Shown in pieces: positions 1 to 64,000 of a stretch of DNA of 64,000 nt. Numbering within the stretch: position 1 is the stretch's first letter; each line of letters begins with the position of its first letter. The notes below the pieces were generated by a model, which was not told the DNA's origin, did no database searches, and was given only the letters and a program-made list of their open reading frames with translations. Source of the DNA: Alphaproteobacteria bacterium. GTDB lineage: Bacteria; Pseudomonadota; Alphaproteobacteria; UBA11073. The stretch is from positions 20,635-84,634 of the forward strand of contig JABDAM010000004.1 of assembly GCA_013289145.1 (NCBI GenBank), given 5' to 3'. The translations under genes and the position numbers were made by a program.

Positions 1-1000
1 CTTTAAATTTCAAAACATCACGCGGCCATGGTTCAATCAAATCGCCGGAAATCGCGATAATTTTTCCTGTATAACCAACGCCCGCAAGCCCCGCCACAAC
101 ATCCAGACTGGCCTGCCCGGTGCCGGGAATGATGACCGGACCTTCGGGGTGAGCTTTGACAGCTTCCGCAATCGTTTCGATGGTAAAGGGCGTGCTCGCG
201 TAACCTGGGATGCCATTGAACTTCCCTAACAGGGTGCCGTTTAAATGCCCGGTCGCGTCAATCAATACATCGGCAGCGTGTTCCGCTCCCTTAACCTTAA
301 GCTTGCCATCTTTTGTCCGGGCAATATCATCAACCACAATAGTGTTCATCTTATATGAAAAAATTTTATGCTTTTCGTCCGCGTCATTGCCATCCGCCAA
401 ACCATAGGTGCTGTTTACTGTCAGTCCCGCTTCCTTTAAACGTTGATGCAACATGCCTTTTAAGAATTGTCCATAAATAGCGCGGGGGACATAATCATAA
501 GGCCCAAATTCTTTAGCCATCAAATAATTTTCGGAATCCAGATATGCAATTCTCTCATTGCTCAATCCCTGGGTTTTATATTTTGCAATCTTCTTTTTTG
601 CTTTCTCCACTTTGACCGGGTCTTTATTTAAGTGCCAGGCTTTAAGCCAGTCAACAAATTGGTTAGGATAATCCAGCCCCATCAAAGCTGCCGGCTGATT
701 AAGCGTAAATAAAACGTTTGTTGAATCATAAACATGATCCCCGCCGATGCCCCATTGGCCTGAACCATCAAACATATCTATGTGCAAGGGAATCGGCTGC
801 CCGGGATGCGTTTTGCAATCATGAACATAATTATTTATCAGAGCTAGCAAATCTATCGTCTCACTTGCTCCCACCCCTATCGCGTCGACATGCACAACCT
901 TGCCCTGCGCAATAAGGTCAAAGGGGGAGATGGGCATACGGGGCGCCTCTTTAAAAAGAGGGCTATCCATCATCGGGTCATTGGGAGGAGTAGGAGACAT
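1..1000 (-). CDS. FAD/NAD(P)-binding oxidoreductase-like protein (start present, 3' end runs off the window)
   Basis: Minus-strand frame is open from ATG (complement of 998-1000) to the window edge. It is absent from the ORF track because it has no stop. Translation MSPTPPNDPMMDSP...GKVVHVDAIGVGASE...VLIDATGH...VIIPGTGQASLDVVAGL shows two Rossmann-type Gly-rich stretches and an ATG motif. Confidence 0.4.
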   Translation of the reverse strand, partial: MSPTPPNDPMMDSPLFKEAPRMPISPFDLIAQGKVVHVDAIGVGASETIDLLALINNYVHDCKTHPGQPIPLHIDMFDGSGQWGIGGDHVYDSTNVLFTLNQPAALMGLDYPNQFVDWLKAWHLNKDPVKVEKAKKKIAKYKTQGLSNERIAYLDSENYLMAKEFGPYDYVPRAIYGQFLKGMLHQRLKEAGLTVNSTYGLADGNDADEKHKIFSYKMNTIVVDDIARTKDGKLKVKGAEHAADVLIDATGHLNGTLLGKFNGIPGYASTPFTIETIAEAVKAHPEGPVIIPGTGQASLDVVAGLAGVGYTGKIIAISGDLIEPWPRDVLKFK

Positions 1001-1348
1001 TAAAGTATTCCATGCTGTTACGTAATTACTTAGAAAATGTTACCTAACATATCATAATAAATTCCATCTAAAAACTAAAATTGGATGAATTTTTTATTAA
1101 AATTGTAGCTTTTATATTCAGAGGTGTCGGGCTGTTTCGCCTTCGCCGTTAGTTCTAGATTATGTCCCTAAAGTTTCCCTCTCCCCTGGCCTTCGCCGGG
1201 ACAGAAGGGAAACAATCTTACCAAAATAGGATTAAATTCGCAAGATAAAATCCAAAGCAGCAGGTGCATGGGATTGTTCCGCATTTTTCTTGATGTATCC
1301 CACATCTCTCACTCGTCACTGCATATCCTCCATGCTACACATGCCTGC

Positions 1349-2527
1349 ATGCTGAACCGCCTCTTCGCGCCGCCGCCTGTCACTGATGCTGAGCGCCTCG
1401 CCTGGCTGCGCCTGTCGCGGACGGAAAATATCGGCCCGATTACGTTCCGCAAACTCATGTCGCGCTACGGCTCCGCCGCCAAGGCTTTGGAAACCCTGCC
1501 CGAAATCGCCGCCCGGCGCGGCAAGCGTACCTACAAACCCTATCCCATCGCCAGCGCGGAAAAGGAATTTGCCGCTGCCGCCAAACTGGGCGCGCATATC
1601 CTTTGCCTGGGTGATCCGGCCTACTCACCGCTCCTCGCGCAGATCGACGATGCGCCGCCCGTCATCATGGCGCTCGGGCGTCTGGATTTGCTGGCCCAGC
1701 CCGGCATCGCCATCGTCGGCGCGCGTAATGCCTCCCTGCCCGGACGGCGCATGGCGGAAGTCCTCGCAAAAGATTTGGCCGCCCAATACAATATCGTCTC
1801 CGGCCTCGCGCGCGGCATCGATACCGCCGCGCACCAAGCTGCGCTGACCATCGGCGGCAGTACGACAGCCGTCCTGGCCGGTGGGATTGACATCGTTTAC
1901 CCCCAGGAAAATCAAAAACTGTATGAGGAGATCGCCGACCGCGGCGTGGTGCTGGCCGAGAACCCGCCCGGCTTCCCACCCACCAACCGTGACTTCCCCC
2001 GCCGGAACCGGATTATCGCGGGACTGTCCCTCGCCACCATCATCGTCGAAGCCGCGTTAAAATCCGGCTCCCTCATCACTGCCGAATATGCGCTGGAGCA
2101 AGGCCGCGAAGTCATGGCCGTCCCCGGCAGCCCCATGGACCCGCGCGCGTCGGGGACGAATAAGTTAATTAAAGACGGCGCACAACTCATTGAATCTTCG
2201 AAAGATGTTCTGAGCGCCATCCTTACCAAAAATCTCATGCAAAACATTAAAACCGCTCCGCAATCCCTTGCCGAACCTGCCAATGACTTCGATCCCGCCG
2301 CGCCGTTTGACGATACCTATATTAACCACCTCTGCGACCAGATCCTAACTGATCTGACGTTCACGCCCGTCGCCATCGACGACCTATTGGCTTCGACAGG
2401 CGCGCCCGCTGCCGCCATCCAAACCGCCATTCTGGAATTAGAAATCACCGGCGAGGTCCAGCGTCTGCCGGGCGGGCGGGTGGTGCGAACAATTGATCAT
2501 GAAAGTATAACTGCAAAATTTCCTTGA
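1349..2527 (+). CDS. dprA: DNA processing protein DprA/Smf
   Basis: ORF 1268-2527. The internal start MLNRLFAPPP at 1349 is preferred. GLARGIDTAAHQAAL, AVLAGGIDIVYP and FPRRNRIIAGLS are typical DprA Rossmann-domain motifs. dprA lying upstream of topA is a common synteny. Confidence 0.85.
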   Translation: MLNRLFAPPPVTDAERLAWLRLSRTENIGPITFRKLMSRYGSAAKALETLPEIAARRGKRTYKPYPIASAEKEFAAAAKLGAHILCLGDPAYSPLLAQIDDAPPVIMALGRLDLLAQPGIAIVGARNASLPGRRMAEVLAKDLAAQYNIVSGLARGIDTAAHQAALTIGGSTTAVLAGGIDIVYPQENQKLYEEIADRGVVLAENPPGFPPTNRDFPRRNRIIAGLSLATIIVEAALKSGSLITAEYALEQGREVMAVPGSPMDPRASGTNKLIKDGAQLIESSKDVLSAILTKNLMQNIKTAPQSLAEPANDFDPAAPFDDTYINHLCDQILTDLTFTPVAIDDLLASTGAPAAAIQTAILELEITGEVQRLPGGRVVRTIDHESITAKFP

Positions 2528-2623
2528 CTTTATGCCCGTTATTTAAATATCTTAAGGGCAGTAGAATAAGTTTATAATTGATAACAAAGAAATAATTAAC
2601 CTTAAACTCAATGGAGAAAATTA

Positions 2624-3298
2624 ATGGCATTATTAACATCTATGACAGCAGGCACCGGAACAGACGGTGAAAATCCGCTTACGGCGCTGATTAGCGAAAT
2701 AAAGCTGATGCTTGAAGAAACCGGTCTTGAGCTGAAAAAAAAGATGGATCTTCATTTTCTTCAAAAAACCATGGGATATATGAACCCAGCTACAGAGGCC
2801 GAGGAGCGCAAGAAACCGTTCCATTTTAAAAATCCAAATCGCACCGCCTATCTTCAAACAGATATTCTCGCGTTTTCTGATGAGAGATACCAGGAAGACG
2901 ACCGGCTGCTTCTTGCCCTCAGTGCAATCGAGGTTTTACCCGTGCTATCTGAAGCTGATCAGATCAGAGTTGGAGAAAAATTGGTGGAAAGCATGGTTCA
3001 ATGGAGCCACGAGCAACATGCTGTAGCTACAGTCAACGCCCCAGGTATTCTATCCCTCCAGCCAGAACGAGGTTATACGGTTAACCTGAAACTGCCGGTA
3101 AATCCTGTTTGGGACGCATTCCAGGAGCAATGGCCGGAATTTTCTTCAGGTGCGCAAATCGCTATGGCTAAAAAATACAAAGAAGTTGATGCAAACCCTA
3201 CTGATGGCTCAAAGCCATGGTCTAAAAGGGCTATTTTTGTGGCAACCCCTAAGGCAACGGGTCGCTTGATAAGAGAAGCTCGTGTAGAGCCGTCTTAA
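2624..3298 (+). CDS. hypothetical protein (AT-rich orphan between dprA and topA)
   Basis: 224-aa ORF with GGAG 8 nt upstream of the ATG, followed by a terminator hairpin. I recognise no motif. Confidence 0.5.
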   Translation: MALLTSMTAGTGTDGENPLTALISEIKLMLEETGLELKKKMDLHFLQKTMGYMNPATEAEERKKPFHFKNPNRTAYLQTDILAFSDERYQEDDRLLLALSAIEVLPVLSEADQIRVGEKLVESMVQWSHEQHAVATVNAPGILSLQPERGYTVNLKLPVNPVWDAFQEQWPEFSSGAQIAMAKKYKEVDANPTDGSKPWSKRAIFVATPKATGRLIREARVEPS

Positions 3299-3321
3299 TA
3301 TTTATAATAAACAATAGTCCG

Positions 3322-3366
3322 ACCCCATTTTTAAACTTCGCGTTTAGAAATGGGGTTATTTTTTGC
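3322..3366 (+). terminator. Rho-independent terminator candidate
   Basis: CCCCATTT ... AAATGGGG stem followed by TTATTTTTTG, directly after the stop at 3298. Confidence 0.5.
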
Positions 3367-3515
3367 CTTAAATCATAATTCGATCTCTATCATAATTAGG
3401 GTATACGGGGACTTTGATAATTGGCCTAATTAAGCGCTTAATAATTTTTTTGTTTGACAGGCGGCTAGGCAATCACTTATAGGGCGCCCCTACCGCCCCC
3501 TTACCCGGAACACGA

Positions 3516-6131
3516 ATGCCCCATAACCTCGTCATCGTCGAAAGCCCGTCAAAGGCTAAGACCATCGGTAAATATCTCGGCCCCGGCTATGAGGTTTTGG
3601 CGAGCTTTGGCCATGTGCGCGACCTGCCGCCCAAGGACGGCTCGGTGCGGCCGGACGAGGATTTCGCGATGGAATGGGAACTGGGCGACCGCGCGGCCAA
3701 ACCGGTGCGGGATATTCTGACCGCGGCCAAGGCCGCCGACACCATCTTTCTCGCCACCGACCCGGACCGGGAGGGTGAGGCCATTTCCTGGCACCTGGAA
3801 CAGATCCTGCGGGACAAGAAACTGGACAAGGGCCGCACCATCGGCCGCGTGACCTTTAATGAGATCACCAAGGGCGCGATCCAGGCCGCCTTCAAACACC
3901 CGCGCGAGGTAAATGCAGAGCTGGTTGAAGCCTACCTCGCCCGCCGGGCGCTGGATTACCTGGTGGGCTTTACACTCTCACCTATATTATGGCGCAAACT
4001 GCCAGGCGCGCGTTCGGCGGGGCGCGTGCAGTCGGTTGCGCTGCGCCTGATCTGTGAACGCGAAACCGAAATCGAAAAATTCCGCGCGGAGGAATACTGG
4101 ACCATCGAAGCCACCATCGCCGCGCCGGACGGTTCAACCTTCCCCGCCCGCCTGACGCATTGGGAAGGGCAGAAGTTAGAAAAATTCTCCATCACCCGCG
4201 AAGCCGAGGCGCGCGCGATTGCGGACAAACTGGTAGGGCAAAGTTTCACCGTCGCGGCGCAAACGAAAAAAGAAGTGCGGCGTAATCCTGGGCCGCCATT
4301 TATTACTTCGTCGATGCAGATGGAATCCGCACGTAAACTCGGCTTCGGCGCGCAGGCGACGATGCGATTGGCGCAACAATTATACGAAGGCGTCGACATC
4401 GGCGGCGAAACCGTCGGCCTGATTACCTATATGCGTACTGACGGCGTTCAATTGTCTGAGGAAGCGATTGGGTCTTGCCGTTCGATGATTGACCAAATGT
4501 ACGGGCAAGATTATCTGCCCGCCGCGCCGCGTGTTTATGTCAGCAAAGCCAAAAACGCGCAGGAAGCACATGAGGCTATCCGCCCCACCGATTTGCATCG
4601 TCATCCGGATAAAGTGAAAAAATATTTAAACGATGACCAGCTCGCTTTATACGATATGATCTGGAAACGCACATTGGCCGCGCAGATGGAAAGCGCGGTA
4701 TTGGATCAGACGACGATTGATTTATCGGGGCCGAATAATTCCACGCTGCGCGCGAGCGGCAGCGTGATTAAATTCGACGGCTTTTTAAAAGTTTATACCG
4801 AGGGCAAAGACGACGTTACAGACGGCGCCAGCAAATCCGAAGACGATGAAAACCGCCGCTTGCCCAGCCTGAAAGACGGCGCGGTCTTGCCCGCGAAAGA
4901 AATTTCGCCCGAACAGCATTTCACCCAGCCGCCGCCGCGTTATAGCGAAGCGACGCTGGTAAAGGCGCTGGAAGAACTCGGCATCGGGCGGCCATCCACA
5001 TACGCAAGCATTATTAATGTCCTGCAGGAACGCAATTACGTCGCGCTCGACCGCAAGCGGTTTATTCCCAGCGACCGCGGACGAATCGTTACGTCGTTCC
5101 TGGAAAACTTTTTCCACAAATATGTGGAATATGATTTCACCGCGGGACTGGAAGAACAACTGGACGACGTTTCCGGCGGGCGTTTGAATTGGAAAAAACT
5201 GTTGCGCGATTTTTGGGGTGATTTTTCCGCCGCGATCGACAGCGCGAAACCGCTGACGATCACGCAGGTGATTGATACGCTGGACGCCGAACTCGAAGCG
5301 CATTTGTTCCCGCCGCGCGCGGACGGCACGGACCCGCGTAAATGTCCGCTGGATGGCGGACGGCTGGGTTTGAAACTCGGACGGTTCGGCGCGTTTATCG
5401 GCTGTTCGAATTATCCCGAATGCGAATACAAACGCCCGATGAGCGTCGGCGAAGGCGGCGCGACAGGTGAAGACGGCGAAAACAACGGCCCGCGCGTGCT
5501 GGGCACGCATCCCGACACGGGTGATAATATCGAAGTCAAAATCGGGCCTTACGGCCCCTACGTTGAAATGCCGGGGCCGGAAGGCAAGCCGAAACGCGCG
5601 TCCTTGCCGCGCGGCGCGAAGATTGCGGATCTGACGCTGGAAAAGGCGGTTGATTTGTTGTTGCTGCCGAAAGACTTGGGCATCTTTCCGGAAACGGGTG
5701 AGAAAATTTTGGCCAATGTCGGGCGGTTCGGCCCCTATGTTCAGGCAGGTAAAATTTTCGCCTCCGTGCCAAAAGGCGAGGATATTCTCGAGGTTGGACT
5801 CAACCGCGCGATTGCGCTATTGATGGATAAGAAAGAAAAGATGAAGCCGCTGCGCATCCTGGGCGAACACCCCGAGGGCGGCGAAGTCGGCATCTACGCC
5901 GGGCGGTTCGGACCCACCGTGCGGCACAACAACAGGGAGGCGAATTTGACACGCGTAGTTGTAATCGACGATATCACGCTGGAAGAAGCAATCAAATTGC
6001 TGGCCGAAAAAGGCCGCGCGCGGTTGGGCACGAAGACTAAGCCCGCGAAAAAGGCGGCGGCAAAGAAAGCGGCCCCTAAAACAGTGGCAAAAGTTGCCGG
6101 TAAAAAACCCGCGCGCGCGAAAGCGAAGTAA
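3516..6131 (+). CDS. topA: DNA topoisomerase I
   Basis: 871 aa. N-terminal TOPRIM VIVESPSKAKTIGKYLG, DPDREGEAISWH, YMRTDG active-site region, C-terminal Zn-ribbon CPLDGG...CSNYPEC and a Lys/Ala-rich tail. Confidence 0.95.
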   Translation: MPHNLVIVESPSKAKTIGKYLGPGYEVLASFGHVRDLPPKDGSVRPDEDFAMEWELGDRAAKPVRDILTAAKAADTIFLATDPDREGEAISWHLEQILRDKKLDKGRTIGRVTFNEITKGAIQAAFKHPREVNAELVEAYLARRALDYLVGFTLSPILWRKLPGARSAGRVQSVALRLICERETEIEKFRAEEYWTIEATIAAPDGSTFPARLTHWEGQKLEKFSITREAEARAIADKLVGQSFTVAAQTKKEVRRNPGPPFITSSMQMESARKLGFGAQATMRLAQQLYEGVDIGGETVGLITYMRTDGVQLSEEAIGSCRSMIDQMYGQDYLPAAPRVYVSKAKNAQEAHEAIRPTDLHRHPDKVKKYLNDDQLALYDMIWKRTLAAQMESAVLDQTTIDLSGPNNSTLRASGSVIKFDGFLKVYTEGKDDVTDGASKSEDDENRRLPSLKDGAVLPAKEISPEQHFTQPPPRYSEATLVKALEELGIGRPSTYASIINVLQERNYVALDRKRFIPSDRGRIVTSFLENFFHKYVEYDFTAGLEEQLDDVSGGRLNWKKLLRDFWGDFSAAIDSAKPLTITQVIDTLDAELEAHLFPPRADGTDPRKCPLDGGRLGLKLGRFGAFIGCSNYPECEYKRPMSVGEGGATGEDGENNGPRVLGTHPDTGDNIEVKIGPYGPYVEMPGPEGKPKRASLPRGAKIADLTLEKAVDLLLLPKDLGIFPETGEKILANVGRFGPYVQAGKIFASVPKGEDILEVGLNRAIALLMDKKEKMKPLRILGEHPEGGEVGIYAGRFGPTVRHNNREANLTRVVVIDDITLEEAIKLLAEKGRARLGTKTKPAKKAAAKKAAPKTVAKVAGKKPARAKAK

Positions 6132-6137
6132 CCGTTA

Positions 6138-6848
6138 TTACGGTTTTGGCTGACCGCCGCCCGGGGTGCCGGGTTTATGATCGCCTTGATTGCCGCCACC
6201 AAAGCCCAAACGGTCTTTTAACCATTGCCCGAGACGTTTTTTGGGCTGGATATCTGGTTCCGGCGCACGGGGATATAAGGCAGGCACAATTTCATTTTTC
6301 CAGATCGTATCGAAATGCTGCTGCTGCATTGCGGGCTCCAAGACGGAAAACGGGATGGCGTCGCGGTTTTCCAAATATTCTTCCGATACCAGCCGCGCGC
6401 CGCTCGCGCATAAATCCCGCAAAACACGGTACCATTCTTTTTTCAGGATTTCGTTTTTCTGCTGACTTTGCTCATTTGTTTCTGTCCATACAATTAATCG
6501 GTTCGTATGTTCGTAAATCTTTGGTCCGCCAAATTCATCAAAGAAAATTTGGGCTGATTTACAATCTAATAACCGCTTGAATAAATAATCTTTAAACTCC
6601 CATTGATGATCCAGTGCACAAATTTGCGCAGAATAATTTGTGTCATAATTGTTAAAACCACCGGAAATCTGGGCATCAAATTTCCTTACCCGCCACAGCA
6701 AAACCGCAAAATCTTTCAACGCCGCATATTGCCCACGGTTGGGATCGGACTGATCATCCGGCGCGGCATCCGGGTTTTCAATGTCCGCGATCAGGCTGCG
6801 CATTTGCGGTGCTTCGGCAATCTCGTCTATGCTTTCTTGCATGTTCAT
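6138..6848 (-). CDS. hypothetical protein, tandem paralog A
   Basis: ORF 6138-6902. The MNMQESIDE start at 6848 is preferred because AAGGA lies 7 nt upstream. Shares FKD(Y/F)LF...AQIFF(D/N)..G.P(K/E)IY and a conserved C-terminal block with the neighbouring ORF. Confidence 0.55.
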   Translation of the reverse strand: MNMQESIDEIAEAPQMRSLIADIENPDAAPDDQSDPNRGQYAALKDFAVLLWRVRKFDAQISGGFNNYDTNYSAQICALDHQWEFKDYLFKRLLDCKSAQIFFDEFGGPKIYEHTNRLIVWTETNEQSQQKNEILKKEWYRVLRDLCASGARLVSEEYLENRDAIPFSVLEPAMQQQHFDTIWKNEIVPALYPRAPEPDIQPKKRLGQWLKDRLGFGGGNQGDHKPGTPGGGQPKP

Positions 6849-6858
6849 GTCACAATCC

Positions 6859-7497
6859 TTACCTCGGCGCCAGCGGTGGTTCAACAGAGCGCTGATGGCC
6901 AACGCCGCTGAGGTGCAATTTTTCTTTCATCCAATTTCCAGCACGACGCACCGGGCCTGGGAAAAGCGTCGGCTCAACCTGATGTTTCCACAAAAACTCA
7001 AAATGTTTCCGTTTATCTTTATCAGCATAAATTGAGAAAGGCGCGATGCCGGGCTTTTTATTCAGCCATTTTTGCGACACCAGCGTAATTTCCCGCGCCG
7101 CCAAAAAATCCTGCACGATTTTCCCATGTTCGGCCGTTATGATTTGCACGTTTTTTTCTTTTTGCGCAGGATCCGGCAAGTCTCGAACCCATTTCCCATG
7201 AACACTTGCATAAATTTCCGGATTTCCTTGGTCATTAAAGAAAATCTGCGCATCATCACTTCGGATCAAATCCATAAACAAAAAATCTTTAAATTCAGCC
7301 CGGTCGGCAGCCAGGTTTTTGGTGAATGCCAGCCCGCCAAACTCGTCATCCCCCCAAATTTCGGTGTAAAACGCCATCGACTTTTGCAACGCCTTGGCGC
7401 GGTGGGCCAGGTTGGCGAATATGCGGTTTTCCGGGTCGGGGTCGGTTTTATTCGCGGGTTCAGGCATGGCTTCAATCGCGCTAATCAGGCTTAACAT
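6859..7497 (-). CDS. hypothetical protein, tandem paralog B
   Basis: ORF 6859-7713. The MLSLISAIE start at 7497 is preferred because GGAGG lies upstream. It is a paralog of 6138-6848. Confidence 0.55.
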   Translation of the reverse strand: MLSLISAIEAMPEPANKTDPDPENRIFANLAHRAKALQKSMAFYTEIWGDDEFGGLAFTKNLAADRAEFKDFLFMDLIRSDDAQIFFNDQGNPEIYASVHGKWVRDLPDPAQKEKNVQIITAEHGKIVQDFLAAREITLVSQKWLNKKPGIAPFSIYADKDKRKHFEFLWKHQVEPTLFPGPVRRAGNWMKEKLHLSGVGHQRSVEPPLAPR

Positions 7498-7653
7498 TTT
7501 ACTCTCCTCCGCAATCGGGCGGATACCGTCTGGTTTTATAATCATGTATATCCTCAAGATTATACGCGAATGTACGAAATTTCCGGCCCAAAAGTCAAAT
7601 AATCTCAACCGGAAATACTTGCGCGCCGGGGCCGATGCGTTAGGCTGTGGCCC

Positions 7654-9513
7654 ATGCGCCGCAAAAAGCCCGCCCCAAAAGCCAAGCACCCCAAGGGCGG
7701 CGGCAGGCATCATCCGAAAAAACCCGCCGCGCGCGCGCCGCGTGAGCGCAAATCCGAAATCTATGGCCTCGCCGTGCAGGACGGGCGCGCGTGGCTGCTA
7801 CAGCCCATCACGCGGCGGGATAATAATGTTTATCAATTGCTGGACGGCAAAACGCGCGGCGTTGCGGAAGGCGACATCATCCGCGCCACCGTCGTCGGCC
7901 CGCCGCGCGGGCGGCATCAGAATGTCAGTTTTGAAGAAAAAATCGGGCACCAGAATGACGCGGGGATTTTCCATACCCTGGCCGCGCTGGCGCTCGATCT
8001 GCCCCGTGAATTTTCCGCCGACGCGATGCATGAGGCGGAGCGCGGCAGCGTCCCCACGCTCGGCGACCGCACGGATTTGCGCGATGTGCCCCTGGTCACG
8101 ATTGACGATATCGACGCGAAAGATTTTGACGATGCCGTTTACGCGGAAAAAACCGCGCAAGGTTTCCGCCTGATCGTCGCCATTGCCGACGTGGCGCATT
8201 ATGTCGCCGCAGGCGGCGCGCTGGACAAAGAGGCATTCGAACGCGGCAATTCGGTTTACTTTCCCGGGCATGTGATCCCAATGCTGCCGGAGCGGCTATC
8301 AAACGGTTTGTGTTCCCTGCGCCCACACGAACAGCGCGCGGCGCTGGCGTGCGAAATGCAAATCGACGCGCAAGGAAATGTGAAATCGTGGAAATTTATC
8401 CGCGCCTTGATGCGCTCCGCCGCGCGCCTGACGTATCGGCAAATGCAAGACGCCGCGAATGGAGTTTTGGATGACACGACGACGCCGATTTTGGATACCG
8501 TCATCCGCCCGCTCTATGATTGCTATCACGCGCTGCTCAAGGCGCGTCATGCGCGCGGCACGCTGGATCTGGACTTACCAGAATATAAAATCGTCTTTGA
8601 CGACGCCGGACATGCGGATGCGATTGCGCCGCGCACGCGCCTCGACAGCCACCGGTTGATCGAAGAAATGATGATCGCCGCGAATGTTTGCGCGGCGATG
8701 GAATTGAATAAACACAATGCCCCTGCCCTGTACCGCATTCACGACGCGCCCGATCCGATAAAGCTGGAAGCCGCGCGCGAGATTTTGTCCAGCCTGGGTT
8801 TCAATCTCGTCAAAGGCACGCCGCAGCCGCGCGATTTCATGCAGATTTTGGAAAAATCAAAAGGCCACATTGAATCGCCGCTAATCAACCAAACCATTTT
8901 ACGCACACAATCGCAGGCGATTTACACGCCCGGCCATGCGGGACATTTCGGCCTTGCGCTCACGCACTATACGCATTTCACGTCGCCAATACGGCGGTAT
9001 GCGGATTTGATCGTGCATCGGGCGTTGATCGCCAGTTTAAAATTCGGCGCGGAAGAAGCACCGCAACGCAGCCGCCTGGAAGAAATCGCCACCCACATTA
9101 ACGTCACCGAACGCCGCGCGATGGAGGCGGAACGCCAGGTCATGGACCGCTACCGCGCCAGCATGATGGCAGGCATGGAGGGCCAGATTTTCACCGCGCG
9201 GATCAGCAGCGTGACGCGTTTCGGCGCCTTTGTGACGCTGCCCGAGTCCGGCGCGGACGGGATTATTCCGATGCGCCACCTGGGCCGCGATTATCTGACG
9301 TTCCAGGAAGGCAAACCGTACCTGGCAGGCCGCAACGGCAAACCTGTCTGGCGGCTCGGCCAGATCATCAGCGTGAAATTGCTGGAAGTCACGCCGATTT
9401 CCGGAGGGCTGGTTTTTGCCGTGGCCGAAGCGCCAAGGCCCTTGCCCAATGCGCCGACATCTGTAAAATCCGCCCCTAAATCCGAACGAAAATTCAGGAG
9501 ACCCAAATCATGA
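7654..9513 (+). CDS. rnr: ribonuclease R / RNase II family exoribonuclease
   Basis: RNB domain motifs DDIDAKDFDDAVYAEK and HFGLALTHYTHFTSPIRRYADLIVHR. C-terminal S1-like domain (FTARISSVTRFGAFVTL) and a basic tail. Confidence 0.85.
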   Translation: MRRKKPAPKAKHPKGGGRHHPKKPAARAPRERKSEIYGLAVQDGRAWLLQPITRRDNNVYQLLDGKTRGVAEGDIIRATVVGPPRGRHQNVSFEEKIGHQNDAGIFHTLAALALDLPREFSADAMHEAERGSVPTLGDRTDLRDVPLVTIDDIDAKDFDDAVYAEKTAQGFRLIVAIADVAHYVAAGGALDKEAFERGNSVYFPGHVIPMLPERLSNGLCSLRPHEQRAALACEMQIDAQGNVKSWKFIRALMRSAARLTYRQMQDAANGVLDDTTTPILDTVIRPLYDCYHALLKARHARGTLDLDLPEYKIVFDDAGHADAIAPRTRLDSHRLIEEMMIAANVCAAMELNKHNAPALYRIHDAPDPIKLEAAREILSSLGFNLVKGTPQPRDFMQILEKSKGHIESPLINQTILRTQSQAIYTPGHAGHFGLALTHYTHFTSPIRRYADLIVHRALIASLKFGAEEAPQRSRLEEIATHINVTERRAMEAERQVMDRYRASMMAGMEGQIFTARISSVTRFGAFVTLPESGADGIIPMRHLGRDYLTFQEGKPYLAGRNGKPVWRLGQIISVKLLEVTPISGGLVFAVAEAPRPLPNAPTSVKSAPKSERKFRRPKS

Positions 9514-10391
9514 TCCGCCGCGCGATTGCTTTATTGACGCTTGCCATTACCCTGTCCGGCTGCACCTATTTCGGCAGTTACTTTGAAGTACAGGAACTCA
9601 ATAAGGCCCAGCCGAAGGGCTCGCCTTTCGCCCAAGCGCTGACCCAGCAATACAAAGACCGCGCGAATTACAGCCAGAATATCGTTTATAATTACGACCA
9701 GGCTTACGATAACGCCGAACGCGGCCTGACAGCAGCGGATGGCGCGCCGCCTGCGCCCTATGTGCTGCAAAACTTTAACATCCCAGTCGAACAACAACAA
9801 GAAATCGCCAAGGCGCGCGCGGATTTAATGAATGCATTAAATGCCGGCACGCGCGACCGTGCGCCCAAGGAAGCCGCGGAAGCGCAAGCCAAATTGGACT
9901 GCTGGATTGAGGATGCGGAAAAAACCTGGCTGCCGGAATTATACAAAGTTTGCCGCCAGGATTTTTATAATGCCTTCCAGCAAATGATCGCGATGCAAGG
10001 CGAACCGGTGGATCTGTCCGGCACGGATTTGAATGCGCAGACGACCCCGCCGGCGCCGGATGCTAACCGCTTTATGATTTTCTTTGGCTCATCGGGCGCG
10101 AAGTTGTCGCCAAGCGTTGCGCCAACGCTGGATCAAATCGCGAAAATCATTCTACAGCGCCAGCCGAAAAGCGTGCGCGTGAATGGTTATTCCGACGCGA
10201 CGGGCAGTAAAAAATCGCGTCACCGCATTTCACAGCGGCGCGCGATTGTCGTGGCAGAGGCTTTGATCGCGCGCGGCGTGCCGCAAAAGATTATTCAAAC
10301 ACGCGGCCTGGGCAGCGCCGATCCATTGGTGAAAGCGAAAAGCAAAAACGTGCCCGCCAACCGCCGCGCGGAAATCTGGCTGGATCAGTAA
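9510..10391 (+). CDS. OmpA-family lipoprotein
   Basis: Lipobox LTLAITLSGC. C-terminal OmpA-like peptidoglycan-binding domain (VNGYSDATGS...NRRAEIWL). Start overlaps the rnr stop (ATGA). Confidence 0.75.
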   Translation: MIRRAIALLTLAITLSGCTYFGSYFEVQELNKAQPKGSPFAQALTQQYKDRANYSQNIVYNYDQAYDNAERGLTAADGAPPAPYVLQNFNIPVEQQQEIAKARADLMNALNAGTRDRAPKEAAEAQAKLDCWIEDAEKTWLPELYKVCRQDFYNAFQQMIAMQGEPVDLSGTDLNAQTTPPAPDANRFMIFFGSSGAKLSPSVAPTLDQIAKIILQRQPKSVRVNGYSDATGSKKSRHRISQRRAIVVAEALIARGVPQKIIQTRGLGSADPLVKAKSKNVPANRRAEIWLDQ

Positions 10392-10409
10392 CCTGGATTA
10401 ATAGCGCGG

Positions 10410-10805
10410 ATGATTTATCACGCTTCCACCAATGGCCTGATCGTGAAAGTGCGGCCGGAATTCATGGAAGCGCAAAGCGATCCGGATGAAAATTTATATA
10501 TCTGGTCCTATCACGTGCGGATTGAGAACGAAGGGGAAATCACCGTGCAACTGCGCGAACGTCATTGGGAAATCACGGATTCTTACGGCCAAACGCGCCG
10601 CGTGGACGGCGAAGGCGTCGTTGGCATGCAACCCATTATCACGCCGGGAGATTTCTTTGAATATAACAGCGCGGCGTCGTTGAAAACGCCTTCGGGTTTT
10701 ATGAACGGCCATTATGATTTCGAAGATGAGGATGGCAACGAATTAAAAATTAAAATCCCCGGCTTTTCGCTGGATAGTCATTATCAAACGGTGGTGCTAC
10801 AATGA
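10410..10805 (+). CDS. apaG: ApaG (DUF525) protein
   Basis: 131 aa. RHWEITDSYGQ..V.GEGVVG.QP...PG..FEY.S is the typical ApaG signature. Confidence 0.85.
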   Translation: MIYHASTNGLIVKVRPEFMEAQSDPDENLYIWSYHVRIENEGEITVQLRERHWEITDSYGQTRRVDGEGVVGMQPIITPGDFFEYNSAASLKTPSGFMNGHYDFEDEDGNELKIKIPGFSLDSHYQTVVLQ

Positions 10806-11287
10806 AAAAGCGAGAGGCAAGAAGCGAGAAGCGAGATTTTTTGGGAATTCCCGCGACGGCTGAATCTTTAAAATTATTATCGGAATCCTACTCACATTTT
10901 TGCCGCGGGTATCAAATGGATGCGGCGCGGATCATCCGGGATGGCCGCATGGCGGCCGGCAAGGCGAGCGGGCAAACCATCACCATCGCGCCGATTAATT
11001 TCTACAGCTTGTGCGAACATCACCTGCTGCCCTTTTTCGGCACGGCGGAAATCACCTATACCGCCGGGAAATATATTTTGGGTTTGGGCAAATTCCCGCG
11101 TGTGGTTGAGGCGCTGTCTGCACGCCTGTGGATGCAAGAAAACCTGACAGCGGCCATTGCGGATGTACTAATGACGGAATTAAAACCGAAAAACCTTACC
11201 GTCACGCTGTCCGCGCGGCATTTGTGCCTTGAAATGCGCGGCGCACAGGCAACCGGCACATATATGAATACACGCATAAACCGATAA
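10802..11287 (+). CDS. folE: GTP cyclohydrolase I (divergent, short N-terminus)
   Basis: FYSLCEHHLLPFFG and ARHLCLEMRG match the Zn-binding Cys/His core of FolE. Other conserved blocks are diverged. Translationally coupled to apaG (ATGA). Confidence 0.65.
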   Translation: MKKREARSEKRDFLGIPATAESLKLLSESYSHFCRGYQMDAARIIRDGRMAAGKASGQTITIAPINFYSLCEHHLLPFFGTAEITYTAGKYILGLGKFPRVVEALSARLWMQENLTAAIADVLMTELKPKNLTVTLSARHLCLEMRGAQATGTYMNTRINR

Positions 11288-11388
11288 GATTTTTACTGGC
11301 GCTTTATGATTTTACCCTTGAAGGTATCTTTGTTTTTATGGCAAAGAAGATAACTTCTTATACGAATTAACTTTTGGGAAGCAGTGAA

Positions 11389-12231
11389 ATGACAAAAGCC
11401 GCGCCGATCCGTCCACAACGGGAACATTGGCACTATGAGCGAGACATCCCCTGGCAGCTGCTAGAACCGGCCAAAGCGGACCCGGATGTGCTGAAAGTCG
11501 CCAAGGCCGCGTCGATGGTCGAATATAACGCGCGCGATTACGGCGCTTATTTGCATAGTGTTTTTCATGATGATCCAGAGTTTCAGACCGCCGTGGAAAA
11601 CTGGGTGAATGAGGAAGTTCAGCACGGCAAGGTTTTGGGCCTGTGGTGCGAGCGCGTGGACCCGACGTTTAACCATGAAAAAGCCTTTAAAATGTACCGC
11701 GAAAAGATCGTGATTAACGTTGAAGCACCGAAATCCATCCGCGGTTCCCGCGCGGCGGAAATGGTGGCGCGCTGCATGGTGGAGACAGGCACAAGCTCTT
11801 ATTATTCCGCGCTCGCCGAAGCGACGGATGAACCCGTATTAAAAATCATCTGCGAAAAAATCGCGGCGGATGAGTTCCGCCATTACAAAACCTTTTACGA
11901 CAATCTGAAACGCTACCTCGATAAAGACAAGCTCAATAAATGGCAGCGTTTGCGTGTTGCGCTTTCCCGTATCGCGGAAACTGAAGATGATGAACTGGCG
12001 TTTGCCTATTACGCGGCGAATGACGGCGTAGGTGAATACGACCGCAAAACCTATAACCGCGAATACGTGAAACGTGCCTATAGTTATTACCAGCCCAAAC
12101 ACATCGAACGCGGCATCGCGATGGTGTTTAAGGCCAGCGGTTTAAAACCGCATACGCGTGTTTTCAAAATGGCGACGAAGACGGCGGTGTGGTTTATGGG
12201 CAACCGCGCGAAACGGCTGCGCGCAGCATAA
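11389..12231 (+). CDS. ferritin-like di-iron carboxylate protein
   Basis: Two ExxH motifs (NEEVQHG, ADEFRHY) plus an additional Glu-containing helix (CMVETGTSSYY). ATG at 11389 lies inside the ORF 11374-12231. Confidence 0.55.
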   Translation: MTKAAPIRPQREHWHYERDIPWQLLEPAKADPDVLKVAKAASMVEYNARDYGAYLHSVFHDDPEFQTAVENWVNEEVQHGKVLGLWCERVDPTFNHEKAFKMYREKIVINVEAPKSIRGSRAAEMVARCMVETGTSSYYSALAEATDEPVLKIICEKIAADEFRHYKTFYDNLKRYLDKDKLNKWQRLRVALSRIAETEDDELAFAYYAANDGVGEYDRKTYNREYVKRAYSYYQPKHIERGIAMVFKASGLKPHTRVFKMATKTAVWFMGNRAKRLRAA

Positions 12232-12254
12232 CCAATCAACAGCAGAAAAACTCC

Positions 12255-12719
12255 ATGACCCACAAAATCCCACCCGACGCAAACCAAATTATTCCAAGCT
12301 TGTCCGTAATGGGCGCCGCCGAAGCGATTGCGCTTTACACCCGTGCTTTCGGTGCCCAGGAAATGTACCGCATGGAATATCCCGGCGGCGATAAAATCAT
12401 GCATGCGTGTCTGATAATTGGGAATACGAAATTCTTTTTGTCCGATGCGAATCCGGAAATGGGTTGCGCGCCATCCGCATCCAGTTTTTATGCCTATTTC
12501 GAAGATGTCGACGCGATGTTCCAACAGGCACGCGCCGCCGGCCTGGATGAATTCTGGCCTCTGACGGACATGTTCTGGGGCGACCGCATGGGTACGGTGA
12601 AGGACAAGTTCGGAATTTACTGGACACTCGCCACACATATGCGCGACGTTGCGCCGGAAGACATGACACAAGGCCGCGACGCTTGGGCTGCCCAGATGAA
12701 AGCGAAAGTGGCTTGCTAA
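12255..12719 (+). CDS. VOC/glyoxalase-fold protein (PhnB-like)
   Basis: MTHKIPPDANQIIPSLSV...AIALYTRAFGA...IMHACLIIGNTKFFLSD...DKFGIYWTL is the typical PhnB/VOC pattern. Internal ATG of ORF 12189-12719. Confidence 0.7.
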   Translation: MTHKIPPDANQIIPSLSVMGAAEAIALYTRAFGAQEMYRMEYPGGDKIMHACLIIGNTKFFLSDANPEMGCAPSASSFYAYFEDVDAMFQQARAAGLDEFWPLTDMFWGDRMGTVKDKFGIYWTLATHMRDVAPEDMTQGRDAWAAQMKAKVAC

Positions 12720-12843
12720 CCCCCATTTTTTCACAAAAATATGCGAAAAAATAATCAATAGAATCAACGACTTAAAAGCAAGAAATCGGCGTACATGGGG
12801 TTGTTCGTCACTTTTTTGATGCGGCTTTCCGCTGCTGATAGGC

Positions 12844-13584
12844 CTAAACCATCACCATCCCGCCATTGACATGAATGGTTTGCCCCGTCACATAGGCCGC
12901 TTCACCGGACGCCAAATATAGCGCCGCCGCCGCAATGTCTTCCGGCGCACCCATGCGGCCCGCGGGGATTTTAGCGTTAATGGTGTTTTTCTGATCGTCG
13001 TTTAAAACGTCGGTCATGTTTGTTGCGATAAATCCAGGCGCGATACAGTTCATAGTAACATTACGCGTCGCAACCTCAGCCGCCATGGCTTTGGTCATGC
13101 CCTCAAGACCCGCTTTAGACGCGGCGTAATTCGCCTGCCCCGGATTGCCGGTCGTGCCGACGATCGACGAAATAGAAATAATCCGGCCGTTGCGGCGTTT
13201 CATCATGCCTTTCAGCGCGGCACGCGACAGAATAAACGCAGCCTTTAAATTTACATCTAATACCGCGTCCCAATCTTCATCCTTCATGCGGATGGCAAGT
13301 GTATCGCGCGTTAGGCCCGCATTATTCACAAGGATGTCCAGCTGGCCGAGTTCTTTTTCCGCGTTCTCAACCAACGTTGCGACAGCTTCAGCATTCGATA
13401 AATCCGCCGCAACGATTACCGTTTGATCGCCCAATTCGGATTTCAGCTTATTAAGCTTTTCCATGTTTGTGCCGGAAATCGCCACGCGCGCGCCGGCGGC
13501 AGCCAGGCTTTTCGCAATCGCCGCGCCGATGCCGCCCGATGCGCCTGTGACCAATGCGGTTTTGCCGGTTAATGAAAACATCAC
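12844..13584 (-). CDS. fabG: 3-oxoacyl-ACP reductase
   Basis: TGASGGIGAAIA cofactor motif and YAASKAG catalytic motif. 246 aa. Overlaps the fabD stop by 4 nt. Confidence 0.9.
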   Translation of the reverse strand: MMFSLTGKTALVTGASGGIGAAIAKSLAAAGARVAISGTNMEKLNKLKSELGDQTVIVAADLSNAEAVATLVENAEKELGQLDILVNNAGLTRDTLAIRMKDEDWDAVLDVNLKAAFILSRAALKGMMKRRNGRIISISSIVGTTGNPGQANYAASKAGLEGMTKAMAAEVATRNVTMNCIAPGFIATNMTDVLNDDQKNTINAKIPAGRMGAPEDIAAAALYLASGEAAYVTGQTIHVNGGMVMV

Positions 13585-14534
13585 GAAGCCTTTCGTTGCT
13601 GAGAACTTAAATAATTATCAATATCATGCGGCGTTGACAAACTATGCACGACCACCTCCGGCGCGATGCGTTTCGCCAAGCCCGCCAGGGTTTTGCCGGG
13701 TCCGAGTTCGAGCATTTCCGTCACGCCCTTGGCCGCCAGGCGTTCAACAGTGGGACGCCAGCGCACCATGCCGGTGACTTGCTCCACCAATAAGCTGCGG
13801 ATTTTTTGCGGATCCGCGACGACATCCGACGTGACGTTGGCGATAATCGGCACTTGCGGCACGCGCATTTCAACCTTGGCCAGGGCTTCCGCCATGACTT
13901 CCGCCGCGGGAGCCATTAAGGGGCAATGGAACGGCGCGGAAACCGGCAGCATGATCGCCTTTTTAATCCCGCGCTCCGCCGCAATGGCGATAGCGCGGTC
14001 GACAGCTTCGCGGTGGCCGGAAATCACAATCTGACCGACGGAATTATCATTGGCGACGGTCACGACCTGGTCCTGCTGTGCTTCCAAACAGATATCCAAA
14101 ACAGGTTCCAGATCCGCGCCCAGCAAAGCCGCCATCGCGCCCATGCCGACGGGCACGGCCTTTTGCATCGCATCGCCGCGCGTGCGCAGCAGCCGCGCAG
14201 TATCCGCGAGCGCGAAAGTTTCCACGACCGCCAGCGCGGAATATTCACCCAAGGAATGTCCCGCCGCGAAAGAAAAGTTAGAAAAATTCAAACTGCCCTG
14301 TTTGCGCAGCACCGCCCAGGCAGCCAATGATGTCGCCATAATCGCGGGTTGCGTATTTGCGGTCAGATCCAATTCAGACTGCTCGCCGGAAAAAATCAGG
14401 CGGGATAGATTTTGCGATAACGCATCGTCAACGGTTTGGAAAACTTCGCGGGCTTCGGCAAAGGCATCGTGCAATTCGCGTCCCATGCCGATTTTTTGCG
14501 CCCCCTGTCCGGGGAAAATTAATGCGATTGTCAT
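13581..14534 (-). CDS. fabD: malonyl-CoA:ACP transacylase
   Basis: FPGQGAQ and GHSLGEYSAL active-site motifs. 317 aa. Confidence 0.9.
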   Translation of the reverse strand: MTIALIFPGQGAQKIGMGRELHDAFAEAREVFQTVDDALSQNLSRLIFSGEQSELDLTANTQPAIMATSLAAWAVLRKQGSLNFSNFSFAAGHSLGEYSALAVVETFALADTARLLRTRGDAMQKAVPVGMGAMAALLGADLEPVLDICLEAQQDQVVTVANDNSVGQIVISGHREAVDRAIAIAAERGIKKAIMLPVSAPFHCPLMAPAAEVMAEALAKVEMRVPQVPIIANVTSDVVADPQKIRSLLVEQVTGMVRWRPTVERLAAKGVTEMLELGPGKTLAGLAKRIAPEVVVHSLSTPHDIDNYLSSQQRKAS

Positions 14535-14581
14535 GCAGGTTTTTTGGCCCCTGCCCAGCCCAGTGTCAAGTTAAAAGGCGC

Positions 14582-15064
14582 CTACGCCGTACGCATCAAC
14601 CGATTGCCTTCAGCCCCCTCCTCTAAATGTAATTTGGGGATGCGATGCAATAGCATTTTTAATTTATCAAATGACAGAGGCTTAACCAAATAGCCGACGG
14701 AACCCAACGCCGCCGCCCGCTCCTCGTCCTTTTGATAAGCAGATCCCGTGCACATGACAACCGCGGTATTTTGCCCGGCCTCAGATTGACGCAATGTTTC
14801 CATCAATTCAAATCCATCCATGCCAGGCATGTTGATATCGAGCAACATCAAGTCAATTTGCATGCCGTCATTCGAGCCGCCTTCCAGCATGCGCAAAGCC
14901 TGATCGGCGCTTTGCGCGACCAGCAAATTGCATTGCAACTTACCGCGGCGCACAAGCAAAATGCGCGTCAATTCAATGTCCGCCTCCAAATCATCCACCA
15001 CCAAAATGTTGGCGAGATCCGGCTGATCTTCAGTAAACGAAAGTGTGGCGTTATTCGTTATCAT
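14582..15064 (-). CDS. single-domain response regulator (CheY-like receiver)
   Basis: ILVVDD...MLLDINMPGMDGFEL...GYLVKP receiver motifs. Overlaps the upstream kinase stop by 4 nt. Confidence 0.85.
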   Translation of the reverse strand: MITNNATLSFTEDQPDLANILVVDDLEADIELTRILLVRRGKLQCNLLVAQSADQALRMLEGGSNDGMQIDLMLLDINMPGMDGFELMETLRQSEAGQNTAVVMCTGSAYQKDEERAAALGSVGYLVKPLSFDKLKMLLHRIPKLHLEEGAEGNRLMRTA

Positions 15065-16383
15065 GGCTTATTCTCCACTTTGCTGGATTTCGGTAAGGTG
15101 AAATAAAAAGTTGAACCTTGGCCCAAAACGGACTCGCACCAAATGCCCCCGCCGTGCAGCTCAATCACTTTTCTGCACGTGGCAAGGCCCAGGCCCATAT
15201 TCGATTGCGTTTTTACCAGCCGTTTAAACGGCAAAAACATTTTTTCCAGATATTCCGGCGGGATACCGGGGCCGTTATCATGCACGGAAAATAACCAGTG
15301 ATCCGGTTTTTCCTCCGCGCGAATATGAATAGCAGTATTCAAGTCGCCGTATTGGATGGCATTGGCAATCAGATTTTGAAAAACCTGAATCAGTTGCGGC
15401 GCTGATACGGTCAGGCTCGGCAGGTGGTCTTCGGTAATCGCCGCGCCCGATCCTTTGATCAGTTGCGTTAAATTTTCACGCGCTGCGGCGGTCAGATTTT
15501 TTAAATCCTGTTCTTGGCGTTGCGGCAGGGTGGGATCATCCAATTGCGCATACATGAAAACAGACTGAACCAAATCATCCATCCGGTTCGCGGCGTTTTG
15601 GATGAAATTAAAATATTCCTCGTATTTTTCCGGTGACAATTCCTCTTCGCGCAGAATTTCCGTAAAGGATTTTATGGCCCGCACGGGTTCCTTTAAATCA
15701 TGCGCCAGCGCGCGGGTGAAAATGTCCAAGGCTTCGCGCTGTTCGTTGATGCGCAATTGCTGCTTTTGCAGGACATCAATTTTATGCTGCAAATCGTTAT
15801 AAAGCTCGACGTTTTCCAACGCGACAGACGTCGTGTCCGCCAGCGCCTGGAGCACCGCAAGCTCTTCTTGCGTCGGACGGCGTTGAACGGCCCAATAATT
15901 TCCGATCGCACCGATGGGTGATTGACGCCGGATCGGCACCATCGCCATACTTTTGACAAAGGTAGGACGGTAAGCGTCCTGCGGCACGCGGCTGTCTTTA
16001 TAAATATCCTCAATCACCACGGGTTCGGCGTGGTTCATGGCCCAACCGCTGACGCAAGCGTTTAAGGGAAAACGCTGCCCTTTCCACAAAGGCGCAATGG
16101 CGTTCTCATCCACATAATAACATTGATTGCCGTCGCGCAGCACAAAGCTCGCACCGTCCGCGCCGGTCAGATTCCGCGCCGCATCACGGACAATCGCGGC
16201 GACCGCGTCCAACGTGCGCGCTTGCGATAGGTCTTGCACCACACTGACCAAACGTTCAATTGCGTCCATATACCAACCGGCACCCATAAACCATCCATTT
16301 GATGAGGGGGGAACGATCGCAGCGTCACCTTTGCGCCCGGAGGCGACAGCATTCGCCACAAAAGCCTGGCTTCCAAGAGACAT
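15061..16383 (-). CDS. GAF-domain sensor histidine kinase
   Basis: N-terminal GAF-like region, H-box ALAHDLKEPVRAI, and HATPase N/G boxes (QNLIANAIQY, DNGPGI, GLGLATC). Confidence 0.85.
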   Translation of the reverse strand: MSLGSQAFVANAVASGRKGDAAIVPPSSNGWFMGAGWYMDAIERLVSVVQDLSQARTLDAVAAIVRDAARNLTGADGASFVLRDGNQCYYVDENAIAPLWKGQRFPLNACVSGWAMNHAEPVVIEDIYKDSRVPQDAYRPTFVKSMAMVPIRRQSPIGAIGNYWAVQRRPTQEELAVLQALADTTSVALENVELYNDLQHKIDVLQKQQLRINEQREALDIFTRALAHDLKEPVRAIKSFTEILREEELSPEKYEEYFNFIQNAANRMDDLVQSVFMYAQLDDPTLPQRQEQDLKNLTAAARENLTQLIKGSGAAITEDHLPSLTVSAPQLIQVFQNLIANAIQYGDLNTAIHIRAEEKPDHWLFSVHDNGPGIPPEYLEKMFLPFKRLVKTQSNMGLGLATCRKVIELHGGGIWCESVLGQGSTFYFTLPKSSKVENKP

Positions 16384-16551
16384 GGGAGAGCACCCTTTGC
16401 TGCGTATTAAGACCTAATATAATTTTAAATGAATTTTAACAAAAATACAATAAACGGTTGTATTAAATTTTCAACTTTCCCGCGTATTTTCACACGCATG
16501 CATGACTATATTATAATAGACAATTGTTTCCATCCGATTAAATTATTTGAT

Positions 16552-17382
16552 ATGAAAAAATATTTTTTCTTCTTAGCGCTTCTGCCGTGCCTGTCGGCAT
16601 GCATGGATATGAAATTGGCGGCGGTGAACCTGCCGTCGCGCTTTAATGATAACGCGATTCAAACCATGCAGTACGATAGTAAGAATGCATTAAATTTAGA
16701 CATTTATACGCCGACCCAGGTGACCGCGAATACAAATGTCGTCATTTTCTTTTACGGGGGCCGCTGGGAAACGGGTGAAAAATCCGACTACCGTTTTATG
16801 GGCGCGCTGCTGGCTGATCATGGCTATATCGCCGTCCTCCCCGATTACCGCAAATATCCACGGGTGCATTTTCCGGCTTTTGTGCAAGACGGCGCGGCAG
16901 CGGTGGCATGGGTGGCCGCGCATTATCCGGGCCGCCGGATTCATATCGCCGGACATTCCGCGGGCGCGCACATCGGCGCGCTGATTGCCGCCGATCATTC
17001 TTATTTGAAAAAGTATAACTTGGATCCGGATTTGACGATTACGGATTTTATCGGCTTGGCCGGGCCTTATGATTTCACGCCGGCGGGCGACGATCTCGAA
17101 AAAATCTTCGGCCCGCCCGCCAATTATCCACGCATGCAAGTGCCGACCTTTATCACCGGCCACGAACCGCCGATGCTGCTGATGTGGGGCGAGGATGATA
17201 AAGACGTTGCCGCCTACAACCTCGGCCGCCTGGCCGGCAAAATCCATGCGGCTGGAGGCGATATGGCTGTCAAAATTTACCCCGGCGTTGATCATGCGGG
17301 CATGATGAAGGCCTTTACCTGGGTGGAACCGGATTCACCAGTCCGCAGAGACTTTTTTGATTATTTGGAAGCGCATCAATGA
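16552..17382 (+). CDS. alpha/beta hydrolase (esterase/lipase-like) lipoprotein
   Basis: Signal/lipobox MKKYFFFLALLPCLSAC. FFYGGRW oxyanion region and nucleophile elbow GHSAGAH. Internal start of ORF 16429-17382. Confidence 0.75.
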   Translation: MKKYFFFLALLPCLSACMDMKLAAVNLPSRFNDNAIQTMQYDSKNALNLDIYTPTQVTANTNVVIFFYGGRWETGEKSDYRFMGALLADHGYIAVLPDYRKYPRVHFPAFVQDGAAAVAWVAAHYPGRRIHIAGHSAGAHIGALIAADHSYLKKYNLDPDLTITDFIGLAGPYDFTPAGDDLEKIFGPPANYPRMQVPTFITGHEPPMLLMWGEDDKDVAAYNLGRLAGKIHAAGGDMAVKIYPGVDHAGMMKAFTWVEPDSPVRRDFFDYLEAHQ

Positions 17383-17408
17383 ATTAATAATCATGAGAGC
17401 AGCCTGAT

Positions 17409-18200
17409 TTAAGGCTCATGCTTCCCCCCTGGCGGCGCCATCAATTTTTTCAAACGATCTAACAAATAATCATCGCACAGAATAACCTGGCAATTTACAG
17501 GCATATTTAATGACTTTCTCACCGCCTTCATCGCGGAAAACGGTATGCGGTAATGCCCAGTCATATGATTTATAAATAACAAAATCTCATCGCCGTCTTG
17601 AGCAGCAGAAATTTCCCCCGCAGCCGGAAGCGCCTTCCCATCGGCTAAAGCGCTATGATGACGCTCCTTGCTGCCAATTCTGAATTCATATTTGGATGGA
17701 TCATCGTCATTGGCAACGAGCACATAATTGTAGATCATTCGTTTCTTAAAATCGTCTTCGATCAATTCCGTTAATCCAAAATACTCCTCTTTCTGTTGCG
17801 GAGCGCATAAATAACCCAACTCCGATTTGCCATTTTCATCTAACGTTTTGCAGTGCAAAAGGCAGTCATATAGAAAATATAAATATAATTGCGGATGCCG
17901 ATCCGGCGGCAAGTTTTGCTGACTGCAAAACTCATCTTTTCTGTCGAGAAAAATATCAATCGCACGCTGCACATTTTCAATATCCTGTGAAAACTTATCC
18001 GCAAGAGCTGGAAAACCTCTATCCTTATTGCTGATCGCCCAATCCCTGATCTGATATATCAGGTATTCTTCCTCTCCCTGTTTCGCGTCTCTTAACAGAA
18101 TCTCGATCAGCCCTTCTGTTCCGGGCAATGAATTCTCTAAAAGGCCTGGTTCTACAGCCGATAAATAATGCGGTTCTTCTACTATCATTTTATATCTCAA
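17409..18200 (-). CDS. hypothetical protein (AT-rich orphan)
   Basis: 263-aa ORF with no recognisable motif. Lies next to the ankyrin-like repeat gene. Confidence 0.5.
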   Translation of the reverse strand: MRYKMIVEEPHYLSAVEPGLLENSLPGTEGLIEILLRDAKQGEEEYLIYQIRDWAISNKDRGFPALADKFSQDIENVQRAIDIFLDRKDEFCSQQNLPPDRHPQLYLYFLYDCLLHCKTLDENGKSELGYLCAPQQKEEYFGLTELIEDDFKKRMIYNYVLVANDDDPSKYEFRIGSKERHHSALADGKALPAAGEISAAQDGDEILLFINHMTGHYRIPFSAMKAVRKSLNMPVNCQVILCDDYLLDRLKKLMAPPGGKHEP

Positions 18201-18257
18201 AAAAATATTTCTTATCTTGGACAGCGGAGGGAGGCATCCTCCCTCCGAATGCGTGAA

Positions 18258-18473
18258 TCAATATCCGTAATCTCTTCTATAACGTTCACGGTCTCTTGCT
18301 CTTGCATTAAACGAATCCGCTCTGTCTTGCGCATCCGCCATTTGCTCCGGCGTTCTTTGGACAACACGTTTAAAATATATTCCCACCTCTTCGGTCCGAG
18401 ACGCGACGTATCGGCGAACCGGATTTCCATAAGGTGTGTATTGTTTATCTTCCCACGGCATTGCAACCTCCAT
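18258..18473 (-). CDS. small hypothetical protein
   Basis: 71-aa ORF rich in Arg/Asp/Glu. It competes with the overlapping ORF 18212-18466, and coding status is uncertain. Confidence 0.25.
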   Translation of the reverse strand: MEVAMPWEDKQYTPYGNPVRRYVASRTEEVGIYFKRVVQRTPEQMADAQDRADSFNARARDRERYRRDYGY

Positions 18474-18636
18474 TATGTGTAAGTGAATGTGCCTTGATTA
18501 TCAAAGCACCTGTTCTATCAGGCTAGTCCCATTAGTTTTGAAACGTCAACCAAACAATCAAGTTGCACATTGCAGCAAAGCGCGCTATAATTCCCACATT
18601 CTTGAAAGAAAATAACTCTTGTATAAAACTTTCGCA

Positions 18637-20352
18637 TCAAGCGACCAGGCCTAAAGGCGCCCGGCTTCTAAAGGTCATTGCAACAGCTTGGGTGTCATCA
18701 TTCGTGTAGATATATTTATTTGGATCGTATTTATTCGTCTGACCGCCGAAAGAACGGATCGTTTCCGCAGCATCAGGATCTTTATTCTTAATCAGGGCAG
18801 TATCCAAAGGCGTAAAGCCAAAGCTATTTTCCGCATTCACCCAAACCAAGAAGCCATCACCCAATTCTTCATGCGCATCGCATAACACATTATGAATAAT
18901 ATTATTAGGCGCCCATTTCGCAAGGCTATGCAGGATATGAAACAGTTGCGCATCCGTATCGCTATAGATCGCCGCGCGTTCGGCGTGTTCAATCATAACA
19001 GCCTTGGCTTCACTCGTCGCCCGGGTAAAAACGGCTTCATTCCCGCCGATAGCGGCGTGTTGCACCAGCGTGAAAAGCGCATCGGTTTTATCGGTAAACA
19101 TCGTCTTGAATTCAGGACTCTTCTCGCCGAAGGCCGCTTTGGCTTCATCCATCACGCGAGTGAAAATGATTTCGTTTCCGCTGGTGGCGGCATGTTGCGC
19201 CAGCATAGAAAGCGTATTGGTTTTGTCAGTAAACAGCGCCTTAAATTCCAGGCTTTTCTCGCCCAGCACCATCTTGGCTTCATCCATTACGCGGGTGAAA
19301 ATGGCTTCATGCCCGTTGATGGCGGCCTGTTGCACCAACGTAAAAAGCGCATCAGTTTTGTCAGTAAACAGTGCTTTGAATTCCGGACTGTTCTCGCCCA
19401 GGGCCGCCTTGGCTTCGTCCATCACGCGGGTGAAAATAGCTTCATTTCCGCCGGTGACAGCATCTTGCGCCAACGTAAAAAGCGCATCGGTTTTGTCAGT
19501 AAACAGCGCTTTGAATTCCGGACTGTTCTCGCCTAATGCCGCTTTGGCTTCGTCCATCACGCGGGTGAAAATGGCTTCATGCCCGTTGGTAGCGGCCTGT
19601 TGCGCCAACGTAAAAAGCGCATCGGTTTTGTCAGTAAACAACGCCTTGAATTCCGGACTGTTCTCGCCTAATGCCGCTTTGGCTTCGTCCATTATACGGG
19701 TGAAAATAACTTCGTTCTCGCTGGCGGCGGCATGTTGCATCAGCGTAAAAAACGCATCGGTTTTATCAGTAAACAGCGCCTTGAATTCCGGATTTTTATC
19801 ACCTAACGCCGCTTTGGCTTCATCCATCGCGCGGGTGAGAATGGCTTCGTTCCCACCGGCAACAGCTTCTTGCACCAGCGTGAAACCACAGTCATCTTTA
19901 TTAATTAAAAATCGGCGTTTTCGATCCACCTCAAGATTTTGAAACTTTTCAGAATCAAAAATGTTCCAAGCGCATAAAAGACTGCCTTTTGCGATGGCCC
20001 AATGCAAAGCGTTCGCTTGCCCATTTATATACGGCGCGCAAATATCCAGATTATCCATGGCCAGCAAATATTTTTGTGTTTCCTTAAGGCCTTCTTTGGA
20101 AACGGCGCTGAATAACGAATAGGCAAATCTGCCGCGCTGAAATACGATGTTTGGGAATTCCGGGAATGTCTGTCGCAATAATTTATCATATTTTTTCATC
20201 GCCGCCAGCAATTCATAATCCGCTTTGGAACGCTCTTTCTTACTGACAGATCTGCCATTCTGTTTGATATCCGCGCTATTCTCATGCACGGCAAAAATGC
20301 CGTCCAAAAGGACGCTTAATATTTCCTGCTGCTGTTCGTTTAATTTTTCCAT
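18637..20352 (-). CDS. ankyrin-like repeat protein with six 45-aa tandem repeats
   Basis: Repeat unit NEAIFTRVMDEAKAALGENSPEFKALFTDKTDALFTLAQ.A..G occurs 6 times plus degenerate copies. The C-terminal FGFTPLDTALIKNKDPDAAETIRSFGG resembles a canonical ankyrin repeat. Confidence 0.7.
   Translation of the reverse strand: MEKLNEQQQEILSVLLDGIFAVHENSADIKQNGRSVSKKERSKADYELLAAMKKYDKLLRQTFPEFPNIVFQRGRFAYSLFSAVSKEGLKETQKYLLAMDNLDICAPYINGQANALHWAIAKGSLLCAWNIFDSEKFQNLEVDRKRRFLINKDDCGFTLVQEAVAGGNEAILTRAMDEAKAALGDKNPEFKALFTDKTDAFFTLMQHAAASENEVIFTRIMDEAKAALGENSPEFKALFTDKTDALFTLAQQAATNGHEAIFTRVMDEAKAALGENSPEFKALFTDKTDALFTLAQDAVTGGNEAIFTRVMDEAKAALGENSPEFKALFTDKTDALFTLVQQAAINGHEAIFTRVMDEAKMVLGEKSLEFKALFTDKTNTLSMLAQHAATSGNEIIFTRVMDEAKAAFGEKSPEFKTMFTDKTDALFTLVQHAAIGGNEAVFTRATSEAKAVMIEHAERAAIYSDTDAQLFHILHSLAKWAPNNIIHNVLCDAHEELGDGFLVWVNAENSFGFTPLDTALIKNKDPDAAETIRSFGGQTNKYDPNKYIYTNDDTQAVAMTFRSRAPLGLVA
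19042..19851 (-). repeat. 6 x 135-bp near-identical tandem coding repeats
   Basis: Corresponds to aa 168-437 of the 571-aa protein. The nucleotide-level repeat is directly visible (e.g. recurring GTAAAAAGCGCATCGGTTTTGTCAGTAAACAGCGC). Confidence 0.85.
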
Positions 20353-20749
20353 AGGTTATAGATAACTGAAAGAAACGCTTGAACGCAAATATTTTCTCTT
20401 GCTTCCCGCCGCCGGTGCGGAAGGGGTTTTGACTAAGGCTGGGTGCGAATGGCACCTGCGTACATTGCCAAACGGCTATTGCAAGGCCGGATTTGGCTTT
20501 TGCGCCCCAAGATTCATCGATAATTTTATTGCCGTTTAATGCATAATTTTTGACATATTATTAGTTGAATTGGGGGGCTATAGGGTTGTTTGTCATTTTT
20601 TGTGATTCACTGCACTTTAGCCCCGTCTGGCGAACAAAGTGCTTGCACCCCGCCCGCCCGGTATGCCATAAACCGCCCACTCTCTGTTCCGGCTTGGCAA
20701 GGCCGGGGCGAAAACGCCGCACCCCGCGGCACTAACCATAGGAGCACAC

Positions 20750-21163
20750 ATGCCACTATACGAAACCGTGATTATCGCACGGCAGGATCTGGCGGCCGCG
20801 CAAGTTGATGAACTGACGCAAGGCCTGCAATCCACAATCTCAGCCCAGGGCGGCAAGACCGCAAGAACCGAAAGCTGGGGCCTGCGCAACCTCGCCTACA
20901 AAATCCAAAAGAACCGCAAGGGCCATTACGTCCTGTTCAATTTCGACGCGCCGCCACAGGCCATCCATGAGCTTGAGCGCACGATGCGGATTAACGAAGA
21001 CGTCCTTCGTTACCTGACGATCAAGGTTGATGCCTTTGAAGAAGGCCCGTCGGCCATCCTGCGTCAACGTGATGACGGTGAAGAAGGTTTTGAACGCGCC
21101 GGCAGCGACCGCGGTTACCGCGCCCGTCCTCGCCGCGACAATAGCGATACAGGAGAAGAATAA
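20750..21163 (+). CDS. rpsF: 30S ribosomal protein S6
   Basis: [14 protein letters not shown]...HYVLFNF is the typical S6 N-terminus. AGGAG RBS. Acidic/basic C-terminal tail. Confidence 0.9.
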
Positions 21164-21549
21164 TGAGCGCATTAAGATCCGAACGCCCATCGCGCGACCG
21201 CGATGAAACCCCGCGCAACGCCGTGCCATCAGGCGACGGTGAAGGTGAACAGCGCCCACGCCGCCCGCGCGGCCGCAAACGCGATCCTTTCACGGGTCCG
21301 AACGCGCCGAAAATCGATTACAAAGATCCACGCACATTGGCGCGCTATCTGTCTGAACGCGGCAAAATCATGCCCGCGCGTCTGTCCGGTATTTCCGCGA
21401 AAAATCAGCGCGCCCTGGCGCAAGCGATCAAACGCGCACGTTTCCTGGCCTTGATGCCATACGTGGGCGATGCGCGCCGCGCGGTAAACCAGAACGTGAC
21501 GGCCACCGCACCGGCGGCGGCTATGCCGCAAACGAATAGAGGAGAATAA
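21163..21549 (+). CDS. rpsR: 30S ribosomal protein S18 (with N- and C-terminal extensions)
   Basis: Core [54 protein letters not shown]. The ATG overlaps the rpsF stop (TAATG). Confidence 0.85.
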
Positions 21550-21551
21550 TC

Positions 21552-22154
21552 ATGCAAGTTGTACTCCTGGAACGTATCGCAAAACTCGGCCAGATCGGTG
21601 ATGTGGTTGAGGTAAAGCCCGGCTTCGCGCGTAACTTTTTGTTACCGCAAAACAAGGCGCTGCGCGCGACCAAAGATAACATCGCTTACTTTGAATCGCA
21701 AAAAGACGCCCTGATGGCCGCCAACAACCAGCGCAAAGGCGAAGCGGAAGCCGCCGGTAAAAAGCTAGCCGGTCAGAAATTCACGCTGCTGCGCCAGGCA
21801 TCGGAAACGGGCGTGCTGTTCGGTTCCGTCGGCGCGCGTGATGTTGCCGAAGTTGCGGCCGAAAACGGTTTTACCGTGGCGCGCTCTGCTGTTCTGCTCG
21901 ACCAGGGTATCAAAAACCTGGGCGTTTACGACGTCAATGTTTCGCTGCACCCAGAAGTTCAGGTAACAGTGACAGTCAATATCGCGCGCTCGAAAGAAGA
22001 AGCGGCTGAACAATTCAAAACCGGAAAAATGTTCACCCGCCAGAGCGATGAGCCGTCCGCGCCACGCGGCCGCGGCCGCGCGAAGGCAGTGGAAGCCGAA
22101 GCCCCTGCGGATGATCAGCCTGACGTGGTGTTTCCTGAGGAAGCGACCGCGTAA
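21552..22154 (+). CDS. rplI: 50S ribosomal protein L9 (C-terminal extension)
   Basis: MQVVLLERIAKLGQIGDVVEVKPGFARNFLLPQ is the canonical L9 N-terminus. Confidence 0.9.
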   Translation: MQVVLLERIAKLGQIGDVVEVKPGFARNFLLPQNKALRATKDNIAYFESQKDALMAANNQRKGEAEAAGKKLAGQKFTLLRQASETGVLFGSVGARDVAEVAAENGFTVARSAVLLDQGIKNLGVYDVNVSLHPEVQVTVTVNIARSKEEAAEQFKTGKMFTRQSDEPSAPRGRGRAKAVEAEAPADDQPDVVFPEEATA

Positions 22155-22179
22155 ACTGTTATAAATAACACTTGTTACC

Positions 22180-22217
22180 AAGGCCGGGGATAGATTATCC
22201 TCGGCCTTATGGTTTTT
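22180..22217 (+). terminator. terminator candidate after the rpsF-rpsR-rplI operon
   Basis: AAGGCCGGGG / CCTCGGCCTT 10-bp stem (one G-U pair), 9-nt loop, then ATGGTTTTT. The T-tract overlaps the rmuC start. Confidence 0.45.
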
Positions 22218-23285
22218 GGGCTTTCGCATCTTATTGTCTTGGTGATCGGTTTGGCGGTTGGAGCAACTGTCACTTGGCTGCTTGCGCGCGGGCGCAAAAC
22301 GGAACTTGCGGCAGCGCCCGATACCCACACCCCCGCCCTGATGCAAATGCAATCGACGTTGCAACAGGCATTGCACGACCAGATGCTGAAAATTTCCGCA
22401 CTCGAAAAACAACGTGCGGTAGAGCAGCAGGAATTCCGCACGGTGATCGACCTGCTCCGCACCGAAACGACGCAACTCGGCCGCGCCCTGCGCGCGCCGC
22501 AGCAGCGCGGAGCCTGGGGCGAAGTAGTGCTGGAACGCGTGCTGGAACTGTCCGGCCTCGTGAAAAACCAGCATTACGCGACACAGGTCGCCCTGGGCGC
22601 GGCGAACGATCATGTGCGCCCGGACGTGGTGGTTTTTTTGCCCGGCAAATTATCCGTCGTGATTGACGCCAAGGTTCCCCTCTCCGCCTTTCTGGAAGCA
22701 CAGGACGAAAACCGCAGCGACAGTGAACGCATGACGGCATTACAACGCCACGCACAGCAATTGAAAACGCACATTACCGATTTAGGCAGCAAGAATTACT
22801 GGGACCGATTGCGCGATCTCTCGCCGGAATTTGTGGTGCTGTTCGTGCCGGATGAAGGCATGTTGTCGGCCGCCCTGCGCGCCGACCCGACGTTATTCGA
22901 ACTCGCCGCGCGGTCGCGGATTGTGCTGGCTTCGCCCATGAATCTGATCGGCCTGCTGCGCACCGTCGCCTTTGGCTGGCGGCAGGAAGATGTTTCCGAA
23001 AACGCGCGCCAAATCGCGGAACTTGGAAAAAAACTATATGAAGCCGTGCAGAAATTCGGCGAGCATTACGACGCCATCGGCAAACGCCTGGCGCAGGTGA
23101 TGGATGCCTATAATAAATCCGTCGGCTCATTAGAGACGACATTCCTGCCGACGGCGCGGAAACTAAAAGACGCACAAGTCGTTGATCACATGGCAAAACC
23201 CATTGCGGAAATCGTGCCGATTGATATTAACCTCCGCGCGCCGTCCAAACCCGAACTGTTAATGCGAACCGGAACCGATGAGTAA
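22209..23285 (+). CDS. rmuC: DNA recombination protein RmuC
   Basis: N-terminal TM helix, coiled-coil region and a C-terminal RmuC-type block (RPDVVVFLPG...VIDAKVPL...FVVLFVPDE). Confidence 0.85.
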   Translation: MVFGLSHLIVLVIGLAVGATVTWLLARGRKTELAAAPDTHTPALMQMQSTLQQALHDQMLKISALEKQRAVEQQEFRTVIDLLRTETTQLGRALRAPQQRGAWGEVVLERVLELSGLVKNQHYATQVALGAANDHVRPDVVVFLPGKLSVVIDAKVPLSAFLEAQDENRSDSERMTALQRHAQQLKTHITDLGSKNYWDRLRDLSPEFVVLFVPDEGMLSAALRADPTLFELAARSRIVLASPMNLIGLLRTVAFGWRQEDVSENARQIAELGKKLYEAVQKFGEHYDAIGKRLAQVMDAYNKSVGSLETTFLPTARKLKDAQVVDHMAKPIAEIVPIDINLRAPSKPELLMRTGTDE

Positions 23286-23817
23286 TCCACCCCAGGAAAA
23301 TAAACTGAGAATTATAATTGCGCCCGACCCGGTGTTAAAGGCTGTCGCGCAACCCATCACAACCATCGACGATAAACTGCGTAAATTTATGGATGATATG
23401 CTGTCCACTATGTATGAATCGCGCGGCGTCGGCTTGGCCGCCCCGCAGGTGGGCGTGTCGCAGCGCATCATCGTCATCGATCCCGTGCGCGAAGACGGCG
23501 CCGCGCCGCAGCCGATGCAAATGATCAATCCCGAAATCATCTGGCGCAGCGAAGAACCAAATGTATTCGAAGAAGGTTGCCTGTCTTTGCCGGATTTTTA
23601 TGCGGAAATCGAACGCCCTGCCAGCGTGCGCGTGAAATACACTGACCCGCAAAACCAGGGGCATGAATTGTTGGCCGAGGGTTTCCTCGCCACCGTATTG
23701 CAACACGAAATCGACCACATCAACGGCATATTGATTTTAGATCATTTATCCAAACTCCGCCGCGACACGGCGATTAGAAAATTTAAGAAGTTAAAGAAAG
23801 AGGAGGAGGTTTTATAA
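23278..23817 (+). CDS. def: peptide deformylase
   Basis: GVGLAAPQ, EGCLS and HEIDH motifs. Confidence 0.9.
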   Translation: MSNPPQENKLRIIIAPDPVLKAVAQPITTIDDKLRKFMDDMLSTMYESRGVGLAAPQVGVSQRIIVIDPVREDGAAPQPMQMINPEIIWRSEEPNVFEEGCLSLPDFYAEIERPASVRVKYTDPQNQGHELLAEGFLATVLQHEIDHINGILILDHLSKLRRDTAIRKFKKLKKEEEVL

Positions 23818-24084
23818 ATCCAATTTATATTGTTTTGGCGCCGAGCGGTTTTCCATGACTAATTTACATGGCGCCACAATGCCAAACATAACCATAGCTC
23901 CAATAGCCGTCGCCGCCCACGAAGAGAAGAATAAACCGCCGCAAATTTTTGCCGCCATTTGGTTTCCTGTAGCCTCTGCAATTCCATAACTCATGCCACT
24001 AGCAGAAATTAATACTCCCCCTACAACAAGCCCTTTACTGGCAGTATCCATTATTCGTCTGACTGAAGTCCTTTTGTTCATAAT
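23812..24084 (-). CDS. small membrane protein (AT-rich, antisense insert between def and fmt)
   Basis: ORF 23812-24171. The MNKRTSVRR start at 24084 is preferred. Two or three hydrophobic helices. Overlaps the def stop. Confidence 0.4.
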   Translation of the reverse strand: MMNKRTSVRRIMDTASKGLVVGGVLISASGMSYGIAEATGNQMAAKICGGLFFSSWAATAIGAMVMFGIVAPCKLVMENRSAPKQYKLDL

Positions 24085-24136
24085 TCCATTCCTTCTAAAG
24101 ATTGAGTTTTTATAGTTATAATATATAGAATAATTA

Positions 24137-25066
24137 ATGCAACAAATATCCCCCCTCAAAGTCGTTTTCATGGGTACGCCTGAATTCGCCGCCTGGGCGC
24201 TGGGCGCGCTGATTGATGGCCCGCATAAAGTGATTGCCGTTTATTCCCAACCGCCGCGCCCCAGCGGGCGGGGGATGAAACTCACGCCCTCGCCGGTTCA
24301 GCAGACCGCGGAGAAATTCGACATCCCGGTTTTCACGCCCAAATCCCTGAAAACCGCCGAAGCGCAGGAGCAATTTAAAAACCTCAACGCCGACATCGCC
24401 ATCGTCGCTGCATACGGCCTGATTTTACCTAAAGCTATCCTAGACGCGCCGCGCCTCGGCTGTGTGAATATTCATGCCTCCCTGCTCCCGCGCTGGCGCG
24501 GCGCGGCGCCGATTCAGCGCGCCATTCTGGCGGGCGATGCGCAAACCGGGATTACATTCATGCAAATGGATGAAGGATTGGACACGGGCGCGATGTTGAA
24601 AACTTATCCCGTGACCATTCAAAATGATATGACATCGCATGATTTGCTGATTACCCTCGCCCAGACCGCCGCGCGCGAAATCAACAACCTGATTGATAAT
24701 ATGGCGCAAGGCCGTATCTCTCCCCTGCCGCAACCCGCCGAGGGCGTGACCTATGCCGACAAATTAAAAAAAGAAGAAGGCAAAATCGAATGGAATAAAC
24801 CGGCGAATGACCTTCACCGCATGGTGCGCGCATTAAACCCCTGGCCGGGCGCGTGGTTTGAACATCATGGTGAGAATATAAAAGTCTTATCCGCGGAAAC
24901 AGTGATGGAAAACGGCTCACCCGGCGCGGTTTTACATAGCGACGGCACCATCGCCTGCGGCGAAGGCGCATTACGTATTCTGTCAGCACAGCGTCCTGGG
25001 AAATCACCCGTCGATGGCCGCACGTTCCTCAGCGGCCTGAATTTAAAATCCCGCGATGCGTTATAA
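24137..25066 (+). CDS. fmt: methionyl-tRNA formyltransferase
   Basis: VVFMGTPEFA and HASLLPRWRGAAPIQRAI motifs. Confidence 0.9.
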   Translation: MQQISPLKVVFMGTPEFAAWALGALIDGPHKVIAVYSQPPRPSGRGMKLTPSPVQQTAEKFDIPVFTPKSLKTAEAQEQFKNLNADIAIVAAYGLILPKAILDAPRLGCVNIHASLLPRWRGAAPIQRAILAGDAQTGITFMQMDEGLDTGAMLKTYPVTIQNDMTSHDLLITLAQTAAREINNLIDNMAQGRISPLPQPAEGVTYADKLKKEEGKIEWNKPANDLHRMVRALNPWPGAWFEHHGENIKVLSAETVMENGSPGAVLHSDGTIACGEGALRILSAQRPGKSPVDGRTFLSGLNLKSRDAL

Positions 25067-25790
25067 AATCGTTCTGGAATACGATGGGACAAATTTCGAC
25101 GGCTGGCAAAAACAGCCGAATGGGAAGGGTGTTCAAAATATCGTTGAAAACGCCCTCGCCGCTTTTAATCCGGAAGCGCCGAAAACCATCGTCGCCGGCC
25201 GGACGGACGCAGGCGTTCACGCGCTGGGGCAAGTCATTAGCATCGATATCGCGCGCGAGATCACGCCGAATAAATTATGTGACGCCTTGAATGCGCATTT
25301 GCGCTTTCATCCGATTATCGCAATCAGTGCTGAGGCCGTGGACGAAAATTTCTCCGCGCGATTCAGTGCAAAAAAACGTTATTACCGTTACGTAATCTTA
25401 AACCGGCCCGCGCCGCCCGCGTTGCTGGCCAACCGTGTCTGGCATTTGCCGCATAAATTAAATTTGGCCGTAATGCAAAAAGCGGCGATGGATTTTATTG
25501 GGCAGCATGACTTTACGTCCTTTCGTTCTGTTGCATGCCAAGCGAAAAATCCGGTGCGGCAGATGCTCGATTTCACGATCACGCCGCGTGAAGATCAAAT
25601 TTGGCTGGAATGCTCCGCCCCGGCGTTTTTACATCATCAAGTCCGGAATATGGTCGGCACGCTGGTTGAGATCGGCCGGGGCCAGCGCCCGGCGGATGAC
25701 ATCCCCAGAATCCTCGCCGCCCGGGATCGGGCCGTTGCCGGGGTCACGGCCCCGGCGGGGGGGCTGTATTTTGTCCGCGTGGACTATTAA
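25056..25790 (+). CDS. truA: tRNA pseudouridine(38-40) synthase
   Basis: YDGTNFDGWQKQ and GRTDAGVHALGQV catalytic motif. Overlaps the fmt end. Confidence 0.9.
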   Translation: MRYKIVLEYDGTNFDGWQKQPNGKGVQNIVENALAAFNPEAPKTIVAGRTDAGVHALGQVISIDIAREITPNKLCDALNAHLRFHPIIAISAEAVDENFSARFSAKKRYYRYVILNRPAPPALLANRVWHLPHKLNLAVMQKAAMDFIGQHDFTSFRSVACQAKNPVRQMLDFTITPREDQIWLECSAPAFLHHQVRNMVGTLVEIGRGQRPADDIPRILAARDRAVAGVTAPAGGLYFVRVDY

Positions 25791-25890
25791 AATCCAAATA
25801 TTACAAAGAGTTAATTTGCAATTAATCAGGTCATTGATTCGTAACGTAAAATGTGTATTATACTCAATCTAGTAAACCTAGAGGCGAGTC

Positions 25891-26694
25891 ATGAGTGCAA
25901 AAGACTTGTTAAAGCGCGGTGCGCAATATGCAGTCAAAACCAGCGGGAACCTGTTAAAGGGTCTCGCGCTGGCGTCGGTTGCGACCTCCGCTATGGCTCC
26001 CGCCTTTGCCCATGGCGCGAAATTGAGCGACGATACCCCTGTCACGACTACGGTAAAAGCAAAAACTTATAATTTCGCCGAACCGACGTGGGAGAAGAAA
26101 TACGAAACCATCCATACGGTTTTGAAGCTTTATACTGCGGCGTCGATGTCTTCGATGGGGTATTATACCGGAACCACTAAGCCAATTGTTCCCTATAGCA
26201 GTAAAGAATTTAATGACCCAAATGACGGCAACCGTTTTTTCTTTGCTGACAATCCGGGAAGGTTCCCAGATTTAAAAACATTATTTGATGCTAGTAATAA
26301 TGAGACTAAAGCAGATATCCTTGCCATCATTGAAACTGTTCATGGTAGAATTCGGGAGATAGCAGGAGCAATTTGCAGTCCTGTAGATGACGGGTTTACT
26401 TGGTCTGCATATCGAAATGCCAATGCTCCTGCTAACATTAATGGAATCGTTAAAAAGATTGAAGACGATCGAGACTTCAGAAATGGTATCCTGGATGATA
26501 TGAAAGATTTTTATGGGCAAATGAAATCGTCGCAAAGTGATCTTGCAACCGCATTAAAGAACGAATTTTCAGCTTATAAAAAGCCTAATCAAGATCCATT
26601 CCGTGAACTTAATCGGAAAATGATAATAAGCTTTATACCTGATCTAAAATTACCCTATATATCTAATCCCCCTCCCTCGCCTAGTGTCGGATAG
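25891..26694 (+). CDS. hypothetical secreted protein
   Basis: 267 aa with a signal-like LALASVATSAMAPAFAHG. AT-rich. Converges on the DotA-like gene with an 11-bp gap. Confidence 0.5.
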   Translation: MSAKDLLKRGAQYAVKTSGNLLKGLALASVATSAMAPAFAHGAKLSDDTPVTTTVKAKTYNFAEPTWEKKYETIHTVLKLYTAASMSSMGYYTGTTKPIVPYSSKEFNDPNDGNRFFFADNPGRFPDLKTLFDASNNETKADILAIIETVHGRIREIAGAICSPVDDGFTWSAYRNANAPANINGIVKKIEDDRDFRNGILDDMKDFYGQMKSSQSDLATALKNEFSAYKKPNQDPFRELNRKMIISFIPDLKLPYISNPPPSPSVG

Positions 26695-26705
26695 TTTTAA
26701 TAATC

Positions 26706-29700
26706 TCAATGTCCGCCAGTTTTGCCTAAACTACCTTGTTGTCGTGTTTGTCGATTAGTTCTAACTTGTTTCGCCATGGCACTCATTTCAGGATAAGGTT
26801 CTTGCCCTGGTGACGGGTTTTGAATCGGATCTTTGATACCTTTCGCAAGATTAGCTTGATAGGTATCATTAGCTTTTTGCCAGCTTGTCTCCGCCTGCAA
26901 CTTTTGCCCCCAGCTATCCAAACCACCGCGCGCGCTGTAGGCTAGGGTTTGCATATAACCGCTGGCTTGCTGTTGCACCATAATCGCGTCGTCGGCGCGG
27001 CTTTCCATACGTTGGCCGATCCAGCCCATGACAAAGTTGGGCAAGAGATCAATCGCCTTGAACGCGGAATTGGCCAGCGTATAGGCCAGCGTGCCGTAAA
27101 AGATGATGTAAACGCCAAGAGAAAGATAACTGGAATCCGAGGTTGTGTTTAAATTTACCACCGTCGGCACAAATAACAGGTTGGCGATCTGAATAATCGC
27201 GTTAAAGGCGATCAATCCCAATACCAGACCGAATACCATCAACATCGGCCGGATAATCACACCTAGCAGCATCGTCATGGCTGATTGGAACTGTTGCGGC
27301 GCAAAACCCTCGCCATCGGTTTTTAAGAGCGACAAAGAAACCAGCGGTGCGGCCAAAACTGCTTCGAATAACAACAGAAACCAGCCCAAAATACCCAGCA
27401 CAAAGCGCGTGAGTGGAATAAGAGTTAGAATGTATGCCGTAAAGCCGAATGAAATCAAAATCATTCCCAAAGGATAAAGCACGCTGCGGGTTGTGGTTTC
27501 GCTTGCAGTTAGGGCCTCTAACTTGTCCCGCAAACCTTGATCAACCGCCGGGTTAGGTAATACGGTTGCGCCGCCCCCGCCCAAATGGGTTTGATTTTTA
27601 TAACTTTTCAGCCCATCTGCATCATTCGAATATCCAGAATCCGTTAATACAAAACTACAAGGACTAGGAGTACCATTTGGATTAGTCGCAGTTACAGGTT
27701 GATCATAACCCGGGTTGTCATAACATTTTACCACCTCCGGCGGTAAAATCAACTTAAAGCCCATTTCCAGAAATTCCTGGCCGTAAACGCCGATCCTGCC
27801 CAATGGATTCCCACCGATATCATTGGTCATGTTGGTGAGCGCGTTTTGAATAAAACTGCCCGCCTTCCCGGTTGGAGAATTGAGCGCGGAAACATTGGAC
27901 GGTTCCCAAGTTTTGACGAAATTTTGAGCCGCGATCCACATGTTCTTACCTGTGGGATCGGAAAAAGGCGCGCCTTCACTGACAATGATCGGTGTGCTCA
28001 CCGAAGGAACCAATCTGGAAGTATCCCCAACCTGGCCATTCGCAGCGGCAATACTCGCCAGCCAAATGGGAGAATAAATCCAGCCATGAACCTTCGCCAT
28101 TTGCTTGAGTTGCTGGTCTAAACTTGCGTTATAGGTGCCAAGCGCGGTTTTAAGCGAACTTTGGAGCTGATCCATATAGCCGCCTGAACCATTATTGGTG
28201 AAAGCGCTTTGGAACTTGGCGTACTCCGCCTGTTGGTCCAGTGTCCAGCCATCTGTCCCGCCAGGTATAACCTGCTTAAGGGCATCCTGCGCAATCTCGT
28301 TGGCGAGTGGGGTTAGAGCTGTAACCAAGTTTTGTGTTGCCGTACTTTGCGTACTCATAATTGCCTGTTGTGTGGGACCAACAGCTGCCTGTATGCAGCC
28401 GCTTGAATTGGCTCCTCCCGGACAGCCCGAGCCTGAATTCGCGCTAGCCGGATTTGGCACTTGGACGGTATAGGAACCGCAATTTACGCCACCGGACGAA
28501 GTAAATGCAGTTGTGGAAGGCAAAGTGGCCGAGGGCGGTAGCTGCGTCGGCGTCGTTCCAGTGGGGCCTACGCTTTGCACAGACCCCATTGCCCCGACGG
28601 TCGTGGTTTTCGTTGATATTTTACTATTTGTATTATAAGTATCGTTCACCGCCTGACACAAAAGCACTTGGAACAAGTTTTGGGCAAAAACTTGGTTCGA
28701 ATTAAGATCCAAAGGCAAACTTGCGATACCGGTCGAGGTACTTGTGCCACCGCCTCCGCCCCCATTCGTTCCAACCATACTATCCGCAAAGGTCGACCAG
28801 ACCTGGGTCGCCTGGGCGCTGCCCCATTTGGCGAGGGATAGGATCATCCATTGTCCGCTGTTCAGACCTGTGGAACTGAGCGGCACCAGCAACCCAAGCG
28901 CGACAATCAAACGGATCGGCGCCCAGACGTGGTTGAAATTTTTGCCGAACGGCACGCCGGTACGCGCGGTTTCCGCAACAGCCGAAATAACAATCCACAA
29001 AACGATAATCCCTGCGAAAATCAGCACTGTAGAACTGTAAAATTGCAGCATCGCACCCAGGCTCTTTGTAATTGCACTTGGCGCAGAGGAACCCGTGCCC
29101 GTGCCGAAAATCGCGTCGATATAAGCAGAGGCGAGATCCGTGTTGGCAGGCATGGAGTTAATACCAGCTAATGTACCGCTATTCGCCCCGCCACCCGACG
29201 TCGGAGCACCCTGCGCATAGGCATGAGCAACACCGAACATCACCCGCATCAAGCCGACAATGATTGTCAGAGAGCCGGAAACCAAAACCCCGATCGCGCT
29301 GATGAAAACAACATATTGCCGCGTCACGAAAACGCGTGCCGCAGCGGCGGCTTCGTCCCTTGCATTCGTTTTTATCCCGGCCCACATCAGCTTCGCCGGC
29401 GGCAGGTTGATTTTGGCCTCTTCCATTAATTGGAATAAACGAAATTTTTTCGCACCGCTGAAAGTCAGGGCTGGATGGTCAGGCGGGATCAAACTGACCG
29501 CTGCCAGGATTTGGGCAAAGGTCTGAACCAAAAGCGCCAAGGGCAGCGCAAGGCCACGCAAAGATAAATTGATCTGCGGCATCCAAAGAAACGCGGCGAC
29601 TTGCCCGCCACTTACCTTTTTGGGGCTGGTCTCCTCAGCGCTGGCGCGCACCGCGGCGATCCGGGCGGCTTTAAGTTCCGCCGTATGGGCCCTGGCAGCC

Positions 29701-29906
29701 GCGTCTGCCTCCGCTTTAATGCGGGCTTCTTGAGCGGCCTGTTGGGAGGCTTCATTCCGGGCAAAGATTTTACGGCCCAAATTAAGCCATTTCGCGACCT
29801 GACTGGCCGACATGCCCACAGGCGGGTTCAAAGGGTCAATCGAGCCAGCCCCCCCCTTCTTTTCCAAAGATTCACCTGTATTCGATGGTTTATCATTATC
29901 CGTCAT
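26706..29906 (-). CDS. DotA/TraY-family polytopic membrane protein (type IVB secretion-associated)
   Basis: ORF reaches 29969, but the ATG at 29906 (MTDNDKPSN) has GGAAGG upstream. The block IDAIFG...LGAM...AETARTGVPFGKNFNHVWAPIRLIVALGLLVP...GLNSGQWMILSLAKWGSAQATQVW matches my recollection of the conserved DotA/TraY N-terminal core. Many TM helices and a Gly/Ser/Thr-rich central domain. Confidence 0.6.
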   Translation of the reverse strand: MTDNDKPSNTGESLEKKGGAGSIDPLNPPVGMSASQVAKWLNLGRKIFARNEASQQAAQEARIKAEADAAARAHTAELKAARIAAVRASAEETSPKKVSGGQVAAFLWMPQINLSLRGLALPLALLVQTFAQILAAVSLIPPDHPALTFSGAKKFRLFQLMEEAKINLPPAKLMWAGIKTNARDEAAAAARVFVTRQYVVFISAIGVLVSGSLTIIVGLMRVMFGVAHAYAQGAPTSGGGANSGTLAGINSMPANTDLASAYIDAIFGTGTGSSAPSAITKSLGAMLQFYSSTVLIFAGIIVLWIVISAVAETARTGVPFGKNFNHVWAPIRLIVALGLLVPLSSTGLNSGQWMILSLAKWGSAQATQVWSTFADSMVGTNGGGGGGTSTSTGIASLPLDLNSNQVFAQNLFQVLLCQAVNDTYNTNSKISTKTTTVGAMGSVQSVGPTGTTPTQLPPSATLPSTTAFTSSGGVNCGSYTVQVPNPASANSGSGCPGGANSSGCIQAAVGPTQQAIMSTQSTATQNLVTALTPLANEIAQDALKQVIPGGTDGWTLDQQAEYAKFQSAFTNNGSGGYMDQLQSSLKTALGTYNASLDQQLKQMAKVHGWIYSPIWLASIAAANGQVGDTSRLVPSVSTPIIVSEGAPFSDPTGKNMWIAAQNFVKTWEPSNVSALNSPTGKAGSFIQNALTNMTNDIGGNPLGRIGVYGQEFLEMGFKLILPPEVVKCYDNPGYDQPVTATNPNGTPSPCSFVLTDSGYSNDADGLKSYKNQTHLGGGGATVLPNPAVDQGLRDKLEALTASETTTRSVLYPLGMILISFGFTAYILTLIPLTRFVLGILGWFLLLFEAVLAAPLVSLSLLKTDGEGFAPQQFQSAMTMLLGVIIRPMLMVFGLVLGLIAFNAIIQIANLLFVPTVVNLNTTSDSSYLSLGVYIIFYGTLAYTLANSAFKAIDLLPNFVMGWIGQRMESRADDAIMVQQQASGYMQTLAYSARGGLDSWGQKLQAETSWQKANDTYQANLAKGIKDPIQNPSPGQEPYPEMSAMAKQVRTNRQTRQQGSLGKTGGH

Positions 29907-30064
29907 GGCTATGCCTTCCCGCGCTATTCCAGCAAATTTAACTGAATCGCCCCTACCCGCACCACTCATAAAATTTTACCAAATTTGTGTGAATATTCAG
30001 TTACGGCGAATTAACACCTAAACGCTTGCCAAATCGGGTGATTTTTGTCTAAATGCGCCGCAGT

Positions 30065-30139
<75 letters not shown>

Positions 30140-30252
30140 CTCTCGAGTCCGAGGACGTCCCAAGAAGTCCGAAAACACCAATGAATACAAGGGTATTTTG
30201 GCCATTTAGCGTCCCAGGACGTCCGGGGAAGTTCCTTGACATCCGGTATAAT

Positions 30253-30304
30253 TGGGGGTACCTCAGGGGGTCTCCGACTTCTTGAAATCAGAGGTACCCC
30301 CATG
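30253..30304 (+). promoter_or_regulatory. hairpin enclosing the integrase SD and abutting the start codon
   Basis: GGGGGTACCTC (30253-30263) pairs perfectly with GAGGTACCCCC (30290-30300). The GAGG Shine-Dalgarno lies inside the 3' arm. ATG at 30302. Confidence 0.45.
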
Positions 30305-31501
30305 CCGCTTTCCGATACCGCCATACGAAATGCGAAGCCAAAAACGAAGCCTTATAAGCTTCCTGACAGCGGTGGACTCTATCTGTTGATCCATCCATCG
30401 GGTGGAAAACGCTGGCGGTATAAATATCGTTGGCTCGGTAAAGAAAAACTGTTGGCGTTTGGAACTTACCCAGATGTTAAATTGGTGGAAGCCAGGGAAG
30501 CGCATGCGAAAGCGCGAAAAATACTGGCGGCGGGTAATGATCCAGGCGAAGCCAAAAAAGAGGAAAAACGTCAAGTTGCAATTAACCACGAAAATAGTTT
30601 TGAAGCCATTGCGCGCGAATGGCATGAAAGCCGCAAGGAAATTTGGACCCCGCGCTATGCGGAATTTATGCTGAAACGCCTCGAAGCTGATGTTTTCCCG
30701 AAGCTAGGCGCTCGCCCCATCGCCAATATTAGCGCGCCCGAACTACTGTCTGTTTTGCGTCTGATTGAAAAACGCGGTGCTCTAGAAATGGCCCAGCGCG
30801 CCATGCAGACTTGCAGCCAGATTTTTATGTTTGGGATTGTGACAGGCCGCGCGAAGGATAATCCGGCAATTAATCTCAAGGGCGCGCTCAAAACACCGAA
30901 GAAAAAACATTACGCGCACCTGGATGCTGTCGATCTGCCCGAGTTTTTCCAAAGGCTGGAAACTTATGACGGCAATATTCAAACTAAACTAGCACTGAAA
31001 CTGCTGGTACTGACCTTTGTTAGGACTGCCGAATTGCGCGGGATGCAATGGCCTGAAATTAATTTTGACAAGTCCGAATGGCGTATCTCTGCTGAACGGA
31101 TGAAAATGCGCACAGCGCATATTGTGCCGTTGTCCGAACAAGCCGTGAAAATATTGCAGGAAATGAAGAAATATACGGGTTCCTGGAATTACGTATTTAC
31201 CAACCAATTCAAGCCGATCAAATGCATGAGCGAAAATACCATTTTGTATGCTCTTTACCGTATGGGATACCGGGATCGCGCAACCGGTCACGGTTTCCGC
31301 CATACCGCATCAACGATTTTAAATGAAAACGGTTTTAAGGGGGATGCGATTGAGCGTCAGTTGGCGCATATGGAGCGCAAAAAAGTTCGCGGTGTTTATA
31401 ATCACGCGGAATACTTGCCAGAACGCAAAAAAATGATGCAATGGTGGGCCGATTATTTGGACGAAGCCAGTGAAGAAATCCATTCCAAGGAAGGCCGATA
31501 A
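30302..31501 (+). CDS. int: P4-type tyrosine integrase
   Basis: N-terminus MPLSDTAIRNAKPKTKPYKLPDSGGLYL (DUF4102-type) and C-terminal HGFRHTAST...RQLAH...YNHAEYL catalytic region. Start chosen by similarity to the second integrase (ORF track starts at 30236). Confidence 0.9.
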   Translation: MPLSDTAIRNAKPKTKPYKLPDSGGLYLLIHPSGGKRWRYKYRWLGKEKLLAFGTYPDVKLVEAREAHAKARKILAAGNDPGEAKKEEKRQVAINHENSFEAIAREWHESRKEIWTPRYAEFMLKRLEADVFPKLGARPIANISAPELLSVLRLIEKRGALEMAQRAMQTCSQIFMFGIVTGRAKDNPAINLKGALKTPKKKHYAHLDAVDLPEFFQRLETYDGNIQTKLALKLLVLTFVRTAELRGMQWPEINFDKSEWRISAERMKMRTAHIVPLSEQAVKILQEMKKYTGSWNYVFTNQFKPIKCMSENTILYALYRMGYRDRATGHGFRHTASTILNENGFKGDAIERQLAHMERKKVRGVYNHAEYLPERKKMMQWWADYLDEASEEIHSKEGR

Positions 31502-31512
31502 CCTTGCCAGAA

Positions 31513-32124
31513 TTAGGGCAACCCAATTCGTGCCAAGAAGCTAGTGAATCTTTGGCTAACATCTTCTCTATGCAATTCCGAAACGCTGCATATATACTTT
31601 TCTGAAAAAAGGCGTCTAAGCTCTTCTACATCAACTGAAAAATAATGCTTGAAATCAATAATCGAGGGGACGATAGCCACATCGGTTGGAAAATTTAAAT
31701 AATGATATCTCGGATTAGAATTATTTTGCAAAGGGTTCATTACACTATTTGATTTTCTGTCGAAGGTTCGCATTGTCATTGACAGTTCTGATAAATGCTC
31801 TCCAGTATACACATGCTCTGCATTGTAAAGAGGTGCGACTAAAACCGAGAGAAGGTATTTATCCTGATTGGGAATGCCTGGCTCTGATCTGAACCTATTG
31901 TCCTGTTCTAAATCACAGTCTTGTGTTAATACAATGATAAGAGGAAAGGAGATTTTATGTATCTCTATATTCCCCTCACTTTCAGAAACAGATTGAATTA
32001 GGTCCACATTCCTAAAAATATCTCCCTGGGATATTCTTTGAATATTTTTTATTTCAACCTTAGTCGTTCTAATCATTGACAATCCTAGCACGCACGACAA
32101 TTTTCCTGGGCTTGGAAATGCCAT
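31513..32124 (-). CDS. hypothetical protein
   Basis: ORF 31513-32142 begins with TTG. The first ATG is at 32124 and another at 32076. Features ISQGDIF...IIVLTQDCDLEQD. No family recognised. Confidence 0.45.
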   Translation of the reverse strand: MAFPSPGKLSCVLGLSMIRTTKVEIKNIQRISQGDIFRNVDLIQSVSESEGNIEIHKISFPLIIVLTQDCDLEQDNRFRSEPGIPNQDKYLLSVLVAPLYNAEHVYTGEHLSELSMTMRTFDRKSNSVMNPLQNNSNPRYHYLNFPTDVAIVPSIIDFKHYFSVDVEELRRLFSEKYICSVSELHREDVSQRFTSFLARIGLP

Positions 32125-32252
32125 ATTTCTTTTCAGATACAACTATCTTGTTATCTATGTTGGGCGGCTTTTTTTCTATTGGCTCTGTTGCAGAGCCAGG
32201 AAAGTATTTAGGGTCAAAGGGTTGTGGTAACTCGTTCGCCATTGCAAGCAAC

Positions 32253-33053
32253 CTATGAATTGTCTTCTGCATTCATAATTTTACGCGTATCGTCCAATAT
32301 AGCACTCTCAAAAATCTTTTGTATTCTACTATGTGCTTTTTTTGCACATTCTTTCATTTCAAGCTTGCCAAAGGCACCAATTGAATACCCATCTAAATCA
32401 AGCACAAACTGTTTCTGCCGTATTGGTGCTGGGTAATCAGGGTTTGAAATTCCATACTGGAAAGTAATAAACTCGCCGTCGAAATTAAATTCGAGGACGC
32501 TAAATGCACGTGAAATTTTTTCTTTTTCTGTATTAGCAAAATCTAAACTAGATAGAAGTGATTTATTGATTAACTTATTCCATACTAATGGATTTTTTGC
32601 GACTTTTTGTTCAATAACATTTATATAGCGCAAGCCTACCCGGTTTATATGAAGATTGGGGTATAAGCGAAATAATTCATCTACAGATGGGTAAATATTC
32701 TCCTGAAAATTCTCAAAACTTGTATATTTACGGAAGCTTGCAATGAAGGTATTCTGATTTAAGACTAAAGTTTTATCTCTATTTATTCCATGATAAAGCC
32801 AATCCCTCATTTCGGTTTGAGATGCTTGAACACTAATATTAGATGGTTCTTGGGCATTATTAGATATAGCAACTGAATGAGCTTGAGTTTTTCTCGGTTC
32901 CGCAATTGGAAATTGTCCAATAATTATATTTGCAAGACTTTGCGGCAATGAATCTGCAAACTCCGTAATGGGGGTAGGGAAATCTAACTTTAGAACCACT
33001 TCACGTATAAATGGCGCTTTATAGCTGATTGCGTCGTAGTTAGTTTCGTCCAT
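32253..33053 (-). CDS. hypothetical protein (possibly TIGR04255-like family)
   Basis: ATG at 33053 with GGGGA upstream. The N-terminal YKAPFIREVVLKLDF resembles my recollection of the TIGR04255 family N-terminus. This is unverified. Confidence 0.45.
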   Translation of the reverse strand: MDETNYDAISYKAPFIREVVLKLDFPTPITEFADSLPQSLANIIIGQFPIAEPRKTQAHSVAISNNAQEPSNISVQASQTEMRDWLYHGINRDKTLVLNQNTFIASFRKYTSFENFQENIYPSVDELFRLYPNLHINRVGLRYINVIEQKVAKNPLVWNKLINKSLLSSLDFANTEKEKISRAFSVLEFNFDGEFITFQYGISNPDYPAPIRQKQFVLDLDGYSIGAFGKLEMKECAKKAHSRIQKIFESAILDDTRKIMNAEDNS

Positions 33054-33254
33054 TGTGTCCCCGCCAAACTTTCTAGTTAGCAAATTTCATACCACACAGC
33101 GTAGCAAAGTCTATAAACCTAAAAAACAATTTTATCTGATCTGGCAATCATTCTCTTGTATTTTTGGCCAGAGATCATTAATCGTAAAAGTTAATAGGCG
33201 TTGGTTGCATGGGGTTTAGCGACAAGATATAATGCTCGGGACGGGGAACCACCC

Positions 33255-34766
33255 ATGAACGTACTAAACCAGCAGGCAGGTTTTATCCTGCTCTTTGTCT
33301 TTGCGGCAGTGATGATTTTTATCACATCATTCGCGTCACGCGGCAAAATCTGGCACACCGCGTCCGGTTTTATGGCTGCGGGCCGGAATGTTCCATGGTG
33401 GCTGGGCGCAATTTCTATCGCTGTTACTTGGATTTGGGCACCCGCACTGTTTGTCAGCACACAACAGGCATATCAGCAGGGTATCCCTGGGCTGTTCTGG
33501 TTTGTGTTTCCGAATATGTTGAGTCTGATGGTCATTGCCCCATTGGCTGTAAAAATCCGTGACTTATTACCTGCGGGCTACACCCAACCCGAATGGATTG
33601 AAAAACGATTTGATAAAGGCACCCGCAATTTATTCTTGGTGCCCTTCTTTTGGTATCAGGTAATGGCCGTCACAGTGCAACTCTACGCGGGCGGTAATAT
33701 TTTTTCATTGCTGACAGGTGTTCCGTTATTCGCGGTGATGACGGTTCTCGCCGCAACAACACTGATTTACAGCCTGATTTCCGGTATGCGCGCATCCATT
33801 GTCACGGACTTTCTGCAATATGGCCTTATCCTTATCGCAATCATTGTAATTGTGCCCTGGACGATTTCAGCGGCGGGCGGTGCACAAGCAATCCTTGGCG
33901 GCATTGGCGGCGTGACAGGTGAACATAAAAGCCTGTTTGACGCGCAAGTTGCCTTCAATTTCGGCATCGTGACCAGCATCGGTTTGATATCAGGCTCATT
34001 GTCAGACCAGCAACATTGGCAACGGGCATTTGCCATTAAAAAATCCGGCCTTATCCGCGCTTACATCGTCGCGGGTTTGTTATTCGGCATTGTGCCGATA
34101 GCCATTGCCTTGCTCGGCTTCATCGGCGCAAATCCGGCGTTCGGAATTTCACTGCCCGCCGGTGTGGATGCATCCATGATTGGCGTTGCGGTGGTTCGGC
34201 ATTTTCTACCTGCGTGGGCGGTAATTGCTTTTCTGGTTATGATGCTGGGCGGCCTGTGCGCGACACTTGATTCCGGCATGTGCGCCGCCGGTGCGTTATA
34301 CGCCATGAATTGCACGCGCTATTCTTACGAAGAAATGCAGGTGCACGAAAAAGATGCACGCGGCGAACCGCTTACCGTAGCAGAAGAAACCATCAAAGGC
34401 ATCCTAGACCAGAAAATTATCCAGCGCGGGCGGCTGGCGATGGTTGGGGTTACGCTTATAGGATTTCTGATTGCTGCGCTGGTAGTTGAAATTCCCAGCT
34501 TTGGTCTCAAATACCTCTGGTGGGTGTTCAACACAATTGCCGCCTGTGTTGCCGCACCGATTGTTTTGAGTTTCTATTGGAAGCGGGTCACAAGCCTGGG
34601 CGTGAAGGTCGGCGTTACCATTGCGCTTGTCGGCGGCATCCCATTATTCGTTTACAGCAATTTGAATGACATGATTGGGCTGACTGTGGCATCCTCGGTC
34701 GGCATCGTTGCCGTAACGGTTTTGAGTATGTTGGTGTTTCAATCCAAAGAACAGCATCCCATATAA
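33255..34766 (+). CDS. sodium:solute symporter (SSF) family transporter
   Basis: About 500 aa with roughly 13 hydrophobic helices. FMAAGRNVPWWLGAISIAVTWIWAPALF is typical of SSS-family N-terminal helices. Confidence 0.7.
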   Translation: MNVLNQQAGFILLFVFAAVMIFITSFASRGKIWHTASGFMAAGRNVPWWLGAISIAVTWIWAPALFVSTQQAYQQGIPGLFWFVFPNMLSLMVIAPLAVKIRDLLPAGYTQPEWIEKRFDKGTRNLFLVPFFWYQVMAVTVQLYAGGNIFSLLTGVPLFAVMTVLAATTLIYSLISGMRASIVTDFLQYGLILIAIIVIVPWTISAAGGAQAILGGIGGVTGEHKSLFDAQVAFNFGIVTSIGLISGSLSDQQHWQRAFAIKKSGLIRAYIVAGLLFGIVPIAIALLGFIGANPAFGISLPAGVDASMIGVAVVRHFLPAWAVIAFLVMMLGGLCATLDSGMCAAGALYAMNCTRYSYEEMQVHEKDARGEPLTVAEETIKGILDQKIIQRGRLAMVGVTLIGFLIAALVVEIPSFGLKYLWWVFNTIAACVAAPIVLSFYWKRVTSLGVKVGVTIALVGGIPLFVYSNLNDMIGLTVASSVGIVAVTVLSMLVFQSKEQHPI

Positions 34767-34900
34767 TTTGGCATCTATATTCTGCTCAATCTGCTGGAGT
34801 ATTCATAATAGGCTTGGCGAGGATATCTCGCATTCCACACTACCGTTCCCCTTTGGCGTAAAGAATCCTCGTAATTCTCTGTCGATGAAAATAAATTTTT

Positions 34901-34931
34901 CTTTCGGACGTTATGGGACGTCCTCGGACTC
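34901..34931 (-). repeat. inverted copy of the Island-1 attL-proximal sequence
   Basis: The reverse complement GAGTCCGAGGACGTCCCATAACGTCCGAAAG matches 30145-30176 (GAGTCCGAGGACGTCCCAAGAAGTCCGAAAAC). The adjacent 34932-34950 resembles a degenerate tRNA 3' end. Confidence 0.7.
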
Positions 34932-35005
34932 TTGCGTGGTGGGCGCTGCTCTTGCCAGTATAGAAAAAAGATACAAATAATCTAGCGTTAATACCCACTA
35001 AAGTT

Positions 35006-35040
35006 GCGGGCAGGATATGCAATGTTGGCCAACATGCGTT
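35006..35040 (-). other. oriT candidate (IncP / T-DNA-border-like nic core plus palindrome)
   Basis: The minus strand reads ATGTTGGCCAACAT (14-bp palindrome, 35022-35035), then TGCATATCCTGCCCGC. TATCCTGCCCG matches the RP4 nic region as I recall it. The plus strand GGCAGGATAT matches the T-DNA border core. It lies immediately upstream of mobC and the relaxase gene. Confidence 0.55.
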
Positions 35041-35114
35041 GGCGCAACCTTGCGTGTCTTATTCGCCTGCGGCTCAACGACATTTTGCGCTTTGCGGGAA
35101 AGGTTTGGGGTTGC

Positions 35115-35468
35115 ATGACGACAAAACAATTATCACGGCAACGCGTGCGGCGTCTGCGCGTGTTGGTGCTGCCGGATGAGGAAGAGGCCATCAAGGCGAA
35201 TGCCGAGCATTGCGGTCTGAGCGTATCGGCTTACCTGCGGAAGCTTGGCTGCAATTATTTTCCCAAATCCGTGCTGGACTACCGCGCAGTGGTAGAACTC
35301 TCCAAACTGAATGCCGACCAGGGACGATTGGGCGGTCTGCTCAAGATGTGGCTGTCCAATGATGAACGCTTTGAAGGCGGCCAGGTCAGCCGCGTAGATG
35401 TGCAGCGGCTGTTCCAGGACCTGACGGCGAACCAGCGGGCTTTGTCGGACACGGTGAAAAAACTATGA
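35115..35468 (+). CDS. mobC: MobC-type relaxosome accessory protein
   Basis: RLRVLVLPDEEEAIKANAEHCGLSVSAYLRKLG is the typical MobC ribbon-helix-helix segment. The stop overlaps the relaxase start (ATGA). Confidence 0.75.
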   Translation: MTTKQLSRQRVRRLRVLVLPDEEEAIKANAEHCGLSVSAYLRKLGCNYFPKSVLDYRAVVELSKLNADQGRLGGLLKMWLSNDERFEGGQVSRVDVQRLFQDLTANQRALSDTVKKL

Positions 35469-37375
35469 TCCCGAAACGCATCCCGATGCGCAATGTCAAT
35501 GTCAGCAGCTTTAGCAAGCTAGCGGATTATATCACCCACGCCCAGGACAAGCATGAACGGGTGGGAACTATTACGGTCACCAACTGCCATGCAACCGATC
35601 CCTGGTGGGCGGCGCAGGAGGTTGAAGGCGTGCAGCGGCAGAACATCCGCAGTAAGCTGGATAAGACCTATCACCTATTGATCTCCTTCCGTGCAGGGGA
35701 ACAGCCGACGCCTGAAGTTTTAAAACAGATAGAGGAGCGGTTTTGCAAGGAACTGGGCTACGGCGAACACCAGCGCATCAGTGCCGTGCATCATGACACC
35801 GATCACCTGCATATCCATGTCGCGATCAATAAAATCCATCCCGATAAACTGACGGCACTGGAACCTTATTACGACATGCCCAAACTGGGCGCGCTGGCCA
35901 GTAAGCTGGAAATTGAATACGGCCTTCAACAAGATAATCACATTCCGCGCCTGACCAAGAGCGCGGCCAAAGCCCGGGACATGGAACAGTCCGCCGGAAT
36001 TGAAACTTTGATCGGCTGGGTGAAGCGCGGATGCCTGAATGATTTATTGGCAGCACCGTCATGGGAGTCATTGCATGAAGTTCTTGCACACAATCGTCTG
36101 CAAATCCTGCCGCGCGGCAACGGGTTGATTATCACCAACGGCACCGTCGGCGCCAAAGCCAGTTCCATTGACCGGCAATTGTCCAAACATGCGCTGGAAA
36201 AGAGACTTGGCGCATTCCGTGCCAGTGCGGCGCTGGATCATCAAAACGCCAAAGTGAAAGCTGAGTATCAGATCAGGCCCATGGCTTCCAAGGTGAATAC
36301 CACAGTGTTGTGGCAGCAATATCAGCGGGAGCGTGCCGGTATTAAAGCGCGGCAAAGCGGCCCCGAGCGTGATGCCAACGAAGATCGGAAACGCCGCATT
36401 GAAACCGCCAAGCGTGAGGCCCGGCAGCAGCGCAGCCTGTTTCGTTTGGTGAAGGGGCGCTGGGCCAGGAATATGTTGTATTCCCATGCCAACAACAACC
36501 TGCTCAAGAAAATCCGCCGGATCAACGAGGATTACATCAAGAACCGCCGTGAGATGTATGCCGATAGTAAGCGACTAATCTGGTATGACTGGCTTAAGGA
36601 AAAGGCTAAGCAGGGTAATACCCAGGCTTTGGCCGTATTGGCCAACCGTTATGAACGCACCTTGCCGCATAGTAATGCCAATGTGCTCACGGCAGCGGGC
36701 GTAACGATGGTAAGCGGCCAAGTTCCCACGATTAATCTTAAGATTGATAACGTGACCAAGCGCGGCATCGTGCATTACCGTGGCGACCGCCAGATCATCC
36801 GCGATGACGGCAAGGCATTCCGGCTATCCGATAATCTCAGCGACGATCAGCTGAAATCGGTCCTGCAGCTTGCAATCAGGCGCTTCGGCGACAACCTTGA
36901 GGTCAAAGGCACGGAGAAGTTTAAAACCGCCATGATGCAGATTGCCGGCAGCAACCTGTTCAACGTGACCTTCACTGATCCGGCCCTGGAAGCGCAGCGC
37001 AAGAATCTGCGGGCAGAAAGATTATCACAGGTCACCCACAGGCAAGAAACGCCGGAGGGCGTGGCGAGAAAATACATTACCGAGCGCAATGAAAAACGTG
37101 CACGCGGGTTCTCTCATATCTTGCCGCACCGGCCATATACGGACAAGGACATCGGCCAATATGCGTTTGCAGGGCTGAACCGCACGGAAAAAGCCAATCT
37201 GCTGCTGCTGAAAACCCCATCTCAGGAAATCCTGGTCAAGCCGGTGGATGACAAAACCGCCTACCGCGTGAAGTACCTGGATATCGGCAATCAGATTGAC
37301 GTGGCAGCTGATGGTGCCGTGCAAGCACGCGCGGAAGGTCACGTCCGCATGCATCGGCTCGTCAGAACGCGGTGA
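35465..37375 (+). CDS. traI: MOBP-family relaxase (RP4 TraI-like)
   Basis: N-terminus MIPKRIPMRNVNVSSFSKLADYITHAQDK parallels RP4 TraI, with Tyr at position 22. His triad HHDTDHLHIHVAINKIHP. Confidence 0.88.
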   Translation: MIPKRIPMRNVNVSSFSKLADYITHAQDKHERVGTITVTNCHATDPWWAAQEVEGVQRQNIRSKLDKTYHLLISFRAGEQPTPEVLKQIEERFCKELGYGEHQRISAVHHDTDHLHIHVAINKIHPDKLTALEPYYDMPKLGALASKLEIEYGLQQDNHIPRLTKSAAKARDMEQSAGIETLIGWVKRGCLNDLLAAPSWESLHEVLAHNRLQILPRGNGLIITNGTVGAKASSIDRQLSKHALEKRLGAFRASAALDHQNAKVKAEYQIRPMASKVNTTVLWQQYQRERAGIKARQSGPERDANEDRKRRIETAKREARQQRSLFRLVKGRWARNMLYSHANNNLLKKIRRINEDYIKNRREMYADSKRLIWYDWLKEKAKQGNTQALAVLANRYERTLPHSNANVLTAAGVTMVSGQVPTINLKIDNVTKRGIVHYRGDRQIIRDDGKAFRLSDNLSDDQLKSVLQLAIRRFGDNLEVKGTEKFKTAMMQIAGSNLFNVTFTDPALEAQRKNLRAERLSQVTHRQETPEGVARKYITERNEKRARGFSHILPHRPYTDKDIGQYAFAGLNRTEKANLLLLKTPSQEILVKPVDDKTAYRVKYLDIGNQIDVAADGAVQARAEGHVRMHRLVRTR

Positions 37376-37429
37376 AAGACGCTCCGACAGTCTCTCTCAG
37401 GTTAGTGATAGAGAGGTAAACAGATTGTA

Positions 37430-38230
37430 TCAGGGCAGATAAATTGTACCGGACATATAGGTTTGCGCCTGACCACTGATCATGACGCGTTCGTCTTGCA
37501 ACAGACAGTGGAACTCACCGCCCCTTTTTGAGAGTTGCCGCGCGAAAAGTTTATTTTTCCCCAGGCGTTCCGCCCAATACGGCACCAGCATACTATGCGT
37601 GGAACCTGTTGCCGGGTCTTCTTCCACAGCGTCACCCGGCCAGAAAGACCGGCTGACAAAATCGCAATCCTTACCGGGTGCAGTAATACAAGTTGAGCGA
37701 CCAAGCTGGCCGAGGATTTTAAAATCCGGTTTGATGTTGATGATGTCATCCTGATTCGGGAACACAAACATATAATCACGTTTTAAATATGACTGTTGAG
37801 GTCGTGCGCCGCCTAACCCAGCGATAGCCGCATCTGGTATTTTATTGATTGCCTGTGGCGGCCATGATGGAAAATCAAGGGTCAGCCAGCCATCTTCTTT
37901 TTTAACTGTTAAATCTCCAGAAAAGCGCGTGGTAAAATGAACCTCATTTTTAGGATAAGATAGATGGTTAAAGATCACATGCGCCGATGCCAGGGTTGCA
38001 TGACCGCATAAATTAATCTCATCCAGAATGGTAAACCAACGTATTTCGAATCCGTCCGGCGTAGGAACAAAAAATGCAGTCTCGGATTGGTTATGCTCAA
38101 TAGTGATGACTTGCAGTATTTCATCAGGCAACCACGCTGGCAACGGACAAACCGCCGCCGGATTGCCGCCAAAAATCCGGTCGGTGAAGGCATCTACAAG
38201 ATAAACTGGGATAGAATTCATTGTCTGCAC
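37430..38230 (-). CDS. PhzF-family isomerase
   Basis: VDAFTDRIFGGNPAAV...SETAFF...IRWFT...E..LCGHATLA are classic PhzF/YddE motifs. Confidence 0.85.
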   Translation of the reverse strand: MQTMNSIPVYLVDAFTDRIFGGNPAAVCPLPAWLPDEILQVITIEHNQSETAFFVPTPDGFEIRWFTILDEINLCGHATLASAHVIFNHLSYPKNEVHFTTRFSGDLTVKKEDGWLTLDFPSWPPQAINKIPDAAIAGLGGARPQQSYLKRDYMFVFPNQDDIINIKPDFKILGQLGRSTCITAPGKDCDFVSRSFWPGDAVEEDPATGSTHSMLVPYWAERLGKNKLFARQLSKRGGEFHCLLQDERVMISGQAQTYMSGTIYLP

Positions 38231-38382
38231 CGTACAATGTTTTTGCTCGTCTTGCCATATCTATGATGGCCGAAGCAGGCATCGTTGCAGTGGTCATCTA
38301 GGAATTGTACACAGTTATTTTTTGATTACCTCCTCTTTTTGGCCCTGAATAATTTCCTCACACTTCACTACGCGCAGTTTCA

Positions 38383-39171
38383 TCATTCCAGTGGTGTGTA
38401 GTCCGTTTCCGATAACGGTTGATCGTTGCCAAGACGATATTGCAGAAAACGATTCATCACAGTCCACGTCTTTCTCAAAACATCCTGCCGTGTTGCCGAT
38501 GTGATATAAGCAGATGACCCATGGCGGGGTGCGCTTGAAGCACTTGTAATAACTTCCAAATATGGCCTAGATATTCGCAACGTATTACGCATTTTTTCCC
38601 ACGCTTGCTCTCGTTCAGTGTTATTTTTCTCATCTTTTCCCCATAACGCTTTGCGTAAAGCTTCAATTACGCGACCGCAATTTGTGAGACTGTTATTCCC
38701 GTAGCGGATTGCAGAAACCAGATCACGCAGTGCGAGCATTAGAGTCGGATTTGTAACCATGAGTTTCATAAGATCGATCATATTGACATGCACACGGCCA
38801 TCATCATCAGTTACCCTGCAAACGGTGGCTATGGCTGCGAGGTCTGGTGCTTTTCCTATTAGTAGATGCTCTGATCCATCAGGATATTCAGACTTGTCTA
38901 GGTGGAAGTGCAAAACCATTCCTGCTGAAAAAACAAACAAATCTATTATGGAACTAACCCAATCATATACATATTGAAGAACCCAACCTAGAATCTCTTC
39001 ATTCCAACGGTTGGTTTCACATGTGACGGTAATGATCGACTTTTTGATTGTTATTGTAGCCTTTAGGTCGATATCAACCTCGTCGATCCTATAGCCTATC
39101 TGCGGCTCAAACTCTAAGTCAAAGCTGTACCAAGGCGGTTCAACTTTCCCAAAAATTTTAAACGTAGCCAT
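38383..39171 (-). CDS. hypothetical protein
   Basis: 262-aa ORF downstream of, and co-oriented with, the NYN gene. No family recognised. Confidence 0.5.
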   Translation of the reverse strand: MATFKIFGKVEPPWYSFDLEFEPQIGYRIDEVDIDLKATITIKKSIITVTCETNRWNEEILGWVLQYVYDWVSSIIDLFVFSAGMVLHFHLDKSEYPDGSEHLLIGKAPDLAAIATVCRVTDDDGRVHVNMIDLMKLMVTNPTLMLALRDLVSAIRYGNNSLTNCGRVIEALRKALWGKDEKNNTEREQAWEKMRNTLRISRPYLEVITSASSAPRHGSSAYITSATRQDVLRKTWTVMNRFLQYRLGNDQPLSETDYTPLE

Positions 39172-39296
39172 ATTTACACCATACCGCTGAGATGATCATA
39201 CCGAACAGAATACAGTATCAGGGAAAGGTCAAGGGTTCGTTGACTCAGTGTGCATGGTTAAAATACTATAACGTTTAGCAAATGCAATGCGATAGC

Positions 39297-39956
39297 TTAA
39301 CGCCACTCCTGAGGGCGGGTTAAATTCGTTCCAGGTATGGTTTCCGGCAGCTGACTTTGTCCCAACAAACTTGGTGTTATGTGTTTGTGAAAATGCGCAT
39401 GTTGCGCTAATTGTTTTGATGCACGTGGTTTGCGACCCAGTTCGTTAGCTACATTGCGCCGTTCTGGTGTAAATAATCCGATGGATTTATTGGGATGATG
39501 TTTCCTTACCAGATGCATGGCCTGTGCTAAATCGCTATCGTTGGATACAATAACAGCACAATCATAATCATTTAGCCATGCGTCATTAAGAAAATGGACG
39601 GACAAATTAACGTCTGAACCTTTTTCTTCGGTTTTGATTACTTCGGCGTATTTTTGACCGGTAGTCGGCTTGGCCAGTGGCATCCTTACGGGATGGGTAA
39701 GGAAGTGCCCCAAATAAATCTCCATCTCAGGGATATAGGCTTTCAGCGCATCAAAGTATCTATCCTGTCGCTGTGGTTTGGATACGTCCTTTTCGGTGCC
39801 GCTAACTTTTGCGGTAAATAATTTGACTTTGTGAATTTGATTGGTATCTCTCAGGAGCAATTCAGACAATTTTTTAAGATCAAGCCATCTGTAGGGAGTA
39901 TCTTTCAAGCTGGCATAATACAAGTTGAAGCCATCTATGTAGATGTTTGTTCGCAT
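39297..39956 (-). CDS. NYN (PIN-like) domain protein
   Basis: MRTNIYIDGFNLYY...EKGSDVNL...CAVIVSNDSDL matches the acidic-residue pattern of NYN/LabA-type nucleases. Internal ATG of ORF 39297-40109. Confidence 0.7.
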   Translation of the reverse strand: MRTNIYIDGFNLYYASLKDTPYRWLDLKKLSELLLRDTNQIHKVKLFTAKVSGTEKDVSKPQRQDRYFDALKAYIPEMEIYLGHFLTHPVRMPLAKPTTGQKYAEVIKTEEKGSDVNLSVHFLNDAWLNDYDCAVIVSNDSDLAQAMHLVRKHHPNKSIGLFTPERRNVANELGRKPRASKQLAQHAHFHKHITPSLLGQSQLPETIPGTNLTRPQEWR

Positions 39957-40211
39957 TGGCGGTTCCCAGAAAAGGCAAAGGCCTCTTGCGAGGCCCTTGC
40001 GGCCTACGGTCGAAACCGTAGGGGTGATAGAACACAAGTATAACAGATATGATTCGGTAATTGCAAGAGGTGATTCGCGCGTCCTAATAACCGATGTGAT
40101 TTTGGCCAATTTTGGCCTAATTTCCTAAAACATGGCAGTTTTCTGTCAATTTTCTTGCTTTCTAGAAGGCCTGACGGTAGGTTTTAGCTAAGATTATCAA
40201 GGAAGTCGTAT

Positions 40212-41411
40212 ATGGCCGAGCAAATTACAAGCTATGTTCAGTTCAACTACGCGCCGGGTGTTCATGCGGACCCCGATCAAAGGGTTATGCCGGTTGAGAG
40301 CTGGGATGTTTCATCTCTTGAGATTCCCCCCAATGTTTATGGTTTCAGTTTTTATACGATTCAACGCATCATTTTCTCTGAATTAGAGAAGGCAGAGATT
40401 GATGATCCGTATATCGTTGGCCTTATACAAGGCTCATCCCAAAAACTTTTAGAGACTTCTCCGACCTATATTCTTGTTGCCGATGCAGCGGATATTGTTA
40501 TGCGCGCACAATTGGAAGCCGGTGCGAATGGCTTTGGCGCAACTGTTTTAGATCTTAACGAAGGCGGATATGACGGCGTAGCGCGAACCTGCTGTGGCAA
40601 TCTTAAGGGTTTTGGCGGCAGCTCTGGTAGCGATATGGTGATTATTACTGCGGATACACGGCAAATAGTCTGGTTGGCTCCGCGGCAAGATTCTATGGCA
40701 CTCTCATCCAGTCCAGTGGATGGGCACCAAGAGGGCGGGACAAGCCCTGATCCTGCGGCACAACAGCAAATATTGGATCACGCTGAGGTTAGTAATGTGT
40801 ATCATTTATTCACGAAATTATTGGAAGGTAACGCATCCACGGCCCTTTGGCGGAAAATCCTCTCTCAGTTTGAGATAGAGCATTTTGCCGACTGGTGTAT
40901 GTGGAATGAAGGCAATGCCCAACGCTTTTGTGATAATGAAAATGCTCGTGCGGCCATCACGCCTGCAATTGTGCAGGATATGATGGCAGCTCATGAATAT
41001 CGGCACATTCAACATTATCTCCCAATTATAGCCAGAAGAATTCCTGATACGATTACAGAAGATATTGTTGTACTCTATGGGGAGAAGTTTTCTGCTGGCG
41101 TCGGAATAAGGATTTTACCATCCATACATGATACATTTTCACTTGAGGAAGTAGCTCGATTTCCCGAAGCTGAAAGAATGGAGCTGTCCCAAAGAGTTAC
41201 TGTGCCTGCCGATAATCCAGCCAGAACATTTCTGAGTGTCGCAATCTGGCCGGGAATCAGGCCGACGCCCAGAATTATGAAAGCATGGCAGTTTACGGAG
41301 GCTGATTTCACAAGAATTAACGATGAAACCGTAAATTTCAGAACTATCCGGCCGCCAATAGAGGAAGCTAGCCGTGCATGTGGTGTGCTTACGGGCGCAT
41401 TGGGCCTATAA
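40212..41411 (+). CDS. hypothetical protein
   Basis: 399-aa ORF divergent from the NYN gene. No motif recognised. Confidence 0.5.
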   Translation: MAEQITSYVQFNYAPGVHADPDQRVMPVESWDVSSLEIPPNVYGFSFYTIQRIIFSELEKAEIDDPYIVGLIQGSSQKLLETSPTYILVADAADIVMRAQLEAGANGFGATVLDLNEGGYDGVARTCCGNLKGFGGSSGSDMVIITADTRQIVWLAPRQDSMALSSSPVDGHQEGGTSPDPAAQQQILDHAEVSNVYHLFTKLLEGNASTALWRKILSQFEIEHFADWCMWNEGNAQRFCDNENARAAITPAIVQDMMAAHEYRHIQHYLPIIARRIPDTITEDIVVLYGEKFSAGVGIRILPSIHDTFSLEEVARFPEAERMELSQRVTVPADNPARTFLSVAIWPGIRPTPRIMKAWQFTEADFTRINDETVNFRTIRPPIEEASRACGVLTGALGL

Positions 41412-41583
41412 AATTTCATTTTTATTCGTTCAAAAATGTGTTGTGGTCATTGTTGAGAATAACCTGGGAATCCCGAGTTCGAATGAGGTTTGCTCTGTAA
41501 ATTTTAGGGGGTACTTTCGGGGGTTCTTTATCTCGGCTCGTTTTGTATTATGCGTTATAAATCAATAAGTTGTGTAATTTTGT

Positions 41584-41603
41584 GAATCCTAGCACCCCAG
41601 CCA
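41584..41603 (+). repeat. attR core of Island 1
   Basis: GAATCCTAGCACCCCAGCCA is identical to the tRNA-Gln 3' end at 30120-30139. Confidence 0.85.
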
Positions 41604-41861
41604 TTTAGTCATATATTCCTATGATTTACTGAGAAAATCGCTAAATAAGCGGCAATTCCGCGGCAATACGCGCATCGTTATTTTTGCCAAACCACTGAGA
41701 ATGGAGAATATAACCTGAAATGGGGCATTTTTCTCAGTAGGCGATTTTCAGTTTGGCGAGACTCGCCATGAGAACAAGTTGTATAGGACTGCTTGCTGTA
41801 GGAGTCTTTTGCCAACTTTTCTCATTTAAAAAAGTAGGAAATGATCCGACTCTAATTCTTG

Positions 41862-42272
41862 TCACTTTGCCGCCGTAACCTCAATCGCACCCTTCATCAT
41901 CGGATGCATAGTGCAAAAGTAATGATAGGTTCCGGGCGTATCAAACGTCGTTGAGAAGCTGGCATCGCTATCCAGCGCGGCGGATTTGGCCTTGGTTTCA
42001 ATCACCATCACGCGGTGCGGCGTATCGTCTTTATTCGTCCAGGTGACTTTGGTGCCGACAGGGACGGAGATTTTTACCGGTGCAAAGGTGAAATTTGAAA
42101 TCGTAATGTCGGAAGTTTTAACAGCCTTGGCTGTATCGGGATTGCTGTCGGCAACCATCATCATATGCATGTTATGCGTTGGGGCAGGCTCGACCCGGCC
42201 GCTTTGGGCATAGGCCGAGCAAGCAGTGGTGAGGATACTCAGGGTGATGGCGAGGATGAATCTTTTTTTCAT
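41862..42272 (-). CDS. cupredoxin (plastocyanin/azurin-like blue copper protein)
   Basis: Signal peptide MKKRFILAITLSILTTACSAYA. Copper ligands in DDTPHRV and YHYFCTMHPMMKG. Confidence 0.8.
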   Translation of the reverse strand: MKKRFILAITLSILTTACSAYAQSGRVEPAPTHNMHMMMVADSNPDTAKAVKTSDITISNFTFAPVKISVPVGTKVTWTNKDDTPHRVMVIETKAKSAALDSDASFSTTFDTPGTYHYFCTMHPMMKGAIEVTAAK

Positions 42273-42283
42273 TTGTTTCTCCG

Positions 42284-43210
42284 TTAAGCAAGTGTTGCAT
42301 CGTTGATGAGCAATCTGGGTTGATTTGGCGTTACCGAAACCGTGGTCACGCCCAGATAATTCTTCAACTGTCCGGCAGGCACGACCATCGGGCCAGGTGC
42401 TGGCGCAGTGCCCGGTGCGGGTTGCGCAAACCCTGTTGCGCGTGCGGTATGGAAAGACACATTGCCCTCCACTTTTTGGAAAACCTGATGGATGTGACCG
42501 TTCAACACGGTGACCGAGCCAAAGCGTTTCAGATAGCTAAGTGCTTCGCCGCTATCTTGGGTACCCCAACCCCATTGTTCGTAAACTGTCCACAGCGGAA
42601 TATGCGCGAAGACCACAATCGGCGTTGATGCACTGAGCACCGACAAATCATTTTTTAGCCAATCCAGTTGCGCCTGGCCGAGATTACCCATGCCACCCGC
42701 TTTCAGGTCAACAACATTTACCAAACCAATAAAATGCACGCCATGGTCGTTAAAACTATACCAGCCTGCACCCTTGGTGCCTTTGCCATAGCGGTCCATG
42801 TAAAGTTTGCCGTTATCCTCATCCACCATGTCATGTTCGCCGGGCACGTAATGGGTTTCAAAACCGGACTCTCGGACCATTTGCGCGGCGGTATCAAACT
42901 GTTCGGCCTTGGACAAATGCGTGATGTCGCCTGTGTGGATTAAAAAAGATGGTTTCACGACGCTGTTTTTCAGGATGGCAAGGCCATCGCGGAAAGTGCC
43001 GCTGGAATCTGGATTTGCGGCCTTATCAAAACCAATATGGCTATCGCTGATTTGCGCGAAGGAAAAACTGCTGACGGCTGCGCCTGCGGAATCATCGCCC
43101 AATGCATCCATAGAAAATGCGGTCGGGATGCCTGCCACCAACGCCCAAACCACGCCCGGCCCCCATGCCATACATTCCATGACTTTGCGGCGGCTAACTT
43201 CCAAATCCAT
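42284..43210 (-). CDS. Tat-exported metallophosphoesterase
   Basis: Twin-arginine-like VSRRKVM followed by a hydrophobic stretch. Calcineurin-like motifs ISDSHIG, HTGDITH, GEHD, GHIH. Confidence 0.8.
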   Translation of the reverse strand: MDLEVSRRKVMECMAWGPGVVWALVAGIPTAFSMDALGDDSAGAAVSSFSFAQISDSHIGFDKAANPDSSGTFRDGLAILKNSVVKPSFLIHTGDITHLSKAEQFDTAAQMVRESGFETHYVPGEHDMVDEDNGKLYMDRYGKGTKGAGWYSFNDHGVHFIGLVNVVDLKAGGMGNLGQAQLDWLKNDLSVLSASTPIVVFAHIPLWTVYEQWGWGTQDSGEALSYLKRFGSVTVLNGHIHQVFQKVEGNVSFHTARATGFAQPAPGTAPAPGPMVVPAGQLKNYLGVTTVSVTPNQPRLLINDATLA

Positions 43211-43247
43211 AATGACTCCTGCGGGTTAGGTAGCGTTCAATAATCCC

Positions 43248-43276
43248 TTAACCACCGACCCTGTAGTTTTATTCCC
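43248..43276 (-). promoter_or_regulatory. ECF-type promoter candidate for the phosphoesterase-cupredoxin operon
   Basis: The minus strand reads GGGAATAA-N15-GGTTAA, the same architecture as the promoter upstream of the sigma gene. Confidence 0.5.
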
Positions 43277-43296
43277 AAGATTATTTTTCCCTTAGC

Positions 43297-43325
43297 GGGA
43301 ATAATTTATTTGCAGCCAGGGTTAA
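43297..43325 (+). promoter_or_regulatory. ECF-type autoregulatory promoter candidate
   Basis: GGGAATAA (43297-43304), a 15-nt spacer, then GGTTAA (43320-43325), ending 18 nt upstream of the GTG start of the sigma gene. Confidence 0.5.
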
Positions 43326-43343
43326 TCAAGATAATATCCCCGC

Positions 43344-43862
43344 GTGTCCCGCCCCCAAGCCGTTGCCCGATTTGAACACCTGTGTCTGCCGCATTTGGAT
43401 GCGGCATATAACTTGGCGCGTTGGCTGTGCCGCGATGACAGTGCCGCACAGGATATTGTGCAGGAAAGTTGTTTGCGTGCCTTCAAAGCAATGGGGCGGT
43501 TTGATGAACAGCATCCACGGGCATGGCTGCTGACGATTGTGCGTAATCAGTCGTATAACTGGCTGAAAAAATCAGCGCGGCAGGTGCGATTGGATGACTT
43601 AGAAGATGATACCCTGGTTGAATTGTCAGATGCCACCGATACGGCAATAGAAACGAAACAAGACATTGAAGCTGTTCGTGCCGCTATTGCTGAATTGCCG
43701 GAAGTTTTCAGAGAGGTAATCGTGTTGTGCGATATTGAGGGTTTGCCTTATGCTCAGATTGCCAAGATTATTTCTGCACCGATTGGCACAGTGATGTCGC
43801 GTCTGTCGCGTGGACGTGGCATGCTCAAAAAGATACTGGTGGGGACAAATCATGACCGTTGA
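43344..43862 (+). CDS. ECF-family RNA polymerase sigma factor
   Basis: Region 2 (AQDIVQESCLRAF...AWLLTIVRNQSYNWLKK) and region 4 (FREVIVLCDIEGLPYAQIAKIISAPIGTVMSRLSRGR). Confidence 0.9.
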   Translation: MSRPQAVARFEHLCLPHLDAAYNLARWLCRDDSAAQDIVQESCLRAFKAMGRFDEQHPRAWLLTIVRNQSYNWLKKSARQVRLDDLEDDTLVELSDATDTAIETKQDIEAVRAAIAELPEVFREVIVLCDIEGLPYAQIAKIISAPIGTVMSRLSRGRGMLKKILVGTNHDR

Positions 43863-44469
43863 TAAAACAGATATGACCCCAAAATACGCCGCTCTACGCC
43901 ATACCGCACCGCCGGAATTGCATGACCGCGTGATGGCTGCCGTCCGGCAAGAAGCATCCATGCCGCCCGTATTCATGATTTTCTATCGGCGTTTTGCACC
44001 CATGTTGGCGTCCTTTATTCTCGGCATCGCCCTAACATTCTATGTTCAAACCATCCCCGCCACTGACCGCGTGGCCAATGAAGTTGTTGCCAATCATGTA
44101 CGGTCATTGATGGCGCAGCATTTGACGGATGTGGTTTCGTCTGACCAGCACACGGTGAAGCCTTGGTTCAATGGCAAGATTGATTTTGCACCAACGGTGA
44201 AAGATTTTGCCTCGCAAGGATTTGCATTGCTTGGCGGGCGGCTGGATTACTTGGATAACCACACAGTTGCTGCGTTGTCATACCAACACGCCAAACACAT
44301 CATCAACGTCTTCATCGCGCCGGATGCAGGTGATGACACTGCGCTCAAACATCTCAGCCTGCGCGGCTATAACCTGATTTACACCCGCAAAAGTCACATG
44401 GCCTATTGGCTGGTGTCCGATCTGAACGCTCAGGACCTCCAGACTCTGACCGCACTAGTAGTGCAATAA
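43852..44469 (+). CDS. membrane anti-sigma factor
   Basis: The ATG overlaps the sigma gene by 11 nt. Single TM helix (FAPMLASFILGIALTFYV). The periplasmic block HTVKPWFNGKIDFAP.V.D....GF.L.GGRLDY is typical of partners of this ECF group. Confidence 0.7.
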   Translation: MTVDKTDMTPKYAALRHTAPPELHDRVMAAVRQEASMPPVFMIFYRRFAPMLASFILGIALTFYVQTIPATDRVANEVVANHVRSLMAQHLTDVVSSDQHTVKPWFNGKIDFAPTVKDFASQGFALLGGRLDYLDNHTVAALSYQHAKHIINVFIAPDAGDDTALKHLSLRGYNLIYTRKSHMAYWLVSDLNAQDLQTLTALVVQ

Positions 44470-45240
44470 GCCTGCCTTATTAGGCCCGTAAAGTTTCTCG
44501 CCCCAGAAAAGAGTCACTTTGCTAACTTTTCTCAGGTTTAAGATTTAGATAATAAAAGGACATTTAATAAAGCTAATGCAGCACAGAATTGCTCAGGAGA
44601 GGAAGGCGACTTGAAGGATTGGAAAAGCGAGATGAGCCATGATAAAGACCACTTCCCATCAGAAATTCATGTTAGAAAAACCTTCTTAAAAACATGCAGC
44701 GATCAAAAATTAAATACTCCCAATATCACACAAGTGTACAAATATAACGGGGAAATATTTAAAGATAAAAATAAGATGGATTAATAATTACCTAAATTCA
44801 TAAGAAATTATTTGACAAACGCAACTGGAGTGGCATATATTCCTACATGAGGAGAAAAATGAAAAAATCACAGGAAATAAGCCGTTTTACGCATCTTAGG
44901 GCGATTAATTTAGCCTATCCACCCTCGCGTTGGCTAAAAACTGCCTTGCCAACCATTAAGCATTTTACAACACCATTATAGCTAGCTGACCATATGGCAA
45001 ATGAAAAACCAGATCCATTGTTGCTGGCAAATGATAACGAGATTTCTTTTTCTTTGAAAAATTGTAACTGCCCAGCTGGGGCTGGGTTAAAATAAAACGC
45101 GCAAATACCCACCGCCGCGCGTGGTTTCAGAACTGCAATACAATTTAAAATTGTTTTTGACGGCTATTAAGCCGGTTTGGCGTGCGCCCCGGGGATTTTT
45201 ACGCCGCCTTTTTACCCCAGCTGGGCAATAATGATTAAAT

Positions 45241-45729
45241 TTATAGCCAAATCGCAATTTTCTTATCTAGAAAGTCATTTGCCACTAAATCGGTTTTTTG
45301 GGTCAAAAACGGCATCAATTTAAACCCTGAACTTCCTTTTTTACGTTCTAACCTAATACTGTGTTCCGCTAAAACTTGATCTATGAGTTCTATTAACTCA
45401 CCCAAATTTCCAAAGGGCGAAACAAAATATTCTAATAGCTGCCTATCACGAAGACTCAAACTTGTAGGCTTAATATTAAAACCAATGTAAGTTTTGAAAC
45501 TGTCCCTATCAAATGAATTTTCTAACGTTTCACTGAATGTCATTCCAAAAGCATATTTAAGGAAAGAAAGTTTCAAAAAGCCAATTTTTGTAATTTTATC
45601 AAAATCGCAAGCAATATTATCTATTAAATAATCATCCCATTGCAGAAATTTATCCGCAAAAATGAGGGCTTGAATTCCCGGCTGCACCCGTTTAAGTAGT
45701 AAGGGAATTAAATTAGCGGGAGAGTTCAT
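45241..45729 (-). CDS. hypothetical protein
   Basis: ORF 45241-45744. The MNSPANL start at 45729 shares a CATG with the divergent XRE gene start. No motif recognised. Confidence 0.4.
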   Translation of the reverse strand: MNSPANLIPLLLKRVQPGIQALIFADKFLQWDDYLIDNIACDFDKITKIGFLKLSFLKYAFGMTFSETLENSFDRDSFKTYIGFNIKPTSLSLRDRQLLEYFVSPFGNLGELIELIDQVLAEHSIRLERKKGSSGFKLMPFLTQKTDLVANDFLDKKIAIWL

Positions 45730-46174
45730 GTCTGGCGAGTCCATTCAGACTAAAGTAGTCCATCTTAGGTCAAATACCAAGCGTCGCGCAAGAAAAATTC
45801 CTGAAAAAGATAGGGAGTTAGATATTTTTGTCGGGAATCAAATAAAAAAAAGGCGCAAACAACTAAAAATGTCTCAAATTAGGTTAGGGAAGGCTCTTGA
45901 TGTTACATTTCAACAAATTCAGAAATATGAAACTGCTGGAAATAGGGTTTCTGCCAGTACATTATTATCTATAGCAGAATTTCTGGACGTACCCTTAACC
46001 TACTTTTTCCCCAACCAAATTGCTCGACAAGAGGATGGCACTAAGAAAATACAAGCCCGACTTAAAGCTGCAGTTGAAGCTATCGATGCTATCAAAGCTG
46101 AAAATAAGCAACAAATCATACTTTTAGAAGAAGTCAAAAATTGCTTGCTGAGCCTTTTCATTATAGAGAATTGA
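45728..46174 (+). CDS. XRE-family helix-turn-helix regulator
   Basis: VGNQIKKRRKQLKMSQIRLGKALDVTFQQIQKYETAGNRVSASTLLSIAEFLDV is a canonical HTH_XRE segment. Confidence 0.7.
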   Translation: MSGESIQTKVVHLRSNTKRRARKIPEKDRELDIFVGNQIKKRRKQLKMSQIRLGKALDVTFQQIQKYETAGNRVSASTLLSIAEFLDVPLTYFFPNQIARQEDGTKKIQARLKAAVEAIDAIKAENKQQIILLEEVKNCLLSLFIIEN

Positions 46175-46415
46175 TAGCTTTTTTTAATTTTTTCCTTGTT
46201 TTCTTAATATGATCCTCTTCTTCAAGGCTTATTGGTGGGTGAGTTTGTTTCTCGCTTAGGGTTGCGATTGCAATCTCCAGCATATGCGCCGTTGTGTGAA
46301 CCCCATTATCGCGCATATCGTCGATTAAATAACGCAAACACTTTTCATAAAGTGTCAAATGCTGGAGACTTGGCGAGTCTACCATTTTTATTCTGCCATT
46401 TTTTAACAAGATCAT
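46161..46415 (-). CDS. small hypothetical protein co-transcribed with luxI
   Basis: 84-aa ORF. Its ATG overlaps the luxI-type gene stop (ATGA at 46412-46415). Confidence 0.45.
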   Translation of the reverse strand: MILLKNGRIKMVDSPSLQHLTLYEKCLRYLIDDMRDNGVHTTAHMLEIAIATLSEKQTHPPISLEEEDHIKKTRKKLKKAINSL

Positions 46416-47056
46416 GCTGCCCTCTTTAGTGCTTCAACATTTAAATTTTCCACGAACTCTCTTAAATTTAGAACAAGGTCAGATTCTACTTTGCTTTTCT
46501 TCCGAACGTTATCCAACACTTCCTGGTTAACGGTATAGATAAATGCAATCGAGTCTTCATTCGCTGTTTGTCCTACTAAGCCTAATGGCGTCGGATCCCA
46601 ACCAAAACGTAAGAGTAATTTTTCTATCCTAATATCTGAAAGAGATACGTAGTTCTGCATTCTTACAAAAACCCCAAATTCAAGCATTGCAGCCACCAGC
46701 TCCCCCGTAATATTATTTGGCTGTTTTTTATCTGGATCGGCAGCAAAACGGCTAGTCTCATAGCACCGTTCAGACCTTATTGGCTCATCTATTAGAAAGT
46801 GGCGAAAAGAATTCGCTAATAAATATGGTTTTATTGTTTGGATCAGCCTTGTACAGGCGGAAACTTCATTATCCTCTGGATCAATTTTCACCAGGTAGAT
46901 CGCATCATCCGTATCATATTCATCAAATTCCATGCGACTGATGCCATCACCCCTAACCCAGCCTAGACGCTCCTTGAAGACGCGAAACCTTAAATTGTGC
47001 ATTGAGGCCAAATAATGCCTATCACTCGAATTTTTGGGAGAAATTAGTCGATACAT
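46412..47056 (-). CDS. luxI: acyl-homoserine-lactone synthase (LuxI family)
   Basis: LRFRVFKERLGWV, EFDEYD, CTRL and YETSRFA reproduce the conserved LuxI-family residues. Confidence 0.85.
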   Translation of the reverse strand: MYRLISPKNSSDRHYLASMHNLRFRVFKERLGWVRGDGISRMEFDEYDTDDAIYLVKIDPEDNEVSACTRLIQTIKPYLLANSFRHFLIDEPIRSERCYETSRFAADPDKKQPNNITGELVAAMLEFGVFVRMQNYVSLSDIRIEKLLLRFGWDPTPLGLVGQTANEDSIAFIYTVNQEVLDNVRKKSKVESDLVLNLREFVENLNVEALKRAA

Positions 47057-47107
47057 ACTCGCCCCTTGGTTGCAGGAACAAGAAAAAACATATATCCTTA
47101 AGGCCGT

Positions 47108-47129
47108 AAGCTACCCAGGTGGGTAGCTT
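47108..47129. promoter_or_regulatory. lux-box-like palindrome
   Basis: AAGCTACCCA-GG-TGGGTAGCTT has perfect 10-bp inverted arms. It lies in the luxI/luxR divergent intergenic region, 15 nt upstream of the luxR ATG. Confidence 0.5.
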
Positions 47130-47144
47130 GACAGGGAGTGAACT

Positions 47145-47909
47145 ATGATGCAGTCGAATCAATCATTAAATTTGATTGGGGAATTTGTCGAAAAAGTGCA
47201 ACGCATCCAAAATCTTGAAGGGTTGGATATAGCCTTCAACGAAATAATGCGCAAATTCTGCTTTGATAAATATGCATATCAGCTAGTTAAAAATGAACAG
47301 TATAAAAAGCCAGATCCTTTAATTCTTGCCTCCTATCCTGAGGAGTGGGTTCGTTATTATCTTGGGCAGGCCTATCACAAGCTCGATCCCGTCATTATCG
47401 AAGGCCCAAAGAAGAGACTTCCTTTTACATGGAGTTCAATGTGGGAGGGTATAGAGCTTAATAAAAAGCAAAAAGCCTTCTTTAATGAAGCTGAAGAATT
47501 CTCTGTGGCAAACGGCCTAGGCTTCCCTATTCCGGGGCCTAATGGTTCATTTGCAATGGTTACTATGGCCGCAGCTAATGATGATGCTATCGGAGTGCAA
47601 AGAATTTTTGAAGAAAATCAACAAACACTTCATATACTTTCATTATATTATCATCAAGCCGTTTGCGAACTTTTGGCTAAGAAGGAAAATTTCCTCCTGA
47701 ACGTAGCCCATGAAGATTTATCACCGCGAGAATTAGAAATTCTTAAATGGTGCGCAGCACACAAAAGTAATTGGGAAGTAGGTATGATTCTGAAGATTTC
47801 TGAAAACACCGTTCGACATCATCTCAAAAACATCCTCCTTAAGTTTAAAGTTTCCTCAAAGCATGAGGCAGTTGTAAGAGCGATAATGCTAGGCTTAATT
47901 AAACCTTAG
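47145..47909 (+). CDS. luxR: LuxR-family autoinducer-binding transcriptional regulator
   Basis: N-terminal autoinducer-binding-like domain (YPEEWVRYY...DPV). C-terminal HTH LSPRELEILKWCAAHKSNWEVGMILKISENTVRHHLKNI. Confidence 0.85.
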   Translation: MMQSNQSLNLIGEFVEKVQRIQNLEGLDIAFNEIMRKFCFDKYAYQLVKNEQYKKPDPLILASYPEEWVRYYLGQAYHKLDPVIIEGPKKRLPFTWSSMWEGIELNKKQKAFFNEAEEFSVANGLGFPIPGPNGSFAMVTMAAANDDAIGVQRIFEENQQTLHILSLYYHQAVCELLAKKENFLLNVAHEDLSPRELEILKWCAAHKSNWEVGMILKISENTVRHHLKNILLKFKVSSKHEAVVRAIMLGLIKP

Positions 47910-48075
47910 GATTGCACACCGGTACCCAATACCCCCGAGGCGGAACGGGAACGCCATTCCGCTCGCAAAGTTTTGCCAAACCGCGATCCGACAAACCATA
48001 AAGCTTAGCGATTTCCACCATGGGTTTTTTCCAAACTAAATCATACAATTCCTTGCGATTGAGCGAATTTTGCAT
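47899..48075 (-). CDS. short ORF, possible truncated gene fragment
   Basis: 58 codons (below the ORF-track cutoff): MQNSLNRKELYDLVWKKPMVEIAKLYGLSDRGLAKLCERNGVPVPPRGYW. It resembles the N-terminus of longer conserved hypothetical proteins. It overlaps the luxR 3' end. Confidence 0.3.
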   Translation of the reverse strand: MQNSLNRKELYDLVWKKPMVEIAKLYGLSDRGLAKLCERNGVPVPPRGYWVPVCNPKV

Positions 48076-48221
48076 GTCTTTTGCGCCTCCTGCTAAATTT
48101 TCTGCTTATTATTAAAAGATGAAGTTTTCGAAGGAAATGTTGATAATGCTGAAAATTCCTCTTGCTTCAAAGGGCCAAAATCCCCTATAAGCACGCTCTG
48201 TCGGCGTCTTGACGCCAGTGC

Positions 48222-48297
48222 GTCCCCTTCGTCTAGAGGCCTAGGACACCTCCCTTTCACGGAGGCGACACGGGTTCGAATCCCGTAGGGGACGCCA
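48222..48297 (+). tRNA. tRNA-Glu (anticodon UUC)
   Basis: GTCCCCTTCGTCTAGAGGCCTAGGACACCTCCCTTTCACGGAGG...GGTTCGAATCCCGTAGGGGACGCCA is close to canonical bacterial tRNA-Glu. Anticodon loop CTTTCAC. Confidence 0.9.
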
Positions 48298-48410
48298 GTT
48301 TTACATCCAGAAAAATCCAAAGACGTCCAAAAACACTAGCATTTACTGGTGTTTTTGTGTATATTGAGTCCAGTGTCGTCCCGTGACATTTTCTGAAATC
48401 CGGTAGGTTT

Positions 48411-48461
48411 GGGGGCATGGACGGGGGCACGCAAACGGACTGAAAGCAGGATGCCCCCATG
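48411..48461 (+). promoter_or_regulatory. hairpin abutting the integrase SD/start codon
   Basis: GGGGGCAT (48411-48418) pairs with ATGCCCCC (48451-48458). AGGA lies at 48448-48451 and the ATG at 48459. Confidence 0.4.
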
Positions 48462-49667
48462 CCCTTAACCGACGTTATTTGCCGCAACGCCAAGCCCAGA
48501 GCCAAAGCCTATAAATTATCAGACGGGAAAGGCCTGTATTTGGAAGTTATGCCCCACGGCAGCAGACTATGGCGCATGAAATACCGGTATGCTGGCAAGG
48601 AAAAGCGCCTGGCGCTTGGCATTTACGATGAGGTATCGTTAAAAGAAGCGCGCGAGAAATGCGATGCGGCGCGGAAGCAATTATCTGATGGCATTGATCC
48701 CTCATTTGCCAAGCAGGAGCAAAAAAGGGCCATTCTGCTCAATGCTGAAAATACTTTTGAAGCCGTGGCACGCGAATGGCATCAGCACAATCTTGAAAAA
48801 TGGAGCGAGAACCACGCCAACACCGTTATGCGACGGCTGGAGGCTGATATTTTTCCAAAGATTGGTAAGCTGCCAATTAAAGATATCACTGCTTCCATCC
48901 TGCTGCCCTCTATCAGAGCCATTGAGAAGCGGTCGGCCTTTGAAATGGCACGGCGGTCGCTCCAGTATTGCACTCAGATTTTCAGTTACGCCAATATAGT
49001 CAGCGACCACAAAACCAACCCTGCCAGGGATTTAAGCGAAGGCAAGGCATTGAAGCCTTTCAAACGTGGCCATTATGCCGCCATGGAGGCCAAAGATTTA
49101 CCTGATTTCTTGATCAAGCTGAGTCACAACGAAGGCCGCCTGTTCCCGCAAACGCGGATGGCGATTGAATTAATAATGCTGACCTTTGTCAGAACAAGCG
49201 AATTAATTGAGGCAAAATGGAAGGAATTCGATTTCAAAGAATGCATCTGGATTGTTCCGGCAGAGCGCATGAAAATGCGTAAACCGCATATTATTCCCTT
49301 GTCAAAACAAGTCTTATCTATTTTACACCGCTTGAAAGAATACAGCGAACACAGGGAATATATATTTCCCAGCCAACGTGATCCTCGTAGTCACATGAGC
49401 AACAACACCATTCTGGTCGCGTTGGATCGCATGGGTTACAGAGGCCAGCATACCGGACACGGCTTCCGCGCGCTGGCGATGTCCACGATTAAAGAAAAGC
49501 TGGGCTACCGCCATGAAGTGATTGACCGCCAACTTGCCCATGCCCATAAAAGCCAGATTGATGCCGCCTATGACCGCGCTAAATTCTTGGATGAACGCAA
49601 AAAGATGATGCAGGACTGGGCGGATTATTTGGATAAGATTGCGACGGGCGATAAGGCGGCTGCGTAG
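48459..49667 (+). CDS. int: P4-type tyrosine integrase
   Basis: MPLTDVICRNAKPRAKAYKLSDGKGLYL N-terminus. HGFRALAMS...RQLAH...YDRAKFL catalytic region. Paralogous to 30302-31501. Confidence 0.9.
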   Translation: MPLTDVICRNAKPRAKAYKLSDGKGLYLEVMPHGSRLWRMKYRYAGKEKRLALGIYDEVSLKEAREKCDAARKQLSDGIDPSFAKQEQKRAILLNAENTFEAVAREWHQHNLEKWSENHANTVMRRLEADIFPKIGKLPIKDITASILLPSIRAIEKRSAFEMARRSLQYCTQIFSYANIVSDHKTNPARDLSEGKALKPFKRGHYAAMEAKDLPDFLIKLSHNEGRLFPQTRMAIELIMLTFVRTSELIEAKWKEFDFKECIWIVPAERMKMRKPHIIPLSKQVLSILHRLKEYSEHREYIFPSQRDPRSHMSNNTILVALDRMGYRGQHTGHGFRALAMSTIKEKLGYRHEVIDRQLAHAHKSQIDAAYDRAKFLDERKKMMQDWADYLDKIATGDKAAA

Positions 49668-49716
49668 TGTTGTATATTCAGTTTGTCAAAAAAGATTTAT
49701 AGAGGGGGGATCGCAC

Positions 49717-50436
49717 ATGGCTGATAAATCACGGGAAAGATTTTGTCAGCAGGCGCTTGACGTTCTTCAAATTAAGAAATCCAAAGATATCAAGGTGTTT
49801 AAAAAATGGTTTTTTGGTCTGCCTCATTATTATGAGGCATTTAAACTCTCTGACCGCAGAACCTATCCAAGTACTTTGAATGCCCACCATGTCATAATAT
49901 CCAATGCGTTAAAAGATGCAAAGAAATCCTTCTTTTTTAAAAATGGCAAACTCGCCCCCAGTAAAAGTGAGGAAATTACTTTCTATGAACTGCGCAACAT
50001 GGTTCTCAGGAATCTCGATTTGGGAAGATCGCAGGAGCAACGCGAACAGAGATACTATCATCATTTAGAGGATGCAGATTCGTATTTGCTCCATGTGTTG
50101 CAATATATTTCCACCCTTCATGATTGGGTGAAAGGCGAGATGAAACGATATAAGAAACAAAAAACTATGGGGAGAGGAAGAACAAAGGGCGGAATTATAC
50201 AATCAAAGAGACTATTTTTAGATGAGATAAAGAATGCCTATGACGACTTCATTGAATGGCGGGCAGATAAATTTCCGAAAACACCAGAGGGATTCCTCGC
50301 ATATAAAAAATGCCTGCTTACCTTTGCCTGTATCTGTTCTCAAAGCGTGGGAGAAGATATTCGGCCCACCACCATGAAGGAGCGGTATAATACTTGGTAT
50401 GATAAAAAGTCCGAGAAAGAAAAATTCATGAAATGA
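49717..50436 (+). CDS. hypothetical protein
   Basis: ATG at 49717 preceded by GAGGGGGG (ORF track 49639-50436). Lys-rich with no motif recognised. Confidence 0.45.
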   Translation: MADKSRERFCQQALDVLQIKKSKDIKVFKKWFFGLPHYYEAFKLSDRRTYPSTLNAHHVIISNALKDAKKSFFFKNGKLAPSKSEEITFYELRNMVLRNLDLGRSQEQREQRYYHHLEDADSYLLHVLQYISTLHDWVKGEMKRYKKQKTMGRGRTKGGIIQSKRLFLDEIKNAYDDFIEWRADKFPKTPEGFLAYKKCLLTFACICSQSVGEDIRPTTMKERYNTWYDKKSEKEKFMK

Positions 50437-50522
50437 TTAATTCTTCTGTGCATCAAAAGATTTCTTGAGCGCGCGAAATCGGCTCCAGTGAAGGCTCTTA
50501 ACCTTCAATAGGAGCGTATTAA

Positions 50523-50771
50523 ATGCAGTCGGAATCGAGAAAACCAAGTACTTCGCGCTTGGAAAACTTCGCGGGCAATATACGAATCTTGCGTAAACCA
50601 ACTGTTTTAAGGCGTACAGGCTTAGGCAACAGCATGCTCTACAGTCTGATGTCACAAGGATTATTTCCACGTCAGATTAAGTTGGGGCCACGTGCATCCG
50701 GCTGGATTGAATTCGAAGTAGATGACTGGATCGCCGCGCGGATTTCCGACAGTCGTGGCAAATCGGTCTGA
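50523..50771 (+). CDS. alpA: AlpA-family transcriptional regulator / excisionase-like protein
   Basis: LRKPTVLRRTGLGNSMLYSLMSQGLFPRQIKLGPRASGWIEFEVDDWI is the typical AlpA/Phage_AlpA HTH. Confidence 0.7.
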   Translation: MQSESRKPSTSRLENFAGNIRILRKPTVLRRTGLGNSMLYSLMSQGLFPRQIKLGPRASGWIEFEVDDWIAARISDSRGKSV

Positions 50772-50789
50772 TTTGGATCAGTAATCCAA

Positions 50790-51272
50790 ATGACCAAACG
50801 TAGGCGGACTTATAATCTGGGCCTCATAAAGGCAACATTGCCATATTCGGTGAATGAAATCACCGAATTGCTGGGCGTGCATAAAAACACAGTGAGTCAA
50901 TGGTTTGAAGACGGACTGCGCGTGAATCAAGACAAACGCCCGTGGATTGTTAGGGGCGATGAATTAAAATGCTTTTTGGGTGCGCGGCAAAATAGCAGAA
51001 AGAAAAAATGCCGTCTGACAGAATTTTATTGCCTCAAATGTCATGATCGCCGTGAGGCGTATTTGAACATAGCGGACATCATTTTTGAAAGCCCCACCAA
51101 ATTACGTCTCAAGGTTATTTGTGCCGTATGCAGCACACGGATGAATAAGGTGCAAAACACCAATAATCTGGAGAAAATTCAGGCGGCCTTCAATATCCAG
51201 AAGCTGGAGGGGGAACACATAATAGAATGCATCGATCCCAGCCTTAACAGTGACAACGGAGAAACAAAATGA
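50790..51272 (+). CDS. HTH plus Cys4 zinc-ribbon DNA-binding protein
   Basis: YSVNEITELLGVHKNTVSQWFEDGL is HTH-like. It is followed by CLKCH...CAVC. The stop overlaps the next gene start (ATGA). Confidence 0.5.
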   Translation: MTKRRRTYNLGLIKATLPYSVNEITELLGVHKNTVSQWFEDGLRVNQDKRPWIVRGDELKCFLGARQNSRKKKCRLTEFYCLKCHDRREAYLNIADIIFESPTKLRLKVICAVCSTRMNKVQNTNNLEKIQAAFNIQKLEGEHIIECIDPSLNSDNGETK

Positions 51273-52375
51273 GCAGACCCAGAACCAATGACAAGAATGA
51301 CCGGATCAAACGCGATCATCTGATCTGGCTGAAAGAAGCCAAACAGCGTGCGGCGACCACGGTTGATCGTACCAGACATGCGATTGATCGGTTTGAGGCA
51401 TACATAAAATACAAGGATTTCGGCACCTTCAATAAAGAACAGGCGATGGGATTTAAGAAATTCTTGTTGGCGCAGAATGCCAAGCGTTCTGGTGAACCTA
51501 TGAGCATCTCCACGATTCATCATATTCTACAAGCCATTCAAGAATTTTTACGGTGGCTGCATGAGCAGCCAGGGCACAATCGCCGCATTAGGCTGACGGA
51601 TATTGATTACTTGAACCTGACCACTGGGCAGGAACGTCAGGCACATGTAACCCCTCCCAAAGCCTATGCCACTGTTGAACAGTACCGCACTGTGCTGGCA
51701 GCCATGCCCAATACCACCGAGGTTGAGTGCCGAGACAGGGCATTGCTAGCACTTATGCTGCTTACCTGTATGCGTGATGCGGCGGTCATATCCCTAAAAT
51801 TAAAGCATATATCCCTTGAACATCGCCGCGTATTTCAAGACCCGCGCCAGGTCAAAACAAAATTCAGCAAAACAATCACCACCGTCTTTTATCCTGTGGG
51901 GGAAGATATTGTGGATATTATTCGTGAATGGGTAGATTTTTTAACCGTGGAAAAGAAATTTAGCCCCAATGATCCATTATTCCCTAAAACAGTCATGAAA
52001 ATTGATGCTGGCGGAGATTTTTCAGTTCAGAATCTCAGTCGGGAGCATTGGGCCAACGCCACACCTATCCGCAAGTTATTTAAGGCAGCATTCGCTCGGG
52101 TAGGACTGCCATATTTCAATCCGCATACAATGCGTGACACATTAACGCACCTTGCGTATCAATCAAAACTCAATGCGGCGCAATTCAAGGCTTGGAGTCT
52201 AAATATGGGCCACGACAAACCGTTAACGACATTCAATAGTTATGGGAATCTCTCTCTTGATGAGGTCTCAGAAATTATGAGCGATCTGCGTCAGGCTCAG
52301 CAAAAACCCGCTGTGCCCGATGATCTTGCCGTTAAAATTACTGAGATTCACGCCATGCTGAAAGCACGGAGTTAA
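51269..52375 (+). CDS. tyrosine recombinase (phage integrase family), second recombinase of Island 2
   Basis: Catalytic-signature candidates: LTCMRDAAV (Arg), HTMRDTLTH (HxxR) and GHDKPLTTFNSYG (His...Tyr). Confidence 0.8.
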   Translation: MSRPRTNDKNDRIKRDHLIWLKEAKQRAATTVDRTRHAIDRFEAYIKYKDFGTFNKEQAMGFKKFLLAQNAKRSGEPMSISTIHHILQAIQEFLRWLHEQPGHNRRIRLTDIDYLNLTTGQERQAHVTPPKAYATVEQYRTVLAAMPNTTEVECRDRALLALMLLTCMRDAAVISLKLKHISLEHRRVFQDPRQVKTKFSKTITTVFYPVGEDIVDIIREWVDFLTVEKKFSPNDPLFPKTVMKIDAGGDFSVQNLSREHWANATPIRKLFKAAFARVGLPYFNPHTMRDTLTHLAYQSKLNAAQFKAWSLNMGHDKPLTTFNSYGNLSLDEVSEIMSDLRQAQQKPAVPDDLAVKITEIHAMLKARS

Positions 52376-53985
52376 GTCGGCCTCATCATCAGATAGGCAT
52401 GTTGTTCACAATAAATTCGTGCTAATTGAGGCTGTGTTAAATCTTTTAATTTATCAAAATTAGGTGCGTTGGCCATAAATTCTAAAACCTGTTCTCTGGA
52501 AACATTTTGATAAGATTCATAGAAAAAATCAAACCACCCAATGGGATCTTTTATTTGATGTGATGTCTGTTTATGGACACCAAAAAATGTATCCGGATGT
52601 TTCTGATATGCTGCAAACTCTATATCGGTTATAGGGCAACGGGCATGAATACGAGTACCGTCATGAAGGCGATAGGTTCCATGAACCATTTTCTCATGCT
52701 GCATTACAATTGCATCTTCAAGCACTCCTGGGACATTTACGCCATCTGAATTTGGAATTAAATAAGTTCCACCAATCAATAATCTAGGCCTCCCAATATC
52801 ATTAAATTCTAAATCTGGAATCTCACCATCAAACGTTGATGGAACCTGCTGTTCTTGCATACTCTTTATTAAAGTGTGCATGGCAATATGTTTGTCACGC
52901 GCATCCACGGCCTCTATTAAAGAGGGGAAGCTGGCGCCTAACTTGAACTCTGGAATTTTGAAGCCCTCAGCGAGCAAGGCAACCCGAAAATCCTGGCTAT
53001 TTGGATGGTGGTGATATGGCATGTTGGTCACAAATACATAAGCCTCTGGAGCCGGATATTTTCCAAATTTTAGTGTAGTTTCACTTCTTCTTATTTGTGC
53101 CATGGCTTCTTTTAAACATCCAATTTCATCATCGCCCTTGGATACATCTGGGACATTAATATCAATGAATACCACTCTTTTATATGCTGCTCTTTTCTGT
53201 AGAGCATTTTTAAGTTTTGTTTCAACTTTGATATTTTTGTCCGGATTGGAATTATTTACTGCGTCGCCTTTGGATTTTGCTTCAACCGAGAATTGCTGGC
53301 CCGATTTTCGATGTGTTGCGTTGAATTCACAATGCTTGGTTGTATGGTCTGTGTCATCTTCCAGTTCAAGGTCGAAGCCAGCGCGAATAAATGATGCCGC
53401 AACAAATAATTCATAATATGCGCCATAAAAATGGTCAGAATTTTTTAATTTATCAATAAATCTTTTTTGTAATTCAACATTGTGGGCCAGTAAAAACAAA
53501 TGATACGCGAGGTGGAGGTATGCTGATATCGCTCCCGTCATCTGCCCAGAATATATCCCCTTTTCATTCTTTGGTGCAGATTGCTGATACATGCAGAGAT
53601 CATGATACCATCTTAAAATTGGATGCCGTTCTTGAGGGGATTTTTTGATTTCAGTGTCACCCCACTCTGGCCCGAGGACAGTTTTTATATAATCAAATAA
53701 AAAATCATGAAATGTTTTCCATTTGTCGCGAGAAAAAATCGTATTCCCGACGGTCACTATTCTGTGGCCATTAGATTCGAACGAAACCGTGGGTCGCCCT
53801 AAACCTTGCTGCAAGTTGCGTTGTGCGTTTTGTGCTTCGTGTTGTTTTATGGCGTGCAAAACCTCTGGTGAAAGGACTTCGCCGGGATAGGGGCTGCGCA
53901 TAATTTTATTCATGCAGCATTTTTTATATTTTTGACCGCTATTGCAAGGGCAACGGTCATTACGACCAATTTTCTTTTTAGGCAT
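52372..53985 (-). CDS. SEC-C motif protein with PD-(D/E)xK-like nuclease core
   Basis: N-terminal RNDRCPCNSGQKYKKCC (SEC-C metal-binding motif). Central YYELFVAA...FDLELEDD...FSVEAKSKG fits the E...D...ExK restriction-endonuclease-like pattern. Confidence 0.65.
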   Translation of the reverse strand: MPKKKIGRNDRCPCNSGQKYKKCCMNKIMRSPYPGEVLSPEVLHAIKQHEAQNAQRNLQQGLGRPTVSFESNGHRIVTVGNTIFSRDKWKTFHDFLFDYIKTVLGPEWGDTEIKKSPQERHPILRWYHDLCMYQQSAPKNEKGIYSGQMTGAISAYLHLAYHLFLLAHNVELQKRFIDKLKNSDHFYGAYYELFVAASFIRAGFDLELEDDTDHTTKHCEFNATHRKSGQQFSVEAKSKGDAVNNSNPDKNIKVETKLKNALQKRAAYKRVVFIDINVPDVSKGDDEIGCLKEAMAQIRRSETTLKFGKYPAPEAYVFVTNMPYHHHPNSQDFRVALLAEGFKIPEFKLGASFPSLIEAVDARDKHIAMHTLIKSMQEQQVPSTFDGEIPDLEFNDIGRPRLLIGGTYLIPNSDGVNVPGVLEDAIVMQHEKMVHGTYRLHDGTRIHARCPITDIEFAAYQKHPDTFFGVHKQTSHQIKDPIGWFDFFYESYQNVSREQVLEFMANAPNFDKLKDLTQPQLARIYCEQHAYLMMRPT

Positions 53986-54077
53986 GATTACACTCTTCGG
54001 TAGCCATCAAACGATTTATAGCAGTATATATCCATATTTTGTAGACGCGAACAAAATCCGGTGTCAGAATATGAGAC

Positions 54078-55214
54078 ATGGGTATGCCAGAACATCCAAA
54101 TTTTGCACCTGCTGAACTAGAAGAAGCAGCGCCGTTAATCTATACAAATTGGACAAACTTTAATGCTGATAAAGAGCTATCGCGAACAATAGAGTTTGGA
54201 GTTTTTGCTGATGCCAGAATAATTGGCCAATCTAAATTTGGCCCTTATGACTTTCTGAATACCCTTGCATCTGCTGTGGGTAACGGTTCACTTACGCAGG
54301 CAATCGTTGTGCGATCCGTTTGTCATTGGCCGGAATATGGCTTTAAGCCAATGTATAAAACTCAGGATAGTCATTATCATGGCGGAGATCATCCTGATGA
54401 ATTAGCTGCCCTGATCTCGCTAATCCTGGGAATTAGAGCACAAGCTGGCTCCATAACAAGGGAGTTTATGCTGCATGGCGACCCATACGGTTCACCTACA
54501 ACAATAGGAAGCAAACCCATCCCCATCCTCCCACCATTATATATCAGTCCGCGAATACCAAGACTCCGGTCAGAATATAATCTTGATGAACTTGAGCCAA
54601 TTACGATACTGCCACGAGTAAATGCTGAGACAGCAAGTGTGATCGTGAAGGTCGCCAGAATGTACCAGCAGGCTGTTTGGCTTGTTGATGCACAGCCATC
54701 AATGTCCTGGCTTTTACTTGTATCGGCTATTGAAACTGCTGCAAATTACTGGGCATTGCAAAAGCACATCATCAGTGATGATTACACACTACCCGAAGAA
54801 TTAAATGAAATTATTGCAGAGCATTCGTGCTCTTCATCAATTGTTGAGCCGCTTTCAAAATATATGGAGAAATACACCAAAGCCACCACAAAATTTGTTA
54901 AATTTATTCAGGAATTTCTGCCCGATCCCCCTGAGAGCAGGCCGGAAGCAGCATACTGCATTGAATTTACAAAAAATGGATTAAAAAAAGGCTTGGAAAA
55001 GATATATGATTATCGGTCTCGCGCTCTTCATGACGGGATATCATTTCCGTACCCTATGTGTAACGCACCCAGTCATTATCACGAAGAGATGCCCATGGGG
55101 GCAACACGGGCGCAGAATGGAATTTGGTCAAAGGAAGATATGCCGATGTTATTACATATTTTTGAACACATCGTCAGAGGGTCAATTTTGAATTGGTTGC
55201 AATCACTATGCTAA
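54078..55214 (+). CDS. hypothetical protein with C-terminal HEPN-like R-x4-H motif (ApeA-like layout)
   Basis: 378 aa. Helix SWLLLVSAIETAANYW, then IYDYRSRALHDG (R-S-R-A-L-H). A large N-terminal domain of unknown function. Confidence 0.5.
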   Translation: MGMPEHPNFAPAELEEAAPLIYTNWTNFNADKELSRTIEFGVFADARIIGQSKFGPYDFLNTLASAVGNGSLTQAIVVRSVCHWPEYGFKPMYKTQDSHYHGGDHPDELAALISLILGIRAQAGSITREFMLHGDPYGSPTTIGSKPIPILPPLYISPRIPRLRSEYNLDELEPITILPRVNAETASVIVKVARMYQQAVWLVDAQPSMSWLLLVSAIETAANYWALQKHIISDDYTLPEELNEIIAEHSCSSSIVEPLSKYMEKYTKATTKFVKFIQEFLPDPPESRPEAAYCIEFTKNGLKKGLEKIYDYRSRALHDGISFPYPMCNAPSHYHEEMPMGATRAQNGIWSKEDMPMLLHIFEHIVRGSILNWLQSLC

Positions 55215-56071
55215 CTTTCAACGAAGGCAAAACATGTGATGCCATCATGCGCCATCTTGAGGCGCGTGAAAACGCCCAACGCGGAGTTTTATGATTTCCG
55301 GAAAATGAACATCACAAAGCACCCGTTGAAATAGTTTGCGAAATCGGCAATCAGCTATTTGCATTTGAACATACCTGCATTGAACCATTTGAAGGTCATG
55401 TGCAGATGAACAATCAGGCTGACACTCATTATAAGCCTATATTGGATGCATTAAATGGAAACTTGCCGCCAGGAGCGTTCCAGTTGCATATTCCGGCCAA
55501 AGCATTTCAGGGAATGGAGAAACATGCCATCAAAAAGATTCATGACGTAATAATCGGTTGGATTAAACAAACTGCCCCCACGTTGCCGATCAATCCTTAT
55601 GCTCACTATAAGGGTGGCGGCACGGGGCCAACTACACTTGCTGATGTGCCTTTCGATGTGTCGCTATACCGATTCAAGGCAGCACAACTGCAAGGGCATC
55701 TCAATATAATACACTTGGTTGCAGAAGATGGTGGAAAGGCACGAACTGCACGCATCAGAACGGCCTGTGACAAAAAGTTTCCAAAATTGGCTCATTGGAA
55801 ACGTGATGAGGGCGCGAGGACGGTTCTTATTCTGGAAGATAATGATATCCAACTGACAAATCATCAAATCGTCGCAGATGTATTTGCTCCTCTAGCATTA
55901 GCCAGAGACGATAGGCCGGATGAAACCTATGTTGTTATCACATGCACAGACCCATGGTGGATATGGCCAATTTTGATTGATGGTAGGACTTGTTATGAGA
56001 TGTTTGAAAACGGGGAGTCCCCGGGCTGCGAAGTTAATATGAAAGAACTTGTGCAGCTGACAAAGCGTTAA
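55208..56071 (+). pseudogene. hypothetical gene interrupted by an in-frame TGA (55292-55294)
   Basis: The ATG at 55208 overlaps the upstream stop (ATGCTAA). The frame is open for 28 codons, then TGA, then stays open in the same frame through the GTG at 55400 used by the ORF track, ending at 56071. Confidence 0.5.
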
Positions 56072-56392
56072 TCGTTGCCCAGAGCCAAAATCCCACTTCC
56101 ACCTAGCCCGATTCCGGCCTAATATCCGCATGTCATCCATCCATGTGGGCGGGTGATGGGGCTTAGTAACCTCTTAACTGTAGCGGCTGGGCACAGCCGT
56201 GACTGATGCCGTTCTCTTAACAAGTGATTGGCATCGGAAGTGCCGCTTCTCAGCTTCGGCTGGGGAGCGGTGGCGTATGTCCAAGCCTCACGGCTAAAGG
56301 CCATCGCGCCGTTGCTACAGTGACGGTTACTAATCCCCAGTCGCCAGAGTCTCTCTGGCGGCTTTTTTCTTATCAACTTTGGGGAGAAACCG

Positions 56393-57034
56393 ATGAAGAA
56401 AATTTACTCACTGGCATTTGCAGCAGCTCTGCTGGCTGTCGCCGCTGCCACAGCGCATGCCGACGACTGGACAACAAACTTGCACCCGTATGTAGGCGCT
56501 GATTATCAATTCACGCACCTGAAATACAATAATGATTATGGCGTGGGCAGTGGCTTGGCATTAGACGGCAACACAATTTTAGAACGTGGCCTGAATGGTG
56601 GAAACATCCACGTGGGCGTGCGCCCAGCGCAGTATTGGGGCGCAGAGTTGGGTTATTTTGACACGACCAATGAAAGTAAGAACATCGCCGCAGGAACGAC
56701 AGTTGGCCCCGGCACGGTGGCTTTGGTGCCGCTGACAGGCAAGGTGCAAATGCATGGCGCGACGCTGGATGCGATGGGCTACCTCCCGATAGTCACCAAC
56801 CGGGTTGATTTAATCGCCACCACCGGGCTTGCATGGGATCATCTCAAGGTTGGCTTTGGCGGCCTCGGCAGCGTCAGCAAAAGTGAGATTGATTGGCGGA
56901 TTGGTGGCGGCGCACAGGTGAACTTGTTGCCAAATTTGAATCTGCGCGGCTTGGTGCGTTATCAAACGGCGGATTTCAAAAACATCGCTGACAACGCTTG
57001 GGTTTACACCGCCGGGATGAATTATAGCTTCTAA
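56393..57034 (+). CDS. outer-membrane beta-barrel protein (OmpA-like/porin-fold)
   Basis: Signal peptide MKKIYSLAFAAALLAVAAATAHA. Alternating amphipathic strands. C-terminal GMNYSF with terminal Phe. Confidence 0.7.
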   Translation: MKKIYSLAFAAALLAVAAATAHADDWTTNLHPYVGADYQFTHLKYNNDYGVGSGLALDGNTILERGLNGGNIHVGVRPAQYWGAELGYFDTTNESKNIAAGTTVGPGTVALVPLTGKVQMHGATLDAMGYLPIVTNRVDLIATTGLAWDHLKVGFGGLGSVSKSEIDWRIGGGAQVNLLPNLNLRGLVRYQTADFKNIADNAWVYTAGMNYSF

Positions 57035-57099
57035 TTTCTTCACCGCCGCCAGTCAAAAGCTGGCGGCCTTTCTTTCGACATCAAACCGAGAGCAAAATC

Positions 57100-57486
57100 A
57101 TGCGTATCATCTCTTTTATCAGCCTCGTGGCACTCACTGGCTGCATTACTGCTTGTTCCAGTATTATTGAAGGACGCAGTCAGCAGATCGTCATTAATAC
57201 CAACCCGCCCGGCGCAAGCTGCCAGTTAGTCCGCAACGGCACAACCATCGCCACAGTTACAGACACTCCCAGCGGCGTGAATGTGGATAAAACCAAATAT
57301 GATATTGAGATAAAATGTAATAAGCCCGGCTATCAACAGGCTACCTACCTAAACCATTCCGGCGCGGCAGGTGCTACGTTTGGCAACATTATCCTTGGCG
57401 GCGGCATCGGTTGGGCAATCGACTCCGCTTCCGGCGCTGATAACAAATACGACAGTCCGGTGAATATCACGTTGGCGAAGAAATAA
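57100..57486 (+). CDS. lipoprotein with PEGA-like domain
   Basis: Lipobox LVALTGC. IVINTNPPGASCQLVRNG...KPGYQQ resembles a PEGA domain. Confidence 0.5.
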   Translation: MRIISFISLVALTGCITACSSIIEGRSQQIVINTNPPGASCQLVRNGTTIATVTDTPSGVNVDKTKYDIEIKCNKPGYQQATYLNHSGAAGATFGNIILGGGIGWAIDSASGADNKYDSPVNITLAKK

Positions 57487-57553
57487 AGCAGTGAACAACT
57501 GATTATTTGGCAAAGATGATGGATGGGTGGTGATTTGTTCTTCACCCATTCCC

Positions 57554-57787
57554 TTATTCTTTAATATCGGGTTGGTCTTTTGTAAAATTTCCCAAAATGA
57601 AGGGGGCGCTAGCCCCCACATTCACTGCCAGAACTGCTGTGAGTGATGTCCCAGATATATTATAAAGGTAAGCGAGGAAACCGCCAGTCAAGGCCATAAG
57701 AACTGTGTTGATCCAGAAAAACCATGATTTAAGGTGTATGGGAAGTTGATGCGGGGCCGTCATTTTACCTGCTGATCGTTGATTCAA
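57554..57787 (-). CDS. small membrane protein
   Basis: 77-aa ORF with two hydrophobic helices. Coding status uncertain. Confidence 0.3.
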   Translation of the reverse strand: MNQRSAGKMTAPHQLPIHLKSWFFWINTVLMALTGGFLAYLYNISGTSLTAVLAVNVGASAPFILGNFTKDQPDIKE

Positions 57788-58001
57788 CTAAAGTCAGGCA
57801 TAAATATACAGGACGCGGTGGGACGGGAAAGTGCTATAATGCACATAAAGTGCGCACACGTGGGCGCCACCACCGCAGGGACTGATGCACAATCGTTCCC
57901 AAGGCTGGCTTCAAAACATATAAACCCGTCAAACAATATCTGGAAAACGGATAGGACTTGTGGGAAAGTAACAATCTTATCTCGCAAGGAACTATCATAC
58001 T

Positions 58002-59744
58002 ATGACTGCCGTACAGAGTGCCGCCAATGATCAACATCCTGCTGATCAGCAGATGCCTGAAACAATTATTCCATCTATTACATTCGAAACCATAACATTC
58101 TCAGACGGGACAACCATCCATCTCAATCCTAAAGATATTATTGTTTTTGTCGGCCCTAATAATGCTGGTAAAAGTGAGGCTTTGCGAGAACTTAGTCAGC
58201 ACCTATTTCCACAACGTACAGGCGTAGTCGTCAAATCAGTTAAATTGCGAAAGACAGGGAATGTAGAGCAATTGCGTGCATTTCTAAATTTGCACGCAAA
58301 GAAAAAAGACATTCAATATCAAGGCTATCGAATTAATGTTGATGATCGAACGCTAGATCGCGCGTGGACACATGATATCGGCCCTCTGCAAAACCTTTTT
58401 TGCCAGCAAATTTCTACTCAATCAAGAATCCAGGACAGCAACCACGCATCTGCTATTAATACTATTGAACATGCGCCATCCCATCCTATTCATATGCTAT
58501 TTGATGATGATAAGATCGAACAACGTATCAGTGATTATTTCCGACGGGCTTTTGGCAAAGATTTGATTGTATTCCGGGCGGGTGGAAACACATGGCCTCT
58601 TTTAGTGGGTGAACGATTAGTCGCTCAGCCTGGGGAACATATGTATTCCAAGTCTTATAATGAGCGCCAATTAGATGCGGCGGTTCAGCTTTCATTGCAG
58701 GGTGATGGAATGAGAAGTTTTGCCACTGTAATCCTGCACATGCTTGCCCCCGCAACGCCATCCATTCTCTTGCTCGATGAGCCAGAAGCATTTTTGCATC
58801 CACCGCAGGCGCGATTACTGGGTGAATTTATTGCCAATGAACGACCGCCTCAAGCCCAACTATTTATATCAACACATAGCCCCGATGTTCTACAAGGCTT
58901 ACTCAGTACTGCTTCGCAACATCTCCGTATTATTCGCATTCAACGTGACGGCGATGTTAATCGTGTGAAAGAATTGGATAAAGAAAAAACCAGAAGAATT
59001 GCTGCCGACCCCCTAATGAAATTTTCTTCCGTAATGTCTGGCGTATTTCATCAAAGGGTAATTATATGCGAATCTGATTCTGACTGTATGTTTTATAGCT
59101 CTATTCTTGATTTACCTGATGTGCGCGGGGAACGGCAGCCGGATGTTTTATTTATTCACGCAGGCGGCAAGCAGCGCATGGCTGCGCTTGCAGAATCTTT
59201 GTGTGCCCTTGGTGTAAACGTAGATGTGATTGCTGATATTGATATTTTGAATGATGAAACGATTCTTCAGAATCTGATAACGACGCTTGGCGGTAACTGG
59301 TCAGAAATTTTAGCTGAAGCCAGACCTCTTAGGTTGGCGATTGAGCAGAAGAAGCCCTGGCTAGACGCGGGTGAAGTAGTCAAAGAAATTCAGAAAATTC
59401 TCAGGGGTGTTTCTACTTCAGGTGAATTTCCTAAAAAATTGCGCAGTGACGTTGATGCCGTTTTTCGCAAAGCATCACCTTGGGAGGCAATAAAGGCCGC
59501 TGGCGCGGCGGCAATACCTCCAGGGCAAGCAACCCAGCAATATCAGCGTCTGCAAAATCTTTGTAAGGAATGCGGGCTTTGGATTGTGCCTGTTGGCGAA
59601 CTTGAGGGATTCTGTAAATCCGAAGGAGGGCACGGACCGCAATGGGTACAAAAGATTATAGAAAGCCGCGATTTAGCTGCCGATGGCGAACTTGCGGCTG
59701 CTCGGGATTTTATGAGTGAATTGTACAACAAAAGGCCATCATAA
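58002..59744 (+). CDS. OLD-family-like ABC ATPase with C-terminal TOPRIM/DUF4435-like domain
   Basis: Walker A GPNNAGKSE, signature-like LSLQGDGMRSF, Walker B ILLLDEPEAFLHP, H-loop STHSPDV. The C-terminal part has VIICESDSDCMFY and VIADIDIL (Glu plus DxD, TOPRIM-like). Confidence 0.65.
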   Translation: MTAVQSAANDQHPADQQMPETIIPSITFETITFSDGTTIHLNPKDIIVFVGPNNAGKSEALRELSQHLFPQRTGVVVKSVKLRKTGNVEQLRAFLNLHAKKKDIQYQGYRINVDDRTLDRAWTHDIGPLQNLFCQQISTQSRIQDSNHASAINTIEHAPSHPIHMLFDDDKIEQRISDYFRRAFGKDLIVFRAGGNTWPLLVGERLVAQPGEHMYSKSYNERQLDAAVQLSLQGDGMRSFATVILHMLAPATPSILLLDEPEAFLHPPQARLLGEFIANERPPQAQLFISTHSPDVLQGLLSTASQHLRIIRIQRDGDVNRVKELDKEKTRRIAADPLMKFSSVMSGVFHQRVIICESDSDCMFYSSILDLPDVRGERQPDVLFIHAGGKQRMAALAESLCALGVNVDVIADIDILNDETILQNLITTLGGNWSEILAEARPLRLAIEQKKPWLDAGEVVKEIQKILRGVSTSGEFPKKLRSDVDAVFRKASPWEAIKAAGAAAIPPGQATQQYQRLQNLCKECGLWIVPVGELEGFCKSEGGHGPQWVQKIIESRDLAADGELAAARDFMSELYNKRPS

Positions 59745-60029
59745 AACGCATCCTAGAGTTTTACGGCGGATTGCCGGGAGTCTGACATGCGCCGACTTTA
59801 GCACGAATCCGGTGCAACTATTAGAAAAACTGGACTTTTGGGCTATGGAATCTCTAATTTAGGCTATCTGATCACTACCTTTCCGCGGAACGACATATTT
59901 TCAATGGATTAAGCAGGAAACCCCCGGTGACGGTGGGGTTTGTAACCCTCATTATGCGGGGCCAAATTCAATGCTTGCATTTGCCCACATTATCCCACAT
60001 GATACCACATAGGGGTGAGCGGGGTTTCT

Positions 60030-61112
60030 ATGGACTGGTTAGAGCACAGATTAAGCTGCCGTTTGGCGCTGCCCGCCGAGGCCAGTGAGCGGGTTTATGC
60101 CGCCATTGCCGAGATTGATGCGGTCAAGAATAGCTGGCGGCTAACCAACCGTCTGATGCCGCAGATGATTGAACGCCTGATGCAAAGCGTACTGGTGACC
60201 TCCACTGGCGCATCTAACCGGATTGAGGGCAATAAACTCACTGATGAAGAGGTGCAATCGCTTTATAAAAACATGCGCATCCGCAAATTGAAATCGCGCG
60301 ATGAGCAGGAGGTTGCAGGCTATCTGGAAATCTTGCAATCCGTTTTTGAAAATTACGCAAATATGCCTGTGCGGGAATCCACCATCCTGCAACTCCACCG
60401 CGACATGCTGAGCCACAGCGATAAAGACCAAGGACATCTGGGACAATATAAATTCGGCGCGAACCGCGTGGAAGCTAAAGACCCTGACGGTAACGTGATC
60501 GGCATAATTTTCGATCCTACGCCACCATACTTAACGCCATTGGAAATGCGCGAACTGTGTGAATGGTACGCATGGGCGGTGGCGGAAAAATTCAAACATC
60601 CGCTAATCCTGACCGCAAATTTCATCTTTGAATATCTGGCGATCCACCCGTTTCAGGACGGTAATGGACGAACCAGCCGCGTTTTGACAAATTTGATGTT
60701 GTTGCAGCACGGTTATGCTTTCACCACGGTGGCGTCGCACGAGAAAATTATTGAGGATGCCAAGGCAGATTATTACCTGGCGTTGAATCGCACGCAGCGG
60801 ACTTGGAAAACCGAGGCGGAGGATATTACGCCGTGGCTGTCGTTTATTTTTGAAGTCTTTCGCGGTCAGGCAGCCAAAGCCTTGCAGCTGTTGGAAGCGG
60901 ATCAAACCGAACTGCTGCTGTCGGAGAAACAACTGGCGCTATGGCAATGGGCGAACACGTTGCCAGACGGTCTGTTCAGCCCACGCATGGCGGTTGAAGC
61001 TACTGGGTTTCCCGTGCGCACGGTTGAGGCCATCATCAAGAAACTCAGCGACATGAATAAACTGGAACGCCTGGGCGAAGGCCGCGGCACACGGTATCGC
61101 TTGGTGCGATGA
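60030..61112 (+). CDS. fic: Fic family protein (class II, intramolecular inhibitory helix)
   Basis: Active site HPFQDGNGRTSR. N-terminal inhibitory motif SNRIEGN, i.e. (S/T)xxxE(G/N). C-terminal winged-helix-like tail. ORF track starts at GTG 60015. Confidence 0.85.
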   Translation: MDWLEHRLSCRLALPAEASERVYAAIAEIDAVKNSWRLTNRLMPQMIERLMQSVLVTSTGASNRIEGNKLTDEEVQSLYKNMRIRKLKSRDEQEVAGYLEILQSVFENYANMPVRESTILQLHRDMLSHSDKDQGHLGQYKFGANRVEAKDPDGNVIGIIFDPTPPYLTPLEMRELCEWYAWAVAEKFKHPLILTANFIFEYLAIHPFQDGNGRTSRVLTNLMLLQHGYAFTTVASHEKIIEDAKADYYLALNRTQRTWKTEAEDITPWLSFIFEVFRGQAAKALQLLEADQTELLLSEKQLALWQWANTLPDGLFSPRMAVEATGFPVRTVEAIIKKLSDMNKLERLGEGRGTRYRLVR

Positions 61113-61364
61113 ATAGTCATCACGATTGATCTTCGTAGGCTAAATAATACTCTATGATCTGAACCTTTAATAAGGAAATCTCTTATTAAAGGTTGTTTGT
61201 GCGATTTGAATTTCACTGCGAATATGCTATCCTCAATCTTGATTGGAAATCACAACACGGGTTCGAGTTCCTCTTGCACCACAAAAATGTGGGGGCATTA
61301 TCGGGGGCACGGCCAATTTTTTCCTATCGAAAATTCCTTGCAAATTAACCACTTAAAGCATCAA

Positions 61365-61380
61365 TTCGTATCCCGTAGGG
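61365..61380 (+). repeat. degenerate attR core of Island 2
   Basis: TTCGTATCCCGTAGGG versus tRNA-Glu TTCGAATCCCGTAGGG (48275-48290 region), 15/16 identical. Confidence 0.55.
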
Positions 61381-61383
61381 CCC

Positions 61384-61455
61384 ATGCCTCTAACGGAAGC
61401 TGTTTGCCGCACTGCAAAGCCCAGGGACAAGTCATACAAGTTATCAGACGGAAAA
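61384..61455 (+). pseudogene. truncated P4-type integrase fragment (N-terminal ~23 codons)
   Basis: MPLTEAVCRTAKPRDKSYKLSDGK parallels MPLTDVICRNAKPRAKAYKLSDGK of the intact integrase at 48459, after which similarity is lost. Confidence 0.6.
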
Positions 61456-61489
61456 CATATGATTGAACAAGACCTTGGGATCAGAAAAA

Positions 61490-61660
61490 TCAAATTTGAT
61501 GGTCCTGTTTACAAAGCGGAACAACCGCTATACCCTGCTGGCGCGGTCCATCGGATTTGAATTCCACAATTGCTGAAGTAATGACAAAACCAGCCTGTGC
61601 CGCATGACCCAAGCATAACAAACCTATAAATAAGATACCGATTATCGCCGTCTTCCACAT
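61490..61660 (-). CDS. small secreted/membrane protein
   Basis: MWKTAIIGILFIGLLCLGHAAQA signal-like start inside ORF 61490-61735. Weak. Confidence 0.3.
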   Translation of the reverse strand: MWKTAIIGILFIGLLCLGHAAQAGFVITSAIVEFKSDGPRQQGIAVVPLCKQDHQI

Positions 61661-61833
61661 GATGCCCCTCACTATTACAATTTTAATACTTTGATTTAAA
61701 TCAGACAAATTAAATAACGTTTGTATGGAATACATTGGTATATATTTTATAATATTATTTTTAATATTCCCATCCTATCAGGTTACTTTTTTATAATCGT
61801 AAGGCTACATTGGGCGACAACAAAAAGGAAAAT

Positions 61834-63165
61834 ATGACAAGCCCTGCCGCCCAGGACCTGGAAGATTTGCAAGGGGCACGCAAAAATGCGCCTGAAAATG
61901 AGGAAAAAAAGTCCTGGTATCAACGCATAGGCCCAGGGATCGTTACCGGGGCAGCGGATGATGATCCATCCGGCATTGGCACTTACTCCGCCAACGGAGC
62001 GCAATTTGGTTATACGTTGTTATGGCTAATTCCATTGTCTTTGCCATTAATGATCGCGGTGCAAGAAATGTGCGGGCGCATCGGTGCCGTCACCGGCGAA
62101 GGCTTGGCTGCGGTATTGAAACAGTATTATCCTAAATGGCTATTATTCTCCTGTGTTATTCTACTGATAGGCGCTAATATTTTTAATATTTACGCCGATT
62201 TGAATGTCATGGCGGCATCAACCACCATGTTATTCGGCATGTCATTCCATTTGGCTTTAGCCATCATAACGATGGCCATTATCATGCTGCAAATTTTGAT
62301 ACCTTACCGGATTTATGCCAGTATTTTAAAATGGCTTTGCTTGTCATTATTGGGTTATGTGATTGTTGCGCTGCTGCCCGGCATGCATAATGATTGGATC
62401 AACATCATTAAAAGCATGTTTTTGCCGCATTTCAATTTCAAAAGCGAAACTATCCTGGCAATTGTAGCCTTTTTAGGCACCACCATTTCACCTTATTTAT
62501 TTTTCTGGCAGGCTGGCGAAACTGTTGAAGAGGTCATTGCCGAAGGAAAATCAGACCATCCGGGCGAACGCACCAAAACGATCAGCTCCCAAGAAATCCG
62601 GAATATTCGCGCCGACACTATTATCGGCATGACCGTATCACAAATTGCAGCGCTTTTTATTGTGGTCGCAACGGCCGGCACGCTTCATCAACAGGGCATC
62701 ACCGATATTAATACAGCACAAGATGCGGCCAAGGCGCTATTGCCGTTAGGTCAGGCGGCCTATTGGATTTTTACTCTTAGCATGCTGGGAACTGGTTTAT
62801 TGGCCATTCCGACATTGGCGGGATCCGCGGCCTATGCCGTAGCGGAAACGGCAGGCTGGCGTTACGGCCTCTATCGGCGTTTTGGACGGGCAAAAGCTTT
62901 CTATCTAACTATCGCCGCAGTTATTCTACTTGGCTATGGGGTTAATTTCATCCAAGCTATCGATCCGATTAAAGCATTGGTTTACTCGGCAGCATTAAAT
63001 GGCATAATCGCGCCGCCCTTGATCATTGTATTGCTATTTATCTGCAATAACCGCAAGATTGTTGGCGATCGTGTTAATGGCATCTGGTCGAATATCCTGG
63101 GCTGGACTTCGGTTATTTTGATGGGGCCGGCCGCGATTTACCTCATGTATGATATGTTAAAATAA
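61834..63165 (+). CDS. NRAMP-family divalent metal cation transporter
   Basis: GPGIVTGAADDDPSGIGTYSANGAQFGYTLLW is the NRAMP signature region. About 11 TM helices. ATG at 61834 follows AAGGAAA (ORF track starts at TTG 61810). Confidence 0.8.
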   Translation: MTSPAAQDLEDLQGARKNAPENEEKKSWYQRIGPGIVTGAADDDPSGIGTYSANGAQFGYTLLWLIPLSLPLMIAVQEMCGRIGAVTGEGLAAVLKQYYPKWLLFSCVILLIGANIFNIYADLNVMAASTTMLFGMSFHLALAIITMAIIMLQILIPYRIYASILKWLCLSLLGYVIVALLPGMHNDWINIIKSMFLPHFNFKSETILAIVAFLGTTISPYLFFWQAGETVEEVIAEGKSDHPGERTKTISSQEIRNIRADTIIGMTVSQIAALFIVVATAGTLHQQGITDINTAQDAAKALLPLGQAAYWIFTLSMLGTGLLAIPTLAGSAAYAVAETAGWRYGLYRRFGRAKAFYLTIAAVILLGYGVNFIQAIDPIKALVYSAALNGIIAPPLIIVLLFICNNRKIVGDRVNGIWSNILGWTSVILMGPAAIYLMYDMLK

Positions 63166-63276
63166 ATGGAACTCGCGCATAAGGTGTAGAGTTTAAAAAA
63201 TCTTCCTGAGAATTAAAATTTTATTGTTTTGAACCTGCAATTTTATATAAAGTGACCCGACGAAAGTTATACTCCT

Positions 63277-64000
63277 ATGGTCAAAAAAGCCCAAAACCAT
63301 AATTCTGTTCAAATGGTTCTGCTGTCTCATCGCCCTGAGCCGCTGTTTCGTGATCTATTAAGCCGCTTTCTAGCCGCGGCCTCGACAGATGACATCCGCG
63401 CGAAAAAGGCAGCTGATTTCATCCGCGCACATTACGTAAATGGTGAAATCGGCTCCGGTGAGCCTATTTTTAATCAAAATTCCTTCGAAGGCTGGAGCCC
63501 AGACGAAAAGAATGAATTCTTTCGTATTTGGCAATTGGTGCCCATGCTGATGCAGGTCGCTACCGACCAAGCCCTGCGGAACAAAGTTTACGCGGATAAA
63601 GCCAAAAGCGGCCAATCTTTGGTTTATTCAATCGAAGGCGCGATCAGAACAGAAGATATCGACACACTTCCCATCGACGTGCTGGAACGGCGTTATGACA
63701 ACACGGTTACGATTACGTGGACGCGCCATCCGACCAATATTTTTGCGCCTGAAGTTTATGATAACCATGAGCAATTGCGTGATGCGGTGCACGATCTGGC
63801 AAAAGCTTATTACCTAGGCAATCCAAAACCTAGTTTTTCTGAATTTGACGGCGCGATGGCAAAATATGCCGCAACAAAACCAGGTTACGACGGCGGAAAA
63901 ATGCCTGCCTCCTTTGAAGGCCGCCAGGTTCTGAAATTATTCACTCATACCTATCACGGTATGGACCGGGTTTCAGAGCGGATGTTGAACCAGCTTTCCA
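63277..64000 (+). CDS. phosphoenolpyruvate carboxylase-like protein (5' part; runs off the window)
   Basis: Open frame from ATG 63277 to the window end. ITWTRHPTNIF resembles the PEPC VLTAHPTE motif at a similar distance from the N-terminus. Tentative. Confidence 0.3.
   Translation, partial: MVKKAQNHNSVQMVLLSHRPEPLFRDLLSRFLAAASTDDIRAKKAADFIRAHYVNGEIGSGEPIFNQNSFEGWSPDEKNEFFRIWQLVPMLMQVATDQALRNKVYADKAKSGQSLVYSIEGAIRTEDIDTLPIDVLERRYDNTVTITWTRHPTNIFAPEVYDNHEQLRDAVHDLAKAYYLGNPKPSFSEFDGAMAKYAATKPGYDGGKMPASFEGRQVLKLFTHTYHGMDRVSERMLNQLS

Follow-up and report, generated by a model that had tools for sequence, protein, structure and literature searches.

The window (the whole 64,000-nt stretch of DNA analysed) contains a gene of the DotA/TraY family, whose product probably serves as a paralogous central-channel subunit of a dispersed, chromosomal, host-directed Dot/Icm-like secretion system. 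Components of the machine are found in the window's own genome and in its relatives, where they lie scattered and where DotA occurs in more than one copy. With its extra N-terminal membrane module and its own convergent partner gene, the protein is a variant of the known DotA/TraY channel.

The dotA gene and its product

The gene order is fmt (24137-25066), truA (25056-25790), an unnamed 267-aa gene, dotA, and tRNA-Gln, which agrees with the original prediction of a gene lying between truA and tRNA-Gln. This fmt-truA/tRNA-Gln arrangement was considered as conserved synteny, and is not kept in G002, G003 (see below), or metagenome relatives. The features of the locus are as follows.

25891..26694, forward strand: convergent partner gene, 267 aa, with a signal-peptide-like N-terminus; 11 nt separate its stop codon from that of dotA
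26706..29906, reverse strand: dotA paralogue, assigned to clade A, 1066 aa from the probable start Met22 (ORF, TIGR04346, ribosome-binding site and alignment)
26709..26927, reverse strand: C-terminal tail, residues 1015-1087, disordered and little conserved (AF2, identity)
27015..29132, reverse strand: canonical DotA/TraY core, residues 280-985 (TIGR04346, match to PDB 9ngy)
29211..29615, reverse strand: N-terminal membrane module, residues 119-253 (invariant columns, hydropathy, AF2)
29616..29906, reverse strand: clade-specific cytoplasmic leader, residues 22-118, a long Ala/Glu/Lys/Arg-rich helix (composition, AF2)
30065..30139, forward strand: tRNA-Gln(UUG), divergent from dotA, the right limit of the dotA locus (ARAGORN)

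According to the ORF list and the translation, an intact frame of 1087 codons occupies 26706-29969 on the reverse strand. All previously quoted peptide strings are present in it, including IDAIFG (residues 277-282), AETARTGVPFGKNFNHVWAPIRLIVALGLLVP (332-363), and GQWMILSLAKWGSAQATQVW (372-391). The true start is probably Met22 (29906), giving a product of 1066 aa, since a GGAAGG ribosome-binding site lies 7 nt 5' of Met22 (the upstream ATG at 29969, Met1, has none), Met22 is near-invariant in the alignment of 15 homologues, and the protein database lists the product at 1066 aa. These homologues share 29-50% identity and more than 80 invariant columns, and about 20 full-length orthologues of similar length are found in metagenomes. 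The dotA sequence itself occurs in a single sequencing run, that of its source soil metagenome. Promoter and terminator scans gave results no better than those for shuffled sequence.

The family assignment made earlier proved correct. The NCBIfam DotA/TraY profile TIGR04346 scores 229.8 bits against a cut-off of 100 (231.4 bits when the whole genome is searched), with residues 280-985 spanning profile positions 2-656 of 656. In addition, a profile built from the 15 homologues matches Legionella DotA (PDB 9ngy/9nh0) with an E-value of 1.1e-32, the alignment comprising three blocks, at Legionella DotA residues 25-490, 739-825, and 911-1045. The Dot/Icm DotA equivalog model of NCBIfam, NF033886, gives 146.9 bits, which is under its 500-bit cut-off. 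Judged by these scores, the protein is a member of the DotA/TraY family and not an equivalog of the Legionellales DotA.

As for topology, the predicted polytopic layout is borne out by hydropathy peaks at 314-332, 348-366, 833-874, and 904-940 and by concordant AlphaFold2 (AF2) helices, which together give two transmembrane (TM) helices, a large loop, and C-terminal hydrophobic helices. The AF2 model is mediocre (pLDDT 59.8, pTM 0.48), with pLDDT below 50 from residue 993 onward. The core comprises TM1/TM2 (~299-399), an extended periplasmic domain (~400-826), and the hydrophobic helices (827-1014). Mean identity is 62% for the TM core, 61% for the hydrophobic helices, 22% for the extended domain, and 14% for the C-terminal tail. 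The 466-residue loop between hydropathy peaks carries six Cys, and four Cys of the extended domain are conserved (438, 497, 749, and 771). Residues 395-830 are indeed rich in Gly (11.5%), Thr (10.8%), Ser (10.1%), and Asn (7.1%), as had been noted, but the low complexity attributed to this whole domain is confined to stretches 400-412, 460-479, 510-524, and 751-828, while AF2 models the rest as helices and beta sheet.

A type IVB system dispersed over the chromosome

Four genomes were compared, namely the window's own (G000, 69.85% complete), one of the same genus (G001), a complete one (G002), and a near-complete one (G003). Contig C28 of G000 carries DotH, DotI, DotG, DotF, a TraQ-like protein, DUF6750, and IcmJ/DotN in the canonical icmL-K-E-G-C-D-J order, with scores of 261.9 bits for DotH, 173.9 for DotI, and 104.4 for IcmJ/DotN against a cut-off of 100. 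The original prediction described dotA as an orphan. This holds within the window, where searches with the families and with IncI proteins matched dotA alone, so the claim that it contains no other dot/icm or tra gene stands. Genome-wide the description fails, given the cluster on C28 and the second DotA, which G000 carries as a fragment. A third DotA is predicted past the end of contig C2, beside bipA.

Among the other components sought, DotB, DotC, DotD, DotL, DotM, and DotO were not found in the 69.85% of the genome available; the relatives' genomes suggest that the species has them. Thus, DotB scores 380-402 bits in the relatives on the Dot/Icm DotB model, and DotM scores 180-222 bits. DotC (~250 bits) is present in G001, G002, and G003, DotD in G002, and both DotL (TrbC-like, 394 bits) and DotO (TraU-like, 31% identity) in G002 and G003, with DotO not found in the same-genus G001. 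IcmT was found among G001-G003, and DotH in all four genomes. Matches by phmmer link IncI TraM/N/O/P/Q/T to one-to-one homologues here. Both the C28 genes and the comparison with relatives thereby support the idea that dotA belongs to a type IVB system scattered over an alphaproteobacterial genome.

Every component searched across the genome family is single-copy and located among housekeeping genes, with the exception of DotA: DotH, DotC, DotM, and DotO number one per genome, and DotA two to three. In G002, dot/icm genes lie at 10-14 kb, 26 kb, 281 kb, 430 kb, 735 kb, 1178 kb, and 1922 kb, adjoining ftsH, ybgC, and other core genes. In the DotA tree, clades A and B each contain copies of G000, G002, and G003 (SH-aLRT 95-99), which points to two old paralogue clades and places the window gene in clade A. 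The system is present in all four genomes, each time with these two DotA clades, and it is therefore vertically inherited.

Several parts of the Legionella system are undetected. IcmX (NF038225) and TraW (NF033888) had no match in G000-G003, in searches where the controls were also silent and sensitivity is thus unproven. The HMMs for IcmV, TraX, and IcmW (NF038222) had no match in the four genomes either; NF038223 and NF038224 returned generic OmpA-like matches only, and NF038217 is an unrelated model. Two genes following icmJ on C28 (604 aa and 416 aa) were considered as a split IcmB/DotO and dismissed, having no Pfam, NCBIfam, PDB, or TraU similarity. Likewise, the 557-aa gene after the clade-B DotA of G002 has no match that would identify it as IcmX.

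Ankyrin-like genes had been mentioned as lying near dotA, which is not confirmed, since an Ank_2 search finds none on the dotA contig at E ≤ 1e-5. At the level of genomes, Ank_2 proteins number at least six in G000, two in G002, and zero in G001 and G003.

N-terminal module and convergent partner gene

Three observations were missed by the original prediction: the two to three DotA paralogues per genome, the conserved convergent partner, and the widespread N-terminal module. Regarding the latter, the long N-terminal extension reported earlier does exist, but most of it is not peculiar to this gene. In a search of 1.84 billion representatives the module, of about 130 aa, is matched by 209 proteins, and nearly all matches fall at the very start of DotA/TraY proteins 850-1150 aa long; sometimes the module is encoded as a separate small ORF. 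Legionella DotA, a Serratia IncI-like TraY, and a Bosea DotA lack it. It consists of a TM helix (131-157), a loop with an invariant D-H-P-A motif, and a long hydrophobic helix (206-251) that ends at a conserved A-x-A-Q signal-peptidase-like site (AHAYAQ, 247-252). Being present on about 200 protein clusters and outside the family models tried, the module merits a model of its own.

The leader preceding the module accounts for the Ala/Glu/Lys-rich, coiled-coil-like segment that had been described: residues 60-115 are 29% Ala with many Arg, Glu, and Lys, and AF2 models a single long helix at 55-112. Its mean identity is just 24% within clade A. In the same 1.84 billion representatives, about a dozen full-length DotA proteins also match the leader (profile positions 1-75).

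The possibility that the module is a fused IcmV/TraX was rejected as far as homology is concerned. The hhalign probability against Serratia TraX is 0.2%, and a module HMM scores about 0 bits on the TraX-like ORFs of five plasmids. At E ≤ 10, NF038219 and NF033887 match neither the window DotA, nor the isolated module, nor any of nine short proteins that bear it, a set made up of stand-alone ORFs and short database matches. Pfam PF28070, "TraX-like", is annotated on 19% of the members of an Atlas cluster of DotA/TraY proteins. As a functional hypothesis, the module may be equivalent to IcmV/TraX, which it resembles in architecture and gene position.

A convergent ORF of 164-329 aa accompanies dotA at 10 of the 10 clade-A loci examined. 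It ends 0-15 nt from dotA or shares 4 nt with it, and a signal-peptide-like segment opens the majority of the translations. Among about 10,000 ORFs, a jackhmmer search seeded with the window partner converges on a set that consists of the partners of P0004, P0005, P0006, and P0009 and no others; partners of more distant clade-A copies have no homology to one another detectable in this way. The partner protein has no Pfam or NCBIfam match, and its Atlas entry shows no features, its own model being poor (pTM 0.26). Its identification as IcmX/TraW finds no support in the sequence (hhalign probability 0.1%, no PDB match including IcmX).

Proposed role, alternatives and significance

[quoted passage not shown] According to the reading we prefer, a VirB6-like DotA pentamer would likewise form the central protochannel in the inner membrane of the type IVB (Dot/Icm, I-type) machine, encoded in small clusters amid housekeeping genes in the ~2-Mb genome of an uncultured soil alphaproteobacterium. 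The window DotA would join this single machine, either as an alternative central channel or in a mixed one. The conserved TM1/TM2 and hydrophobic helices would build the inner-membrane chamber, and the fast-evolving extended domain, presumably disulfide-bearing, would face the periplasm and dock a cap protein. The best candidate for this cap is the secreted product of the partner gene, in place of the undetectable IcmX. Acting from the cytoplasmic side, the module (two membrane helices and the DHP loop) and the cytoplasmic helix may serve as an anchor or regulator of the channel; signal peptidase may cut the module off at the conserved AxA-Q site. Most likely, the system delivers proteins into a eukaryotic host, probably a protist, and does not serve conjugation. 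An association with a host is suggested by the size of the genome, its ankyrin genes, and the presence of the secretion system, and the ankyrin-repeat proteins may at most be candidate substrates.

Clade-A copies are always distant from other dot/icm genes and always have their own convergent partner, and in G002 it is the clade-B copy that lies close to dotL/dotM and icmLKE. Such positions would also suit a clade-A DotA co-opted together with its secreted partner as a stand-alone two-gene channel or export device that needs no type IVB system, and Legionella DotA is reportedly released from cells. We consider this unlikely, however, as the best-conserved parts of the protein (61-62%) are the TM core and hydrophobic helices, which in Legionella form the chamber and contact DotG, the TIGR04346 profile is matched end to end, and no genome was seen with a clade-A DotA but without the type IVB core, DotH being present in all four.

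It is quite unlikely that dotA is part or a remnant of an integrated I-type (IncI-like) conjugative element for DNA transfer, although DotA/TraY proteins are common on plasmids, alphaproteobacterial ones included (82 plasmid records). Genes for a P4-type integrase and a MOBP relaxase are found no more than 9 kb from dotA, and the 3' end of tRNA-Gln is repeated (21/23) at 41581-41603. tRNA-Gln is the attachment site of an adjoining island of 11.5 kb, which extends from the tRNA 3' end to the repeat. The gene is not cargo of the island, because the island lies on the opposite side of the tRNA; dotA is on the 5' side, outside it. An integrase or AlpA gene just upstream of dotA in three relatives, the type IV pilus-like genes that flank the dotDCB cluster of G002 much as thin-pilus genes accompany IncI systems, and the failure to detect IcmW are also compatible with a conjugative origin. 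Against it stand the vertical inheritance of the system with both DotA clades in four of four family genomes, the dispersal among housekeeping genes, and the absence of PF03432 (MOBP relaxase, the one relaxase family searched) from the complete G002 and the near-complete G003. Moreover, plasmid TraY proteins are just 25-31% identical to the window DotA, in blocks only, and DotB is far closer to the Dot/Icm model than IncI-like TraJ, which reaches only 185 bits on it. Finally, a decaying duplicate without function might be read from the several DotA copies and from the quick divergence of extended domain, leader, and tail (14-24% identity), but the intact frame, the invariant columns, the full-length orthologues, and the retained partner synteny make this very improbable.

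Among characterised proteins, the DotA of Legionella pneumophila (Yue et al. 2025, PMC12501162) has the same parts in the same order, with a pair of TM helices first, then a large extended periplasmic domain that contains Cys, and last the C-terminal hydrophobic helices, and it too is encoded away from most other dot/icm genes. Homologues of DotB, DotC, DotD, DotG, DotH, DotI, DotL, DotM, DotN, DotO, and IcmT also occur in the lineage. In contrast, Legionella DotA begins with a cleavable signal peptide where the window protein has ~230 extra residues, made up of the cytoplasmic helix and the two-helix module. Legionella has one DotA and not two to three paralogues, IcmX, IcmV, and IcmW are undetectable here, and the carrier is an alphaproteobacterium rather than a member of the Legionellales. 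IncI-type TraY, exemplified by the IncI-like Serratia plasmid pSF001, belongs to the same family, with one-to-one apparatus homologues. On such a plasmid the gene directly upstream of traY encodes TraX, a small two-TM protein whose N-terminal helix is charged and which recalls the module in architecture and position. Sequence similarity between the module and TraX/IcmV is undetectable, however, and the genes here are chromosomal, dispersed, and duplicated. The plasmid region around a Bosea DotA consists almost entirely of hypothetical proteins.

The Rickettsiales rvh system is reportedly also chromosomally scattered, with several VirB6-like paralogues. Both are alphaproteobacterial, intracellular-type systems with a VirB6-class subunit multiplied and enlarged while other parts are few. 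As rvh is P-type (type IVA) with a true VirB6 and the present system I-type (type IVB) with DotA, this likeness is convergent, not homologous.

Reviews regard type IVB systems that inject effectors as a hallmark of Legionellales and gammaproteobacterial kin (PMC11338181, PMC8896642), and no account of a chromosomal type IVB system in Alphaproteobacteria was found in the literature searched. A whole family of alphaproteobacterial genomes of ~2 Mb, recovered from metagenomes of soil and other sources, retains what is probably an effector-type IVB system, and its members are therefore likely to be undiscovered protist associates. The role of DotA as the machine's gate was demonstrated only recently. 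How the channel is anchored, capped, and opened can be probed with natural variants such as machines with several DotA copies, DotA proteins with the added N-terminal module (encoded separately in some genomes), and systems in which IcmX is not recognised. There is also a modest chance that a set of small-genome alphaproteobacterial lineages, not noted in the literature searched, has a chromosomal, dispersed Dot/Icm-like injection system of its own design. In the window's family, one machine would take interchangeable DotA subunits, each joined in one chain with a small membrane protein that was once separate (maybe the long-sought functional IcmV/TraX equivalent), and each clade-A copy would have its own fast-evolving secreted cap replacing IcmX. 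If true, exchange of DotA-cap pairs would retarget or regulate secretion, paralleling the multiplied VirB6 of Rickettsiales.

Gene, start, and family of the window DotA

All peptide strings quoted in the original prediction are present in the 1087-codon open reading frame (ORF) of the DotA/TraY-like gene.

The dotA locus
26706-29969, minus strand: window dotA ORF, 1087 codons, from translation
25891-26694, plus strand: convergent partner ORF, 267 aa, unnamed
Neighbours: fmt, truA, the 267-aa gene (convergent), and tRNA-Gln (divergent)

The ATG at 29969, from which residues are counted here, lacks a ribosome-binding site. Met22 (29906) is preceded by GGAAGG at a distance of 7 bases and hardly varies among 15 aligned homologues, and the protein database holds the 1066-aa form. 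Because of this ribosome-binding site, the conservation of Met22, and the database call, the gene is taken as 26706-29906. Its sequence was found solely in the source soil metagenome.

A Pfam scan of the protein gave no match. According to NCBIfam, it scores 229.8 bits on the DotA/TraY model TIGR04346 (cut-off 100), with residues 280-985 covering the profile end to end, and misses the cut-off of the narrower Legionellales DotA equivalog NF033886 (146.9 bits vs 500 required). A profile of 15 homologues matched one solved structure, Legionella pneumophila DotA (9ngy/9nh0, E 1.1e-32), in three blocks representing TM1/TM2 with the extended domain, and the C-terminal hydrophobic helices. Judged from its sequence, the protein thus belongs to the DotA/TraY family without being an equivalog of Legionella DotA, its nearest characterised relative; the resemblance proposed in the original prediction proves correct given the TIGR04346 score and the structural match. 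With a pLDDT of 59.8, the AF2 model is modest in quality.

A dispersed type IVB system and the DotA copies

The genome that holds the window (G000; 1.42 Mb, 60 contigs, 69.85% complete) has a dot/icm cluster on contig C28, directly after the yejABEF transporter, with the canonical Legionella order icmL-K-E-G-C-D-J.

Genes of the C28 cluster
weak IcmL-like gene
IcmL/DotI, 173.9 bits
IcmK/DotH, 261.9 bits
IcmE/DotG
IcmG/DotF
TraQ-like gene
DUF6750 gene
IcmJ/DotN, 104.4 bits (above cut-off)

After icmJ, where Legionella has icmB/dotO, lie two family-less genes of 604 and 416 aa (12338-15609 of the C28 locus), both without Pfam, NCBIfam, PDB, or TraU similarity. No DotB, DotC, DotD, DotL, DotM, or DotO turned up in this 69.85% complete genome.

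The family comprises four species genomes, namely G000 and three relatives (G001-G003), and appears to be alone in its order, because the search relates the genomes that come next only as "same class". The three relatives have DotM (180-222 bits), DotC (about 250 bits), and DotB (380-402 bits on the Dot/Icm DotB model, where IncI-like TraJ reaches just 185). A dotD-dotC-dotB-icmT cluster also occurs among them (G002, 420-440 kb), and both G002 and G003 have a TrbC-like DotL adjoining DotM and a TraU-like DotO; DotO was found in neither genome of the own genus (G000, G001). In the complete G002 (1.93 Mb) type IVB secretion system (T4BSS) genes lie at about 10-14, 26, 281, 430, 735, 1178, and 1922 kb, adjoining ftsH, ybgC, and other housekeeping genes. 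Taking this spread together with the components across the family, the type IVB system is real and lies dispersed in the chromosome, with vertical inheritance within the family; Dot/Icm and IncI Tra are the nearest systems. The term "orphan" in the original prediction fails for the genome as a whole, given the C28 cluster and the further components in relatives.

As for the surroundings of the G002 dotD-dotC-dotB-icmT cluster, GspE-like and GspF-like genes (5648-8906 of locus L019) precede it and a gene for a TcpQ/STN-domain protein (11905-13125) follows, with a 977-aa unassigned gene upstream. The layout is reminiscent of the pil (thin-pilus) genes found alongside the transfer genes of IncI.

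DotA has 2-3 matches in each of the four family genomes, whereas DotH, DotC, DotM, and DotO have one copy each. The second DotA of the own genome is truncated (contig C59) and 38% identical to the window copy. A maximum-likelihood tree of 41 proteins contains two well-supported DotA clades: clade A (the window gene, 2 G002 copies, 1 G003 copy, and about 20 metagenome proteins) and clade B (the C59 fragment, 1 G002 copy, 2 G003 copies, and 3 metagenome proteins). Since both hold copies from G000, G002, and G003, the tree indicates that the duplication is older than the genera. A third own copy is probably unassembled, because G001 (UBA11073, same genus) has a further clade-A copy adjoining bipA and own contig C2 ends within a bipA fragment (91% identical). 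The G002 clade-B copy has dotL/dotM nearby and, on the other side of the record's origin, the icmLKE cluster; the clade-A copies are remote. Clade-B dotA genes also form a pair in G003 (1296 and 886 aa; 283-291 kb, L020/L014), about 3.5 kb apart with 746- and 364-aa unassigned genes between, and tandem DotA pairs occur in three other alphaproteobacterial genomes (G074, G165, G223).

N-terminal extension and convergent partner

Residue 25 of Legionella DotA corresponds to profile position 213, leaving about 210 profile positions without a Legionella counterpart. The leader (residues 22-118) is Ala/Glu/Lys/Arg-rich, poorly conserved (24% identity), and modelled as one long helix; as it has no hydrophobic stretches, it is probably cytoplasmic. 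The following membrane module (residues 119-253) is better conserved (44%). Its TM helix (131-157) is joined by a loop, which has an invariant D-H-P-A motif, to a hydrophobic helix of 46 residues. At the end of the latter is a conserved A-x-A-Q motif (AHAYAQ), which looks like a signal-peptidase I site; Legionella DotA has a cleavable signal peptide at this place.

Among 1.84 billion representative proteins the extension profile matched 209 (E ≤ 1e-3). In about a dozen of them, all full-length DotA proteins, the match begins near the start and takes in the leader; in the others it covers positions of about 75-207 and lies at the extreme N-terminus of 850-1150-aa proteins. The sampled module-bearing proteins are all DotA/TraY (7/7), with TIGR04346 starting at residue 153-186; the module was not found in Serratia IncI-like TraY or Bosea plasmid DotA. 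It is present in 15 of 301 alphaproteobacterial genomes sampled (including G043, which is flagged as unpublished and enters this count alone), nearly all of 1.1-2.9 Mb and several with tandem DotA pairs. Three of the 15 encode it separately, in ORFs of 124-153 aa.

Loci of the three stand-alone module ORFs
L033 9344-9718
L032 11086-11547
L031 9868-10242

In G120 this ORF overlaps the dotA start by 20 nt, which may reflect either a split gene or translational coupling; in G223 it comes after a dotA, and in G023 the two are on different contigs. Because of these separate ORFs, the module behaves as an independent small membrane protein, in many cases fused to DotA. In position and build it resembles TraX/IcmV: TraX is encoded just upstream of traY, and two TM segments come after its charged helix. 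Every sequence-similarity test failed, so the module is not classed as a TraX/IcmV homologue; HMM searches detected neither IcmV nor TraX in the four family genomes.

All 10 clade-A loci examined have a convergent ORF of 164-329 aa ending 0-15 nt from the dotA stop or overlapping it by 4 nt. Most of the translations start with a signal-peptide-like segment, and those scanned with Pfam gave no match. A word search of the database found no relatives of the window partner (267 aa). A jackhmmer search seeded with it among about 10,000 ORFs converges on a set of exactly four partners, those of the nearest DotA relatives (at least 30% identity within the set), and detects no relationship to the partners of more distant clade-A copies. 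The gene either evolves very fast, or its slot is refilled. In Legionella IcmX and DotA form a capped protochannel (PMC12501162). HMM searches of all four family genomes detected neither IcmX nor TraW, its homologue in IncI; the secreted partner is thus a candidate for the IcmX role by its position, export signal, and co-inheritance, with sequence comparisons negative.

Conjugation or host-directed secretion

An integrative mobilisable island lies next to dotA, on the 3' side of tRNA-Gln.

The tRNA-Gln island
30140-41603: island, about 11.5 kb
30117-30139: attL, the tRNA 3' end
41581-41603: matching repeat, 21/23
30236-31501: P4-type integrase
35465-37375: MOBP relaxase (PF03432, 121 bits)

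G+C at its left end falls to 0.42-0.46. The window dotA was rejected as part of the island, being on the opposite side of the tRNA. Contig C9 has a second relaxase of the same MOBP family. PF03432, the only relaxase family searched, is absent from the complete G002 and the near-complete G003, both with a whole T4BSS.

Just upstream of clade-A dotA in three metagenome relatives there is an integrase or AlpA-type gene (L025 5259-6683, L026 1178-2527, L028 688-915), and this region seems to be a recurrent integration spot. An ARAGORN scan of both integrase loci (L025, L026) found no tRNA.

According to reviews, T4BSS of the effector type belong to Legionellales and related Gammaproteobacteria (PMC11338181, PMC8896642), and a review of Holosporales credits that group with a T6SS (PMC11909080). 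Full-text searches of literature outside subscription journals turned up no chromosomal Dot/Icm-like system described for Alphaproteobacteria. The rvh system of Rickettsiales, likewise a scattered T4SS in a small alphaproteobacterial genome, also has a multiplied VirB6-class subunit, as DotA is here. This parallel is one of convergence, rvh being type IVA.

Ankyrin-repeat proteins (E ≤ 1e-5) number at least 6 in the partial 1.4-Mb own genome (contigs C1, C13, C14, C20, C21, and C55), 2 in G002, and 0 in G001 and G003. A close parallel with Legionella is weakened by these moderately frequent and uneven counts and by IcmW, which is absent from the four family genomes according to HMM search. Its vertical inheritance, the scatter of its genes among core genes, a DotB resembling that of Legionella, and the small genomes favour the reading of the T4BSS as a domesticated, host-directed system, with the ankyrin proteins as possible effector candidates.

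What the first reader, a model, noticed from the sequence alone, without database searches (positions are those of the whole stretch)
52372..55214. Divergent pair in the tRNA-Glu island: SEC-C + PD-(D/E)xK-like protein and a HEPN-like (R-x4-H) protein, a candidate uncharacterised defence module
Seen in sequence: the 537-aa minus-strand protein opens with CPCNSGQKYKKCC (SEC-C metal-binding motif). It also carries YYELFVAA...DLELEDD...FSVEAKSKG, which fits the E/D...ExK core of restriction-endonuclease-fold nucleases. Starting 92 bp away and transcribed divergently, the 378-aa protein ends with helix LLLVSAIETAANYW followed by IYDYRSRALHDG. That is an R-x4-H HEPN-type motif behind a large unknown N-terminal domain, the layout described for ApeA-like HEPN proteins. 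Inference: two predicted nucleases sit in an integrase-bounded island together with an OLD-like nuclease and a Fic protein. This suggests an anti-phage or abortive-infection function, and I cannot assign the combination to a named system.
Basis: partly seen in the sequence, partly recalled or inferred. Interest (0 to 1): 0.7.

Follow-up and report, generated by a model that had tools for sequence, protein, structure and literature searches.

The report
Two unrelated solitary candidate defence genes
The two divergent genes are real and their motifs are conserved, but they are not a pair: each belongs to a large uncharacterised family of stand-alone genes carried by mobile elements, and the 378-aa family fills a known phage-exclusion slot in P2-like phages, so it is a reasonable new anti-phage candidate.

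Summary
Both ORFs exist as described: A at 52372-53985(-), 537 aa; B at 54078-55214(+), 378 aa.

The quoted motifs are the most conserved features of two large families. In A these are the SEC-C motif (Pfam E=5.5e-8) and E192/E220/E235-x-K237, invariant in 121 sequences. In B these are E219, Y310 and H318 (100%) and R313 and S314 (99%) in 329 sequences.

The "divergent pair = module" reading fails:
- None of 80 genomic loci with a B homologue has an A homologue within 10 kb.
- B has no conserved neighbour at all.
- The closest homologues of A and of B are each solitary.

Neither protein matches any Pfam, NCBIfam, PHROG or PADLOC model apart from SEC-C. The confident AlphaFold models have no significant Foldseek neighbour. 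HEPN (B) and PD-(D/E)xK (A) therefore rest on motif position and secondary-structure topology only. Profile-profile comparison of B with ApeA aligns the catalytic R/H motifs but scores no better than a reversed control.

There is new contextual support for defence. B homologues sit in the P2 "Z-region", the slot of the Z/fun exclusion gene, in eight phage records from Yersinia and E. coli. One B homologue directly abuts a Rugutis homologue. A homologues lie beside a type I R-M system, beside STAND/Schlafen/PIN genes, and inside mobile elements.

Best reading: two independent single-gene systems that happen to share a defence island.

The parts
52372..53985 (-). Gene A: 537-aa solitary protein with an N-terminal SEC-C motif (family of at least 1,673 clusters at 90% identity)
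   Evidence: ORF. Homologues at 42-52% identity, nearly all full length. AF2 model pLDDT 85.3, pTM 0.83. No partner gene in 7 independent contexts.
53908..53964 (-). SEC-C zinc-binding motif of A (aa 8-26, RNDRCPCNSGQKYKKCCMN)
   Evidence: PF02810 E=5.5e-8, above the gathering score. Matches SecA and YchJ SEC-C peptides in the PDB. Present in 44 of 46 family members. Translation checked.
53023..53439 (-). Central alpha/beta domain of A (aa 183-321), the putative PD-(D/E)xK-like nuclease core
   Evidence: AF2 secondary structure gives alpha(183-201)-beta(204-208)-beta(221-225)-beta(231-238)-alpha(254-263)-beta(269-275)-alpha-beta. E192 lies in alpha1, E220 at the start of beta2, and E235-A-K237 in beta3, all 100% conserved in 121 sequences. 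Only weak fold hints: XisH 2inb E=0.34, Card1 6wxw E=0.49. No PDDEXK Pfam hit in 46 members.
52633..52767 (-). Small beta-barrel (SH3-like or biotinyl-like) domain of A (aa 407-451), followed by a C-terminal helical domain
   Evidence: AF2 strands 407-451. Foldseek local hits to an SH3 design and to BCCP-type barrels of carboxylases, none significant.
53986..54077 (.). 92-bp divergent intergenic region between A and B
   Evidence: Sequence. No sigma-70-like or terminator-like site here beyond shuffle expectation.
54078..55214 (+). Gene B: 378-aa solitary protein (family of 1,805 clusters at 50% identity with E<=1e-3)
   Evidence: ORF. 212 and 1,805 homologues. AF2 model pLDDT 89.4, pTM 0.89. 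No hit in Pfam, NCBIfam, PHROGs, PADLOC, PDB sequences or Foldseek PDB/BFVD.
54135..54557 (+). N-terminal alpha/beta domain of B (aa 20-160), the putative sensor or regulatory domain
   Evidence: AF2 shows mainly strands plus one helix. Highly conserved charged residues: E39, D45, R79, H101 (in YHGG), E108, R120, R128, each 93-98% of 329 sequences.
54624..55205 (+). C-terminal helical domain of B (aa 183-376), a HEPN-like four-helix core with a helical insert
   Evidence: AF2 helices 183-202, 207-228, [240-248, 253-266, 269-279], 299-319, 359-376. This fits the HEPN description of H1-H2-insert-H3-H4 in PMC3710099. No statistical match to any HEPN model.
54732..54734 (+). E219 codon (SAIETAA), an invariant acidic residue in the putative helix 2
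   Evidence: 100% of 329 sequences. HEPN families typically carry an acidic residue in helix 2.
55005..55031 (+). Y310-D-Y-R313-S-R-A-L-H318, an R-x4-H motif at the C-terminal end of the putative helix 3
   Evidence: Translation. Y310 and H318 100%; R313 and S314 99%. hhalign places it on the ApeA catalytic R521/H526 'RIYxxRNKixH', but not significantly.
48222..48297 (+). tRNA-Glu(UUC), the likely integration site of the island
   Evidence: ARAGORN. The integrase gene starts 162 bp downstream.
48459..49667 (+). P4-type tyrosine integrase
   Evidence: Arm-DNA-bind_3, Phage_int_M and Phage_integrase domains.
51269..52375 (+). Second tyrosine recombinase, convergent with A (3' ends overlap by 4 nt)
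   Evidence: Phage_integrase E=3.6e-15. Not specifically related to the recombinase next to the A homologue on Caballeronia plasmid p2.
58002..59744 (+). OLD/GajA/AriA-like ABC-ATPase + TOPRIM protein (context only)
   Evidence: AAA_21 1.8e-20, OLD-like_TOPRIM 1.1e-4. PADLOC Old 6.6e-22, AriA 5e-22.
60015..61112 (+). Fic protein, SoFic-like (context only)
   Evidence: Fic 1.6e-17. PADLOC SoFic 1.5e-42.

Best explanation
A and B are two independent single-gene cargo modules that lie back to back in a tRNA-Glu-linked island of mobile-element and defence genes. They are not components of one system.

B is most likely a self-contained, normally inactive abortive-infection effector of the HEPN kind. 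A compact two-domain protein would use its conserved N-terminal alpha/beta domain to sense an infection cue. That domain would then license a metal-independent RNase site formed by R313, S314 and H318 at the end of helix 3, with E219 from helix 2. The site is probably completed by dimerisation. The expected result is RNA cleavage (tRNA or mRNA) and arrest of the infected cell, as shown for ApeA and DARNA.

A is most likely a separate single-gene system. It carries a Zn-binding SEC-C tag at its N-terminus (the layout of the lactococcal Rugutis protein), a Mg-dependent PD-(D/E)xK-type nuclease core (E192/E220/E235-x-K237), and a small beta-barrel plus helical C-terminal region that could bind a target or trigger.

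Shown: the independence of the two genes, the motif conservation, the topology and the genomic contexts. Inferred: the folds, the catalytic activities, the sensing step and the anti-phage role.
For: Independence:
- 0 of 80 genomic B loci carry an A-family gene within 10 kb. The single HMM hit, in L054, is SEC-C only.
- B has no recurrent neighbour. All-vs-all clustering gives at most 4 of 80 loci. The 150 flanking ORFs hit 95 Pfam families, at most 3 members each.
- The closest homologues are solitary: P0122 and P0153 for A; P0002, P0003 and P0004 for B.

B active site:
- E219, Y310, H318 100% and R313, S314 99% of 329 sequences.
- The motif sits at the end of AF2 helix 299-319, the acidic residue lies in helix 207-228, and there is a helical insert between them. 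This is the arrangement that defines HEPN in PMC3710099.
- The only hhalign hit of the B profile against an ApeA profile superposes RSxALH on the catalytic RNKixH of ApeA, with a shared 'IY' three residues upstream.

B defence context:
- B occupies the P2 Z-region between G and FI, the place of the Z/fun exclusion gene, in 8 phage records and 5 E. coli prophages (PMC3091744; PMC8594841; PMC13586616).
- It lies next to hipBA and YjhX/GNAT toxin-antitoxin genes.
- It directly follows a Rugutis homologue.
- Neighbours include ResIII, Uma2, nSTAND3, PIN/Phd, PLD-SNF2, a methylase and a BsuBI/PstI endonuclease.
- It occurs on 7 plasmids and 10 IMG/VR contigs.
- Its distribution is patchy across more than 15 phyla plus an archaeon.

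A:
- SEC-C motif at the extreme N-terminus, as in Rugutis (PMC11381338).
- Alpha-beta-beta-beta-alpha-beta topology with invariant E192, E220 and E235-x-K237.
- Contexts: beside a type I R-M system on a plasmid; beside an NB-ARC STAND protein, a Schlafen-like protein and MazE/PIN; in mobile elements with an integrase, a resolvase or ParB.
Against: - No HEPN or PD-(D/E)xK model hits either protein or any of 46 family members of each, even at E<=10.
- Foldseek finds nothing for B (best E=3.7 in the PDB, 1.8 in BFVD) and only weak hints for A.
- The B-ApeA profile alignment scores 24.6 against 21.6 for a reversed control, so it is not significant.
- S after the Arg is atypical for HEPN (N, D or H is usual), and E219 is not in an Ex3[KR] context.
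- Three of seven A contexts, and some B contexts, are plain housekeeping neighbourhoods.
- A is unusually well conserved for a defence gene (42-52% identity among the 120 best-scoring homologues, from varied genome and metagenome sources).
- No experimental data exist for either family.
Confidence: 0.5

Rival explanations
1. One reading: A and B form one two-gene defence system, a nuclease pair transcribed divergently from a shared control region.
For: They are adjacent and divergent, 92 bp apart, in a defence-type island. In one other genome (Archangium, L054) a B homologue is also preceded by a protein with an N-terminal SEC-C motif.
Against: 0 of 80 B loci have an A homologue. The L054 neighbour is a Rugutis homologue that shares only the 27-aa SEC-C motif with A. 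Seven A contexts lack B. P2-like phages carry B alone, wedged between tail genes. The searches returned about eight times as many A hits as B hits at the same clustering level: 1,673 against 212 clusters at 90% identity.
Confidence: 0.04
2. B is not a HEPN RNase. It has a novel fold, and its invariant Y-x2-R-S-x2-L-H/E219 site, together with the conserved N-terminal residues (E39, D45, R79, H101, E108, R128), forms a different catalytic or ligand-binding centre. It is still a stand-alone accessory gene of mobile elements, in defence, counter-defence or another conversion function.
For: The AF2 model is confident (pTM 0.89) yet has no Foldseek neighbour in the PDB (to April 2026, which includes many HEPN entries) or in BFVD. 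No HEPN profile hit in 46 members. The hhalign score is at control level. Many invariant charged residues lie outside the putative HEPN part. The two domains are predicted as one compact body (pTM 0.89).
Against: The position of R-x4-H at the end of the third core helix, an invariant acidic residue in the second helix and an insert between them match the HEPN definition. HEPN families are notoriously undetectable from one another by sequence, and short helical bundles are poorly retrieved by Foldseek. The P2 Z-region location favours defence.
Confidence: 0.27
3. A is a housekeeping-type DNA or RNA processing or repair factor rather than a defence protein. The SEC-C motif would tether it to a cellular partner such as SecB or the ribosome. 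Its presence in the island is incidental.
For: High conservation (mean column identity 52%; 42-52% identity to the query among the 120 best-scoring homologues). Three of seven contexts are ordinary metabolic or translation gene neighbourhoods with stable synteny across samples. No PADLOC hit apart from SEC-C.
Against: Patchy occurrence. Copies lie on plasmids next to a type I R-M system, in mobile elements and next to STAND, Schlafen and PIN genes. Truncated and degraded copies occur in a temperate phage and on rhizobial plasmids. Here it lies between two integrase genes and a candidate defence gene.
Confidence: 0.25

Closest known systems
ApeA (HEPN_Apea, single-protein abortive-infection tRNA anticodon nuclease; bioRxiv 10.64898/2026.01.26.701840)
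   Same: - Solitary gene with no antitoxin.
- Non-catalytic N-terminal part plus a C-terminal helical domain that ends with an invariant R-x4-H.
- Similar local motif: ApeA RIYxxRNKixH against B KIYxYRSxALH, aligned by hhalign.
- An invariant Glu in an earlier helix: ApeA LWIALE, B VSAIE.
- Both families occur as cargo in accessory slots of P2-like prophages.
   Different: - No statistical homology: PADLOC and Pfam ApeA models are silent, and hhalign scores at control level.
- ApeA is about 580-600 aa with helical N-terminal and Mid domains. B is 378 aa with a roughly 140-aa alpha/beta N-terminal domain.
- The residue after the Arg is S, not N.
- ApeA's ligand pocket and doughnut oligomers cannot be inferred for B.
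Other single-protein HEPN defence effectors: DARNA/PD-T7-3, PD-T4-2, HepS, AbiF/AbiD (as listed in bioRxiv 10.64898/2026.02.22.705581)
   Same: The logic of one polypeptide combining a sensor domain with an R-x4-H RNase that is held inactive until infection.
   Different: DARNA has the HEPN domain at the N-terminus and a Pds5-like C-terminal domain of 456 aa. None of the corresponding PADLOC models hits B.
P2 Z/fun phage-exclusion gene
   Different: There is no evidence of homology. The phage tblastn with B (E<=1e-3) returned only eight Yersinia and Escherichia phage records, with no phage P2 record among them. The relation is positional only.
Rugutis (lactococcal plasmid single-gene Abi-like system, 359 aa; PMC11381338, PMC13064643)
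   Same: For A: SEC-C motif at the extreme N-terminus followed by a body with a confident AF2 model and no PDB neighbour. Single gene on mobile elements.
   Different: Only the first 27 residues align (BLASTP 3e-7; hhalign 27 columns). The bodies are unrelated. Rugutis has no ExK nuclease-like core comparable to that of A. A true Rugutis homologue was found elsewhere, next to a B homologue in L054.
PD-(D/E)xK (restriction-endonuclease-like) nucleases, e.g. XisH, the Card1 nuclease domain, Shedu or HamA-type defence nucleases
   Same: For A: alpha-beta-beta-beta-alpha-beta topology with invariant acidic residues and an ExK on the third strand. Weak Foldseek hints to XisH and Card1.
   Different: No significant profile or fold match. 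Glu replaces the usual Asp at the beta2 position. The flanking domains (SEC-C, helical, beta-barrel) are not those of any named nuclease family.

Membership tests
HEPN superfamily (criteria of Anantharaman et al. 2013, PMC3710099) - protein B | Conserved R-x4-6-H motif | tested here: met
   RSRALH at aa 313-318. R 99%, H 100% of 329 family sequences.
HEPN superfamily - protein B | Motif at the end of helix 3 of a four-helix core, before the loop to helix 4, with an insert between helices 2 and 3 | tested here: met
   AF2 secondary structure (pLDDT 89): helices 183-202, 207-228, insert helices 240-279, helix 299-319 carrying R313-H318 at its end, then a loop and hairpin, then helix 359-376 (definition).
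HEPN superfamily - protein B | Polar residue (mostly N, D or H) after the Arg, and an acidic residue in helix 2 (typically Ex3[KR]) | tested here: inconclusive
   S314 (99%) is polar but not the usual N, D or H. E219 is invariant in the second helix, but position +4 is Ala, not K or R.
HEPN superfamily - protein B | Significant sequence-profile or structural match to a known HEPN family | tested here: not met
   Pfam, NCBIfam, PHROGs and PADLOC on the protein and on 46 members at E<=10: no HEPN family. PDB sequence profile search: nothing. Foldseek PDB and BFVD: best E 3.7 and 1.8.
ApeA family (HEPN_Apea) - protein B | Homology to ApeA across the HEPN domain, and the ApeA N-terminal and Mid domains | tested here: not met
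   hhalign of the B profile against a 16-sequence ApeA profile: one 30-column hit on the catalytic motif, E=0.042, probability 1.2%. Domain-only comparison scores 24.6 against 21.6 for the reversed control. The architecture and length differ.
HEPN RNase activity - protein B | Metal-independent RNA cleavage dependent on R and H; dimeric composite site | not testable with these tools
   Needs biochemistry or multimer modelling.
PD-(D/E)xK nuclease superfamily - protein A | Alpha-beta-beta-beta-alpha-beta core with an acidic residue in alpha1, D/E at beta2 and (D/E)xK on beta3, all conserved | tested here: met
   AF2 elements H183-201, E204-208, E221-225, E231-238, H254-263, E269-275. E192, E220, E235 and K237 are 100% conserved in 121 sequences.
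PD-(D/E)xK nuclease superfamily - protein A | Significant profile or fold match to a PD-(D/E)xK family | tested here: not met
   No PDDEXK-clan Pfam hit in 46 members at E<=10. PADLOC shows SEC-C-only hits. Foldseek: XisH E=0.34 (TM 0.39 on the target) and Card1 E=0.49, both below significance.
SEC-C motif proteins - protein A | Match to PF02810 above the gathering score, with the Cys/Cys/Cys/(Cys or His) ligands | tested here: met
   33 bits against a cut-off of 20.4. C12, C14 and C23 are conserved in 93% of members, and position 24 is H or C. Hits to SecA and YchJ peptides in the PDB.
Rugutis family - protein A | Homology beyond the SEC-C motif to pUCCL633A Rugutis | tested here: not met
   BLASTP and hhalign align residues 1-27 only. 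A true homologue (L054 ORF) gives E=4e-36 over 325 aa.
Two-gene A+B system (the finding's hypothesis) | Conserved co-occurrence and adjacency of the two families | tested here: not met
   0 of 80 B loci with A within 10 kb. 0 of 7 A contexts with B apart from the window itself. Phage copies of B are alone.
Defence-island or mobile-element cargo (context criterion) | Recurrent location in known defence hotspots or next to known defence and mobility genes | tested here: met
   B: P2 Z-region; TA, R-M, STAND and Rugutis neighbours. A: type I R-M, NB-ARC/SLFN/PIN, integrase and resolvase neighbours. Enrichment over background was not quantified, and some contexts are housekeeping.

The most novel reading that the evidence does not exclude
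B founds a structurally new family of single-gene phage-exclusion proteins. Its confidently predicted two-domain fold has no neighbour in the PDB or BFVD. Its invariant Y-x2-R-S-x2-L-H / E219 site, together with the conserved N-terminal E39/D45/R79/H101/E108/R128 residues, would form a catalytic or sensing centre not derived from HEPN. The family (more than 1,800 clusters at 50% identity, in bacteria and at least one archaeon) would be an unrecognised, widespread immune module that P2-like phages carry in the Z/fun slot. A would independently be a second new single-gene system that uses a SEC-C tag.
Probability: 0.2. Interest if true: 0.7.

Novelty: new variant of a known kind. Interest (0 to 1): 0.45.

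Why it matters
If B is confirmed, it would add a large and phylogenetically very broad family to the single-protein abortive-infection effectors. The family is currently invisible to Pfam, PADLOC and structure searches. A natural E. coli and Yersinia P2-prophage representative (WP_223660635.1) can be tested directly.

It would also give a second example, after ApeA, of a HEPN-type (or HEPN-mimicking) effector carried in P2 accessory slots.

A, together with Rugutis, would point to the N-terminal SEC-C motif as a recurring tag on otherwise unrelated single-gene defence proteins. That raises the question of what the tag binds.

The negative result matters as well. Adjacency of two nuclease-like genes in a defence island is not evidence of a system.

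Tried and rejected
- Profile searches of A, B and neighbours against Pfam, NCBIfam, PHROGs and PADLOC gave nothing beyond SEC-C. Neither did member-wise scans of 46 homologues of each at E<=10.
- PDB sequence searches, with single sequences and with profiles, returned only SEC-C peptides.
- Foldseek of both AF2 models against the PDB, and of B against BFVD, gave no significant match.
- The exhaustive representative search with the B profile returned 1,805 relatives, but only the top 150 (all close) are listed. The distant tail could not be mined for annotated relatives.
- The metagenome scan with the A alignment was swamped by SEC-C-only matches and yielded no usable A loci.
- I looked for HepT/DUF86-type HEPN genes in the 2.2 Mb of held loci to build a reference profile and found none.
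- I then recovered full ApeA genes from E. coli genomes through the DNA given in the ApeA preprint's supplement and built an ApeA profile. hhalign hit the right motif but was not significant against a reversed control.
- I tested whether 'small DNA-binding protein + recombinase + A' is a conserved cassette, comparing the window with Caballeronia plasmid p2. It is not.
- I tested whether SEC-C proteins recur next to B. This happens in only 2 of 81 loci, counting the window's own genome (L001).
- I considered DARNA/PD-T7-3 as the identity of B. The architecture differs and there is no PADLOC hit.
- A literature search for the accessions of the phage and prophage B homologues found no mention.

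Full report
**1. Observation**

The window contains the two ORFs at exactly the stated coordinates. A is at 52372-53985 on the minus strand (537 aa). B is at 54078-55214 on the plus strand (378 aa; public gene calls start two codons later). They are divergent and 92 bp apart.

All quoted peptide strings are present. The N-terminal CPCNSGQKYKKCC of A is a bona fide SEC-C motif: PF02810, 33 bits against a gathering score of 20.4. It also matches SecA and YchJ SEC-C peptides in the PDB.

A bare R-x4-H or E-x-K string is expected by chance. B has two Rx4-6H strings and A has four [DE]xK strings. What makes the quoted copies meaningful is conservation:
- In 329 B-family sequences, E219, Y310, H318 and W211 are 100% conserved, and R313 and S314 are 99%.
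- In 121 A-family sequences, E192, E209, E220, S233, E235, K237, R270, N277 and N321 are 100% conserved.

The island context is as described. There is a tRNA-Glu at 48222-48297, a P4-type integrase, an AlpA-like gene and a second tyrosine recombinase that converges on A. Further on lie an OLD/GajA/AriA-like ATPase-TOPRIM protein and a SoFic-like Fic protein.

The distal border is uncertain. The only candidate attR is a 15/17-nt copy of the tRNA 3' part at 61255-61271. A higher-GC block carrying an OMP-like gene and a lipoprotein gene (56.4-57.5 kb) lies between A/B and OLD/Fic.

**2. Are A and B a module? No.**

Each protein belongs to a large family annotated only as 'hypothetical' or 'SEC-C domain-containing':
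- B: 212 clusters at 90% identity in the word-indexed search, and 1,805 clusters at 50% identity in the exhaustive search (866 of them with E<=1e-30).
- A: 1,673 clusters at 90% identity.

I fetched 80 genomic loci encoding a B homologue, with up to 10 kb on each side, from more than 15 phyla. I searched their six-frame ORFs with HMMs of both families.
- All 80 contain B. None contains an A-family gene.
- The single weak A-HMM hit (L054) is confined to the SEC-C motif.

All-against-all clustering of ORFs within 4 kb of B found no recurrent neighbour. The largest cluster covers 4 loci and is RelE/HigB-like. A Pfam scan of the 150 immediately flanking ORFs returned 95 different families, none in more than three loci.

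The nearest relatives tell the same story:
- A homologues P0122 (52% identity) and P0153 are single genes between housekeeping genes.
- B homologue P0003 (49%) follows a hipBA pair.
- B homologue P0004 (47%) lies between an aryl-polyene cluster and a histidine kinase.
- B homologue P0002 (52%) has only small unrelated ORFs around it.

Four further A contexts and a plasmid copy also lack B. The adjacency in this window is therefore a one-off. It is best explained by the tendency of independent defence or mobile cargo genes to pile up in the same island.

**3. What is B?**

AlphaFold2, run with a 46-sequence alignment, gives a confident single compact model: pLDDT 89.4, pTM 0.89.
- Residues about 20-160 form an alpha/beta domain rich in invariant charged residues: E39, D45, R79, H101 (in a YHGG motif), E108, R120 and R128.
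- Residues 183-376 are helical: helices 183-202 and 207-228, a helical insert (240-279), helix 299-319, a Pro/Cys-rich loop with a small hairpin, and helix 359-376.

R313-S-x-A-L-H318 sits at the C-terminal end of helix 299-319. The invariant E219 sits in helix 207-228. The HEPN superfamily paper describes exactly this arrangement (PMC3710099):
- a four-helix core with an insert between helices 2 and 3;
- a polar residue after the Arg;
- an acidic residue in helix 2.

Statistical support is absent, however:
- No HEPN (or any other) model in Pfam, NCBIfam, PHROGs or PADLOC hits B, or any of 46 family members, even at E<=10.
- A profile search of PDB sequences is empty.
- Foldseek finds nothing in the PDB (best E=3.7) or BFVD (best E=1.8).

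To test the ApeA comparison directly, I recovered full-length Ec1- and Ec2-type ApeA genes from E. coli genomes, using the DNA printed in the ApeA preprint's supplement. I collected homologues and built a 16-sequence ApeA profile.
- hhalign of the B profile against it yields a single 30-column hit. It superposes B's KIYxYRSxALHdG on ApeA's RIYxlRNKiaHtG, that is, on the experimentally defined catalytic R521/H526.
- The score is 24.6, E about 0.01-0.04, probability 1-4%.
- A reversed-sequence control scores 21.6, so the result is not significant.

My reading is that B is HEPN-like by motif and topology. This is plausible, at roughly 0.5-0.6, but unproven. B is not a member of the ApeA family.

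**4. Contextual evidence that B is a defence gene**

A tblastn against phage genomes found full-length homologues in eight Peduovirus records. They share 32.5% identity with B and retain every hallmark motif. The records cover the Yersinia phages vB_YpM_50 and vB_YpM_22 (two records each), VB-YPM-18, vB_YpM_476A and vB_YpM_476B, plus E. coli phage vB_EcoM-720R8.

The same gene is present in 5 of 5,426 complete E. coli genomes (WP_223660635.1, 'hypothetical protein'). The Ec2-type ApeA gene itself sits in another accessory slot of a P2-like prophage, between baseplate gene V and a virion morphogenesis gene.

Other B contexts include:
- hipBA and YjhX/GNAT toxin-antitoxin genes beside an integrase fragment;
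- R-M components, Uma2, nSTAND3, PIN/Phd, PLD-SNF2 (DISARM/BREX-like helicase hits) and IS21 IstB;
- seven plasmids and ten IMG/VR contigs;
- in an Archangium MAG, a gene overlapping the start of B by 4 nt that is a true homologue of the lactococcal Abi-like system Rugutis (E=4e-36).

Some contexts are plainly housekeeping, and I could not compute a formal enrichment. A solitary gene with no antitoxin-like partner that carries a putative toxic RNase site implies self-inhibition. That is how ApeA (ligand pocket) and DARNA (ssDNA sensing) work. This is the basis for proposing the N-terminal domain as the sensor. That step is inference.

**5. What is A?**

The AF2 model (pLDDT 85.3, pTM 0.83) shows these elements in order:
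- the SEC-C knuckle;
- a long helix;
- a three-stranded sheet;
- a helical region;
- a central alpha/beta domain (aa 183-321);
- further helices;
- a small beta-barrel (aa 407-451);
- a C-terminal helical domain.

The central domain has the alpha-beta-beta-beta-alpha-beta order of restriction-endonuclease-like folds. E192 is on the first helix, E220 (preceded by H218) at the start of the second strand, and E235-A-K237 on the third strand, all invariant.

Again there is no statistical support:
- No PDDEXK-clan hit in 46 members.
- PADLOC hits (E1-E2, E2, PDC-S12) cover only the SEC-C residues.
- Foldseek's best relevant hits are XisH (E=0.34) and Card1 (E=0.49).

The nearest named system in layout is Rugutis: an N-terminal SEC-C motif followed by a fold with no PDB neighbour (PMC11381338, PMC13064643). 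But only residues 1-27 align.

A's contexts are mixed:
- housekeeping in three cases;
- a defence island with an NB-ARC STAND protein, a Schlafen-like protein and MazE/PIN;
- mobile elements with a transposase, resolvase, ParB or integrase;
- a plasmid copy between a tyrosine recombinase and a type I R-M system;
- C-terminally shorter copies on rhizobial plasmids, a stand-alone central domain in Sinorhizobium, and degraded fragments in Burkholderia phage phi644-2.

I rate the PD-(D/E)xK assignment at about 0.55-0.6 and a defence role at about 0.45. A housekeeping nuclease role is a live rival.

**6. Verdict**

The motifs are functionally important, and both genes are unassigned cargo of a defence-type island. 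They are not a system, and neither predicted fold passes a profile or structure test.

The most useful outcome is the re-framing of B. It is a very widespread solitary family with an invariant HEPN-like site, no detectable relatives, and a natural representative in the Z/fun slot of E. coli and Yersinia P2-like phages. It is a concrete, easily testable candidate for a new single-gene abortive-infection system.

I classify the finding as a new variant of a known kind (sensor-plus-HEPN-type single-protein effector; SEC-C-tagged single-gene nuclease), with moderate interest. The most novel reading not excluded is that B is not HEPN at all but a new fold and mechanism (probability about 0.2).

Noticed in passing
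L054:4483-5607 and L054:5607-6758 (Archangium sp. MAG JAEUJS010000369.1): A true homologue of the lactococcal Abi-like system Rugutis (28% identity over 325 aa, E=4e-36 against pUCCL633A Rugutis) overlaps by 4 nt the start of a B-family gene. This is the only other SEC-C protein found next to a B homologue among 80 loci. It could be a defence-island coincidence or a local operon.
   Followed up: partly
L183:5965-7086 (Yersinia phage vB_YpM_50), L184:5965-7086 (E. coli phage vB_EcoM-720R8), L187:2552-3622 (E. coli 19KM1831 prophage, WP_223660635.1): A B-family gene is the sole cargo between tail-fibre assembly gene G and tail sheath gene FI of P2-like phages, the Z-region that holds Z/fun in P2. 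It is present in 5 of 5,426 complete E. coli genomes and annotated as hypothetical.
   Followed up: yes
L181:2605-4356 (E. coli JNQH497 chromosome): The Ec2-type ApeA gene lies in a P2-like prophage between baseplate gene V and a virion-morphogenesis gene. RefSeq still annotates it as 'hypothetical protein', whereas the Ec1 type is annotated 'HEPN family anti-phage protein ApeA'.
   Followed up: no
window 61255-61271 (vs 48268-48284): ACACGGGTTCGAGTTCC is a 15/17 copy of the 3' part of tRNA-Glu, just downstream of the Fic gene. It may be a degenerate attR that would set the island at about 13 kb. The support is weak.
   Followed up: partly
window 56393-57486: An OMP-like beta-barrel ORF (56393-57034) and a lipoprotein ORF (57100-57486) lie in a stretch of GC 0.52-0.54. 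This contrasts with 0.39-0.45 over A and B. The 'island' may be composite, or OLD and Fic may form a separate islet.
   Followed up: no
window 46412-47909: A luxI-type autoinducer synthase (46412-47056, minus strand) and a luxR-type regulator (47145-47909, plus strand) sit in a low-GC (0.36-0.41) stretch immediately upstream of tRNA-Glu, next to an HTH_3 protein. This may be another acquired block.
   Followed up: no
window 55400-56071: A 223-aa ORF lies downstream of B on the same strand after a 185-bp gap. It has no hit in Pfam, NCBIfam, PHROGs or PADLOC and only weak homologues (about 29% identity) on two conjugative plasmids (Sphingobium, Bradyrhizobium). It is not conserved next to B homologues.
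   Followed up: partly
L185:2331-3336 (Burkholderia phage phi644-2); plasmid hits H10-H15: The A family occurs in several reduced forms: degraded fragments in a temperate Burkholderia phage, versions lacking the C-terminal third on Agrobacterium and Rhizobium plasmids, and an isolated central (nuclease-like) domain in Sinorhizobium replicons. This suggests the central domain is a mobile module.
   Followed up: partly
window 58002-61112: A solitary OLD/GajA/AriA-like ATPase-TOPRIM gene has no recognisable partner (no GajB or AriB). It is followed after 270 bp by a SoFic-like Fic gene. The class of the OLD-like protein was not determined.
   Followed up: no
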